Positions 1-64,000 of a DNA stretch of 64,000 nt are shown piece by piece. The translations under genes and the position numbers were made by a program. The notes below the pieces were generated by a model. It was given only the letters and a program-made list of their open reading frames with translations. It did no database searches and was not told the DNA's origin. The stretch's first letter is position 1; each line of letters opens with the position of its first letter. The DNA is taken from contig NC_043003.1 of NCBI RefSeq assembly GCF_006345805.1, positions 23,560,001 to 23,624,000 on the forward strand, given 5' to 3'. Origin of the DNA: Octopus sinensis. Taxonomy: Eukaryota.

Positions 1-705
1 AGAGAGGGAGGGGGACAGAGAAAGAGAGATAGAGAGAGAGAGAGGCATAATAGACAGACGCTAACAGTTTGCTTAGCTGCTGTTATACGCAAAGTTCATA
101 AGATTAAGAATACTTTCTTCAAGATGTTTGCTTTAAACACGCGTTCCTCTCTTCAGTAATTCCTCTATGAATTGATATATTAATTTCGTAATTTACTTTG
201 AGAACCAGTTACATAATCACTTGGATTAGACAAGTTATTTAATCTCATACTAGATAGCAACTTATTGGAATTTTTATATGTTCACGTCTATCTCTCTAAC
301 AGTCATGTGCAAAACGAATTAATATACAAGTCATGTTGAACATATATTTGATCGACAGATCAGCTATAAAGACAGAGTGAGAACACTATGCGTGAGAAAA
401 TTTTGGAAAACTTCAATGCAGCATAAAAGTTTGTGAATTATGTATGAATATCAGGTTATGAGAAGATATCGAAAAATATTTCTAGTAAATATTAATGCGT
501 TCCGTTCTCTGACTGAAGAGGATTTACGTCAGCAGCTCACATGAGTTTGAAGTTTCAAACAATAACTAAATATGTACACGTAAAAAAGTTTTCAAATACT
601 AACAGGAAATACAAAACCTCCAACCATCCAACCACCCAATCGGCCAACTACCCAAACAATTTGATAGACGCGTATTGGCATATGTTACTTATTGTGTTCG
701 TGTGA

Positions 706-784
<79 letters not shown>

Positions 785-786
<2 letters not shown>

Positions 787-938
787 GAGGCGCAATGGCC
801 CAGTGGTTAGGGCAGCGGACTCGCGGTCGTAGGATCGCAGTTTCGATTCCCAGACCGGGCGTTGTGAGTGTTTATTGAGCGAAAAACACCTAAAAGCTCC
901 ACGAAGCCCCGGCAGGGGGTGGTGATCCCTGCTGTACT
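785..938 (+). mobile_element. tRNA-derived SINE, head type A, 3'-truncated
   Basis: A-box-like TGGCCCAGTGG and B-box-like GTTTCGATTCC; the same head occurs at 4953(-), 11094 and 35713. Confidence 0.85.
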
Positions 939-1073
939 ATATGAGATGTATTGGTATCCAGAAAACTCAAGATGGTAAGTAAGACAACGTGACTGCTACG
1001 GGAGGACCGTAGTTAGACTCTCAGTTCTATAATAATACGAATGAGGCGTGCACTGCGGGTCTTGTGTGAGCAT

Positions 1074-1596
1074 GTTTGTGTTAAATAAAATGAGACAACA
1101 AAAAAGCCTGTGCGGAATTTATAAGGCATTTGTAAAGAGAAAGGTAGTCTTACAGCTATTTCTGGGAGTTAGCAACAAGGAACTCGCAGAATCCAATATA
1201 AGGAGTTATTTTGGAAAATGATGGATATAGAGAGAATAAAGGGAAATAAGAGAATATAAAAAAATATATAAAATATATGTAGGATGTTACAGAAATATTT
1301 CTACCCATTCTACAAAGCAATTTCTTTGAATAATGGTACTGCAACTGTAACAACCTACATATATGTTTATTTTTATTCTCTTATTTCCCTTTATACTTCC
1401 TATATCCATCGTTTTTTAAAGGAACTCCTTATATCGAACTCTACTATTTCCCTCTAGTTAGCAATCTCACATCGACTCTGACGAAGGAATATCCCTGATA
1501 TCCCAGAAACAGCTGTAAGACTACCTTTCTCATTATAGATATCCTATAAATTTCACACAGTCTTGGATTTGTTGTCTCATTTCATTTAACACAGAC
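1074..1596. mobile_element. Fold-back element: imperfect inverted arms ~1074-1292 and ~1345-1596; the right arm carries a hammerhead motif
   Basis: GAGAAAGGTAGTCTTACAGCTATTTCTGGGA (~1138-1168) is the near reverse complement of TCCCAGAAACAGCTGTAAGACTACCTTTCTC (1501-1531). The outer and inner arm segments also match. Confidence 0.8.
1472..1522 (+). ncRNA. Minimal type I hammerhead ribozyme motif, slightly degenerate
   Basis: CTGACGA at 1478-1484; stem II GGaATATC-cct-GATATcCC; GAAA at 1506-1509; stem III C-AGCT-G with palindromic loop; GUA triplet at 1515-1517. Stem I is only 2-3 bp. Confidence 0.6.
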
Positions 1597-2340
1597 GCAC
1601 ACATACTCACACACATATTAATATAAGCAGCTAGGCGCAGTATAAGACAATAAAGGAAAACTTTAACCGTCACTGACTGTGACCGAGGTTGCAGGAGCGC
1701 ACTTATATTGCAGGAAACACGTGGGTTATTTATTCATAAATTCATTCCAGTTGCTTTAACATGTTGTTACATAGTTTTTTTCTATTTTTCTTTATCCCTT
1801 TTACGGTTGTCCAAATTATAATCTCATACCTATTTTTCTTCTATTTTTTCTCGTACTCTTTTCTCAGTTAGTTTCATCTTTTTACAATCCTTTTTTCTCT
1901 TTCTCTCATTATTCTGTTTCTTCTCTTTCTCTCTCTCTCTCTTTTCATTCTGCCTCTCTCTCTCTCTTCCTCGTTTATTTATCTGCCAATTGCTTTCTTT
2001 CTATTTCCTTCTCAAAATACTTATAAAATATGTCGCCATTTGCCCAACTCTTGGCATTAGTTCCCTGTAACTTAAAGCAATAAAATGTTCCTTGGTGATC
2101 CGACCTGGTTAAGTGTCCAAATGCATTTTGAACACCCAGCGCAGTTTTCCAAACAAGTACAATGGGAAACGTACGTAAGAGCTGATAATATACTTTGTGT
2201 TTATTATGATTTCGTACATATATGAGCGCGGACACACATGCACATATACACAAAAGCGCGCATACACATGCACATATACACACAAGCGGGCACACACATA
2301 CGCTAACACAGACACCCCCCCCACACACATATATATATAT

Positions 2341-2527
2341 GTAATACAAAATGTGACAATTATTCGGTTGCCATGATAAAACTCCGAGTTTCGGATGTCG
2401 AGTGCGAAAACCTGCATATTGTAATTGCCTCGATAACTAAAGTGATGCCTGTGTAGGTTTCCGCCCTGACATCCGAAACTCGGAGTCTTATCATGGCAAC
2501 CGAATAATTGTCACATATTATACTTAC
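2341..2527. mobile_element. Short fold-back element, arms ~2341-2417 and ~2450-2527; each arm holds the 3' half of a hammerhead
   Basis: ATGTGACAATTATTCGGTTGCCATGATAAAACTCCGAGTTTCGGATGTC versus GACATCCGAAACTCGGAGTCTTATCATGGCAACCGAATAATTGTCACAT. A relative with the complete core is at 29801-29883. Confidence 0.85.
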
Positions 2528-2582
2528 TAATAAATACCTCTATCGAGGTCTGTTTCATTCTTTTCTTGTCTTACCTTTACTA

Positions 2583-2624
<42 letters not shown>

Positions 2625-3255
2625 AAGAGAGAGAGAGAAATAGATAGATAGCTATATGCATACATGCATACATACATGCAATTATGTACCTTTTGCCTGA
2701 CGAAACGAACACGTATTAATATTCCAGTCTATGAATTTTGCAAATCATATTTTTAATATCCTATGGATGACGAATACAACAAATAAAATACGACCTTTGT
2801 GGAAACGTACGTAGCACTAAAGGATTTGTGAATTTCCATCCAAAAGTTCTTATTATTACTAGATTCATACATATACACCTATGCATTCATATGCAATTTT
2901 ATGTCAGAGAGTATGAATATGTTACTATGCGCGTATTTTTCGTGTTGATATTTGAATTCGCACACATATAAACTTTACAAAATAAAATATTGACAGATGA
3001 TTATTGGAGATGTCGCTGTTTAATATAAAAATGAAATAAATATCATATTTACAATAAAATCGCATGAATACAAAGTAATTGTGTTTGTAACAGCAATTTT
3101 CAACATTTGTAAGTTCGGTATTTGCTGACAGTTAATATAATAGTGCAGACGAATAGAAACTGTGACAAAATTGTTGTTTTAAAAGTTTATACTTGGAACA
3201 ATAAAATAGAAGTACGATCGATTATCTTGGTTTATATTTGTTTCCAACAAAGTTA

Positions 3256-3486
3256 TACTCTTTTATATGTTTCAGTTAACCTGACTACGTCCATGCAGGA
3301 GCACCGCCTTTAGTCGAGCAAATCGACCCCAGGACTTACTCTTTGTAAGTCTAGTACTTATTCTATCGGTCTCTTTTGCCGAACCGCTAAGTTACGGGGA
3401 CGTAAACACACCATTATCGGTTGTCAAGTGATGTTCGTGGGGGAGACAAACACAGACACACAAACACACACACACATACATACATA

Positions 3487-3529
<43 letters not shown>

Positions 3530-3722
3530 TATATTATATATATATATATATATATACAACGGGCTTCTTTCAGTTTCGTCTACCAAATCCACTCACAAGG
3601 CTTTGGTCGGCTCGAGGCTATAGTAGAAAACACTTGCCCAAGATTACACGCAGTGGGACTGAACCCGGAGACATGTGGTTGGTAAGCATGCTATTTACCA
3701 CACAGCCAATCCTGTGCCTATA
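3256..3722 (-). mobile_element. Composite SINE (C/D family): tRNA/CORE-like head, internal (TA/TG)n, conserved 3' body
   Basis: Head GGCTGTGTGGTAA...TCCGGGTTCAGTCCCACTGCG, CORE-like TTGGGCAAGTGTTTT, microsatellite ~3470-3557, then a 3' body also seen at 55825, 56245 and 57865. Confidence 0.85.
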
Positions 3723-3962
3723 AGTAATAAATAATACTTTTCAAGATATTAAATAATATTATAAATTTTCTAAGATACTCACCATATATGTAAAACGAAA
3801 AGCAATTGCAACACACTACACTAAGCCTCATAACACAAAGCTTGATGGGAACACATTAACAGAAAATGCTTACATACATTATAAAATTCCCTATAGTCCC
3901 CACAAACGGTAGGTTACGGATGCAATACTAATAACTATATTCTTTTACATTTCTACTTAATC

Positions 3963-4356
3963 TATCTATATCTATATAAAGCTGAAGTTGTCTGTGTGTG
4001 GCAGATTTGGTAGCCTTCAACTAACACTATTTCCACCAAGACCCTGCGGCGCAAGTTGACCAACATTGAGAGTATGATAGAAGAAGGCTTGCTCTTCCTT
4101 CCGTAGAAAATAAAATTCAAATCCGGCCATGTTAACACTAAACATTTTTAACATTAAAAAGGTGCTTTTTTTCTATGAAAATCCCTATTTTTTACGATTT
4201 TTTGACTGCCGTGTCGTCATTTTTCGGTGTATTTCAACCAGAGAAATGTTCACTTAAAGAGAATAACAAGCTACATAATGCAAAATTTTTACTTTTCAAA
4301 AATTTCAATTCTAAAGGGTCGAAACAAACCCGAGCAATACCGGGCGATACTGCTAG
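3963..4356 (+). mobile_element. Non-autonomous Helitron
   Basis: A|TC 5' end, subterminal hairpin CCCG-agcaatac-CGGG (4329-4344), and 3' CTAG (4353-4356) followed by T. Confidence 0.75.
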
Positions 4357-4574
4357 TACACAATAAGCAAAAGTTACAAATTCAAATACGATAACGTAGA
4401 GCGGGTAGGAGTTTCCACATAAATATAAGTCACCGAAAGGAAAAAGAACAGCACTAAAAACTAAAAAACACTCCACAAAATGTAGGTGATACTGAGAGAG
4501 GCTTGGAAAATGTAATAAAGAGGAATCTAGGAAATGCATTGCTCCAGACAATCTATAAATGTCTGATACTTAGA

Positions 4575-4953
4575 AGCACTCCGTCGGTTACGACGACGAG
4601 GGTTCCGGTTGATCCGAATCAACGGAACAGCCTGCTCGTGAAATTAACGTGTAAGTGGCTGAGCACTCCACAGACACGTGTACTCTTAACGTAGTTCTCA
4701 GGGATATTCAGCGTGACACAGAGAGTGAAAGGCCGGCCCTTTGAAATACAGGTACAACAGAAACAGGAAGTAAGAGTGAGAGAAAGTTGTGGTGAAAGAG
4801 TACAGCAGGGATCACCATCATCCCCTGCCGGAGTCTTGTGGAGCTTTAGGTGTTTTCGCTCAATAAACACTCACAACGCCTGGTCTGGGAATCGAAACTG
4901 CGATCCTATGACCGCGAGTCCGCTGCCCTAACCACTGGGCCATTGCGCCTCCA
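4575..4953 (-). mobile_element. Full-length tRNA-derived SINE, head A + tail X
   Basis: Head nearly identical to 785-938; tail ...GTCGTCGTAACCGACGGAGTGC shared with the 30277 and 60157 copies. Confidence 0.85.
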
Positions 4954-5365
4954 CTAATATCTGATACACTGATACGAAACAACAGAGGGTCTCTGTATGT
5001 CTGTCTGTATATGTGTATTTATGTATCTATGTATGTATAACTAAGACAATACGTATACGAGTATATGAGTACTCATGTATATTCTCCCGTTTAATTCTCA
5101 TTTTTAAATACGACATAAAATCTGTTGCTAGTCGTAATATACTTTATGAAGACTCTGCGCTTTTGAAAATAATTTTCCATAAAATTCTTATAAATATCAC
5201 TGTCTTTACATGCATTTTTTCAGTTAAATGTTAGTCTCTTGTGTCTATAAAATCCAGATGTATAAAGGCAAAAATGTATACACATTGGCAACGATTTAAT
5301 CGGCTAATAAAGTCATGAGATGCAAATATATAGTCATTATAGAATACAAGCTAAAGATGTTCTTG

Positions 5366-5366
<1 letters not shown>

Positions 5367-5442
<76 letters not shown>
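5367..5442. repeat. (TATC)n microsatellite; similar GATA/TATC arrays near 13995, 27310, 33540, 45670, 48700, 53455, 53750 and 54670
   Basis: Direct inspection. Confidence 0.95.
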
Positions 5443-5444
<2 letters not shown>

Positions 5445-5594
5445 GATTAGTCTATTTATCTGTCTGTCTGCCATTCCATTCATCTATAGATAAATTTGAT
5501 ATATCTACTTTAGACTAGATAAAGACATACATACACACACACACATATATATATATATGTATGTATATTTATGTGTGTGCATGAGTGTATGAGT

Positions 5595-5637
<43 letters not shown>

Positions 5638-6910
5638 GAATACAGAATGCTGCATTATTTGCCGTCGAAGAATTTCTGATAAAAACTCGCAGTTCTTAAA
5701 GTGTAAGTAATCATATCGCGACAGACGAGAATCGTCTCCTACTGGCGCCTTTAACGGGAGATTCGGATGTTATCGCGCTGCTGGATATCAATCACAAACG
5801 AACCTATACCAAGGCGAAATCATTTATCTAGAAGTTCCGGCGGCCGCAGCAGACAATTCTCGTCTGTCAACAATGTAATTGCGAGTGCTTTTAAACACCC
5901 AAATTCTAACGAAAGATTATCTCAAGGCAAATCACACAGTAGCCTCTGTTCCAACACAAACTCCACGTTAAGATAGAGATCAAAATTGCCTTTCAAAATT
6001 AATACTGCTTCTATCGCAATTAATCATTTGTTAATAAACTCAATGGATATTTGCCTTACTTGGACCTAAACAGACACTGAGATCATATGGCTGAAAGGAG
6101 AATCGGCTGTTATCATGCAGTTGGACAGTTGTCATAAAACCCTTTCTCCGGATGAACTCACCTGATCTGGCAGTGCCGGCGGCCGTAGTAAAAGATTCTG
6201 GTCTGTACACAATATAATTACGAGTGCTCTTCAGAACAACGAGTTCTTATGAGAGACCCTCTCAAGTTAAATTACGTAGTATTCTGTGCTCCAACACCAA
6301 CTCCAATTTAAGATTTGCTGAAAGCTTTTGCTATTAATTAAGTTTTCAATAAGCGCGGTGACTATTTGCAACACTGTATATACCACCCACATTCTCCTCT
6401 GTTTACTGCTGACATGTGACCCACGACCAGCCTTACTTTCTCCCCCTATTTTGCGCTGGTCGCGTAGTAGACCTGTCCTGAATTCTCTAGAACCCACTGG
6501 TATCCCTCTTGCTATTTGTTGCCTTTTCTAATCCTTTGGGATTCCCCACCATTCGTTTTCTTTTGGTCGTAAGGCTGTATTCTGTGCGTTTCTTATTTAT
6601 TCCGGCTTTGTCATTCGTTCATTTGTCTTGAGTTATATTTATTCACCTTCGTATGTCTACTTCTGTATCGCCTGTTGTCTATGTCTTGTTTGTCCTCGGA
6701 CCAATCCTCTCCGCAATTTCGCGGGCACCGCCACCATGGTTAGCATCTCAGTCTTATCATTAGTGGTGCGAAACTGAGTAACACCATCTGGTGGATGACT
6801 GATGAAGAATTAAGGACCTTCTGTGTCTCGTTTTCGTCCGCTTGTGCACTCAGTATACGTTGCACTGTTCATCTTTGCATTCATTAGACGTCTTTTACTT
6901 TTCGTTTGTG

Positions 6911-6943
<33 letters not shown>

Positions 6944-7339
6944 CTAGCAGTATCGCCCGGCGTTGCTCGGGTTTGTAAGGGAAATAACTATATAAGCATT
7001 TTTAGAGATGTAAAGTATAATAGCCATCTCAATATGGCTAACCACAAAGGGGGGGTGTTACTGTAGCTTTTTACGTTCTAAGATTTAATAATAAATTTTT
7101 AGAGAGGTACTTCCCTTATATATGCCAAAAATGCCTTATAAATGGGAAAAATTGATGGTAAATTTTTTTTTAAATCGTATACTCATTGTAGACGCGCGCT
7201 AATACCCAGAAGGGCTCGATATGAATCACGACTATAAGATACCCGGTTTTGGTTAAACTGCACCGCAAAATGTGGGAGTAGTTAGGAATCTAAATCGTAG
7301 GAGACAGACAGCACACAACCTCTCTTTTATATATAAAGA
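6944..7339 (-). mobile_element. Non-autonomous Helitron, second family
   Basis: On the minus strand: A|TCTTTATATATAAAAGAG 5' end and ...CCCGAGCAACGCCGGGCGATACTGCTAG|T 3' end. The 3' end is shared with 3963-4356 but the body differs. Confidence 0.75.
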
Positions 7340-7566
7340 TATATATATTATATATATATATATATATATAAATATGTGTGTGTGTGTGCGTATGTGTGTG
7401 TATATATGTATATATATATGTGTGTATATATGTATATATATTTATGTATATATACATATATATTTATGTATGTATATATACATATGTATGCATACATATA
7501 TAAGTGTGTGTGTATATATATGTGTGTTTGTGCATAGATATACATATATATATATAATAAATAAAT

Positions 7567-7785
7567 GTTCCTTCTCGGCCCGGTTTCAGTGGCATAGAAA
7601 TTCCCCACCTGGACGGGACGTCGGTCCGTCGCAGGATTACTCATTTTAACCAGCTGAGTGGACTGGAGCAACATGAAATGAAGTGTCTTGCTCAAGAACA
7701 CAACGCATCGCCGGGTCCAGGAATCGAAACCACAAACTTACGATCATGAGTTCAACACCCTAACCACTAAGCCACGGGCCTCCAC
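7567..7785 (-). mobile_element. CORE-like tRNA SINE with tail Y
   Basis: A/B boxes, TTGAGCAAGACACTT CORE-like block, then CTGCGACGGACCGACGTCCCGTCCAGGTGGGGAA, also seen at 35713-36020. Confidence 0.8.
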
Positions 7786-7810
7786 GCATATATATACATA
7801 CACACACACG

Positions 7811-7846
<36 letters not shown>

Positions 7847-8139
7847 CATACAAATTTATCTTTTACTGTGCAGGATGTGTCGAAACGATTGTAGTGAGCA
7901 ATAAAGCTTTCTATGTATATAAAGTTTCCCGTGTACCCCATTCTCTGTCCCTATCATTTGCTTTATACACAACGTACACTGAGGATTTGGTGATGTAGAT
8001 CGATCCAGCGACAATAGTGTAATTACCATGGATGACATCAGGCATCCATAGACATAGAAGGGGTTTATAGCTGTATTAATAGGAACATTAATGGGAAGTT
8101 TCCATGCGGTGTTGAGCTCTCATTCTCACTGTTCGATAT

Positions 8140-8170
<31 letters not shown>

Positions 8171-8922
8171 GAGACAGAGAGAGAGAGGAGAGAGAGAGAG
8201 AAAAGAGAGTGAGAAAAATGCGAACGAATTATATGTAGAAGCGGGTCTAGCTAAACACACTGAAATGCTCCCACTGTGTCACAGACACAGACAGCCGTTT
8301 GTAGAAATTTATATACACACATACGTATTTACTCAAATATAGATGTCACTGCGAATGGTCAGACGTATATTTTTAGTCGGACATTTTTATCAGCAGTCAA
8401 TACGCTTTTCCACTGATCACATATATACATGCTATAGTTTCAATTTCTTGTGATTACACGCTTAGAAATAAGAATGTACATTAAATGTCAGTCATATACA
8501 CACATACGTACGTACATAAATACGAAAAGGTATTGAAGAGTTCCTGAAATAGATGTAGATGAGTTAATTATGATTTTATTCAACATATTAGGCTCTCAAA
8601 TTCACACACTAATTGCAGTGGTCGTTCAGCTTTTCTAAGCCCTGTAAAAGAACTTGGAAAGTTGTGCGTCCAGCCAGGCCTTCCACGCTAACCTTAAAAT
8701 TAAGAACTCTTCAGCGCCCCCACGTATATGCGTATATAGAGGCTTATGTTTGTACAACTGAAGGCACCCGTTGTGTCTATAATATAAACAGGTATTCCTG
8801 CGTCTTTTCCTCTTTTCCGTGTAAAAAATAATTATCTTATACACGCACACAAACACACATACGCATAGACATGCACGTATATGTATATATACAGAGATGT
8901 ATGTATGTATATATAAATGTAT

Positions 8923-8987
<65 letters not shown>

Positions 8988-8988
8988 C

Positions 8989-9200
8989 TATGTAGTCCCA
9001 AGGTTTAAAAACAACTTTTTTATTTATTTATTTATTTATTTTTTTAATGTATTAGACATTCACTAGTACAACACCAAAAAAAAAGAAGAAACACCCCCCC
9101 CCCAATATATGGCACAGAACTTCCAACCTGTTGTCTCTTGAGGTCTCTGGGTGAGACTTGGAGCCAACTTGTACGACATAAAGCAAAAGTCAAACATAGA
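8989..9200 (+). mobile_element. Extreme 3' end (stop codon and 3' UTR) of a Dong-like element
   Basis: Begins CTATGTAG, matching the ...SM* ORF end of the other copies. Contains a CTTGAGG-TCTC-TGGG-TGAGAC-TTGG stem-loop resembling the other 3' UTRs. Flanked by TAA. Confidence 0.5.
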
Positions 9201-9291
9201 ATATAATAATAATATAATAATAATAATAAATAATAAGAAGAAGAAGAAGAAGAAGAAGAAGAAAAGAAAGAGAAGAAAAAGAAGAAGAAGA

Positions 9292-9357
<66 letters not shown>

Positions 9358-9370
9358 CACTAACAATAAT

Positions 9371-9904
9371 ATGCCCTGATGCAGTACCACACAGTGGCTC
9401 TCATGGCTTCTGGTCTTAACTGATTGGAAGTGTTATCATGTACATTGTTTTGTCTTGGTATAAAAGATGGGCTACAACAAAATATTCAATACAACAGATT
9501 TGCTTGGAAGTTGTTTGACCTTAACCAGTTGAACATGTCCCTTAGTGGCTGATGATATGTGTATATCTGACAACGAGCAGAAGTTGTTTGTGGCGGGGGG
9601 CATCATAGCCGTGTGTTGAAAGGAATACTTGGGGGTTTGGATAATTCGTTCAACATCCTTAAACAATCCTTATTCAGGGACCTTTTTGAGCAGGATGGGC
9701 TACATGACCAGAAGAAAATTCTAAGTGGGCCCCACCTGCAAGGTCATGCACTGTTTGTCTTGATATGAGATCACCATGTCGCGCACATATGGTTGTGATG
9801 CATGTGTCTGGTGTACCCTTATCAGACGGGTAGTCATGATGGGTATACTGGGCTTCGTATATTTTACCCCAGTGTCACTTTCATGGCATGCACTGCTCTC
9901 TCAC
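9371..9904 (+). mobile_element. TAA-embedded non-coding element, copy 1 (internal ~23-bp deletion)
   Basis: ATGCCCTGATGCAGTACC...GCATGCACTGCTCTCTCAC; highly similar to 25845-26400 and 61731-62287. Confidence 0.9.
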
Positions 9905-9949
<45 letters not shown>

Positions 9950-9965
9950 TGATAATAATAATAAT

Positions 9966-10030
<65 letters not shown>

Positions 10031-10031
<1 letters not shown>

Positions 10032-10180
10032 GCACTACTAGGAACTGCACGCATCCTACGTAGAACACTTTCCATACAGTAACCATCAGAGCATCACAAC
10101 AAATCACAGCACATACCTAAGGCACACAAAGCTGCGCTCGGTAGTGAAGTTAAAGCACGCTATAAAAATCAAACTACTGA
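10031..10180 (+). mobile_element. 5'-truncated Dong/R4-like 3' end
   Basis: Translates as ALLGTARILRRTLSIQ*, homologous to the ORF C-termini IVLTGTSHVLRRALSM* and IVLTSTAHILRKTLSM*. Followed by a short 3' UTR and (TAA)n. Confidence 0.8.
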
Positions 10181-10343
10181 ATAATAATAATAATAATAAT
10201 ATAATAATAATAATAATAATAATAGTAATAGTAATAATAATAATAATCATAATAATATAATTATAATAATAATAATAATATATAATAATAATAATAATAA
10301 TAATACTATAGTAATAGTAAAATAATAATAATAATAATCTACA

Positions 10344-10380
<37 letters not shown>

Positions 10381-10451
10381 GTAATAGTAATAATAATAAT
10401 AATAATAATAATATAATAATAATAATAATAATAATAAAATAAAATAATATA

Positions 10452-10498
<47 letters not shown>

Positions 10499-10540
10499 TA
10501 TAATAATAATAATAATAGTAATAATATAATAATAATAGTA

Positions 10541-10609
<69 letters not shown>

Positions 10610-10641
10610 TAATAATAATAGTAATAGTAATAATAATAGTA

Positions 10642-10683
<42 letters not shown>

Positions 10684-11093
10684 TAATAATAATAATAATA
10701 ATAATCCAGTTGATGGATTTGGTATTAATCGTTATTTCGTACAACGGTTGTTTGGAGTCATTCAGCTACTGTCCGTTATGGGTTTGACTCCGTTCAATAT
10801 GTCATATTGCATCCATTTTGCGGTCTGAATCTCATCAGGTTCATCCATACATAAAGTTGTGTCTCGCTAAAGATCCTGAGTTTTGCCTGTTATGCTGTAA
10901 TAGTTCCGTCTGGTTATTATTAGTATCTCAACTAACACAGCAGAGTTACTGAATTAGATTTAAAGAAATTGTAATCCGACTACGGATGACACCAGATGGC
11001 CCAACTGCTGCCAGTGCTCTACCCAACACTTCAAAACAAACTAATCGACATATACCTATTAGTCTAAATATTAAACATAATAATATATATATA

Positions 11094-11310
11094 TGGAGGC
11101 GCAATGGCCTAGTTGTTAGGGCAGCGGACTTGCGGTCGGGGATCGCGGTTTCGATTCCCAGACCGGGCGTTGTGTGTGTTATTGAGCGAAAACACCTAAA
11201 AGCTCCACGAGGCTCCGGCAGGAGGTGGTGATCCCTGCCTGTACTCTTTCACCACTCTAAAAGGCGGTGCTCCAGCATGGCCGCATCAAATGACTGAAAC
11301 AAGTACAGAA
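11094..11310 (+). mobile_element. tRNA SINE head A joined to the C/D-family 3' tail
   Basis: Head as at 785; ends AAGGCGGTGCTCCAGCATGGCCGCATCAAATGACTGAAACAAGTA. Confidence 0.8.
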
Positions 11311-11386
11311 AAAAAAAAAAAATATATATATATATATATATGTGTGTGGTGTCTGTGTGTGGTTTATATTTTATATACATATGTAT

Positions 11387-11421
<35 letters not shown>

Positions 11422-12186
11422 TATATATTTATATATATATGTATGTTTATATATATATATATATACAGATTTATATATATGCATGTGTGTGTGTGTATAT
11501 GTATGTATTTATGGATATATACATATATCTGTTGTGTATCTGTGTATGAGTGCATTTGTGTATACACCCAATGACACACACATATAAATGTGCATATATA
11601 GGTGACTCTGTTAATACGGTTATTTCCTATTTTAACTAGCCTGGCAAACATTATTGTTTATATTATCTTTATTATTAGATTATAAAATTACTACATTTTC
11701 TTATTTGGTTTCTCTATCGTCTGCTTCTTCCAGCTCATCATCCATTGTCTTTTGTTATCTTCTTTTTCTTCGATATATTTGTAATCATTCTGTTAGGCTT
11801 TAGAACTATGTAATCATCTACGCCATTGCTGTATTCTTTTGTGGTCGCCATTTACGCTACCTCATCAAACGTTATATGTCTCTGTGTTTATAAGCCGTAT
11901 TAAAAATATCGTAACGCTATACAATTCCCCCCCCCCTCTTTCATTTACATTACCACTTGTTTTTGTCTGCAGATATTTTTCTTTATACAGACAATGTCTT
12001 TGCAGAGAAGACATATTATTTCTGCCTAACATCCATGAGTCTCCTTCCTCAATTCCATTCTTAGGATTTATTTTCGAAATTTAAAATTTTCCGTCTGATT
12101 ACATTTATTTTCATTTCTTGCAGAAAAACGTTCATACAGAAAAACGTTCACACACATTCATACATAGAAGCCCACAAGCATATACC

Positions 12187-12254
<68 letters not shown>

Positions 12255-12255
12255 C

Positions 12256-12302
<47 letters not shown>

Positions 12303-12575
12303 TATATGTACATATGGATGTAATAAAATATAAGCATGTATATCGACCGCATATGTAATAGAATACATACATTTATTTTTATACATATACATATATTTCT
12401 ATATTCATATGAAACCGAGGAATTCGACAGCAATGCCGCAGTTCATAAAGGAACTTCTTAACTTTACTTTGCTAGTTTAAATGTTCCAATCAATGTATTT
12501 CTTTATGCTTGAAAGACATGTTTGTTGATCTGACTGTATGCAGTTTACGTAAAATAGACTGCCTATTCTTAAAGA

Positions 12576-12606
<31 letters not shown>

Positions 12607-12770
12607 AATATATATATATATATAATATATATATGTAGTGCTTTATAAACTATACACAGTTACTTACATATGTTTATTTATATATATGTGTGTGTCTGTG
12701 TCTGTTGTCTGTGTGTCTGTGTACACATATATGTATACATAGGTTTTATAGATGTGTGTATATATATATG

Positions 12771-12814
<44 letters not shown>

Positions 12815-12921
12815 TATACATACATCTATAAATATATATATATACATGCACAAACACACACATACACCCACACATGAATATGTGTGGGCGCGCGTGTGTG
12901 TATGTATTTATATATATATAT

Positions 12922-13150
12922 GAAGGCGCATGTCTTAGTGGTTAGACTGTTGCACCCACGACTGGGATATCGTGGGTTCGATTACCACACTGGGCGTTGC
13001 GTTGTGTTCTTGAGCAAAGCCTGTCATTTCACGCATGTCTGTAGTCATTTTGTCTGACATTTGGCACATGGTGTACCCGTACAGCTAACATCGATTTAAT
13101 GGAGAGAGTGAACTTATGTTAACAGAAACATCTGATCACTATAAACAAAG
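12922..13150 (+). mobile_element. CORE-like tRNA SINE with a further tail type
   Basis: GTCTTAGTGGTTAG (A box), GGGTTCGATTACC (B box), GTGTTCTTGAGCAAAG (CORE-like). Confidence 0.7.
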
Positions 13151-13994
13151 AATTTTAATATTTCAAAAGCTGACCCTGGCATATGATTGAGGTACCAATG
13201 CAAACTCGCTGTCTGTAGAAATTCTACGCGGAAGAAAAAGAAGAGAGGGAACTTACTGACGGAATATGTCTCCGTTTCGAGGATGCTGCTCGGTGAAAAT
13301 ACATCTGGTAAACTTCTCCAAGCAAATACATGAACAAATTATAAGCGGTCACAAATTAACCTAGTGAGGTAGTGGAGCTCCTCATATGCAAGCCTTTGCT
13401 GTATCCATTACCCCTTTTTTTTTATCCATTACACCTTATATTCAACCGGAAATAAGGTTATACATTACAAAGCCTCGCAGGGTGTGAAATCAGAATGAAA
13501 TCAGTAGATAGCATTTGTAATATTTTTTTTCAGAGTAAAAGTAATTGTAAAGCTTTTTAAAATTTAAACTGTAAAGCCTTGCTTTAGATCGTCAGTTGAT
13601 GATTTTATGCAGGTTTTAGGAGTTGCCCCTTATTCGTTATTCTCATGCGATAATTTCTATTGTATACAAGTGCATGTTTCCTTCTTCTATGTTCACAGTA
13701 AATATATTACTTCCCCTCGTATTAGAAAAAGGTGTCGTTATTACTGCGACAATTGTTGTCTTCCAAACAGATAGCTAGCTAGATTGTTTAATTGATTAAT
13801 TGATTGATCGATTGATTGAACGATTGATTGATTGATTGACTGAGTGATACAGACAGATATACAGAGAGACTAACAGACTAAACACACATACATACATACA
13901 TACTGACAGACAGACAGACAAACAAACAAACACATGGACGGACGAAGGACCGACATATATATATATACAGACATACATACAGAGAGTCAGCCAA

Positions 13995-14061
<67 letters not shown>

Positions 14062-14365
14062 TACAGACTGATACGAAATTAGATAGACAGTCATACAGAC
14101 AGATCTACTGACGTATACAGATATACATGTGGGTAGGTAGATAGAAACAGAGAAAGTATAGATATATAAATACATAGGAAGAGAAACAGAGAAATAAAAA
14201 GATAGATACACAGATGAGAAGGCAGATAGTTCTCGAAAAATAAAAGGGGAAAAAAACGAGTCATTCTTTGTAAGTTTTCTTAAGAAAATTTTCTGTACAG
14301 AAATTTATATTGTTTTTACACGACGTAATAAGCTCAAGAAGTTTACAAAATATTCTGCTATGTCG

Positions 14366-14405
<40 letters not shown>

Positions 14406-14598
14406 TGCTATACTGAAATATATAATATATATATATATATATAATATATATAATCAGAGAAAGAGAGACAGGCTGTTGCTATATACTATATATGCGTCGG
14501 TATGTGCGTATGTGTGCACCTATATACCTACACAAAAATCCAAATTCATAGTAACAGAGAGAGGTGGGAGTAAGTGTAAGAGACATTATAATGTAGAT

Positions 14599-14945
14599 CA
14601 GGCCTTCTCAACCATTTATATCTATGGACCCCTTTGATTACTATTTTATGTTGGCGGAACCCCAAGAGCCATTCGATATTTAAAATCTTGTTTTATAGAA
14701 ATTTATTTCAAAATTACTATTTTGTTTTCCGTCATTCGCTTGTGTAGTTTTGACTATGTAAAACATTAGTGGAAGAAGTCTAATAGTTTCTTGCAATGCA
14801 TACCGACACATACATCTACAGCGAAACTTTTTCAGGGCCCTTTAAATATTACTAGGGATCCCCAATTTCTTATTTTGCTACGTGGACCACCAGAAATTTT
14901 ATACGGACGCTCAGGAAACATATGGATCCCGGTTGAGAACATCTG
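14599..14945. mobile_element. hAT-superfamily MITE
   Basis: TIRs CAGGCCTTCTCAACC / GGTTGAGAACATCTG; 8-bp TSD ATGTAGAT (14591-14598) / ATGTAGAC (14946-14953). Confidence 0.8.
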
Positions 14946-15639
14946 ATGTAGACCCGCCGCTCTGATAGAATCGTTCACTACACCGTACATAGTGCTCAAC
15001 TGCATTTCGCTTGTCTTTACTTTCTGAGCTCAAATTCAGCCAAGTTTGCCCTTCAACCGTTTCAGGATCGATACATTAAGTACCTGATGAGTATACTACA
15101 AAATTTCAGGCCTTGCGCCTATAGCAGAAAGAATTGTTATATCGACCAAGAGCATGATGTGTTTTATGACCGGAATAATTATCACTTTGTTTAATTGATA
15201 TATAGGTGTATATACTCAGCAAAGAATTAAATAAAAGAAGGTAAAACGATATTGAAATAAAATAATCATTTCATAGATCAAAATACCTATTAGTTTTATT
15301 CCATTATACAACATTATATATAAAAAACAAAATTAATAAAACACAGAGAGGAAATTTCAACAGTCACTGTTTATGTAATATAATAAATTTAGTGGATTTA
15401 ATGTTTCATAACTGAGATGCCTTTGGGATTATCGTAGTGTAGCTGATTGACTTTCAACGGCATAAATATGTGCCGGTAGATTCCAGACTCTACAGGGCTC
15501 GGCATATAACCCACCATGTGTGAACACCGTAGTGAGGTGAGATATCGAGGTAAAAACAGTGATAGAGATAGATTTTAAAAATAGATAGGCAGAGAAACAA
15601 GCGGATAGATAGATAGATAGATAGATAGACACACAGAGG

Positions 15640-15679
<40 letters not shown>

Positions 15680-16429
15680 AAGAGATAGGGAACGAAAGGT
15701 AGAGAGCGATGCACGGCATTTCTTATTGTAAAGAAACTTATCAAAATTCAACTGAGAAAATAAATATTTACTCGTATACGTTCTGGAGAGAAAATTAAAG
15801 AACGGTGATACATTTTATTTCCATTTTGTAATAAACTTATCTTAAAAGTAATTTTTTCTCTATTTGTGAAAGTTGTAAATTAATATATTTCAAGATCTTG
15901 TTGAGAAATTATATATGCGTGCGTCGAAGTACATACATAGTTACAAGAACACATACATGCAAATATAAATATGTACAAACGCACATATATACAAAGTGTG
16001 AGAGAGAGCGTGTTTATTGAATAAAAGACCAAATAAAAGAACGCAGTCGCTGCATGGGGTATGTTTGTGTATGCGTGTGTGTGTGTGTGTGTGTGTGGTG
16101 TGTCTGTGAGTCTGTATGTATATATACAGAACGGCATTCAGAAGGAGAGTGAGAAGGCGGGGCTGTTGCGGAAAATACCAGAAACTATGTTACAGAAGGA
16201 CAGATTTCACAAAAACTGTAATAATGATTAAACGAAATATTCAAGAGAAATCTAAGGTAACTTGATCGAATGTCACATCTCATATATTACACAGAAAATA
16301 ATATCGGAGAATTTGAGGTTAAGGCCAATAATTCACGGCGATTCACTATCTTAACTGTCAAGAGAAAATTGCTTAGATCAACGTCTCCCTTTAAAGAAAA
16401 CACATGTGGAAAAAGTTAGGGTAGACAGC

Positions 16430-16445
16430 TGACGTCATATAAATA
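16430..16445 (+). promoter_or_regulatory. Palindromic CRE site TGACGTCA abutting TATAAATA; candidate promoter
   Basis: Motif match only, in non-repetitive DNA. TAGACGCTCA is repeated at ~16444 and ~16478. Confidence 0.25.
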
Positions 16446-17229
16446 GACGCTCAGAGAAAGTCACATGTCGGGTTAAGTAGACGCTCATTTAAAACAGCTA
16501 TAAAAGCAGTATAAAAAATGTTGAGATATAGAACCAACGGTAATCCTATTTCGTTGTTGAAACCTATATAGAAGCGAAGAAAGAAGGAAAACTAGAACAA
16601 TAAAATGGTATGACACAAAAAGGTAAAAATTACTGTGATAGCCAGTTATATACCCGTTGCAAAGGAACTCAAATTAGCTACGCTGCCTACTATGATCGTA
16701 AATTTAACAGAAAAGCCATTTAATACTCTCACAAAGAAATATAAAAGAATCAATTAGTTCTTCAAAAGCATAATTGTGCTGCTCATATGGGAAACGTGTA
16801 GTAAATTAAGGACACGTTTTATATTTGGGCTTAGCAACAACAAATGTGATACAAAGAAACAGAACGTAGCTCCGAATTTAACGTCTAAAAATGTGGCTAT
16901 TTTTACCAGAAGCATCTGATTTTCTCCCATAAAATAAGCTCTTTTTAAAAGGTAAATGTTTGCCTTGACTTACAAGGTAATCAATTGTCGAAATTTAATT
17001 AGCCAGTCGTCCCAATGAGTTAGACTGTTTACTTTAAACACTCCGGCGGAATTTATGGGTATACTATACATCAAAAAGGAGAGCCTACGATATTTCGATA
17101 TTGTTAAGCTTCAATGCGTTTCTTGGCAATGCTAACTAATTTCTTTAAGACAGAAAAAAATACCTCGTGTCCTGACGAAAAAGTGGTAAGCCCTAAAAAG
17201 TGGCACAAAGGATGCAAACTGAATTCCTT

Positions 17230-17274
<45 letters not shown>

Positions 17275-17394
17275 CATATATACATATATATATGTATATA
17301 TACACATATGTATGCGTGTATATGTGTGGTGTATGTGCGCGTATGTGTGCGTATGTATGCATGTGTGCGAAGTTCATTGATATGTGCATGTATG

Positions 17395-17429
<35 letters not shown>

Positions 17430-18306
17430 GAATATACATGTATATCTATATACATATTCATATTTGTGTGTACGTGTGTTTGTTGAGCGTGCGTATGTGT
17501 ATACAGAGATATAGACAGCTAGACAGAGAGATAGATAGATAGATAGATAGCTAGATAGATAGATAGATAGATAGATAGAAAAAACATCTACAGAGAGGCA
17601 CACACATATGTGTAAGTAAGTGTGCGTAAAAGTTTAGTGCAAAATCGCTCTGTGAATAAGTATCATTATAGTTTTACTAATGATGTAATAATCGATTTTA
17701 TGCGTCGTATGCTTTAGATGTGTTTGTCAACCATATATAATTCTGTTGTTATTGATATATCTTAGATATATAAAATACACCACTGGAAAAAATCAAAGGG
17801 CGTTATTGACATTAAAATTTTATGATGCTAATAATCATTCAGAAGTTAGAGCATTAAAAATGTTTTCAATAATCAAAAATATTTCAATGATATAGAAATT
17901 CCATGTAATGGCTAGAATTTTGTGAGACTACATATACGTATAGACACACGTTATAGAGCCTTGCGCGCACGCACAGAGAGACACACAGACACACACCGAC
18001 ACAGAATCAGACACACACACACTCACACACATGCAATTTGTCATCGATGTACTTGGAGCAGAATTTCTCGCTCCTTTGAGAAAAGAAATAAGATTTGATA
18101 AATTGTACGTTCCTTCCAAGTATGTACAATATGTCACAATGGATAGCTCCAGCTCCGTTTCGATGAAGCTGACAAATGATTACAACGTTGTATCCAAGAA
18201 TATTGCATCTTATTTTAAGGAGGCAATATATCCAGGACGATAGTGTCTGATGCGGCGTGATTGTAAATGAGTAAAGACATTTTGAATCGATCACTTTACA
18301 GATTAC

Positions 18307-18435
18307 CTTTACAGATTTCCTATATGAATTGTAGCCAGGACTGATTTTGTTTCGAGGTTTCGTATCCGAGGCGATCGATGTAAACAAAAACAATGAGATT
18401 AAAGATGAAAAATAGACGGTGGGAATATATAACAT
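18307..18435 (-). CDS. Candidate first coding exon with signal-peptide-like N-terminus (MLYIPTVYFSSLISLFLFTSIASDTKPRNKISPGYNSYRKSVK)
   Basis: ATG at 18435, hydrophobic core, AAG|GTAATC donor at 18307/18306, and TATAAAA ~120 nt upstream on the same strand. No homology recognised. Confidence 0.25.
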
Positions 18436-18721
18436 ATTCCAGGAGATTTTTCTCCTTAATCGGTAGCTATCCAATCTTTTAATAATCTACAAATCCACTG
18501 ACCGAATAGTCGCCAAACGCAACCGTGTAACGCCACAGGAAATACCGATTTTATATATTAATGAGATTCCTGGAAACCGGTACGTAAATATTGATGACGT
18601 GTACGGACACCGTATTTCGGCATGTAACCATAACATACTCCAAAGTATATTACACGTTTCTAAAAGTCAATACTCTGCCTTACATCATATGTGATATATT
18701 CTTTTCTGCACTAGGCTAATG

Positions 18722-19552
18722 TTTCTTATCTCTTTATTGCCCACAAGGGGCTAAACATAGAGGGGGCATATAAAGGGATTAAGTCGATTACATCGACCCC
18801 AGTGCGTAACTGGTACTTTATTTATCGACCCCGAAAGGATGAAAGGCAAAGTCGACCTCGGGGAAATTTGAACTCAGAACGTAGCGACAGACGAAATACC
18901 TAATTCTTTACTACCCACAAGGGGCTAAACATAGAGGGGACAAACAAAGACAGTCAAACGGATTAAGTCGATTACATCGACTCCAGTGAGTAACTGGTAT
19001 TTAATTTATCGACCCCGAAAGGATGAAAGGCAAAGTCGGCCTCGGCGGAATTTGAACTCAGAACGTAACGACAGACGAAATACCGCTAAGCATTTCGCTC
19101 GGCGTGCTAAAGTTTCTGCCTGCTCGCCGCCTTAGAAGTGCGAATATTCTTATCTACTCTTGCCTCAGGGCCCGAAATGTAGATCGAATCCAGTATGCAG
19201 CTGATATTTAATTTAACGACACCGAAATGATGAAAAACAAAGTCCATATCGGCGGAATTTCAACTCAGAACCTAAAACAGACGAAATACCACCAAGCATT
19301 TCGCCCGGCATGCTAAGCTTTCTGTAAGGTCGCTGCCTTAGAAGTGCGAATTTTCTTTTCTACTTTACTTTGGGGAGGTGGCCAGTCAATTAGATCGACC
19401 CCAGTACGCTACTGGTACTTGATTTATCGATTCCGAAACGATGAAAGGCAAAGTCGACCTCGACGGAATTTGAACTCAGAACGTAAAGACAGACGAAATA
19501 TCGGTAAGCATTTTGCCCGGCGTGCTAACATTTTTGACAGCTCGCCACCTTC
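18722..19552 (-). mobile_element. Four head-to-tail copies of SINE family B (tRNA head, Nin/Deu-like central domain)
   Basis: Repeated GGCGGCGAGCTGGCAG...GAGTTCAAATTCCGCCGAGGTCGACTTTGCCTTTCATCCTTTCGGGGTCGAT at ~18722-18900, 18901-19133, 19165-19340 and 19375-19552. The Nin/Deu assignment is from recalled consensus, not an alignment. Confidence 0.85.
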
Positions 19553-20359
19553 TTTTTCTGAGGATGTTATGGCTGCATAATGAAAGATGGTATACCTACA
19601 TGTCATTAATATTTTGATTTGAATCTTACTACTACTTAGACTACGTATATTCATTTCTTTCTCATTCAACTTCTTCTCACAAGCAGTAATTCCGCCACTA
19701 TTCACTTCAATCAGAATCTCCGGAAGAAGCCAAAATTTGGAAATTTTTCTCATACATATATACACACTCACAGGCAGACACACACGGCCACATGCATATG
19801 TGAGTGTCTGTATGTCCTTGCGCATATACAGTTTCAGGAATAGAACAAAAGATGCCGAGTGGAATACCTTTCAATCGTGTTAACTTAAGTTCAATCTGAA
19901 TCAAACGAACGACAGCATAGACAAAAATATTTGCATAAAATATTTTCTATGTACCCAATCCAAACAGCATTAAATTAAAACTGCAAACTGTGTATCGTAT
20001 ATATTCTGAAATATCGGTGTATGTATTATTTACTGTCTCTTATTTATTCAAGTGAGAAATTTCACTTAAGTATGTTACAGTTGATAAGGCCACGAAATGC
20101 GCCTGGCTGTCTCATGTGTACCTCTGAGACGATGTTTGCTTCAATTCGATATATATACTGTTTCTAATGCAATGCGCATATGGAGAGAATTTCCTTTATG
20201 CAGAAATCACAGCACCATGCATTTAAATGGTGTATATTGACTACATATTATACACAAGTGACTGTCTCTGTACAATAATTCGAATGGAAATGGGAATCTT
20301 TTCAATTACCTATCAGAAGTGATACTATTAGCTTTAATGTTTACATAGCTGCAGGGTTT

Positions 20360-20465
<106 letters not shown>

Positions 20466-20533
20466 TGTGTGTCTATATATATATGTATATATGTATGTAT
20501 ATATATATAAATCTATCTATGTATATAGGTATA

Positions 20534-20593
<60 letters not shown>

Positions 20594-20769
20594 TCGCATT
20601 TGTATTTGGTTTGCAAGAATCTTGATGTGTGTTCGAGTCCTGATAGAAATACTATTGAACCTTGGGGAGAGAGGCATTATACCGGTAATAATAAACACAC
20701 GCACTGGTTAGGGAGATTGCTAGTTAACGAGTTATTTACAACTGGTAATTATTTTATACACCTCGAAAT

Positions 20770-20884
20770 GTAGGTGAGGCAAAGTCGAACTCCCCGAAAT
20801 TTGAACTTCGAACACGAAGACGGACGAAATGACAGCAAACATTTCCTTCCGCATGTGAACGATTCTGCTAGCTCACCGCCTTAG
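20770..20884 (-). mobile_element. SINE family B 5' fragment
   Basis: AAGGCGGTGAGCTAGCAGAATCGTT...GTTCAAATTTCGGGGAGTTCGACTTTGCC on the minus strand. Confidence 0.75.
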
Positions 20885-21651
20885 TCGCCATTAATATTAC
20901 TTTAGTATAACTTAAAGGACCGTTAAGATACTTTACATATATTACTCTCATTATAATATTTATAAATGTGCTTCTGTCAAACTGTCCCGCCATACATATG
21001 TCTATTGTAATTCTATATTAATGTATGATTGATAGAGTACTCATGTTGCCATATTATAGATATTTTATTTGATTACGTTAGAGTAAGTGTTATCTGGTAC
21101 TGAATACATGAAAACTGAAAGTTGTGTATTGCATGTTATCTGATAAAATTTATTTTATCATATTGATTGATTTCAGGAGTTGTTTAGGTACTTTTGAAAT
21201 TACCAGTGTTCATATGTAAATTTACGTAGCAAATTCCAGTGCGAATAATTAAATTCCATGCATCTTGTTAGTATCATCATGAGGAACTTGTCATGTTTTA
21301 TGGGAAGTATAACTCAGCAAATCTAATGAAGTTAGGGAAATGAGATGAATGGCAGAATGTCTGTGGTTTGCCTACTAATAGCTACAGAAACTAGACTAAA
21401 AGCAAACACCCACACACAGGCACGCACGCACATACACACACACACGCATGCACAAACACACACACACACACACGCAAATTCCTTTATACAAAGATACAAC
21501 AGACATATTCCTCGAAATTTTCACTTACACGCTGTCTTCGGATAAATTCATGCATGGTGACAACGTGCAAGAGGAGTCTTCGAATCGAGTGGAAACATTC
21601 TCCTTGTATTCAATTATCATTAACTGTATTCTAAAACATTAATATATGATG

Positions 21652-21704
<53 letters not shown>

Positions 21705-22000
21705 TATGTGACTACACATAAAACAATATCATTGATGATGATGGTGGTGATGGTGATGGTGATGATGATAATGATGATGGTAATGGTGGTGATAATGATG
21801 ATAGTGATAATAATGGTGATGATAATAACAATAATAAGCCGACTACGGCTGCTATAATGGTACGATTATAATTGTAACGGCAATGATGGCCGTCTCCCCA
21901 CGAGCCAACCAAAGCTAAAAAATGATAACATTATCGTAGCACCAAAATGTTTTTGGAAACAAAAAGGAAAACTAAATCAGTATACCAAATCGCTTGTCCT

Positions 22001-25000
22001 ATGGTTAATCTGGAAGCGCGACCCCAGGGAAGAGCCAGCCTGGGATCGAAAAGTCATCAACTGGCACAAACTCTTCTCCGAATACGGACATGGATGGTCA
22101 CTTGAACGGGAAATCCCCCAACTCGAGCCCTCCAAGTTCACCACCACAACCACCACAGAAAGAAAAATGTAAGCGGAACAAATGGACCCGAGAAGAGTAT
22201 AAAGAAGTAATATACGCTTATTACTATGCATTAGGTAGGCCATCTCAAGAGAGACACACCGCAAACTCTTACAGTATATGGAGAACACGGAATCAAGACA
22301 GTAGGCCCTATTTGGACGAGAACAAATTAGCAAATGTGAAGAGGGATATCCTTAGAAATAACAGACTCACAGCCAGTGAAATAAGTGCGATCAAGCACGC
22401 AACGGAAAATGACATAAATATAAGACACAAAGGAAATGAAGAATCAGATGAACAGTATAGCCCGCCACGAGGCTTAATTGAAAGACTGCCATCTGACCAA
22501 AGTACGCAAAGGCATGAAGATACAAGAAATTCTATTGTACCTGTTAAAGATAGCCAGGAAAACGAAAAAAACAACAGTAACTGAAGATCTCGCATTTGCT
22601 GAAGAACACAGAGAGTCTATGGCAGAAATGAGGCAGAAAATCCTGAATACACTTGAAGTTGTAAGACATACAAGTATGAATGATAGAGAACCACTTCATA
22701 AACTCTCAAATACAAACCAAAATAAAAGACAAATCCAAATTGGCAACTATGTAACAAATGAAATAATACGAGAATTAAAACCTGATTTTACTGAGTTAAA
22801 TGAAATTATTTACGCTTCTGCTAGGGCAATTGAAACCAGCTGTATGCCCCCGAAAAAACAAAGAAAACAAAACCTGGGAAGAAATCAAACCTGGAGAAGT
22901 AAAATTGAAAAAGAGATTGAATTTATGAGAGGGAAAATATCAATATTAAATGAACTAATATGTGGAAATGATGTAAGATCCAGAACAGGAAGAAAGATGA
23001 AGAGAAAATTTGGATCCTCACCAAGAGAAGAACTGATATCAATAAAAGAAACGCTGAAACAAAAAGTCCAAGCAAAAGCCCAAAGAATACGAAGATTTGA
23101 GAAGAGAAACAAGTTTTACAAGCAAAATAAGCTGTTCACATCCAATGCCAAAAAATTCTACAGAGAAATAGGGAAGGAGAAAGTAACCGTTAAAGACCCC
23201 CCTCCCATGGAAGAAGTTCAAAACTTTTGGAAAAGTATTTGGAGTGACAAGAAGACATACAACATAAATGCAGACTGGATTATACAAACTGAAGGATCCT
23301 ACCAAAATTTACAACAAGCATGGGAAGACATCACAATAGCAGACCTAAGAAAGGCACTCACGAATGCCCATAATTGGAAATCCCCCGGTAAAGATAGGGT
23401 GCCGAATTTCTGGCCCGCATCGCCCCCATGCGCACACGGTAAGCTAGTTCAGCTGCTCAATGGAATTATGAGAGACCCAAAGAAAACACCTGAATGGTTA
23501 GCAAGTGGCATTACTTACCTACTCCCAAAGAATAACGAAACCAACCTTCCAAAAAACTATCGGCCTATAACCTGTCTATCCACCACGTATAAAATCCTAA
23601 CATCTATCCTGGCGGAGAAAACATATGCATTCATGGAGAAGAACGATATTTTCCCCATTGAACAAAAAGGGTGCCGCCGAGGCTCTTACGGATGCAAAGA
23701 TCAACTGCTAATCAATCGTATGATCCTTGAGAACTGTCACAACAAGCGCAGAAATCTCAGCACCGCATGGATTGACTATAAAAAGGCCTTCGACAGTATA
23801 CCGCATCCATGGATCTTGAGATCGCTGGACATCTTCAAAATTTCCCCTGTGATTTCAAACTTCCTGAAGCACAATATGTCGTTGTGGAATACGAATCTCC
23901 AATTATACCACTCAAATGGAGTACTTGCCTCAGAAAATATAAACATCAACTGTGGAATTTTTCAAGGTGACTCACTTTCACCTTTAATATTCTGCATAGC
24001 CCTAATACCCCTTACAAGTGAATTAAACAGAACAGGGTATGGGTATAAAATTGCCAATAAAAAAATAAGCCATCTATTTTATATGGATGACTTAAAACTT
24101 TATGGTAAAGACAATAATGAACTTGAAGGCCTATTGCGCACTGTGAAAGCATTCAGCGATGACATCGGGATGGAGTTTGGACTTGAGAAGTGTGCCAAGG
24201 CCACTTTCCAGAAAGGGAAAGTGAAGACCACAAATTCAGTCGTGTTAGATGTTGACACAGTCATAAGAGAGCTTGAGCAAGAACAAACATACAAATATTT
24301 AGGGATAAATGAAGGCTCTGGTATTCAGCATGCAAGCATGAAAGAGAAGATCAGGAAGGAATGTTATAGGAGAGTTCGTGCAGTCCTGAAATCTGAACTA
24401 AATGCACGTAACAAGGTGTTAGCTATAAATTCCTTAGCAGTTCCAGTTGTTACTTATAGCTACAATGTGTTGAACTGGAATATGAGTGAAGTAAAAAATA
24501 TAGATAGGAAAATACGCAAGCTGCTGAGTTGTAATAGGATGCACCACCCAAAGGCAGACGTAGATCGCCTTTACCTTCCCAGAGCCCAAGGAGGTCGAGG
24601 CCTGATCCAATTTGAACTAGCTTACAAAACAACCACAATTGGACTGGCCAAATATCTCGAAATATCGAATGACTGGATGCTAAAACTAGTGGAAAATCAC
24701 GAGAGACGAAAGAAGCTTCGTTCTATCATAAAGGAAAGCAAAAAATTTGCTATTGATCTCGTGCAGGATACCCAAACAGAACAACCCGAGGGAAGTACGG
24801 AAATTATTGTTGCAAAGAAGGTGAAAATAATGGCAACGAAAAAAGCGCACGAGCAATTGGCTGATAGGTGGGAGGAGAAACCTCTGCACGGCAAATATGT
24901 GACCCGCAGCAAACAAGCTGATGTTGACCAGAAGCAAACCCATCAGTGGCTACGGAGCTCAGGGCTAAAAGCAGGGAGCGAAGGTTTCATCCTGGCTGCT

Positions 25001-25796
25001 CAAGATCAAAGCCTATTAACCCGGAACTACCAGGCCAATGTGATGAAAAATTGAGCAGACCCAAAATGCCGATTCTGCAACGACATGATTGAAATAGTGG
25101 ACCACCTAATCTCTGGATGTAAAGTCTTAGCTCCAGTGGAGTATAAATTAAGACATGACAGAGTTGGCCAATATCTACACTGGCTAATAAGTCGGCATTA
25201 CAATATCAAAACTGCCGACAAGTGGTATAATCACCACCCTGAGGCTGTAACTGAAGGAGAAAATGTAACCATTCTGTGGGACTTTCCAATACATACAGAC
25301 CGAACCATCAAGGCCAATAAACCAGATATTGTTGTGAAAGACCAAAACAATAAAGTTTGCTTATTGATCGACATGAGCATCCCCTGTGATCATAATATCT
25401 CAGCGAAAGAGTTTGACAAGCTCAGAAAATATAAAGACCTACTCATTGAAATTGAGAAAATGTGGCATCTCAAGGCGGTTACAATACCAGTGACCGTAGG
25501 AGCACTAGGAATGATCAAGAAGGGAACCGAAAATTATATGAGAATGATCCCTGGCTTACCATCCCTGCAAGAAGTGCAAAAGATTGTCTTAACTGGTACA
25601 TCACACGTATTGAGAAGAGCATTGTCGATGTGAGAACTGTTGCTGCTCATGTATTTTAATTTAACTTTAAAAAAAAAATGAACGAACTATTGAGTTTGGT
25701 TTAATGGCCTACCAATGTATACTATGAGTTTCTTTGCCCTAGGAGTCGGGAAGACACTCGGCAAGAAATGGAAGCAAATTTGAAAGAAGAAAAAAA

Positions 25797-25797
<1 letters not shown>
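22001..25797 (+). mobile_element. Near-full-length R4/Dong-clade RLE-type non-LTR retrotransposon between (TAA)n arrays
   Basis: Single disrupted ORF, ~165-bp 3' UTR and (TAA)n tail from 25798. A (TAA)n tract lies upstream at ~21650-21705. The true 5' boundary is uncertain. Confidence 0.93.
22090..25633 (+). pseudogene. Dong/R4 polyprotein: N-terminal domain, reverse transcriptase, CCHC knuckle, PD-(D/E)xK restriction-like endonuclease
   Basis: RT motifs KSPGKDRV, NYRPITCL, EQKGCRRG, WIDYKKAFDS, GIFQGDSLSP and YMDD; CRFC-x8-H-x4-C; RHD, KPDIVV, LIDMSIP and KLRKYKDL. One frameshift near the A-run at ~22560-22584 and one in-frame TGA at 25052-25054 separate the three track ORFs. Confidence 0.93.
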
Positions 25798-25844
<47 letters not shown>

Positions 25845-25845
<1 letters not shown>

Positions 25846-26400
25846 TGCCCTGATGCAGTAGCAGGCAGTGGCTCTCATGGCTTCTCGTCTTAACTGATTT
25901 TGGAGTGTGATCATGTACATTGTTTTCTCTTGGTATAAAAGATGGGCTACAGCAAATATTCTGCTCAATATTACAGATTTGCTTGTCAATTATTTGACCT
26001 TAACTAGTTGAGCATGTCCCTTAGTGGCTGACGATATGTGCATCTCTGATCACAAGCAGAAGTAGTGGGGGAGCATGATAACCATGCTTTGTGATGGATT
26101 CTTTGGGGTTTGAATAATTCACCACTGGAAACACAAGTGTTTCGTTCAACATCCTTAAACAACCCTTATTCAGGGACCTTTTGAGCGGGATGGGTTACTC
26201 GACGAGAAAGAAATTCTAAGTGGGCCCCACCTGCAAGGTCATGTACTGTTTATCTTGATATGAGATCACCATGTCGTGCACATATGGTTGTGATGCATTT
26301 TCCTAGTGTACCCTTATCAGACGGGTAGTCATGATGGGTATACTGGGCTTCGTATATTTACCCCAGTGTCACTTTGATAGCATGCACTGCTTTCTCACTC
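25845..26400 (+). mobile_element. TAA-embedded non-coding element, copy 2
   Basis: Same sequence as 9371-9904; sits in the poly(TAA) tail of the Dong element. Confidence 0.9.
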
Positions 26401-26424
26401 AGTAATAATAATAACAACAACAAC

Positions 26425-26455
<31 letters not shown>

Positions 26456-26490
26456 TAATAATAATAATAATAATAATAATATTAATAATG

Positions 26491-26523
<33 letters not shown>

Positions 26524-26625
26524 TAATAATATAATAATAATATAGGGTAAAATTAATTAATTGATTAATAATTAATAATGTTACCAAGTATTTCTGTATG
26601 TTAAAATAACCATTATCGGTAAACT

Positions 26626-26905
26626 TATACAAAAAATTCTATAATTATGAATATAATTATTATTTTTAGGGTTCAGCAAAATTTGCTTCACCACATACCG
26701 AAATTTAGAAATAGCAGTTAAACTACTATTTTACTACTATAAGATATCTCTTTATCTGCGTGAGTTGTTGAGTACTGCTGTCTGAGAGATATCTATGGTA
26801 GTAAAATAGTAGTTTAATTGATATTTCTAAATTTCGGTATGTAGTGAAGCAAATTTTTCTGAACCCTAATTATAATTATATTCATAAATATAGAAATTTT
26901 GTATA
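26626..26905. mobile_element. Fold-back element, arms ~26626-26750 and ~26786-26905, with high arm identity
   Basis: TAGGGTTCAGCAAAATTTGCTTCACCACATACCGAAATTTAGAAATA versus TATTTCTAAATTTCGGTATGTAGTGAAGCAAATTTTTCTGAACCCTA. Confidence 0.85.
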
Positions 26906-27142
26906 TATATATATATATATAAGAAATACTAAATTTCTAAATCTCTCGTAGAGACATGTACGGTGGTGGGGCGATAGAATGGTTGTATACTGTCAATCTA
27001 ACACGAACGTGACAGTAGGGGGGGTACCACCACCGCTGTATAGCCCTAGGAAGCATCGACGCCTCCTGATGGCTTGACACATTTTTCCCTGTGTCCTTAT
27101 ATACATTTACGAAGGAGGAGACAAACCACCCGGCCGCCGGAG

Positions 27143-27199
27143 CTGCATCTAGGGACACGTGTTTCAGGATCATTGTCCTTCATCGGCCTAGAGTAGCAG
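27143..27199 (-). ncRNA. Minimal type I hammerhead ribozyme (U4C variant)
   Basis: Minus strand TCTAGG-CCGATGA-AGGA(caatga)TCCT-GAAA-C(ACGT)G-TC-CCTAGA: 6-bp stem I, 4-bp stem II, palindromic stem III, GUC triplet. Confidence 0.75.
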
Positions 27200-27282
27200 A
27201 CACCGGTCAGCTGGCGATATTTGTCTCGACTTCCTATTGTATATATCTATAATTCAGTGAAATCTATTCACTGATTATCAAA

Positions 27283-27377
<95 letters not shown>

Positions 27378-28885
27378 GAGGTAGAGAGAGAGAGAGAGAG
27401 AGAGATTGAGAGAGAGAGAGATAATCATACAAGTGTTGGAGGAAAGAGTAGATAAGACCGGGTTGCATATGTTTCATAGCGGGCGGAACCTCGGAAGTGG
27501 AAAATATCAAAGCAAGGTGTATACTGCAGGCTGTTCTTCAGACTAAGGATATGTTGATTAAATGAAAGTTTACATTGTAGCAAGGAGTTACATGTTAATA
27601 CATGGAAGATTCAGTCATAATGTGCAGAGAACATAATAGGAATGGAGAATATAAATGTAGAGAGAAATTTAGATTAAAAGAAAGAAAAAGAAAAAAATAC
27701 ATTACTGAGAAGAAAGAGGAATTTAAGCAAGGTCATTTGATAGGTAGTATTCAAAAGGGCTATTTGGGCCGAATCAAAGAAAGTAGCAAGGGGAGTGGTA
27801 TTTGAACAAAACAGATAATATTGGCGGGGATGGGGAATATTTTTGGCTCTAAAATTTCGTTATTTTCCCGCGATCGGGCGATCTGCTCAAAAGACGACTG
27901 AAAAACTGTCTTGTTTTCGGTTTGTTAAATTGCGGATTAAATTATTTCGACCAGAGGACCCTGGGTAGAGTATTTACATGATTTACAAGATTTGTGTTTT
28001 TTTTATTTTAAGGATTATATATATCCATGTATATATATTGCCTGCAATGAAAATGTTAATCTTGTCATTCTCTATCTCTCCGTCAGCATTACGTTAAGAA
28101 TATAGGCGCCAGTGAAATATTTTGGCTCTTCGTATATTAATTGGGTGAGAACGGCTTTATGTGATCGAAAACTATACTTCTACGTCGACAATTAGGTTCT
28201 AAATATGTGCGCGCATGGTTGTATAAAAAGCTGGGAGAAAGGAGGGTTATGAAATAGGGAGAGAGGGAGAACGGAGAGAGTGTGTGTGAGAGATGGAGAC
28301 AGAGCAAGTGAGATAGACAGAATTTGAATTGAAAATTGAGAAGGTCAAAAATATAAAGTTATGAGTAATAAATACGGTTTAGGTCGGATAATTAGAATTT
28401 ACAAATATTTTTTTAGCAAAGAATCTCCAATTTCGTTCAGTGCACTCGCACTTTGGAACGGATGATTTTAGACATAAAAACGCAGTATAATTATTTCAGA
28501 AAATTTAGTAGTGATTCAAACGCTCAGAAGCAATGTATTTCATGACGAACAGTTAGAATTAGTTCAATTTGAATTATGAAGTCAATCGAATTTTAAACAT
28601 TATCGGACATGGAAAAAAATGTTTAATTCTCTTTAATACAATTGGCTGAGCACTTTTATATTATAATTAATTGCTCTGAAGAGAAAAAAAACATAAACTT
28701 TTGTGATGACCGATTGCAAACTTTAGTTTTAGAAGAGTTTTGAAATTTTCGAAAGCAGGGATTTTTATTGAAAAGTCTTCGAAATCTAACTATTAATAAA
28801 TATATATATAGGGTATATGTATGTATGTAGCGTATATAAATATATACATATACATATACATACATACATACATTACATACATACA

Positions 28886-28993
<108 letters not shown>

Positions 28994-29529
28994 AAGAGAG
29001 AGAGTGAGCGACTACGAAATCCTTACTACAAGTGAGCATGTATATAGCATGATGCTTATCTGATCATACAAAGAAGCTGCCTTCACTTTAATTAGAGTTA
29101 CTGCAGATTCCTTTAAACTGTTTACGCGTAATAACACACAATTTCAAATATATCTACGCATCCATCATATCAATCAATTATGATAAATGTTGTTTATCTG
29201 ATAAATACAATGTGTCACTTTCAGTTATTATGAATCCAATAATAGATAAGGCTTGTGTTCAAACACGTTCTAACAGAATGTCTTTGATATGTGAAGATGA
29301 GTAACACTTCAATTATACATTAATCTATAGTTACAATAGATATTCGCGTGCCAGGATTTGTTCCTAGACATAAAGGTGCAGAGATGGTGGTGTTTACGGA
29401 TGTTCGCCTAGCAATCTCCTCGTTTCGGGCTCCGCATTTCTGCCTTGCTTAACCACGAGACCATGTGAAAGGATAAAGCAAAAGGAAAGAGTGTGGTAGC
29501 CCGACATCTCCCTCTCTTTCTCTGTATGA

Positions 29530-29599
<70 letters not shown>

Positions 29600-29619
29600 A
29601 TATACATATATAAGCGTGA

Positions 29620-29733
29620 CTATGTGGTAAGACGATTCCTTCTCAACCACATGGTTCTCGCTTCAGTATCTATAGCCTCGGGCCGACCAGAGCCTTGTGA
29701 GTGGATTGAATATATACATATATATATATGTAT

Positions 29734-29798
<65 letters not shown>

Positions 29799-30010
29799 TT
29801 ATTCGGTAGCCATGATAAAACTCCACGTTTCGGATGTCGGGGCGGAAACCCACGCCGCTTCTCTTCAGTTATCCGGCCATGGATATATATATGTGTGTCT
29901 GTGTGTCAGTGTACATATATTTGTGTGTGTGCATCTGTGTTTCTCCACCCACTGTCGCTTGACAGCCGGTTTCAGTTTGTGTACTTCAGCGTAACCTAGC
30001 GGTTCGGAAA
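29620..30010 (+). mobile_element. C/D composite SINE, deleted, with a hammerhead-bearing fragment inserted in its internal (TA)n
   Basis: Head at ~29620-29710, insert at 29797-29883, D body at ~29930-30010. Confidence 0.75.
29810..29883 (-). ncRNA. Type I hammerhead motif with degenerate stem II
   Basis: Minus strand CCATggccgGATAA-CTGAAGA-...-GAAA-CgtggaG-TT-TTATCATGG. Stem I GATAA/TTATC is perfect; triplet GUU here and GUC in the relative at ~2484. Confidence 0.55.
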
Positions 30011-30276
30011 AAGGTGAGGCTAGAATATGTTCCAGTCTTGAGAAAGATGTAATGCGCTCCATTTGTCCTTCAAGTGGTGGCCCGCTGTCCTCAGTCTATC
30101 AACTGAAACAGCGATATGTAAAGACAAATGATATATCAAGATAGACAGTTACATACATGCATGCATACATACATACATACATACATACATACATACATAC
30201 ATACATACATGCATATATGCTTGCATACACACATGTATACAAACATACACACACATATATATATATATACATACGT

Positions 30277-30598
30277 GGCACTCCGTCGGTTAAGACGATG
30301 ACGGTTCCAGCTGATACAATCAACGGAACAACCTGCACGTGAAATTAACGTGCATGTCACTGAGCGCTCTACAGACACACGTATCCTTAACGCAGTTCTC
30401 AGGGAGATTCAATGTGATACAGAGTGTGACATGGCTGGCCCTTTGAAATACAGGTATGATTCATTTTTGCCAGCTGAGTGGACTGGAGAAATGCGACTTA
30501 AATTGTCTTGCTCAAGTATAAAACGCGTTGCTGGTAATTCAACTCACGACCTTACTGCCGTAAGCCAAACACCTTAACCACTAACCCACGCGTCTTCA
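30277..30598 (-). mobile_element. CORE-like SINE + tail X
   Basis: Head as at 60157-60534; tail as at 4575. Confidence 0.8.
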
Positions 30599-32239
30599 CA
30601 TATCTACATACATACATAGGCATAGTTATATAGATGTCACTTTAGCAATAGACACACCGAAAATTTATCTTTCGCTTAAAATGAATTTACACTCAATATA
30701 ATTTACCTTTCATTCCATTTTGTACTTCAACTTATTCCCCAATGACAAAATATCGCTGATGAAGCATAGTAATGGCAGAAGCTCAAAACCCGAAATGCAC
30801 TGATCAGTTTCGATGCATGCATCAGCATAACTAAAGATACCCTCTCGCGTAATAAACAGATATAAACAACGTAGTTTCTTTTCCTTTCTTTCATATTTTA
30901 AGTTTAGTCTGACATTTAGATGCTTCTGCATACCTTTTTGTAGAGCATTAAGTACAGTTTAGGCCCTCGCGCGGGAAGACATACTGTTGATATAATTTAG
31001 TATTATTCAATAATTTGTATTTTGGGACATATGTAAGCATCTTAATTAATTTAGGAGAAGAAACACAAAACATTACAAATTCTATCTCAAAATTACTAAT
31101 GGTTTAGGACAACTAGTGCATGTAATAAATCTCCTTTTTAATGTTGTTTTGGATTTGGAATTACTGCACTCAAGAGTATAAACAGATTACAGAATACTGA
31201 ATATGTATGTTATACATTTTATATTTTATGCTTTCTTTAAATTCCTTTGTTTATAGCATTAAGTATTCTCTTCTTGCTACTTAGTGATAGTATTTACTTT
31301 ATATGCGAAATCATTTTGTCATATAAATCCTGCCAATAATGCTCTACGAATTTTCTTGAAGCTACATTACTCTCCATCAAACAATAAAGATGTTTAATTA
31401 TTTTTTTATAGTGTACATGTAACCAGTATATATTAGATAATTCTGTTTGTTTATGCATGACTGTAAATCCTTATCCCTTTACATGTAGCATGCATGTCGT
31501 CGTGAATTATATCCTCCTTAAGTTTTATCTGCATTTTTAAACGTCTCGTTTACTTTATTTAATACGACAATTCCTACGAAGATAATCCTTATATTAGAAA
31601 TCCGACAAATAATCACTACATTATTTGCTTCTTTATTCTAAGTATATTAATAACGATGTTCCATACAGGGATTTCAGTGGCTCCTTCATTTCACAAAGTA
31701 TCGATAGTTGGTTAAATATACGCTTCTCACTTTTAGTTTTAAGGAACATAAATGTTGTGAAACGCTTTGTAAAACATCAGAAATCAATATAGTTTTATTT
31801 TGATTGTATTGTATCTTGTTTGCATGATTTTGTTCAGATCTCTTTAAACCTTCCTAGATGTAATGTCAGAAATCGTGACGGCTGTACCTCTTCACTAGTT
31901 GCAACCGACATATGCTCTTAGCAATTTTGAAAAAAGGAAAAACAAGAAAAAAGGAAACATACTTTCGACTTCCATCATCAGTTATGACGCAATTCCTTTG
32001 GTAACATGGTGTGGGTTATATAGAATTTGGATTTCTTTACGTCAATAATTATAGCATTTTCTGAGAATACTGCTTTTGTTGCAATATCTAATTGATTTGT
32101 GGAAGGGTTCTTCAGCTGGTGCTTTTAATCATTTATCAAGGCCGGGAGATTGCGGAAGGAAAAAGGGAGAAAAGACTACCATGGCCCTTTTGTTTGTTGT
32201 ATTAGAGAGCGGCATAAAGAGATATTGATTTAGATTGCC

Positions 32240-32442
32240 TTCAAATTTTGGTATAAGGCCAGCAGGTTTGGGAAAGGGGTAAGTTGATTACATCGACCCC
32301 AAGGGTTCAAATCATAATTATTTTATCGACTCGGAAAGGTTAAGTCGACCTTGACGAAATTTGAACTCAGAACGTAAAGCTGGACGAAATGTCACTAAAC
32401 ATTCTGGCAAGCCTGCTAACGATTCTGTCAACTTGTCGCCCA
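32240..32442 (-). mobile_element. SINE family B copy
   Basis: TCGACCTTGACGAAATTTGAACTCAGAACGTA block on the plus strand. Confidence 0.75.
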
Positions 32443-33309
32443 CAGAGGTTTTGAATTATTTTAAAATCTGATATGTGGTTCGAACGCTTGCAAACAGATT
32501 TCTGCTCTGCTAAAGATGACGAAAGGTCAGCTAGTGAGGTACATATATTATACATTCACTCTTTTACCGAATATTTTCCAGCACTCCCTCTATAGGTGGT
32601 GGTCTCTACAATATTTCAGTAAGTACACTATTATAAGAACCCTACGCTTTCGCTTTTCGATAAATATTAACTAGCCCTATTTACGCTGACATAAGTGCTA
32701 CTCTCTCTCAAGACACATTAGTAATTTCTTGGCATATTTTAGTGCTAACTTCATTTCATTACTTTTCAAACATCCTGGTTCATACCTTTCTATAGAAATA
32801 ACCCGTAAATATTTCCCTAGACCATTGCTAGATCACCCTTTTGCCTATCGACTTCAAAGCTCTACAGTGAAAGATTGTATGATGTTAATATATCGAGCCT
32901 TCTGGCCTCTTCTCGAAGCCCTGTTCTTTCCTATTCCCTCTTCCCTTCGTTTATTATATTTTACGCGTTTGTATTCACTCTGATGAAACTCCATGTCCTA
33001 TGAATGTCCTGGCATTGGAAGTGGGAACGGCCGTAAGAATTGTTGTCATAGAAATATTATATCATGTTTTGTATCAAAAAATAATCTACAGATATGGTCC
33101 AATTTGTTTGTTAATCAAACGTTTTCTCCATTTTCTGATTATTTAAATTTGATCCCTAATAAACAGTTGTTTATCTTGATGTTACCTGTACCCTACGAGC
33201 ATAGAGTGCCTGCACACACCCAGGGATAGCACAGGTTACTGATACCAATAGTAAACACAGATATTTTAATCCCTTAGTCGGATACTATAACCGCTAACTC
33301 TACTTGTCT

Positions 33310-33387
<78 letters not shown>

Positions 33388-33537
33388 GTTTATACATATA
33401 CTTATATTTATACTTACACATATACATAATTATACTTAAATCATATATTTACACTAAAACTTAATAGTTATAATTATATAGATATTCACTCAAATGCAGA
33501 CAAAATATTTAGATATACACAGGCATCTATCTGTCTG

Positions 33538-33688
<151 letters not shown>

Positions 33689-33884
33689 GTCTATCTACCT
33701 ATCTATCCGTCTGTCTGTGTGTGAGTATGTGTGTCTACATATACATGTACAGAGACATATACATAAGATATATTTACCACATACGCTGTAATATAATTTT
33801 CAATATATTGATACAAACAGCGGCATATTTTTTTCTTTATCTAACTTTAAACATTTTAAACATATATATAATATCTATATATGC

Positions 33885-33921
<37 letters not shown>

Positions 33922-33957
33922 CATACATACATATGTGCATAAATATCTGCATGCATG

Positions 33958-34050
<93 letters not shown>

Positions 34051-34329
34051 TATATGTGCGTATGTGTGTATATATTCATGTATATATATGTGTGTGTATA
34101 TATATATATTCCACATATATATATACTTGTATAAGCATATATATAATGTATTTTACTTGTTGCGCAGACACACCCACACACGTATGTACATACGTAAACG
34201 ATTGAGTATATGCTATGGAAAAACAGCATGAATTGATCGTGACTTACAATATTCTAAAATACTTTTAAATACACTGGTGTGTGTGTGTGTGTATATATAT
34301 ATATGTGTGTTTGTGTGTGTTTGTGTATA

Positions 34330-34381
<52 letters not shown>

Positions 34382-34711
34382 CAGAAAAATAAATAGAAAG
34401 AAAGACTCAGACAGAAAGGGGAAAGACGAAGAGAAATACAGACACACATACATGTCCAAGTACCAAAAATATTTTAATTTACCAATATTTTCATGACGCA
34501 GTATATTTCCGTTTTTCTTCTTTTCACTACCACAATAAGAAGAGTACGGAAATATAGTATATTATAATCCACCTATCTATCTGTCAATATGTACATATAT
34601 ACATGTATATATATATATATATGTATGTGGGTATTTGTATGTGTGTGAATGTGTGCGTGTACACAGGCACGTACATACACCTGCACACACACATAAATAA
34701 TATATATATAT

Positions 34712-34776
<65 letters not shown>

Positions 34777-35464
34777 GCTTGCGCATAAAACTTTTACATA
34801 ATCAGAAGATACGCTGTTATATGTTTTTCAATATATTGACTGAAATACTTGTACATTTTATTCTTTGAAAATAATATATATTTTTTCTATAATGTTTAGA
34901 AAATACATGAATTAAAGACTATGTTATACACATTTATGTTCTTCTCACAAGCAATTCTTTATATAAATAGTTACTAAAACAACATGTCTACCGAATCACA
35001 TCATATAATTTACTTGTATGATTGTCGGTTTCTTTGTTGAAATTTCTGTTTCAATCATTTTTCCTATGCAATTCTTTAATGTTAATAACAGCGTTGCTGG
35101 TCGTAAGTTTTGAGCTTGATATTAAATTCTCCTTTAATTTTCCAATACTCCAAGACATACAAAAGGAACAACATTTGATTCAATGGTCTCCAACACAGGC
35201 TTCGTGTCAACGTTAGAAGTATTCTTTTAGGCCAACAAGACGGCAGAATCATTAAATTGCTCTGTATTTATTTATTTATGAAGAGATGTGGTCTGAGTTG
35301 AAATTTAACCTTAGCCTTTCATTTTTACGTTGTCGATGACAGAGGGTAGCAGTCAAGTATCGGCTCCGATGTAATCGATTAACCATATTTCATATGATGG
35401 GATTCTGAAGAAGCCCCTGGCTTTTAGTGGTATGGTGAAAAGGCTGGTTGTAGACGCAAATTTC

Positions 35465-35545
35465 CGAGTTCTTTTACAAGGTTTAGAAAAACTGAAACAC
35501 CGCTGCAATAAGTGTGTGGATCTGAGAGGGGAAAATATTGAATAA
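35465..35545 (+). pseudogene. Mariner transposase extreme C-terminal remnant
   Basis: Translates as LQGLEKLKHRCNKCVDLRGENIE*, matching the mariner C-terminal pattern GI..L..RW.KC....G.Y.E*. Confidence 0.55.
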
Positions 35546-35712
35546 AATCGTAATTAACTTATATGTTGAAAATTTTGAATAAAATCGTAATTTTGTGCGG
35601 TGGCACACAATGATTACAGATAACTTCTTACGCCGTTCTTATGATGTGGTTTCAAATCCCGCCGATCTTGAATTTATATTTCATTGTTTGAAAGTCAGTA
35701 AAATAAAGTACA

Positions 35713-36020
35713 GGAGGCACATGGCCTAGAGGTTAGAGCAGCGGACTCGCGGTCGAGGGATCGCGGGTTCGAATCTCAGACTGGGTGATGTGTGTGTTTA
35801 TGAGCGAAACACCTAAGCTCCACGCGGCTCCGGCAGAAGGTAATGGCGAACTTCTGTTGATTCTTTCGACACAGCTTTCTCTCAATCTTTCCTCCTGCTT
35901 CTTGCAGCTCACCTGCGACGGACCGGCGTCCCGTCCAGGTGGGGAACCTATACGCCAAGGAAACCGGGAAACCGACTCTTATGAGCCAGGCATGGCTCGA
36001 AAAGGAACAAACAACAAACA
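35713..36020 (+). mobile_element. tRNA SINE head A + tail Y
   Basis: GGCCTAGAGGTTAGAGCAGCGG...GGGTTCGAATC head; tail CTGCGACGGACCGGCGTCCCGTCCAGGTGGGGAA. Confidence 0.85.
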
Positions 36021-36946
36021 AATTAAAGTACTAATCACGTACTGAGGTCAATAATTTCAACTCCCTACTCTTATCAAAATTATCAAAGTCCCTGTACGAA
36101 AAGCAGAAACCATCGTCGTCATCATGGTCATTATCATTATTATTCCAATCTTGTAGGGTATTGGTGTTTTACTCGCTCGGTTCCTTACTAGATCTAATAT
36201 GACGACCATTGTGTACGTCCTCTCTCTTCTCTCTTTCTTGCTCTGTCAGCCTGTGTGTCTCTCATTCTGTCTGTCCCCCCCTCTCTCTCTAAATATATAT
36301 ATTTAGTGGAGGCAGCACCATGATCGTAACATGGGGTTCCTATTCCTGGACCGGGCGATGCGTTGTGTTCTTGAGCAAAACTGTCAAAGTTGGTTCGGAT
36401 TCTTGCAAGACTGTGGTTTGGACTAAAGCTTCCGAAAGGCTCAGTTGGCATTGTTATACGGGGCAAGAAATTAAGTCTGCCACTCACACAGGAAATGGAT
36501 AAATTTGATTTCAGAAAGCAAAGTCTCGGAGACAATGCTAGAAGACATTGGTTGTGATGTTCTTTGAATACCGGCTTGAACTTGGTCATGGACCCAGACG
36601 AAAATGAAAGACATGTTTAGGCTCGTCAGGATTCGAACTCAGTATGTCAGTTTATATACTTAATCTATTTTTACTTGCGTCAAAGAATATATTCGTTACA
36701 TTATTATTATTATAGATTATGTCTTCATCTTTGCGTGCAGAACATGCAATTCAGGCCGTCTCTGTAGAAGGAATCTCCGACGCGCTATTAAAGATTTCAA
36801 GAATTTTCATTCTGTGAATTCGTTTAATGTCAAGTTTATTATCCTAAATATGCGGAGTATCACTTGAATCCCGAGTGCATTTATATCTCGCATCTAATTT
36901 CTAGCTTTCCGTTTTAATTGTTAATATTAGCACACAGGCAGTGACC

Positions 36947-37140
36947 TGGCAGAATCGTTGGCACGGCAGGAACAGTGTTTAGCCGCTATTCGTCGGTGTA
37001 TACGTTCTGACGTCAAATTCACACGCGGTCGATTTTACCTTTCATCGTTTCAAGATCGATAAAATAAATCCTAATTGATTACCGGGATCGATGTAATCGC
37101 CTCATCCCCTCATCCGAAATTGATGGCCTTGTGCCAAAAT
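36947..37140 (+). mobile_element. SINE family B, diverged copy
   Basis: GGCAGTGACCTGGCAGAATCGTTGGCAC...GGTCGATTTTACCTTTCATC. Confidence 0.7.
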
Positions 37141-37569
37141 CTTAGATAAATATTAACCAGAATCTCTTGCTATAAGCCTTTGAAATATCTTTGATTTATG
37201 ACTGTTTATGGCATCAGCATCATTTCATTTGAAGTATGCGTAGTCGTATTTCAATTTCTCCAATTTCAATATCTGGATCGAATTTTATGAAACAAGTGTT
37301 AGTTAATTCGCGTCTAGGCCCAATTGTCTTTTCTCTAATCATACACTTTTAATCTTGGATGTATTAATTCCAATAAATTTTTTATTAGATTGTATAGTAT
37401 TGGCATTGTCACCTGTAAATCAACATAGCAGATATTTGTTGCTAATTTGAACTGCACACACAATAGTATTTTGACCATATATTCATACACAAATACATGC
37501 ATCCTTAAATATACTTACATACATGTATATGTGTGTGTGTGTGCGTATATGTGTGTGTAAAATTAAATG

Positions 37570-37603
<34 letters not shown>

Positions 37604-38023
37604 AAGATATGTATGTATAAATACATACATACACATAGAACATACACAAATGCATACGCACATATATATGGTTTCATATACTAAGAGTGAAAATGGAGAC
37701 TGAGTGAGAGAGAGAGAGAGAGAGAAGAGGGAGAAAGAGAGATACGGTCAAGGGAGACAAACGCAGAGACTGAAAGACAAAGACAGAGACAAAGGCTGAA
37801 AGAAATCTATCAAAATCAAATCACGTTTTGCTCTGATCTCTTACAAACAATGGTATTGATAAATATATCTAGTTTTACCGCAAAAAAAATTAAGCAAACA
37901 GTATATGTATAATAAGTTAAAATACAATAAAATGATACAAGTTCCGTTAGAAAAGCAAGAAAATATTTGTCATAATGCATTTAGTTAAATCAAATAATGA
38001 AAATTAAAAATAAACAACACACA

Positions 38024-38067
<44 letters not shown>

Positions 38068-38579
38068 AAGAGCTAATGTCTGGCTGTGCTTATTTAGTGT
38101 CTATGAATTACATATAAAGATATTGATTAGGTAAATAATCCATTTATTATTATTGATATTTATTAAATTAATATTTTTATTAGTACAATAAATATCTTCA
38201 CCATCATCATCATCATCATCATAATCCTCATCATCATCATCATCATTATCAATATTAAATTATTGTAAACAATTTCTGGAAGCATTATTTAAATTTTGAT
38301 TATTAATTGTATAAAGAACATTTCTAAAAAACACAAAAAAAACATTCAATATCAGCTTTAATAATATATGTACATATATTAATTTACTGTTTCACTGTTT
38401 TAATTCTCTCAGTAATTAGACTGCGGCCGTGCTGGGGCACTGCCTAATATAAAATATACAACCATAGATTTATCTGACAATTATAGGCATTTCCACAGAA
38501 ACGCACACACACACACATACACCCACACACACTCCTCCTCCTCCTCCTCTCTCTCTCTCTCACACACAAACCCATATTA

Positions 38580-38637
38580 TTCCGGGTTATTTCCCTTCAT
38601 CAGCACAGGAAATAACCCGGAAATCGCGATACGCACA
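38580..38637. ncRNA. Perfect 15-bp hairpin whose 13-nt loop is an inverted hammerhead 5' core
   Basis: TTCCGGGTTATTTCC / GGAAATAACCCGGAA around CTTCATCAGCACA, followed by ATCGCGATACGCACA. Confidence 0.6.
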
Positions 38638-38849
38638 TATAGTTTTGAGCTGAGTGTGGGTGCTAGATTCCCTTGTGCAAAAATATAAAGACACAGATCG
38701 TGTCGTACAACCAGCTGGAGACGATGTGTCCTGGGGCTAAATTACAGCAACATTCGTCCTTAACCGGGACTGCCATATCATGTTGCCAAACAATCTTAAC
38801 TCCAAAGTACGGTTGCTAAATATCTCTTGTGAGATTTAAGCATAGTAAT

Positions 38850-39496
38850 TTTTTTAAAGAATGAAGAAGTTGACAATCTAAATAATCTCATAATCCAGAA
38901 ATTTCCAGGTGAAAACATATACTCTGAGGAGTATTAATTTCGTTGCAGAAGATCAACAATCTGCACTCTATCCTCCTGAATTTCGAGATTTTCTTAATAT
39001 AAGTAGCATGCCACCGCACATTATCAAATTAAAAACAGGTGTTACTATAATGTGGCTAAGAGACTTAGATCGGAAAAAGTGGCACTGCAATGGCGTATGT
39101 TATAGAGTGTTATCGGTGTCGGATAATATGATCACTGCAAGTAAAATAACTGGTATCGATGCAGGACGCACACTTTTGATTCCCTGCATTATTCTGCAAC
39201 CATCTGATACTGATTTGCCCTTTACTTTGAAAAGACGCCCATTTCCAGTGAGACTAGCTTTCGCGATGTCTATAAACAAAAGTCAAGGACAAAGCCTTTC
39301 TAAGTTCGACATCTACATGTCTGCGCCCGTATTTACTCAAGGCCAGTTATATGTCGCTCTTAGCAAAGTTGAGGATTCAGTAAATCTTAAAATATTTGCT
39401 GATGAAGAAGAATTTATCAGATCAGGAACAAGCAGACGTCATAATGAAAACGTAAGAAGACTTACGCGTAATGTTGTCTACACGGAAATAGTGTAA
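38850..39496 (+). pseudogene. Helitron RepHel / PIF1-like helicase C-terminal fragment
   Basis: LKNEEVDNLNN (upstream, frameshifted), LKRRPFPVRLAFAMSINKSQGQSL and VFTQGQLYVALSKV; no N-terminal Rep domain in the window. Confidence 0.85.
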
Positions 39497-39844
39497 ATAT
39501 TGATATGCTGCCTATGTAAAGAGTGCAGATTTGATTAATATTTATTTTTATTTATTATATTACTGATTCTGTAAAGTATTTGCATTGATAAGAATATGTA
39601 AATATATTATCAAATTATATCTTTTGTCTATTTCTCAAACAATAGTTAAATTAAATTGAAATGTTATTCTAAACATATCATGTTTTTTTTTCCTTATTGA
39701 CGGGTCGTGTACTACTACTACTACTACTTACTACTACTACTACTACGACTACTACTACTACTACTACTACTACTGCTACTGCTGCTACTACTACTACTAC
39801 TACTACTAATAATATAATAATAATAATAATAAATAATATATATA

Positions 39845-39889
<45 letters not shown>

Positions 39890-39911
39890 GTATATATATA
39901 TATATGCATAT

Positions 39912-40085
39912 GTATGGGTACAGGAAGTCACCAACTATGTTAACAGCATGAAATACGTAGACAACGAGAGAGAAAAAAATAGTAAACAGGGCAATAAACA
40001 CAAAAAGGAATGACTCTTTATCAGTTGTCGGCTGTCTATCCACTCCTCATTCCAGGACTAGTTATGTTGAATAAAAGATAACTTA
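39912..40085. mobile_element. Solo partial arm of the 50.4-51.3 kb fold-back family; a shorter piece is at ~47840-47910
   Basis: ATGGGTACAGGAAGTCACCAAC...CATGAAATACG following (TA)n. Confidence 0.7.
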
Positions 40086-40893
40086 TGTACTTTAGTTTTA
40101 ACAACATCTACGCAATACTCCGGTCCTATTATTGCTGTCAATTTTGGAATCTGACTTGGAAATCGTATTCTGTGAGGGACTCAAGGACCTCGTTCGATTT
40201 GATCTGCATCTCAACAACGGTGTTAAAACGGCGATCTTTTAGCTGCGTTTTCATCTTTGGGAAAAGACAGAAGTCCGCATGTACTAAATCGGGCGAATAG
40301 GTTGGGTGCGGAAGCGAGGCCATGCTGATTTTAGGGATTGATGCGAGCTCGGTGACAGGAATCATTGTTGCTATGTAGAATCGAGACGCAGGATTAATAA
40401 CACGGACCCATACGGCAAACCGATAACGTCACCAACGTCGTTGACTCTCCTGCGACGATCCTCATAACGAAGCAGATTAATTTTCTCCATAAAGGGTCTC
40501 CATAAATTATCTTTACAACTTTCATACTTTTAAACACAATAGTGTAAAGGAACTTTATGGACACCCTATAGTTTCGGTGATGGAGCTCCTAGCATGTTGA
40601 TCATCGTATCCCAGGCGTATTCTTCCGCTTTTGAAGTGTTCGTGCCAATGGAAACATTGCATACAACACATTGTCTCGCCATTAGCTTGCTGAACCATGC
40701 TCAATGTCTCTGTAGTGAGTTTAAGTTTAAGGCAAAAGTTTACGGTGGCAGACTATAGCATATACTTGATCTCAAAAACATAAATATTAAAAATGAAGGT
40801 CAATGCTAGCTCACACTGCACACGCAGCCGTGTGCTGCCATCTGTTGACGTGCTACATATCTAGTCCAGGAATTTTCTGATACCACCTCGTAT
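40085..40893 (-). mobile_element. Internally deleted mariner remnant
   Basis: Transposase C-terminus LPHPTYSPDLVHADFCLFPKMKTQLKDRRF (YSPDL motif); TIR-like TACGAGGTGGTATCAGAAAATTCC at ~40868-40893. A similar TIR fragment is at ~55690-55722. Confidence 0.7.
40488..40570. mobile_element. Tiny Tc1/mariner-type MITE
   Basis: ATAAAGGGTCTCCATAAAAT versus ACTTTATGGACACCCTATA inverted ends. Confidence 0.45.
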
Positions 40894-40912
40894 ACATATA
40901 AGTTTGTGTGTG

Positions 40913-40948
<36 letters not shown>

Positions 40949-41074
40949 CATGTGTGTGTGCGTGTGTGTATATGTGTGTGTGTGTGCGTGTGTGTGCGTG
41001 TGTGCATATATCTAAATGTAAATATATATATATATATATATATGCGTGTGTATATATACATACATGTATAAATG

Positions 41075-41111
<37 letters not shown>

Positions 41112-41139
41112 ATAAATGTATATATATATATATATATAT

Positions 41140-41835
41140 AAAATTAATTAAGGGTAGAAATTGATATTAGTCAATTAAAACCAGTGGTCTAGCATATTAA
41201 AAAGAATCCGAAAATTAAAATATTTATATATACCAATTAAGGACTGAACACGAAAAGTGGACAGTCAACATGCTAGATATAGACGTCAAATCACCATTCT
41301 CCACAAAGATTATGTTCTCAAAAAAATAAAATTCAGCACAAACCAAAGCAATAAATAAGACAAATGAAAATATACGAAATGAAATAATCACCTGTGTACT
41401 GATCAGTTTCAGTTATTAATATCCGCAAGGTTATCTGTAACTTCGTCAGCACAGTCTGTTATGAACATAATTTGCTGGACTAGATGCAAAAAACGATACC
41501 GGAGTTTCGCATGCATAAAGTACAACCGATTAAGTTCGAATGTATCTTTCAAATGCCTTTAGTTTTGGCGCGCTGAGATCCGAAAACCAGCTAGCAGCTA
41601 ATAATTAGCAGCAGTCAATTTATCGGTTTAAGAACATATATTTTATATTAAAAATTAATTAAGGGTAGAAATTTATATTAGTCAATTAAAACCAGTGGTC
41701 TAGCATATTAAAAAGAATCCGAAGATTAAAATATTTATATATACCAATTAAGGACTGAACAAGAAAAATGGACAGTCAACATGCTAGATATAGACGTCAA
41801 ATCGCCATTCTCCACAAAGATTATGTTCTCAAAAA

Positions 41836-41838
<3 letters not shown>
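41140..41838 (-). mobile_element. R-U-R partial tandem element (period ~511 bp) inserted in (TA)n and carrying a hammerhead; Penelope-pLTR/retrozyme-like
   Basis: ~190-bp direct repeats at 41140-41328 and 41651-41838 with few differences; hammerhead in the intervening segment. Confidence 0.75.
41392..41454 (-). ncRNA. Fully canonical type I hammerhead ribozyme
   Basis: Minus strand CTGTG-CTGACGA-AGTTA(22 nt)TAACT-GAAA-CTGATCAG-TA-CACAG. All core residues are intact, stem III is the palindrome ACTGATCAGT, and predicted cleavage is between 41397 and 41396. Confidence 0.88.
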
Positions 41839-41875
<37 letters not shown>

Positions 41876-41939
41876 TGTGTATGTATATATTACATTTTCG
41901 TGTATCGGTGCGTGTGTTTACGTGTAAATGAGTGGCTGC

Positions 41940-41976
<37 letters not shown>

Positions 41977-43071
41977 TGCATCAACTTGCATATATGCGAC
42001 ACTGATATATGTTTAAGTCTGTTCCTCAGTCTATTTATCTATGCACACACACAAACATATAGGTACATATACACGACTCATTTTTCTTGTCATCAGCTAT
42101 ACAAATTATTAATTATATATTCCTTTTAACTTTTATCTTGCTTCATTATCGCGGTGTATATTGATGTTTCATATTTCCTTAGATAAACATATTTTCCAGT
42201 TCTTTGAAATCTAGTCTCCTTGGCCTATATTTGAAGCTATTGTGATGCTAAACCTATTTAGCATATTTTATTTGTGCTTTGCTGACCAGTAATGAGAAAC
42301 CTTATTCAACGAAATATTATTTTACTTGGCAATGTTTAAAGGAAACATCAAAAGGAAATAAGAAATTCTATTAAATTTATAGCGTGTTATAATTCATAGC
42401 GCATAAAAAAAAAGAATTATTATATACTTTGTATGCACCTTATCTTGATTTACCTATCAAACCTAATCTTGGTTTAACACTTCTATATCAGGTGAATGAA
42501 TTCATACTATTTGTGAGAAACGCGAATGCTTTATACCTAAGACGCTTCAAAAACTATGTGGTTTTGAGGTTGAACCCACTGATGGTGACATGGGCAAATG
42601 GCCTCTACTGTAGTCTTTGATCAAACAGTAGTCCGAAACACTGGAATAACGTGGTCTACATATATACCATATTTTGTTTTTTAATTGTTTCAGTGGTTAG
42701 ACAGCAGATACACAGGGTAATCGCTCTGAAGAATTTTGTTCGGAGGTCCCGTCACCATTATTTATATTCTTTTACAGCTTGCAACTTATTCTCTCGGTAA
42801 ATGTTGGCGAACCGCTGAGTTACAGGATCCCTTACATACAAGCAATAAAATAATAATTTCCATACTGTCGTGCAGGAGCAGATGAGCCATTAGGTGCAGG
42901 CTTGCTTTGTAGTGAAGAATTTTGTTTCGCGCTCTTGTGCTCTTGGATTCAGTCACCTTGTACGGCATCCTGGACTGCAGATCAACCAAAGATTTGGTAG
43001 ACAGAAACTGAAAGAAGCCCCAGGACCCTCTCTTTCTTTCTCTGTCATATATATATATATATATATATAAT

Positions 43072-43114
<43 letters not shown>

Positions 43115-43124
43115 TATGTGTGTG

Positions 43125-43158
<34 letters not shown>

Positions 43159-43502
43159 TGTATGTATGTATGTATGTATGCTGTATGTATATATGTGTGT
43201 GTGTTATGTGTGTGTGTTAATTTCTGATCAATTAATATATTATATTTTACAAGTTTCAGTCATTGGAGTGGTGCCATGGTGGGCACCATCTTGAAAGATT
43301 TAGTCGAAATAAACGAGTGCGGTACTTATTTGTAATTTCTAATTATTCTATTATTTTTTTAAAGAACAAAGTTACGGGATCATAAACTAACTATAGTCGG
43401 TTATCAAGCGGTGTTGCAGGACGTACATAACGTAAACACAAGACGAATACGCATAGACTTACATACACACAAACACGTATATATATATATAATATATATA
43501 TA

Positions 43503-43621
<119 letters not shown>

Positions 43622-43865
43622 AAAGGCGGCGAGCTGGCGGAAACGTTAGCACGCCGGTCGAAATGCTTAGCAGTATTTCGTCTGCTGCTAGCTACGTTCT
43701 GAGTTCAAATTCCACCGAGGTCGACTTTGCCTTTCATCCTTTCGGGGTCGATTAAATAAGTACCATTTACGCACTGGGGTCGATATAATCGACTTAATCC
43801 GATTGTCAAATGGCGGTGCCCCAGCATGGCCACAGCTCGTGAGCTGAAACTAGATAAAATAAAAT
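43622..43865 (+). mobile_element. SINE family B with alternative tail (GGCGGTGCCCCAGCATGGCCACAGCTCGTGAGCTGAAACTAG)
   Basis: Intact head and central domain; the same tail occurs at ~57703-57755. Confidence 0.85.
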
Positions 43866-45059
43866 AAAAAAATACATATTAACTGCATCTGGTTAACGTC
43901 CAACCCATGCCAGCATAGAAAATGGACGTTAAACACGGAAGGTGATGATGAACCTTGATGCATATATAACGGGCTCTTTCTTTAATCTCCGTCTAGTGAA
44001 TCCATTCGCAAAAGTTTTGTTGGCGCGGGGCTATTGTAAAAGTCAACACTTGCCTAATGTGATGGAATGTGGATTCGAACCCAAGAACACAAGATCTGAG
44101 AAGTAAGCTTCTGACCCACACAACCATGTTTGCATAAGTAATTTTCTTGTCATTCATTTGTGTATTTTAAACTCCGATACATAACTAGATATGCACTAAT
44201 CTGTTTACACATGCTGTTAATAGTTAGTTTGGCATATTAACGTTATATTACGAAGCAAGCACATATTCGAGGAATCATTAAATAGCACACGCTTTATGTT
44301 TACCCGCAATTGTTTCAGTTTTAGATGCACTGTGCTCTAAATTAACATGGGCCATTATTTAATGATATATGTCGATTGAATATTTATAAACAAGCAGAAA
44401 TCCAGACAACGCCAGCATTTGCAGAAATATATGTAAAGTAAATAATTACAACGAGATATTAAAACGTAATGGGAAAAAGAATACCAAACACAAAGACATC
44501 GACTGCTTCGTTTTGTTTATTCCATTAGAAACTACATTTGCGCTGTATATACATTAACAGAGTGTTGTACAGCAGAAAGGGGGAAAAAAATACAATATAC
44601 ATTAACATTGGTTACTTGCTGACGGAAGTAGTTACGGGGAATATACATTCAGATTCATTTAGATTTGGCAAAACATTAAAAGAAGAAATAAAGAAAAGAA
44701 AACGAGAAGCGTAGTATTCATTCCGTGACTATACACAAGAACAACGGAAGTATTTTCAAGTGGATTCAAACACGGAATTGGAAGCAATTTACAGGTTTAT
44801 CTTCCTGTACTTACTACAAGAATTCTTCAAATGATGGAACTTAATGTAATGCATATAAATATACACGCGCACTCACACACATACATATACATATATATGC
44901 ATGTGTATATAAATATATGCGTGTATATGTTTGTGTGTATGTATGTATATATATATGTGTGTATCAGAAAGTTAAAGGAAGGTATCATATCCCTCTACAT
45001 AACGGAGGTTCGCAGAGCTGATACGAAAGATTGATTACAGGCCTGTCTCTCTCACCAAA

Positions 45060-45668
45060 TTTCTCAGCAAAGACAATGAACTCAGTGTTAGGAAGAAGCT
45101 AATCATGTTCCCTGAAGATAATGACTTACTCCTTGACACTCAGTATGACTTCTGCCCAAGAAGAAACTGCTTACACAGCTTCAGCATCATTATGACAGGG
45201 TGTTGATGCAAATAATGAGTCACTCTAACGTGAATGTGATGTATATCGATCTTGCAAATGACTCTAATAAGGTCGATCACGGGATAGTATGTCATAAACT
45301 ATGGAGACAATGCATAGTCGGAAAACTGGGAGGGTGGTTGAACGATTTCTTCAAAGACAGAAGCCAGACTCTGACAGCCTATGGAGCCTTCTGCAAGGAG
45401 ACAGTAGTAGCACGTGGAGTGTCTCAAGGAACTGCCTTGAAGTCATTGCTGTTTTTTGTAACATTTTCGAACATGTCACCAGTTACACAGGCATCCACAC
45501 TTATTGGTTATGCCGAGGTTGGCGTCACCAAGCTTTCGCATTGAGAGCCACCCGAACTGGACAATGCTGCACTGTTCGAAAGGTTCCATCCTTATCGTCT
45601 AGACTAAGCAATATATGCCACAACAGCGTGGGATTCAAGGACCCACAGCTATTTAATATCTTGCCAAA

Positions 45669-45672
<4 letters not shown>
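45060..45672 (+). pseudogene. CR1-clade LINE ORF2 remnant (RT core fused to C-terminus by deletion)
   Basis: NVMYIDLANDSNKVDHGIVCHKL, GKLGGWLNDFFKDRSQ, VARGVSQGT and NSVGFKDPQLFNILP. Confidence 0.75.
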
Positions 45673-45746
<74 letters not shown>

Positions 45747-45876
45747 GGATTTACAGATAGACAGACACATAGAAAGCAAGCTCGTCAGATCGCCAGAACA
45801 TCATAGCTACCGCAAAGATTCAACTCTGAGTAGAAACTTTACTTGCTTTGATTAATGATTATACAACTCTATTGTA

Positions 45877-47114
45877 TACAGACATGCAGGAAGTAAATAG
45901 ACACGTTTAATCTTTAAAATGTTGATCTAAGCGTCTTAATATGCTTTGAGTGGTGTAGAATTTATAATGTAATTATTCTTTTTCATTCCAGGTGCCATTA
46001 CATTAAACATTTGCGAAGAGTAACCATGCTACGCACAAAAAAATTCAGCAGAACTGTCAGATTTTCAAAGAGGTCGTATTTTTGGGCAATCTGAGGCTGG
46101 TCTTAGCCAGCGAAAAATTGCTGAAAATTCATCTTGCTATTGTTAATAGAATTATTGTACAATTGAAAAGACAAGGAAAATAATCAACAGATTCTCGTCC
46201 CGGCCGACCTGGGTCCTGGAAAAGGAAGCTTCGCTGTTTGAAGAGAATTATGGAAAACGAACTCCGTTCGAAGGCTTCTGGCATTACAAAACAGCTAGAA
46301 GTTAATTCAAGGACGTGTGTTACATATTTGCATAAGCTTGAGTATTATGAATTAGCACATAGAAGAAAACTTCTCCTTCAACCAAGTAATATCATGAAAA
46401 GAAATAAATGGGCTAAGCTCAGTTCATTTTAGAATAGAGTGATTTTCTGAGATGAATCCAGATTTGCATTATTTTCAGACAGTGGATTTGTTTGGGTCTG
46501 GAGGCTTCCCAATCAAGAATTTAATTTGAAACGACTACGACCAACTGTGAAACATGGCGGTATCTTTGTAATGGTATGGAGAGCTGTCACCAGCAATGGT
46601 CGTTCTGAGCTGTGTTGGAAACAAACTCTGAAAAATACATGGAAATACTTAAGCAAGGACTACTTCCGATGTATTCACACGATAACATAACGAAAAATGA
46701 AATTTTTTTTTATGGAAGATGGGGCTCCATGCCACACAGCAAAAAGAAATGGCTGACTAAAAATGAGATCAAAAAGCTTCCATGGCCGAGCCAATCTCCT
46801 GACATGAACCCAATTGAAAATCTTTGGAGCATACTAGATATAGCTATACGAAAGACTCGACAGAAACCTAAATCTAAAGATGAATCATTTCGATTCTTGC
46901 GTGAAAAGTGGGCAGAAATTCTACAAGAGACAATCACAAAGCTTATCAGTTCAATGGCAAAAAGTGATTCTGAATTATAAATTGCAAAGGGAATGTCAAC
47001 TAAATACTAAAGTATGTAGTCCTACCTATCGATTACATTTCAATTGTTCGCTCTGCATATTAAATAAAAGATTTTGAAAATTAAAGTTGTCTATTTACTT
47101 CCTGCATGTCTGTG
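45877..47114 (+). mobile_element. Complete-length (1.24 kb) but decayed Tc1-family DNA transposon
   Basis: TIRs ACAGACATGCAGGAAGTAAATAGACA at both ends with flanking TA. Frameshifted transposase: ELSDFQRGRIFG, VIFSDESRF, MEDGAPCHTA and WPSQSPDMNPIENLW (DDE triad of Tc1 type). Confidence 0.92.
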
Positions 47115-47174
47115 TACATTGAATGGCATGCACATTAATCCTTTCTACAAAAGACTCAGGGCCAAATCTTTTTT

Positions 47175-47320
47175 TTAGGGTGGGCTAGTCGATTACACCG
47201 ACTCCAGTGTTTCACTGCTGCTTTATTTCTCGAACCCGAAAGGATGACTGGTAAAGTCGACCGCGGTTGAATTTGAACTCAGAACGCGGCGATGGGCGAA
47301 AACGCGCTAAGAATTTCGTC
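47175..47320 (-). mobile_element. SINE family B copy
   Basis: GTCGACCGCGGTTGAATTTGAACTCAGAACG block. Confidence 0.7.
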
Positions 47321-47484
47321 CATATTAATGTATATTAATGCAAAAATATCAGCCCAATTTATTCCACACTGATAATATTACTACACAAATGCTGCGAAAC
47401 AACCAGAACATTAAGGGTATCAAGTGGTTAAATAAATATATTTACCTCTCATACATCTTAATATTTTATAGTTTATATGTATGT

Positions 47485-47715
47485 ATGTATGTATGTGTAT
47501 GTGTATGTATGTATGTATGCATGCATGCATGTATGTATGTATGTATGTATGCATGTATGTATGTATGTATGTATGTATGTATTCATGCATGCATGTATGT
47601 ATATATGTATATATGTATGTATGTATGCATGCATGTATGTATGTATGTATATGTGTATGTATAAATGCATGCATGCATGTATGTATGTCTGTATGCATGT
47701 ATGCATGTATGTATG
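47485..47715. repeat. (ATGT)n / (ATGC)n compound microsatellite
   Basis: Direct inspection. Confidence 0.95.
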
Positions 47716-47922
47716 TAAAACTTACTTGGGAAAGGATACGTGGCGTTCGATCATATAATAATAAAAATGATATATAGATATATGCATATATACATACATA
47801 TATGTACATACCTTCATATATATGTATATATACATGCATATATGGGTACAGAACATTAGAAAAACGTTGAACACAATGAGAAACGAAAGCATTGAAACAA
47901 AAACATGGAAACAAATTTTTTT

Positions 47923-47953
<31 letters not shown>

Positions 47954-48692
47954 CTATCTATGTATCCCGTATGTATCTATCAGCCTGTTTGTCTTTTTGT
48001 TTTGTGTATGTATATATCTATCAGCTTCGTACGTTCCTTACGTATATCCCTGCATAGTTCTCCCGTCTCCACGTCAAAAAGGTGAGACGTAGCTCTTCAG
48101 TCTCTCCCAGTATCGCAACTGTTCTATTGATGCAGCCTTCGTATGTCGCACCGCTGAACTACGCCAAGCTCCGCTTTTGTTTTCATACTGAGGAGTGATC
48201 ACTTTTGGGAACAGTAGTCCAGACAGCCGAGGAAAAATGTTTTCCATTAAACCAGCATAGTTTCCATAGATTTTTGAACATACAGTTTTATTGTCTAATT
48301 CAATATATCTTTATATCAGCTTGGTGCCACACCATCAAGACTGTTGTAGATTATATTGAAAAATATCGTCGAAGAAGGGAATATGATAAGTGGATACGAT
48401 GAAACACCTACCAAATTCAGTGATTGCTTATACCAACCATCAAATATGACTACTGTGTACTATTATTCCACGTAAAAAATCAGTCTTGTCAGCCATCAGA
48501 GACACCGACATCAATGAAGTACAAATGAAAAAAGAAAAGACTTGTAAACAAGAGGGCTAGACGGCCACGGCTTACATACATGCATAGACACACACAGATA
48601 CATATATAAAAATATACATACACGCACGCACACACACACAGACACACACACAGACACACACACACATATTGTTCATATACATTTCTATCTAT

Positions 48693-48790
<98 letters not shown>

Positions 48791-48889
48791 TCCATCTATC
48801 TACCTAAATTATTGTTGTATCAGAGAAAATGTAATGATGACGATGAAAATGGTGCCTGTGGTGGTGCTTTCGTCAATGATAATAAGAGT

Positions 48890-49320
48890 TTTAAATTTTG
48901 GCACAACGTTACCAATCCCAGGTTTGCAGATAAGACGATTACATCGACTCCAGCGCTCAACCGATACGTATTTTATCGACCCCGAAAAGATGAAACACAA
49001 AATCGATCTCGGCGGATGTTGAACTCATAAATTAAGGACTATCGTAACTTCGTTAAACAATATAGCCGCTGCCCTGATTAATCTGCAGGCTCAACGCCTT
49101 AGTAGTCCAATCTACTCTAAACATGAGGTCTGAAACTTTCAGATAAAGGTGCTAGTCAATTAATTGTCCCCAGTAGGCAACTGGTAGTGATTTTATCGAC
49201 CCCGAAAGGACGAAATGCCAAAAAATTAACCTCAGCAGAATTTGAACACAGAATGTAAAGACGGACAAAATGTCGCTAACCATTTCGGCCGGCGTGCTAA
49301 CGATTCTGCTAGATCGTACC

Positions 49321-49388
<68 letters not shown>

Positions 49389-49412
49389 AACAACAACAAC
49401 AACAACAACAAC

Positions 49413-49444
<32 letters not shown>

Positions 49445-49882
49445 TAATAATAATAATAATAATGATAGATAATATTAATGGTTTCAAATTTTGCCACAGG
49501 GGCAGCAATTTTGGAGGAGGGGATAAATGGATTATATCGACCCCAGTCTTTCACTGGTACTCGATTTATAGAGCCTGAAAGGATGAATGGCAATGTCGAT
49601 CACGGCGAAATTTGAACTCCGAACGTAGCGAGAGTATTTCGTCGTGCGTGCTAACGACTCTGCCATTTTGCCGTCTTAATAATCTTTTCTACTACAGGCA
49701 CAGGGCCTGAAATTTAGGGCCAGAGTTGCCAGTCGATTAAATCCACCCCATGCAACTGGTACTTAATTTATCGACCCCCAAAGGATGAACTGCACCGTCG
49801 ACCGCGGTGGAATTTGAACTCAGAACATAGAGACAGACGAAATACCGCTAAGCATTTCGCCCGACCTGCTAACGATTCGCCA
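48890..49882 (-). mobile_element. Cluster of four co-oriented SINE family B copies around a (TAA)n tract
   Basis: Copies at ~48890-49030, 49150-49322, 49480-49678 and 49690-49882. Confidence 0.8.
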
Positions 49883-50201
49883 TTTTAATAATGATAACAA
49901 TACAATAAAAGCATTTCTGTGCTACTAGATTTCGAGGCGGAGGGTTATGTGAAAATGTCTAGTCTATGATTTATAAATTTATATATGGGCATAGTCGTAA
50001 ATAATTATGATTAAAATACGTAGGTAACCCCTTTAGATTAAGCTAAGCATTACGAATCAATTTCCTATAATAGAATAATTTATTTTATATTCATGTATCT
50101 TCCAGCAAAGTTATTACATACAAAATGTTTCTACATCCGCTGTAGACTGTTAGCTAATAGGTACAGATATATAATGTAACCTCTCTCTCTCTTACTATAT
50201 C

Positions 50202-50269
<68 letters not shown>

Positions 50270-50357
50270 AATAATAATAATAATAATCATATAGATAATA
50301 TATTATACATATATAATAAAAATAATATATATATATATGTATATATATATATACGTA

Positions 50358-51339
50358 TGCATATATGGGTACAGGAAGTCACCAACAGTAAACAACATGA
50401 AATACGAAATCAAATGAGTTCAATGCGCAAACAATGAGAGAAAGAAATGGAAAACAGGACGTGTTACACAAAGAACAACCCTTCATCAGTTTTCGGCTAC
50501 CTATCTACTCCGCATTTCGAGCATTAAACGAAAATATGAGTCTTCGAAGACAGTTGCTCCCACAAGTACGAAAATAATATTTAGGATTTATGGAGGGTCA
50601 ATGTTGGGAACAAAACAAGACAGTTGAGACATACGAGGAAACCGAACGAAGACAAATATGGAGGGTCCTTAGATCAGAACGAGGGTAAAATACCGAACAC
50701 TGGAGAAATATTGTCTTTGAGAGAGAAAAGATAGAGAGAGAAAAGATAGGAGAGATAGGATGCGTCCAGTTCTTAAAACAGTCCTTTAAGAAATTAAAGA
50801 TAATGACGTGAGGAAAAGAAAGATGGTCGATGGTTACGTGTGAGAAATGAGAAAGAGAGAGAGAAGGGGAGAAAGAGGGTGAGTGAGATAGAAAAATATG
50901 AAGGAGAGAAAAAGGGAATTTAAGAAAAGGATGAGAGAGAAAACCGTATAGAGTAGAGAGAGTGTCTCTTCTATCTTTTCCCTTGTCAAGAAAATATTTC
51001 TCTAGACTTCGCTATTTTACCCTCGTTCTGGGCTAACGACCCTCCATGTTTGATTTCGTTAGCTTTCCTCGTCTGTCTTAACTGTCCTGTTTTTTCCCAA
51101 CTTTAACCCTCTAGAAATACCACATTATAAGTTGGTATTTGTAGGAGCAACTGTTTTCCAAGTTTCATATTGCCGTTCAATGATCAAAATGAGGAGTAGA
51201 TACCGGACAACTGATGATGAAAGGTTTGTATTACTTGCCCTGTTTTCCATTAATTTCTCTCGCTGTTTGGGTAGTGAACTCATTTATTTTCGTATTTCCT
51301 GTTGTTTACTGTTGGTGAAGACCTGTACCCATATATGCA
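50358..51339. mobile_element. Large fold-back element: ~380-bp diverged inverted arms around an AG-rich spacer, in TA context
   Basis: TGCATATATGGGTACAGG... at the left and ...CCTGTACCCATATATGCA at the right; internal matches such as GAACGAGGGTAAAATA / TATTTTACCCTCGTTC. Confidence 0.85.
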
Positions 51340-51839
51340 TATATGCATATATATACATACATACATATATATATATATTATATATAATATATATATATAT
51401 ATAATATATATGTGTGTGTGTGTGTGTGCATTATTTATATATTATGTGAACACCTAGAATCCATTTCCAAGTAAGTTTATATATACATACATATATGTGA
51501 GTAACAAAACTGTATAAGTGTCAACTCACTACGGCCGTTTCGAGCAGCTCCTTTAATTCATGAATGAAAGCATTGCATCATTAGAAAGAGAACAGTTCTT
51601 GTCTGATGACCGCATAGGCTTCAAGTAAAATGTACAATTTAGAAGTTTACATATATTCATAACATCAATAGAGTGCAGATATTTACAATGATTCCGTTCC
51701 TAAATTTTGGCAGAATGAGAAAAAGGAAGATGGACAGTATAGTTACAGACAACCCAGAGAATCAGCATATATACAAGCACCAGACATACACATCTATGCA
51801 TATGCTTGTCTACTCACGCGTGTGCGTTTCTAGATACAG

Positions 51840-51875
<36 letters not shown>

Positions 51876-51966
51876 ATATATATATATATATATATATACC
51901 ATATAGATATATATAGATAATATATATTACATAATATATATAATATACATATTTATTATATAATAT

Positions 51967-52037
<71 letters not shown>

Positions 52038-52464
52038 TATATATATATACACAAGAACAGAGAGGGTTAATGGATAGAGGAACTCAGAAATAAACCTAAA
52101 AGTTTTGGGACATAGGAGACGAAGAAATAAATAAATACAAGGCGGAGTCAGACAGGCAAAAGCAAGTAGACGTATACGAAAAGAGGAAAGCAACTATGGA
52201 GAGTACAATGAAGTGTAATATGCCAGACGAATAATCGGAATTAGATATATATCTAAAATAATTACACACGCACATGTATATACACACGCTTACACGCACA
52301 TACACCACACTCACATGCTCAAATACACATAAGTATGCTCACAAACTACATACATACAAACACATTTATATATATATAAGAAAAAAACATATGTATTTGT
52401 ATATACATACGGGTATACACAAACATACACGCAAACACCAACATACATACATACATGCATATAC

Positions 52465-52498
<34 letters not shown>

Positions 52499-53451
52499 GA
52501 ACGTGTGTGGAAATTTAACTTCCATATATATATATATATATATTCCATATATTTGCAATTCATTTACTTCCATATAGATGATAAACATTCAACAAGAAGT
52601 AGAACAAGGTCATAACAAATTAGAAACCATATTTCTGGCAGAGTTTGGTTTGGCGTAGATTAAAAAAACAACAACAAAATAACAAACAATAAAAACAGAT
52701 ATATTTCAATACCTAAGAACATAATTGATTGTCCTACTAAATGAAAGATAATTCTACAGTTAATCTATCTATAATATATTGTATGATTGGTACGTGCAGA
52801 TGTTCTTTTGGCAAAGTTCCCGTTTACAGTTCCCTCCAACATATTGCTATCAATACCGAAGTAAACCAGTATTGGTTTTTATAGAATATAGTTTGGCACT
52901 CTGGCCTTCCATTATTATATTTTTGAACGATGTTTATTTATTTGTGCAAATAGAAGAAATAGTACCTACCGTATGATTGTTTCTGACACAAGCAGTCTGC
53001 TGTGGTTAGTGTGATTCAGTTTTAGTATAAGTATTTAAATATCAAATTTTACAAGAACCATATAATGGGATGTGCATAGGAAAGGTTTACTGTTCTGCAG
53101 GGAAATGTGATGAAGGAAGGACGGGCTGCGGTCCTTGGGTGGTTTCCTAGGGCTAGACTTCCAGAATGGGCATGCTGCTATCTTTATCTTGAAGCGTATG
53201 AGCCACTGTAGTGTCTTTTGAATAGAAGCAAAAACAACGAAATAATTCTCAATGAGCTGCTCTCTTTTTCTCTTTCTTTCTCTCTCTCTCTCACTGTATA
53301 TGTATGTGTTTATCTATCTATTTATCTATCTATTTCTGTGTCTCTGTCTAAGTATCTATTTACATGTATACATACACACAGACACACACATACATACATA
53401 CATACATACATACATACATACATACATACATACATACACACATACATACAT

Positions 53452-53535
<84 letters not shown>

Positions 53536-53632
53536 AATATGTAGGGTAGCGAATATTTTTAGAAATTTCACTGTCAGTGGCCTAGCATGTATAAAAAGTT
53601 AATAGAAAACATACTCTCAATATAAAATAGTA

Positions 53633-53718
53633 TACATTTAAACACAAGGGAAACTATCTTTAACAGGTAATTTTACACGCTTACCTGTTAAAGGTAGTTT
53701 CTCTTATGTTTAAATGTA
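53633..53718. other. 38-bp-arm hairpin with 10-nt loop
   Basis: TACATTTAAACACAAGGGAAACTATCTTTAACAGGTAA / TTACCTGTTAAAGGTAGTTTCTCTTATGTTTAAATGTA; 35 of 38 Watson-Crick pairs. Confidence 0.8.
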
Positions 53719-53755
53719 CTCTATTTGATAGCTATCTAGCTATCTAGCTAGATAA

Positions 53756-53831
<76 letters not shown>

Positions 53832-53930
53832 ATAGATTGATAGATAGATAGACAGGAAGATAGATAGATACATACATAAATAAATAGATAATAATTTTTC
53901 TCTCTCTCAATCCCTCTCTCCATCTCTCAC

Positions 53931-53961
<31 letters not shown>

Positions 53962-54667
53962 ATGCGTGTGAGTATGTGCGTGTGTAAGCATGTAGAATAT
54001 ATAAGGTAAACAACTAATAAATAGGCTATTTGTTATTTATACTACATATTCAACAAAATCGAATCTGTAGTGGATAAATAAGTATATTGTGTATATCTTA
54101 AATATATTCTAACATCCGATACATTGAAACAAGACCGAATTTTGTAAAAGATTGAGTGATGTGAACATCAGGTTCCGATAGATGTTACGCACATCACTCT
54201 AAATCTTGTCTTATTTTTCTCTAGGATTAGCTTTACAATTGCGAAATACATAGTTAAAGTGTACTTCACTACTTTTGTTGGACATGGCGGCGCATGTAGT
54301 TGATGTTGTTGGGAAGGATTTCAAACAATCTGACATATTGAATGCCTGGTCATGAACCCAAATCAAAAAATGTTTCTCTGTCTCTGGTTTCCTTGACCAC
54401 CAGAGAGTTTAGTTTAGAAGATTGCTTTCCTCTTGCAAACAGCTTTCATTATAAAAAGTGATATTGTAATTCAATCTTGTAGTTTCATATATAACTAGCT
54501 AGCAAATATTAAGCCGTTCATTTTTTTTTCTATCTTTCGTGTTTTCCTTTCCATCGCAGTATCAACGTATATGAGATGGGATATAAATGATTAAAAGGTT
54601 AGAATAGTGAGTCACCTTGCAATTCTACAATGTTCTCTGTCAGTTGTTATATTTTCTACAACGGAAA

Positions 54668-54744
<77 letters not shown>

Positions 54745-55288
54745 CTATCTAGCTAGCTAGCTAGCTAGCTAGCTAGTACATATCTATTTATCTATCCATG
54801 TATCCATCTATCTATCCTTGTCTATCCTTGTGTCTTTGTATTTATCTATTTCTCTATCTACTTATATATATAATATAATATATTATATATATATATATAT
54901 ATATATACATGCACACACACAAGAATAAAGGTAATTGACAGTACACAGTGAAAAATATCAATGACGATAGTAAATTTTTCACCATTTCTAGTGGTATATT
55001 TTTTAATATTTATTCATATTCAGATCAAAAAATGTCTGGATTTCATAAGGAAATGATAGAATACTGCTCAAATCCATTTTATCTGGTGTTATATCATCGT
55101 GTTGCCAGCAACACACAGTAACACGAGATAAAAAGGATTTAAGCAGTTTTCTGTCATTCCCTTAGGCAATTCAGATATTTATATTAGAAATTATATACAG
55201 AAAACATACCAATCGAACGGTTATATCCTTTTATACATTCACACACACACACACATATATATATATGAATATATATATATATACATAC

Positions 55289-55348
<60 letters not shown>

Positions 55349-55749
55349 GCGCATATATACAAATATATATATATATATATATCACATATATATATACACA
55401 TATATACATATATATACACATATATACATATATATATACACATATATATCTACATATATAGATATATACATACAAATATATATATATATATATATACACA
55501 AATATATGTATATACATATATATGCATATGCATATATACCGTTGTCGAGATCTAGATCGAATCGCAGGCCAGATGTGAATAGTAGCAGGGACGCTGGGAC
55601 AGGTATATTGCTGCGCAAGGTGACTATGCTATGTCGAAGGAGATGATGTTAAAACGTAGATAACAAAGGTCTTTTGTTATTATACAAAACCAATCGAAAA
55701 ACCTTTTTGATACCACTTCGTATATATATATATATATATATATATGAGG

Positions 55750-57792
55750 ACTTGTCTTCTACTAAGGCCTTGTGTGTGGCTTTGGTGGACAGAAACCGAA
55801 AGAAGCCCGTCGTATATATACTCTTTACTCTTTTACTTGTTTCAGTCATTTGACTGCGGCCATGCTGGAGCACTGCCTTTAATCGAGCAACTCGACCCCG
55901 GGACTTATTCTTTTTGTAAGCCCAGTACTTATTCTATCGGTCTCTTTTGCCGAACCGCCAAGTAACGGGGACATAAACACACCAGCATCGGTTGTCAAGC
56001 AATGCTAGGGGGACAAACACAGACACACAAACACACACACATACATATATATACATATATACAACAGGCTTCTTTCAGTTTCCGTCTACCAAATACACTC
56101 ACAAGGCATTGGTCGGCCCGGGGCTATAGCAGAAGACACTTGCCCAAGATGCCACGCAGTGGGACTGAACCCGGAACCATGTGGTTGGTAAGCAAGCTAC
56201 TTACCACACAGCCACTCCTGCGCCTATATATTTATACGTATATATTTATACATATGTGTCTGTATTTGTACCCCCAACATCGCTTGACAACCGATGCTGG
56301 TGTGTTTACGTCAACGTAAACACACCGATAGAATAAGTACTAGGCTTACACAGAATAAGTCCTAGGGTCGATTTGCTCGACTAAGGGCGGTGCCCCAGCG
56401 TAGCCACCGTCAAATGACTGAAACAAGTAAAAGAGTAAAAGAGTATATATACACATGCATACCTATATACATACATACATACATGTATACATGCATACAT
56501 ACGTTCATACTCCCATACATACATATATACATACATACGTACGTACGTACATACATACATACATACATACGTACGTACATACATACATACATGCATGCAT
56601 GCATACATACGTTCATACTTCCATACATACATATATACATACATACATACATACGTACGTACATACATACATACATACGTACGTACGTATGTACGTACAT
56701 ACATACACACATACATACATACATACATACATACATCCATACATACATATATACATACATACATATACACATACATACATACATACATACATACATACAT
56801 GCAAGCATGCATACATACATACATACATACATACATACATACATACATACATACATACATACATACATACATACATAAAATCTCATATTCACTTACTTGC
56901 ATTCGTTGAACTGATGCCTGCAAGTGTTATGCCACGAATCCATACGGGATTGGTTCCAAGAATGGTGACTTATTTTGGGATACTGGCGTGTTTTTTCACA
57001 AGACCTGAAGGATGTCTCCTGAAACAAACGCTGATTTCTTTAGCCTTTGCTTCGGCTTTCATTTTGCTGTTTTTAGTCATTCTCTAATGGAAATCCAGTT
57101 CACCCACACACTTACACAGATACACCCTCGCCGCACACGCCACACACATATCTCTTTCTATATATATATATATATACATATTCATGCAAATAGAAATGTG
57201 TTTATATTAAATATATATATTTATATATATATGTACAATAAATCTCAGAGCGTGTTATAAACAGTAGCTACAACATATCGTGACGTATATTTGACACCCC
57301 ACGCCACCCCTATATATATACATATATATGTATGTATGTATGCATACGAGGTGGTACAGGCGCAGGAGTGGCTGTGTGGTAAGAACCTTGCTTACCAGCC
57401 AAATAGTTCAGGGTTCAGTCCCACTGTGTGTCACCTTGTGCAAATGTCTTCTACTATAGCCTCGGGCCGACTAAACACTTGCGAGTAGATTTGGTAGACG
57501 GAAACTGAAAGTATCATGTATATTTGTGTATGTGTGTGTGTGTGTGTGTGTGTGTTTGCATCTGTTTGTCCACTACCATCGCCTGACAACTGATGGTGGC
57601 GTAACTTAACGGTTCGCCAAAATTGACCGATAGAATTAGTAATAGCCTTACAAAGTTTACATCCTAGGGTCGATGACTGAAACAAATAAAAGAATATATA
57701 GGATGGCGGTGCCCCAGCATGGCCACAGCTCGTGAGCTGAAACTAGATAAAATTAAATTAATTAAAATATATCTACATACATATATATATAT

Positions 57793-57849
<57 letters not shown>

Positions 57850-58285
57850 CATATATATGTATATGTATACACTCTTTACTCTTGTACTTGTTTCAGTCAT
57901 TTGGCTGTGACCATGCTGGAGCACCGCCTTTAGTCGAGGAAATGGACCCCAGGTCTTATTCTTTGTAAGCCTAGTACTTATTCTATCGGTCTCTTTTGCC
58001 GAACTGCTAAGTTACGGGGACGTAAACATACCAGCATTGGTTGTCAAGCGATGTTGGGGAGACAAACACAGACACACAAACATATACACACACATGCTTA
58101 TATATATATACATATATACGACGGGCTTCTTTCAGTTTCTGTCTACCAAATCCACTCACAACGCTTTAGTCGGACCGAGGCTATAGTAGAAGACACTTGT
58201 ACAAGTTGCCACGCAGTGGGACTGAACCCGAAACCATGTGGTTGGTAAGCAAGCAACTATCCACACAACCACTCATACGCCTATA
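55750..58285. mobile_element. Cluster of C/D composite SINEs in alternating orientation
   Basis: ~55750-55815(+), 55825-56225(-), 56245-56440(+), 57356-57700(+) and 57865-58285(-). Confidence 0.85.
56455..56876. repeat. (ACAT)n array with a duplicated ~100-bp higher-order unit
   Basis: CATGCATACATACGTTCATACT(C/T)CCATACATACATATATACATAC occurs at ~56490 and ~56598. Confidence 0.9.
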
Positions 58286-58739
58286 TATATTTTTATTTTT
58301 ATATCCATTCCTGCGTATACATATACGTACATATGTATAGAGATGGTTGCACTTACAGTATATATGGAAATATCTTCATTACGTATGTCAAGCCACGTGT
58401 AGGTGTTCGCTACAAATTTCTTAATCTAATATGTGACAATTCATTCTAATTGCAAACATAACATACGCAAACAAATACATTCTGGCGCTCACATTTACGC
58501 ATCTCTACATCTGAATGTACCCTCCCCCTACTACCATCCCATGCACAGAATTTATATATGAAGATGTGTCCCCAAACATCTCACAGCGACCGTATTCAAC
58601 TGAGAACGTAGCATTTGCTATGGTTAATTTTACTGCGATGATTCAATTACGACACATTATGTCAATGAATATGCTTCTACGTTTGTAATTAGTTTCGTCT
58701 CCTCCCACTGAGTAAATGATGATATTTTCTTGATTTCAG

Positions 58740-58799
58740 TTATGGAATTAGAATATCAATGTTGTCCGTCTTTCTATAGAGTGTTTTCTTTATTACCAG
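58740..58799 (+). CDS. Candidate 60-nt phase-1 symmetric exon (xMELEYQCCPSFYRVFSLLP)
   Basis: TTTTCTTGATTTCAG acceptor, CAG|GTAACT donor, and only one open frame. Confidence 0.25.
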
Positions 58800-59678
58800 G
58801 TAACTAGCTACTTTGAAAGAATGCATCATTTATTAGTTACTGAATATCAATTGAACATCGTTGTTAATTACCGAAACAAAAGCATCTTATGCGGTCGCTC
58901 GATTTGTTAGAAATAACAGTGAAATATCATTGTAATCTTACATTACTAAATTATAAATATATTGCGAAGTCATAGACCCGCTATGCTTCAATAAAGATGG
59001 TCTGGTTAGAATACATTTGATCATACATTTGCTCAATGGGTGATAACAACATCGAACTTAATTCTGAATATTTGAGTGACGTAGGGTTACTTCAAATGAT
59101 GAAAATGGTCTCTGTTTCTCTATCTTTCTATCTGTAAGTTTGCCTGACTCTCTCTGTCTCCCCTCTCTACCCCCTCTTTACCCTTCTCTTTCCCCTCACA
59201 CTTCTCTACTCTCTACTCTCTCCTATCTCCCCTCTTCTTTGCTATAACTACTGCAACTGAATTGCACTTTTGTTTACAATAGATGGATAATGATACGAGA
59301 GTAAATAAATATGCAATAATTCATGATTCAATGAATAAAATTTCGCTTCGCCATCACACCATCAAGGTTCGATTCTTCAGCATTATTGCTTAAACAATGT
59401 TTTCGATAATTCAGATCAACTCTATCTGGGCTCACGGAAACTGTACAGAGGCCCGATTGTTCTATTGTACATGTAATTCAATGACACACCATTGTCACAC
59501 TTTCTGTCACGTTGACCCACCCTGAGAAATATGTTAGGGATTCAGATTTCTTCGGGATCTTTTCAAAGATACATGTTTGTTACATAAACACCAATTATAA
59601 TAGCAGGTCATTCAATTACTTGAAAAAAAAAAAGATGATCTTGCACCGTCGAAAGTGACAGAAATCCATATGATTATC

Positions 59679-59903
59679 AAGGCGGCGAGCTGGCAGAAAC
59701 GTTAGCACGCTGGGCGAAATGCTTAGGGGTATTTCGTCTGAGTTCAAATTCTGCCGTGGTCGACTTTGCCATTCATCATTTCGGGGTTGATAAATTTAAG
59801 TACCAGTTACGCACTGAGGTCGATGTAATCGACTTAATCCGTTTGTCTGTCCTTGTTTGTCCCCTCTATGTTTAGCCCCATGTGGGCAATAAAGAAATAA
59901 GAA
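59679..59903 (+). mobile_element. Near-full-length SINE family B
   Basis: Head, central domain and GTTTGTCTGTCCTTGTTTGTCCCCTCTATGTTTAGCCCC tail. Confidence 0.88.
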
Positions 59904-60156
59904 ATCCATTTGCTTATCACTTGAGAAATCAGCTGCTCTCATGTATATGTTGTCTCTTCGCTGCCATGAAAGAATAGAGCCCTAATTAATTGCATACTCT
60001 ATACACAGCACATTTGCAACAAGCAACATAATATTTCTTACATATGAGAAGTGGTGCTAGGTGCTACTACTACACTGAATATAATCTTAGATGTCTAGGA
60101 GAGGAAAACTAAGAGATTTTACAAACTTACGTTCAATAAATCCATTAGAATAAAAA

Positions 60157-60534
60157 GGAGCATTCCGCCGGTTACGACGATGAGGATCCCAGCTGATACG
60201 ATCAAAGGAACAGCTTGCTTGTGAAATTAATGTGCAAGTGGCTGAGTACTCCACAGACACGTGTACCCCTAACGTTGAATGTGCAATTTAGAGATTCAGT
60301 GTGCAATTAGAGATTAGAGATTAGAGAGTGTGCAGTTAGAGATTCAGCCTGACACAGAATGTGACAAGGCCGGCCCTTTGAAATACAGGTACAACTCATT
60401 TTTGCCAGCTGAGTGGACTTGGGCAACGTGAAATAAAGTGTCTTGCTCAAGGACACAACGCGTCGCCGGGAATCGAACTCACGACCTTACAATCGTGGAG
60501 CGAATGCCCTAACCACTAAGCTACGCACCTTCAC
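60157..60534 (-). mobile_element. CORE-like SINE + tail X with internal ~16-bp tandem expansion
   Basis: GAGTTCGATTCC B box, TTGAGCAAGACACTT and tail X. Confidence 0.85.
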
Positions 60535-61502
60535 ACACCGTTGGAAAAATAGTACTTAAAGAGTCCTCTATTTGTCTAATCTGCTGTTGCTATAAACATT
60601 TGCATTTCTGAATTGAAAAGAAATTATATCTCTCGTCAACTGATAGCGTGCTCCCATTTCCCCACCAGTCTTCAATTATTTTATCTCGACCTGCGCTAAA
60701 CCTAATCTCCCGTAACTTCTATTGAAACTCAAAATTTTCACTCGGCTATTATTCTCAGTGGAGCACAAAACAAAGAAATATTTCTCAATCGCTGTAGCAA
60801 TTACAAAAGATGTTGATATATGTTTCAAATATATTGATAATCTATTGGAATATAAAAATATGGAAATAAATGTATAAAGAATGAAGATGGTCAACGCAAA
60901 AACAACCGATATAATAATAGGTATCTCGGAATTCGTATAAAGTGAAACAATAACATATATAATAAAATTTTCTCTCAGACTAAACATATATGCAACATAA
61001 ATGAAAAAAGTGCACTTCCTCAATGCTCTTATGCATACACTCTTTGTCACCGAAACAAAACGAAATATTCCCGATGTTTAAAGATGAAAGCTATGTTCAG
61101 TTACAAGGTTAGCTATGATATAAATTTCAGACGACTGTTCTTATAATAAAGATTACTATAATCGTCTCTGCTATAAGCACAATATCTAAAATCCGTGATT
61201 GACTGGTACTTATTTCATCGACTCCGAAAGTTAAAGCTGACTTCGGCAGTCAGGGTGAGCAGGATGTGTGGGGTGCTCTGGGTGGAACGCGCTCCTATTG
61301 AGTAAGGTTGTAGTAAAAGATTTTTAACTATTTTTGTTTTGTATTGTTTACACGTTTTCTGTTTTAAACATCTCTTGTCCCTTGTTTTGTATTCTTCCTA
61401 CATGTTCTTGAGTTCGGCCCTTGTCGCCAAATAAGAAAGGATTGCAGGTAGAGAGTTTCTTCTTTTTCTTCTCCTTCTTCTTCTTCTTCTTCTTCTTCTT
61501 CT

Positions 61503-61533
<31 letters not shown>

Positions 61534-61596
61534 TTTATTCTTTCTCTTTTCTGCTCTTTCTTCTTTCCTTTCTTCTTCTTCTTCTTCTTCTTCTTC

Positions 61597-61644
<48 letters not shown>

Positions 61645-61695
61645 CATTATTATTATTATATTATTATTTTATTGTTGTTGTTGTTGTTGTTGTTG

Positions 61696-61730
<35 letters not shown>

Positions 61731-62284
61731 GAGTGAGAGAGCAGTGCATGCCATCAAAGAGACACTGGGGTAAAATATACGAAGCCCAATATACCCATTA
61801 TGACTACCCCTCTGATACGGGTACACTAGGCACATGCATTACAACCATATGTGCGCGACATGGTGATCTCATATCAAGATAAACAGTACAGGACCTTACA
61901 GGTGGGGTCCAGTTAGAATTTTCTTCTGGTCGAGTAACCCATCCTGCTCAAAAGGTTCCTGAATGAGGGTTGTTTAAGGATGTTGAACGAAACACCCATG
62001 TTTCCAGAGGTGTATTATCCAAACCTCAAAGAATCCCTCCCAAAGCATGGCTATGATGCTCCCCCACTACTTCTGCTTGTGATCAGAGATGAACATATCG
62101 TCAGCCACAAAGGGACATGTTCAACTGGATAAGGTCAAATAATTGGAAGGCAAATCTGTGGTATTGAGCAGAATATTTGCTGTAGCCCATCTTTTACACA
62201 AAGACAAAACAATGTACATGATAACACTTCCAATCAGTTAAGATCAGAAGCTATGAGAGCCACCGCCTGGTACTGCATCGGGGC

Positions 62285-62287
<3 letters not shown>
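61731..62287 (-). mobile_element. TAA-embedded non-coding element, copy 3
   Basis: Reverse complement of 25845-26400, with (TAA)n on both sides on the minus strand. Confidence 0.9.
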
Positions 62288-62342
<55 letters not shown>

Positions 62343-63071
62343 GTCATTTACTTTTAATCTGCATGTTTGATGCAATCACTTGCCGGAGCACACCCAGCGC
62401 CCTAGGGCAAGTGAAGGTTAAGAATTGTTGAAATATAGCTGAAAGCTTGGGGAGGGGAAGTAGAGATATATCTCCATGTAATGCAAACACAAACATTTAC
62501 ATTGATAGGGTTTTTCTAAGGATGTGGGCAGTACTTGTTAGCACAATCTTTTGGATTTCCTTGAGACATGGTTTTCCAGGGATATTGTCTAGGTGTTTCT
62601 GACATCTCTTTTTTATCATACCTAGGGCACCTACAATAACAGGAACAGTTTTTGTTTTAAGATTCCACATCCTCTGTATTTCGATTTCCAGGTCCTTATA
62701 TTTACTAAGTTTGTCAAATTCCTTGACAGATACATTTTTATCAGTGGGGACGCTTACTTCTATTAGTCTGCAGGTATTTTCTTCCCTGTCTTTCACAATT
62801 ATGTCTGGTCGATTAGCCTTGATCGTTCTGTCAGTGTTGACTGGAAAATCCCAGAGGATGGTGACATCTTTACCTTCAACAACTGGCTGAGGATGGTGTT
62901 CATACCAGTTAGCAGGAGTGTCGGATTTGTAGTGTTACATATCTTCCAATGTATATACTGTCCTACCCTATCGTGGCGATTTTTGTATTCGTTTGGTGTC
63001 AGCACAGGACATCCCGAAACGAGATGGTATTGTTTCGTCAAATGTGTCACAGAATCTGCATTTAGGGTCAG
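62343..63071 (-). mobile_element. Second Dong/R4-clade element, 3' part (CCHC knuckle, endonuclease, 3' UTR), cut by the assembly gap
   Basis: DPKCRFC..HLVSGC, RHDRVGQYIHW, LIEVSVP, EFDKLSKYKDL and stop at 62497, with frameshifts; (TAA)n tail at 62288-62342. Confidence 0.9.
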
Positions 63072-63171
63072 NNNNNNNNNNNNNNNNNNNNNNNNNNNNN
63101 NNNNNNNNNNNNNNNNNNNNNNNNNNNNNNNNNNNNNNNNNNNNNNNNNNNNNNNNNNNNNNNNNNNNNNN
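63072..63171. other. Assembly gap (100 N)
   Basis: Run of N. Confidence 1.
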
Positions 63172-64000
63172 GCTATAGAATCTTTGAAGCATAATTGAGG
63201 TTGATTACTATTGATTAGTGTTTAAACTAAAATACGTCCATATATTTCTCTATTTGCAAAGCTATCTTTTAAAGATGTACGTTCTTGTCATATGTGACAG
63301 ACCCGTTAATTTTCAGGTTGGAGATATATCAGTTTAGTATTCACTTAGCGTGATGCTTTATCACACGTGATGTTAGGTAATTCTTAATGGCCTTGTATTC
63401 ACTGCAGGGATTATTACAAACCTCGGTAGTACGTTATATGAATAAATGATTGATATTTGACCAAGTAGTTGATTCTCTTGAACTCTATAATTTCGGAAAA
63501 TTGTACAAAAACTAAGTGTCATTATAGATGCTATAGACGAAACCAAAATAGTCAACAGGTGTACCAGGTCCTGTTGCAATATCTTAGATGCAGTTCACAA
63601 TAGAATTTCTACAAATACTTTTGTATGACTTCTGATATTTAGTTTGGGAAGAGAACAGGTATCATTAATTTCGTTTTTGTATTACTAAGGTATTTGAGAA
63701 CATGATCTGTTCATGAAACAAATATTGTTACTGGATATTATTCAGTATTGGATCAATTTTACATATTAAATTCACGTTTCGACCTTTCATCTACGTACCC
63801 TTTTGTCTTACAGTATCATGTATTCTCATATGTAATCAATCTAAGTTAAAAAATATCTTAATGTAGCATCTCTTATATGCTCATCTATTCCATATAATAT
63901 ACATTGTGTCACATTTCGTTTATATGACTCGTCTAGTGTGTTTCTCTGAGGGATTTTATTAGAGTTCAAACATCTCATGGTCTTAGCACAGCAGCTAGGA

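What the first reader, a model, noticed from the sequence alone, without database searches (positions are those of the whole stretch)
25845..26400. A ~555-bp ORF-less element that always sits in (TAA)n directly behind a Dong 3' end
Seen: three similar copies (9371, 25845, 61731) with near-identical ends. Each has TAA on both sides in the same polarity as Dong, and each lies 45-170 bp downstream of a Dong 3' UTR from a different Dong family. I see no tRNA A/B boxes and no tail shared with the Dong 3' UTRs. It has an internal TATAAAAG and a terminal ACTGGG/CCCAGT hairpin. Known: Dong elements target TAA repeats through an RLE endonuclease. Inference: this is a sequence-specific non-autonomous partner of Dong that is not a classical SINE.
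Basis: partly seen in the sequence, partly recalled or inferred. Interest (0 to 1): 0.78.

Follow-up and report, generated by a model that had tools for sequence, protein, structure and literature searches.

The report
TAA-repeat-specific short retroposon beside Dong elements
An octopus-like genome carries a roughly 557-bp non-coding mobile repeat that lands only inside TAA microsatellites, in the same orientation as the TAA-targeting Dong retrotransposons next to it. It probably borrows the machinery of such an element, but the window's three copies cannot show which partner it uses.

Summary
Three full-length copies of an ORF-less repeat of about 557 bp lie at 9371-9906 (+), 25845-26402 (+) and 61730-62286 (-). 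They are 88-90% identical and share the same ends. Each has (TAA)n on both sides in one polarity, and each lies 47-160 bp downstream of a Dong-type 3' end.

For this I used a covariance model of a 37-nt Dong 3' hairpin that I found conserved across species.

- No pol III head, ribozyme or terminal inverted repeats were found in the element. It also shares no sequence with the Dong copies here.
- It lacks the Dong 3' hairpin. Its best match scores 6.3 bits, against at least 15 bits for all 14 Dong tails examined.
- It is therefore not a classical SINE, not an internally deleted Dong and not a piece of a Dong UTR.
- The best reading is a non-autonomous retroposon specific for TAA repeats.

"Always behind Dong" is not shown. 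With three copies it fits two families simply sharing one target. In another species, Dong copies themselves stack head to tail in TAA. Dong1 also looks younger than the copy behind it.

No further copies could be retrieved, so the partner remains inferred. This is a new member of a known kind, of moderate interest.

The parts
25845..26402 (+). Element copy c2 (558 bp, full length)
   Evidence: It is 90.3% identical to c3 and 88.4% to c1, with 4.2% copy-specific substitutions.
9371..9906 (+). Element copy c1 (536 bp). Relative to c2 and c3 it has a 23-bp and a 4-bp internal deletion and a 6-bp insertion.
   Evidence: It has 6.8% copy-specific substitutions.
61730..62286 (-). Element copy c3 (557 bp, full length, minus strand)
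   Evidence: The TATA-like motif is mutated in this copy.
25798..25844 (+). Perfect (TAA)15 plus AA, between the Dong1 3' end and c2
26403..26521 (+). Imperfect (TAA)n tract downstream of c2, containing a (CAA)n block
21704..25797 (+). Dong1, a nearly full-length RT plus CCHC/RLE non-LTR element. It is flanked by TAA (21653-21703 and 25798 onward). It has one frameshift (about 22475-22582) and one in-frame stop (25052).
   Evidence: Pfam RVT_1 and no APE domain. Closest solved structures are R2 proteins. CCHC and KPD...D motifs are present.
25731..25767 (+). Dong1 3' UTR hairpin, 30 nt before the TAA tail
   Evidence: Alignment A4 and model R1, 42.1 bits.
62341..63071 (-). Dong2, the 3' part of a second Dong family. 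It is 62% identical in protein and 61% in DNA to Dong1. An assembly gap at 63072-63171 cuts it off.
62377..62413 (-). Dong2 3' UTR hairpin, 34 nt before the TAA tail
   Evidence: R1, 43.2 bits.
62287..62340 (-). Perfect (TAA)18 between the Dong2 3' end and c3
61599..61729 (-). (TAA)n/(CAA)n tract downstream of c3 on the minus strand
8987..9214 (+). Insert A, a 228-bp 5'-truncated Dong tail of a third family, upstream of c1. Its hairpin lies at 9131-9167.
   Evidence: R1, 15.5 bits, E 0.14, 38 nt before TAA. It matches the L006 Dong tail at 73%.
9215..9370 (+). Mixed (TAA)n/(GAA)n tract between insert A and c1
10030..10181 (+). Insert B, a 152-bp insert within TAA downstream of c1. It is possibly another truncated Dong tail, with a weak hairpin at 10110-10146.
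   Evidence: R1, 9.0 bits, E 7.1 (noise level), but 35 nt before TAA.
26301..26348 (+). Longest predicted stem-loop in the element's 3' part. The outer stem is CCTAGTGTACCC with GGGTATACTGGG, and the apical part reads GAC-GGGTA-GTC. It is only weakly Dong-like.
   Evidence: RNAalifold. R1 gives 6.3 bits, E 0.089 within the last 153 nt, and nothing in the window-wide search.

Best explanation
The 557-bp unit is a non-autonomous, non-coding retroposon family of an octopod genome. It integrates by target-primed reverse transcription into (TAA)n microsatellites, always with its sense strand on the TAA strand. It encodes nothing, so it must borrow the endonuclease and reverse transcriptase of an autonomous LINE that nicks TAA repeats.

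The Dong (R4-like, RLE-bearing) elements that fill the same tracts in the same orientation are the obvious candidates. Its 3' end runs straight into TAA repeats. A (UAA)n tail on the RNA could therefore pair with the nicked target and prime cDNA synthesis.

Its position just downstream of Dong 3' ends is a by-product. Both families use the same tracts, and those tracts become head-to-tail stacks of TAA-specific insertions.

Shown: family status, exact ends, TAA flanks, fixed polarity, and the absence of an ORF, TIRs or a pol III head. Inferred: the RNA intermediate, TPRT, and Dong as the donor of the machinery.
For: - Three independent insertions. c2 and c3 are 90% identical, while the Dong pieces next to them are only 61% identical. 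This rules out a duplicated block or a co-mobilised unit.
- All three lie in TAA tracts, which make up 1.7% of the window, with the same polarity as four Dong tails.
- The 3' end is precise and is followed by TAA in a fixed phase. The 5' junction varies (TAAT, TAAAA or TAA before ATGCCC). Similar 5' junction variation was taken as a sign of TPRT for R2 SIDEs (PMC3414825).
- There are no TIRs, no conserved ORF, and no tRNA, 5S, 7SL, snRNA or ribozyme match.
- The neighbours are RT plus CCHC/RLE elements flanked by TAA. Dong is documented to target TAA microsatellites (PMC3812793).
- Dong-R4 is abundant and recently active in Octopus (PMC13282606).
- A shared target has been used before to pair a non-autonomous family with a LINE, for SINEU-3 and Tx1-Mar (PMC4494074).
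- Head-to-tail stacking in TAA is generic. Five Dong copies sit in tandem in L004.
Against: - There are only three copies, all from one 64-kb window. No further copy could be retrieved.
- The element shares no sequence with either Dong 3' UTR or with Dong1's 5' end.
- It lacks the covariation-supported Dong 3' hairpin. Its best match is 6.3 bits, against at least 15 bits for 14 of 14 Dong tails, including four that were not in the model.
- R2-type proteins need sequences at the 3' end of their RNA to bind it and start TPRT (PMC3414825). Mobilisation by Dong without that hairpin therefore needs explaining.
- No empty site, no 5'-truncated copy and no transcript evidence is available.
Confidence: 0.55

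Rival explanations
1. It is a non-autonomous retroposon, but its partner is a different LINE that makes or uses (TAA)n tails, not Dong. Annealing of the tail to TTA/TAA-rich nicks would explain the TAA flanks, and Dong would be only a neighbour in the same tracts.
For: The element lacks the Dong 3' hairpin and shows no Dong similarity. Non-Dong LINEs with TAA tails exist. In L001, an RT gene that follows an Exo_endo_phos (APE) gene ends at a TAA tract at 2131. The I element also ends in TAA repeats (PMC3747384).
Against: All three copies have at least 45 bp of TAA on the 5' side as well, which indicates real target specificity and not just a tail. No such LINE is visible in the window. The fixed polarity matches Dong.
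Confidence: 0.17
2. The Dong tail, the (TAA)n and the element were inserted together. The reverse transcriptase copied the element RNA first and then jumped onto the 3' end of a Dong RNA, with its UAA tail, within one TPRT event. This would make the position behind Dong mechanistic and not coincidental.
For: The two well-defined spacers are pure and similar in length: (TAA)15 and (TAA)18. The upstream Dong pieces come from different families, as expected if any co-expressed Dong RNA can be the second template. Template jumps by R2 reverse transcriptase in vivo are documented (PMC3414825).
Against: Dong1 is full length with its own upstream TAA and only two disruptions, so it looks younger than c2, which has 4.2% private substitutions. 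The c1 spacer is about 160 bp and of mixed composition. Sequential insertion explains everything without an extra assumption. Three cases cannot test it.
Confidence: 0.08
3. The 557 bp is not a unit of its own. It is the 3' terminal part of a longer element, either the UTR of another autonomous LINE or a composite Dong, seen here as truncated copies.
For: Only three copies are available. LINE 3' ends are the most abundant LINE fragments.
Against: All three copies start at the same nucleotide, which random 5' truncation would not give. There is no coding remnant upstream, only TAA. The unit lacks the Dong 3' hairpin, so it is not a Dong UTR.
Confidence: 0.07
4. It is a DNA transposon derivative: a PIF/Harbinger-type MITE with a TAA/TTA target-site duplication, or a non-autonomous Helitron that happens to sit in TAA tracts.
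For: From general knowledge, PIF/Harbinger elements duplicate TWA. A Helitron-type helicase fragment lies in the window at 38909-39496.
Against: There are no terminal inverted repeats; the best subterminal pair is 11 nt at 82%. The ends are ATGCC... and ...CTCA, not TC...CTRR. The polarity is fixed in 3 of 3 copies. The flanks are long TAA tracts and not single TAA triplets.
Confidence: 0.04

Closest known systems
SINEU-3 with Tx1-Mar LINEs in crocodilians (Kojima 2015, PMC4494074)
   Same: A short non-autonomous retroposon family is assigned to a target-specific LINE because both share one insertion target. Copies often lie in tandem at the target.
   Different: SINEU has a U1/U2 snRNA-derived head, its partner has an APE-type endonuclease, and its target is a DNA transposon. 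The element here has no recognisable RNA-gene head, the candidate partner is RLE-type, and the target is a microsatellite.
R2 SIDEs, short internally deleted elements of Drosophila (Eickbush and Eickbush 2012, PMC3414825)
   Same: They are non-coding parasites of a site-specific RLE-type LINE. They share its target and orientation and show variable 5' junctions.
   Different: SIDEs are made of the parent's own 5' ribozyme and 3' UTR. The element here shows no similarity to any Dong end available, no ribozyme match, and none of the conserved Dong 3' hairpin.
Dong / R4-clade non-LTR retrotransposons (Xiong and Eickbush 1993; Kojima and Fujiwara 2004, as cited in PMC3812793)
   Same: Insertion into (TAA)n in a fixed orientation, with the 3' end running into TAA repeats.
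   Different: Dong is autonomous, about 4 kb long, with RT and RLE domains and a conserved 3' hairpin. The element is 557 bp with no ORF and no such hairpin.
Classical tRNA-derived SINEs, such as the abundant octopus SINE in this window
   Same: They are short, non-coding, LINE-dependent, and have many copies.
   Different: The element has no A/B boxes, no LINE-derived tail could be identified, three conserved T4 runs would stop pol III, and insertion is strictly within TAA.

Membership tests
Classical SINE | A 5' head derived from tRNA, 7SL, 5S or snRNA, with an internal pol III promoter | tested here: not met
   ARAGORN finds no tRNA. Rfam finds nothing at gathering scores and nothing real at E up to 10 over c2. 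The best A-box match has 2 mismatches (235 of 1000 shuffles are as good) and the best B-box match has 4 (998 of 1000). T4 runs are conserved at about positions 78 and 334, with a third run near 450-510 whose position varies between copies.
Classical SINE | A 3' tail shared with the partner LINE | tested here: not met
   Smith-Waterman against the Dong1 and Dong2 UTRs and inserts A and B gives z of 3.0 or less. The Dong hairpin model gives 6.3 bits, against at least 15 for Dong tails. Other LINE families of this genome could not be tested.
SIDE-like internally deleted derivative of Dong | Both ends identical or clearly homologous to the ends of the autonomous parent | tested here: not met
   There is no similarity to the Dong1 5' end or to either 3' UTR, and no HDV-like or other ribozyme match. 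Only two or three Dong families were available for comparison.
Target-specific non-autonomous retroposon (the SINEU-3/Tx1-Mar type of relationship) | The same insertion target and orientation as an autonomous LINE, in far more copies than chance allows (Kojima's criterion: more than 20% of flanks) | tested here: met
   Three of three copies lie in (TAA)n on both sides, in Dong's polarity. TAA tracts are 1.7% of the window. The sample is only three copies.
Target-specific non-autonomous retroposon | Demonstrated dependence on the partner's proteins | not testable with these tools
   This needs a retrotransposition assay or genome-wide data on co-activity.
MITE (PIF/Harbinger-type, TAA target-site duplication) | Terminal inverted repeats and insertion in either orientation | tested here: not met
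   The repeat finder reports no terminal inverted repeat. All three copies share one orientation.
Non-autonomous Helitron | A 5' TC, a 3' CTRR, and a hairpin 10-20 nt from the 3' end | tested here: not met
   The ends read ATGCC... and ...CTCACTCA. The nearest hairpin ends 32-34 nt from the 3' end.
Dong / R4-clade LINE (applies to the neighbours, not the element) | A single ORF with RT followed by CCHC and a PD-(D/E)XK restriction-like endonuclease, and no APE domain | tested here: met
   Pfam finds RVT_1 only. R2 proteins are the best PDB matches. The motifs CRFCNDMIEIVDHLISGC and KANKPDIVVKD...IDMS are in the C-terminal part, matching intact homologue P0001.
Dong / R4-clade LINE (neighbours) | Insertion in (TAA)n in a fixed orientation | tested here: met
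   TAA lies on both sides of Dong1. TAA tails follow the Dong elements from other species in L001, L002, L004-L007 and L009.
Dong / R4-clade LINE (neighbours) | Phylogenetic placement inside the R4 clade and not the R2 clade | not tested
   No reference R4/Dong protein set was available, so no tree was built.

The most novel reading that the evidence does not exclude
A stringent, RLE-type, site-specific LINE (Dong) is parasitised by a short RNA that copies neither of its ends and lacks its conserved 3' hairpin. The RNA would be recruited only through a (UAA)n tail pairing with the nicked TAA target, or through template jumping, which would also place it systematically behind Dong tails. That would be a new way to hijack an R2-like retrotransposon.
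Probability: 0.15. Interest if true: 0.6.

Novelty: new member of a known kind. Interest (0 to 1): 0.4.

Why it matters
Site-specific RLE-type LINEs (R2, R4/Dong) are thought to recognise their own 3' UTR strictly, and few non-autonomous parasites of them are known. A TAA-specific passenger family without the Dong hairpin would show either a second, unrecognised TAA-targeting LINE in octopus or a looser template choice by Dong than assumed. The second possibility bears on current efforts to use R2-like enzymes for targeted insertion.

There is also a practical point for octopus genomics. The element explains part of the structure of long TAA microsatellites, which act as landing pads stacked with several families. 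It should be annotated as a family of its own and not as unknown or unclassified SINE. On present evidence it is a modest addition to a known category.

Tried and rejected
1. More copies from outside the window.
- Exact 22-23-mers from invariant parts of the element were scanned against metagenome contigs (twice), bacterial and archaeal genome contigs, and viral contigs. All scans returned nothing.
- A protein search with the stop-free stretches of 27 aa or more from the six reading frames of the consensus joined together, hoping for spurious ORF calls on other copies, also found nothing.
- The octopus proteins found are held without contigs, so no octopus DNA could be fetched.

2. Loci around Dong homologues (L001-L012).
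- All come from other species. None contains the element.

3. Sequence similarity between the element and Dong1 (whole element, 5' end, 3' UTR), Dong2, inserts A and B, and the abundant SINE.
- None was found.

4. My own lead that the element's 3' stem-loop (GAC-GGGTA-GTC apex, CCC/GGG-closed outer stem) mimics the Dong hairpin.
- I tested it with a model built without the element, and it failed: 6.3 bits, below noise for the window.
- I keep it only as a weak resemblance.

5. Other readings rejected.
- Segmental duplication of a Dong-TAA-element block, because divergence differs (61% against 90%).
- 3' transduction from one source locus, for the same reason.
- A TATA-driven transcript, because the box lies 90 nt inside the element and is lost in c3.
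- A MITE or Helitron (and the end sequences).

6. An 883-bp ORF-less insert behind a Dong tail in L001.
- It has no second copy, so it says nothing about generality.

Full report
**What is there**

The window is AT-rich (34.6% G+C) and full of interspersed repeats. Its Helitron-type helicase fragment (38909-39496) is most similar to Octopus bimaculoides proteins (74% identity). The window also carries many copies of a short repeat that I recognise from memory as the common octopus SINE. I therefore treat the source as an octopod.

The reported repeat is real. Three copies exist: c1 at 9371-9906 (+), c2 at 25845-26402 (+) and c3 at 61730-62286 (-). blastn and a profile search at maximum sensitivity find nothing else, whole or truncated.

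The copies are 88-90% identical (K2P 0.105-0.131) and share both termini to the nucleotide. No reading frame is conserved. Their G+C content is 43-44%, clearly above the surroundings.

**Flanks**

Each copy has (TAA)n on both sides, in the polarity of the element. Perfect TAA tracts make up 1.7% of the window, so three independent hits by chance have a probability of about 5e-6. The common polarity adds little on its own (p 0.125-0.25).

The 3' end (...CTCTCACTCA, plus or minus one base) runs into TAA in a constant phase. The 5' junction varies: TAAT, TAAAA or TAA before ATGCCC. Similar 5' junction variation was taken as a sign of target-primed reverse transcription for R2 SIDEs (PMC3414825).

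**The neighbours are Dong-type elements**

The element at 21704-25797 encodes a reverse transcriptase (Pfam RVT_1, no APE domain). A C-terminal CCHC motif and a KPD...D restriction-like endonuclease motif follow it. R2 proteins are its closest solved relatives, and intact homologues of about 1240 aa have the same layout. TAA flanks it on both sides.

A second family is represented by a 3' fragment at 62341-63071 (-). Dong is known to target TAA microsatellites (Kojima and Fujiwara 2004, as cited in PMC3812793). Dong-R4 is among the most recently active LINE groups in Octopus vulgaris (PMC13282606). I did not build a tree, so placement in the R4 clade rests on domain order and target.

**A conserved Dong 3' hairpin, and what it shows**

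I fetched Dong homologues from other species (L001-L012). Their 3' UTRs, though otherwise unalignable, share a 37-nt stem-loop 26-44 nt upstream of the TAA tail. It has an 8-bp outer stem closed by CC/GG, a 3-nt bulge, a 6-bp inner stem and an NGGNN pentaloop.

On ten tails the structure is 89% paired, and 11 of 14 pairs show compensatory changes. No shuffle out of 500 reaches this, and sliding the partners destroys it.

A covariance model of these ten tails (R1) recovers divergent Dong tails that were left out of it. They score 15-18 bits in other loci.

In the window the third-best hit, after Dong1 and Dong2, is 9131-9167 (15.5 bits, E 0.14). It lies 38 nt before the TAA tract that precedes c1. 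That 228-bp insert also aligns with the tail of L006.

A weaker hit at 10110-10146 (9 bits) sits at the right distance from TAA downstream of c1. It may be a fourth tail.

**What the element is not**

- It is not a tRNA, 5S, 7SL or snRNA-headed SINE. ARAGORN and Rfam are negative, and A/B boxes are no better than in shuffled sequence.
- Three T4 runs on the sense strand would hinder pol III.
- It is not an internally deleted Dong. It shows no similarity to Dong1, Dong2 or the truncated tails.
- It is not a Dong UTR. I noticed that its longest 3' stem-loop has a Dong-like outline, so I tested this with the model built without it. It scores 6.3 bits, absent from the window-wide list and well below every true tail. 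I regard the resemblance as unproven.
- It has no terminal inverted repeats and no Helitron ends.
- The TATAAAAG motif lies 90 nt inside the unit and is lost in c3, so it cannot account for full-length copies.

**Is "always behind Dong" meaningful?**

The Dong pieces next to c2 and c3 are 61% identical, while the elements are 90% identical. The blocks were therefore neither duplicated nor mobilised as one unit from one source.

Head-to-tail stacking in TAA is generic. L004, from another species, has five Dong copies in tandem separated by (TAA)5. At c1 there is probably a Dong tail downstream as well.

Dong1 has only one frameshift and one in-frame stop in 3.5 kb, whereas c2 carries 4.2% private substitutions. 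If rates are similar, Dong1 is the younger of the two and landed in front of the element. With three cases the adjacency is fully explained by two families using one target.

A co-insertion model remains possible but unneeded. In it, the reverse transcriptase jumps from the element RNA to a Dong RNA. The two pure spacers of 15 and 18 units are its only hint.

**Mechanism and confidence**

Best reading (0.55): a non-autonomous retroposon specific for TAA repeats. It would be mobilised in trans by a TAA-nicking LINE, most likely Dong, with a UAA tail pairing to the nicked target.

Main rival (0.17): the same, but with another TAA-tailed LINE as partner. Minor rivals are template-jump co-insertion, a fragment of a longer element, and a DNA transposon.

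**Limits**

No additional copy could be obtained from any accessible collection. Copy number, truncation profile, empty sites and the partner's identity therefore remain open.

**Comparison and novelty**

The relationship resembles SINEU-3 with Tx1-Mar (PMC4494074) and R2 SIDEs (PMC3414825). The element differs in having no RNA-gene head and no part of its presumed partner. My literature searches found no description of a non-autonomous companion of Dong. I rate it a new member of a known kind, of moderate interest.

Noticed in passing
window 25731-25767 (+), 62377-62413 (-), 9131-9167 (+); L001 12773-12809 and 18708-18743; L002 4203-4239; L004 5550-5586, 9905-9941, 13273-13309 and 15127-15162; L005 13613-13649; L006 4440-4477; L007 4333-4370; L009 4083-4119: Dong-like elements from many species share a 37-nt 3' UTR stem-loop 26-44 nt before the TAA tail (about 60 nt in one L004 copy). 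It has an outer stem closed by CC/GG, an inner stem and an NGGNN pentaloop. Covariation is strong: 11 of 14 pairs are compensatory and no shuffle out of 500 reaches it. It is probably the RNA handle for the Dong protein. I do not know of a published description.
   Followed up: yes
window 18731-19551 (+) and 48931-49890 (+); also 43623-43807 (-), 59679-59916 (-), 47187-47320, 32280-32440, 36936-37110 (-), 20740-20884: An abundant SINE-like family of about 170-220 bp, the common octopus SINE from memory, occurs in same-orientation tandem arrays of four or more units. Some units end in TAATAAT, and one array contains a 141-bp TAA tract (49322-49462). I did not examine whether it also prefers TAA.
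   Followed up: partly
window 26403-26440 and 61640-61729: The TAA tracts downstream of c2 and c3, the two closest copies, both contain a (CAA)n block after a few TAA units. c1 does not. This may mean that part of the downstream microsatellite was copied from the source RNA as a tail.
   Followed up: no
window 26626-26905: A stretch of about 280 bp is 83% self-complementary (a palindrome or hairpin-forming repeat). It lies just beyond the TAA tract downstream of c2. Similar self-inverted stretches lie at 1074-1596, 2332-2536, 53621-53730 and 57355-58285.
   Followed up: no
window 63072-63171: A run of 100 N (an assembly gap) cuts the second Dong copy. No Dong coding similarity is seen beyond it, so the length of that copy is unknown.
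   Followed up: no
window 38909-39496 (+), 45200-45672 (+), 46612-46980 (+): Other transposon remnants are present. One is a Helitron-type Pif1 helicase fragment whose best hit is Octopus bimaculoides at 74%. By eye there are also an RT-like fragment and a mariner/Tc1-like transposase fragment.
   Followed up: partly
L004 1-15162: In another species, five Dong copies lie head to tail in one orientation, separated by (TAA)5 tracts. The downstream copies are 5'-truncated. This is a clear case of repeated insertion into the tail of an earlier copy.
   Followed up: partly
L001 18877-19759: In another species, an 883-bp ORF-less insert lies between two TAA tracts directly behind a Dong tail. The layout matches the one studied here, but the sequence is unrelated and has no second copy in the loci held.
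   Followed up: partly
window 41124-41325 and 41636-41836: Two 202-bp direct repeats, 95.5% identical, start 512 bp apart. They could be a small tandem duplication or LTR-like ends.
   Followed up: no
window 9235-9292 and 61450-61598: (GAA)n blocks are embedded next to the TAA tracts at the c1 and c3 loci, showing that these microsatellites are compound and old.
   Followed up: no
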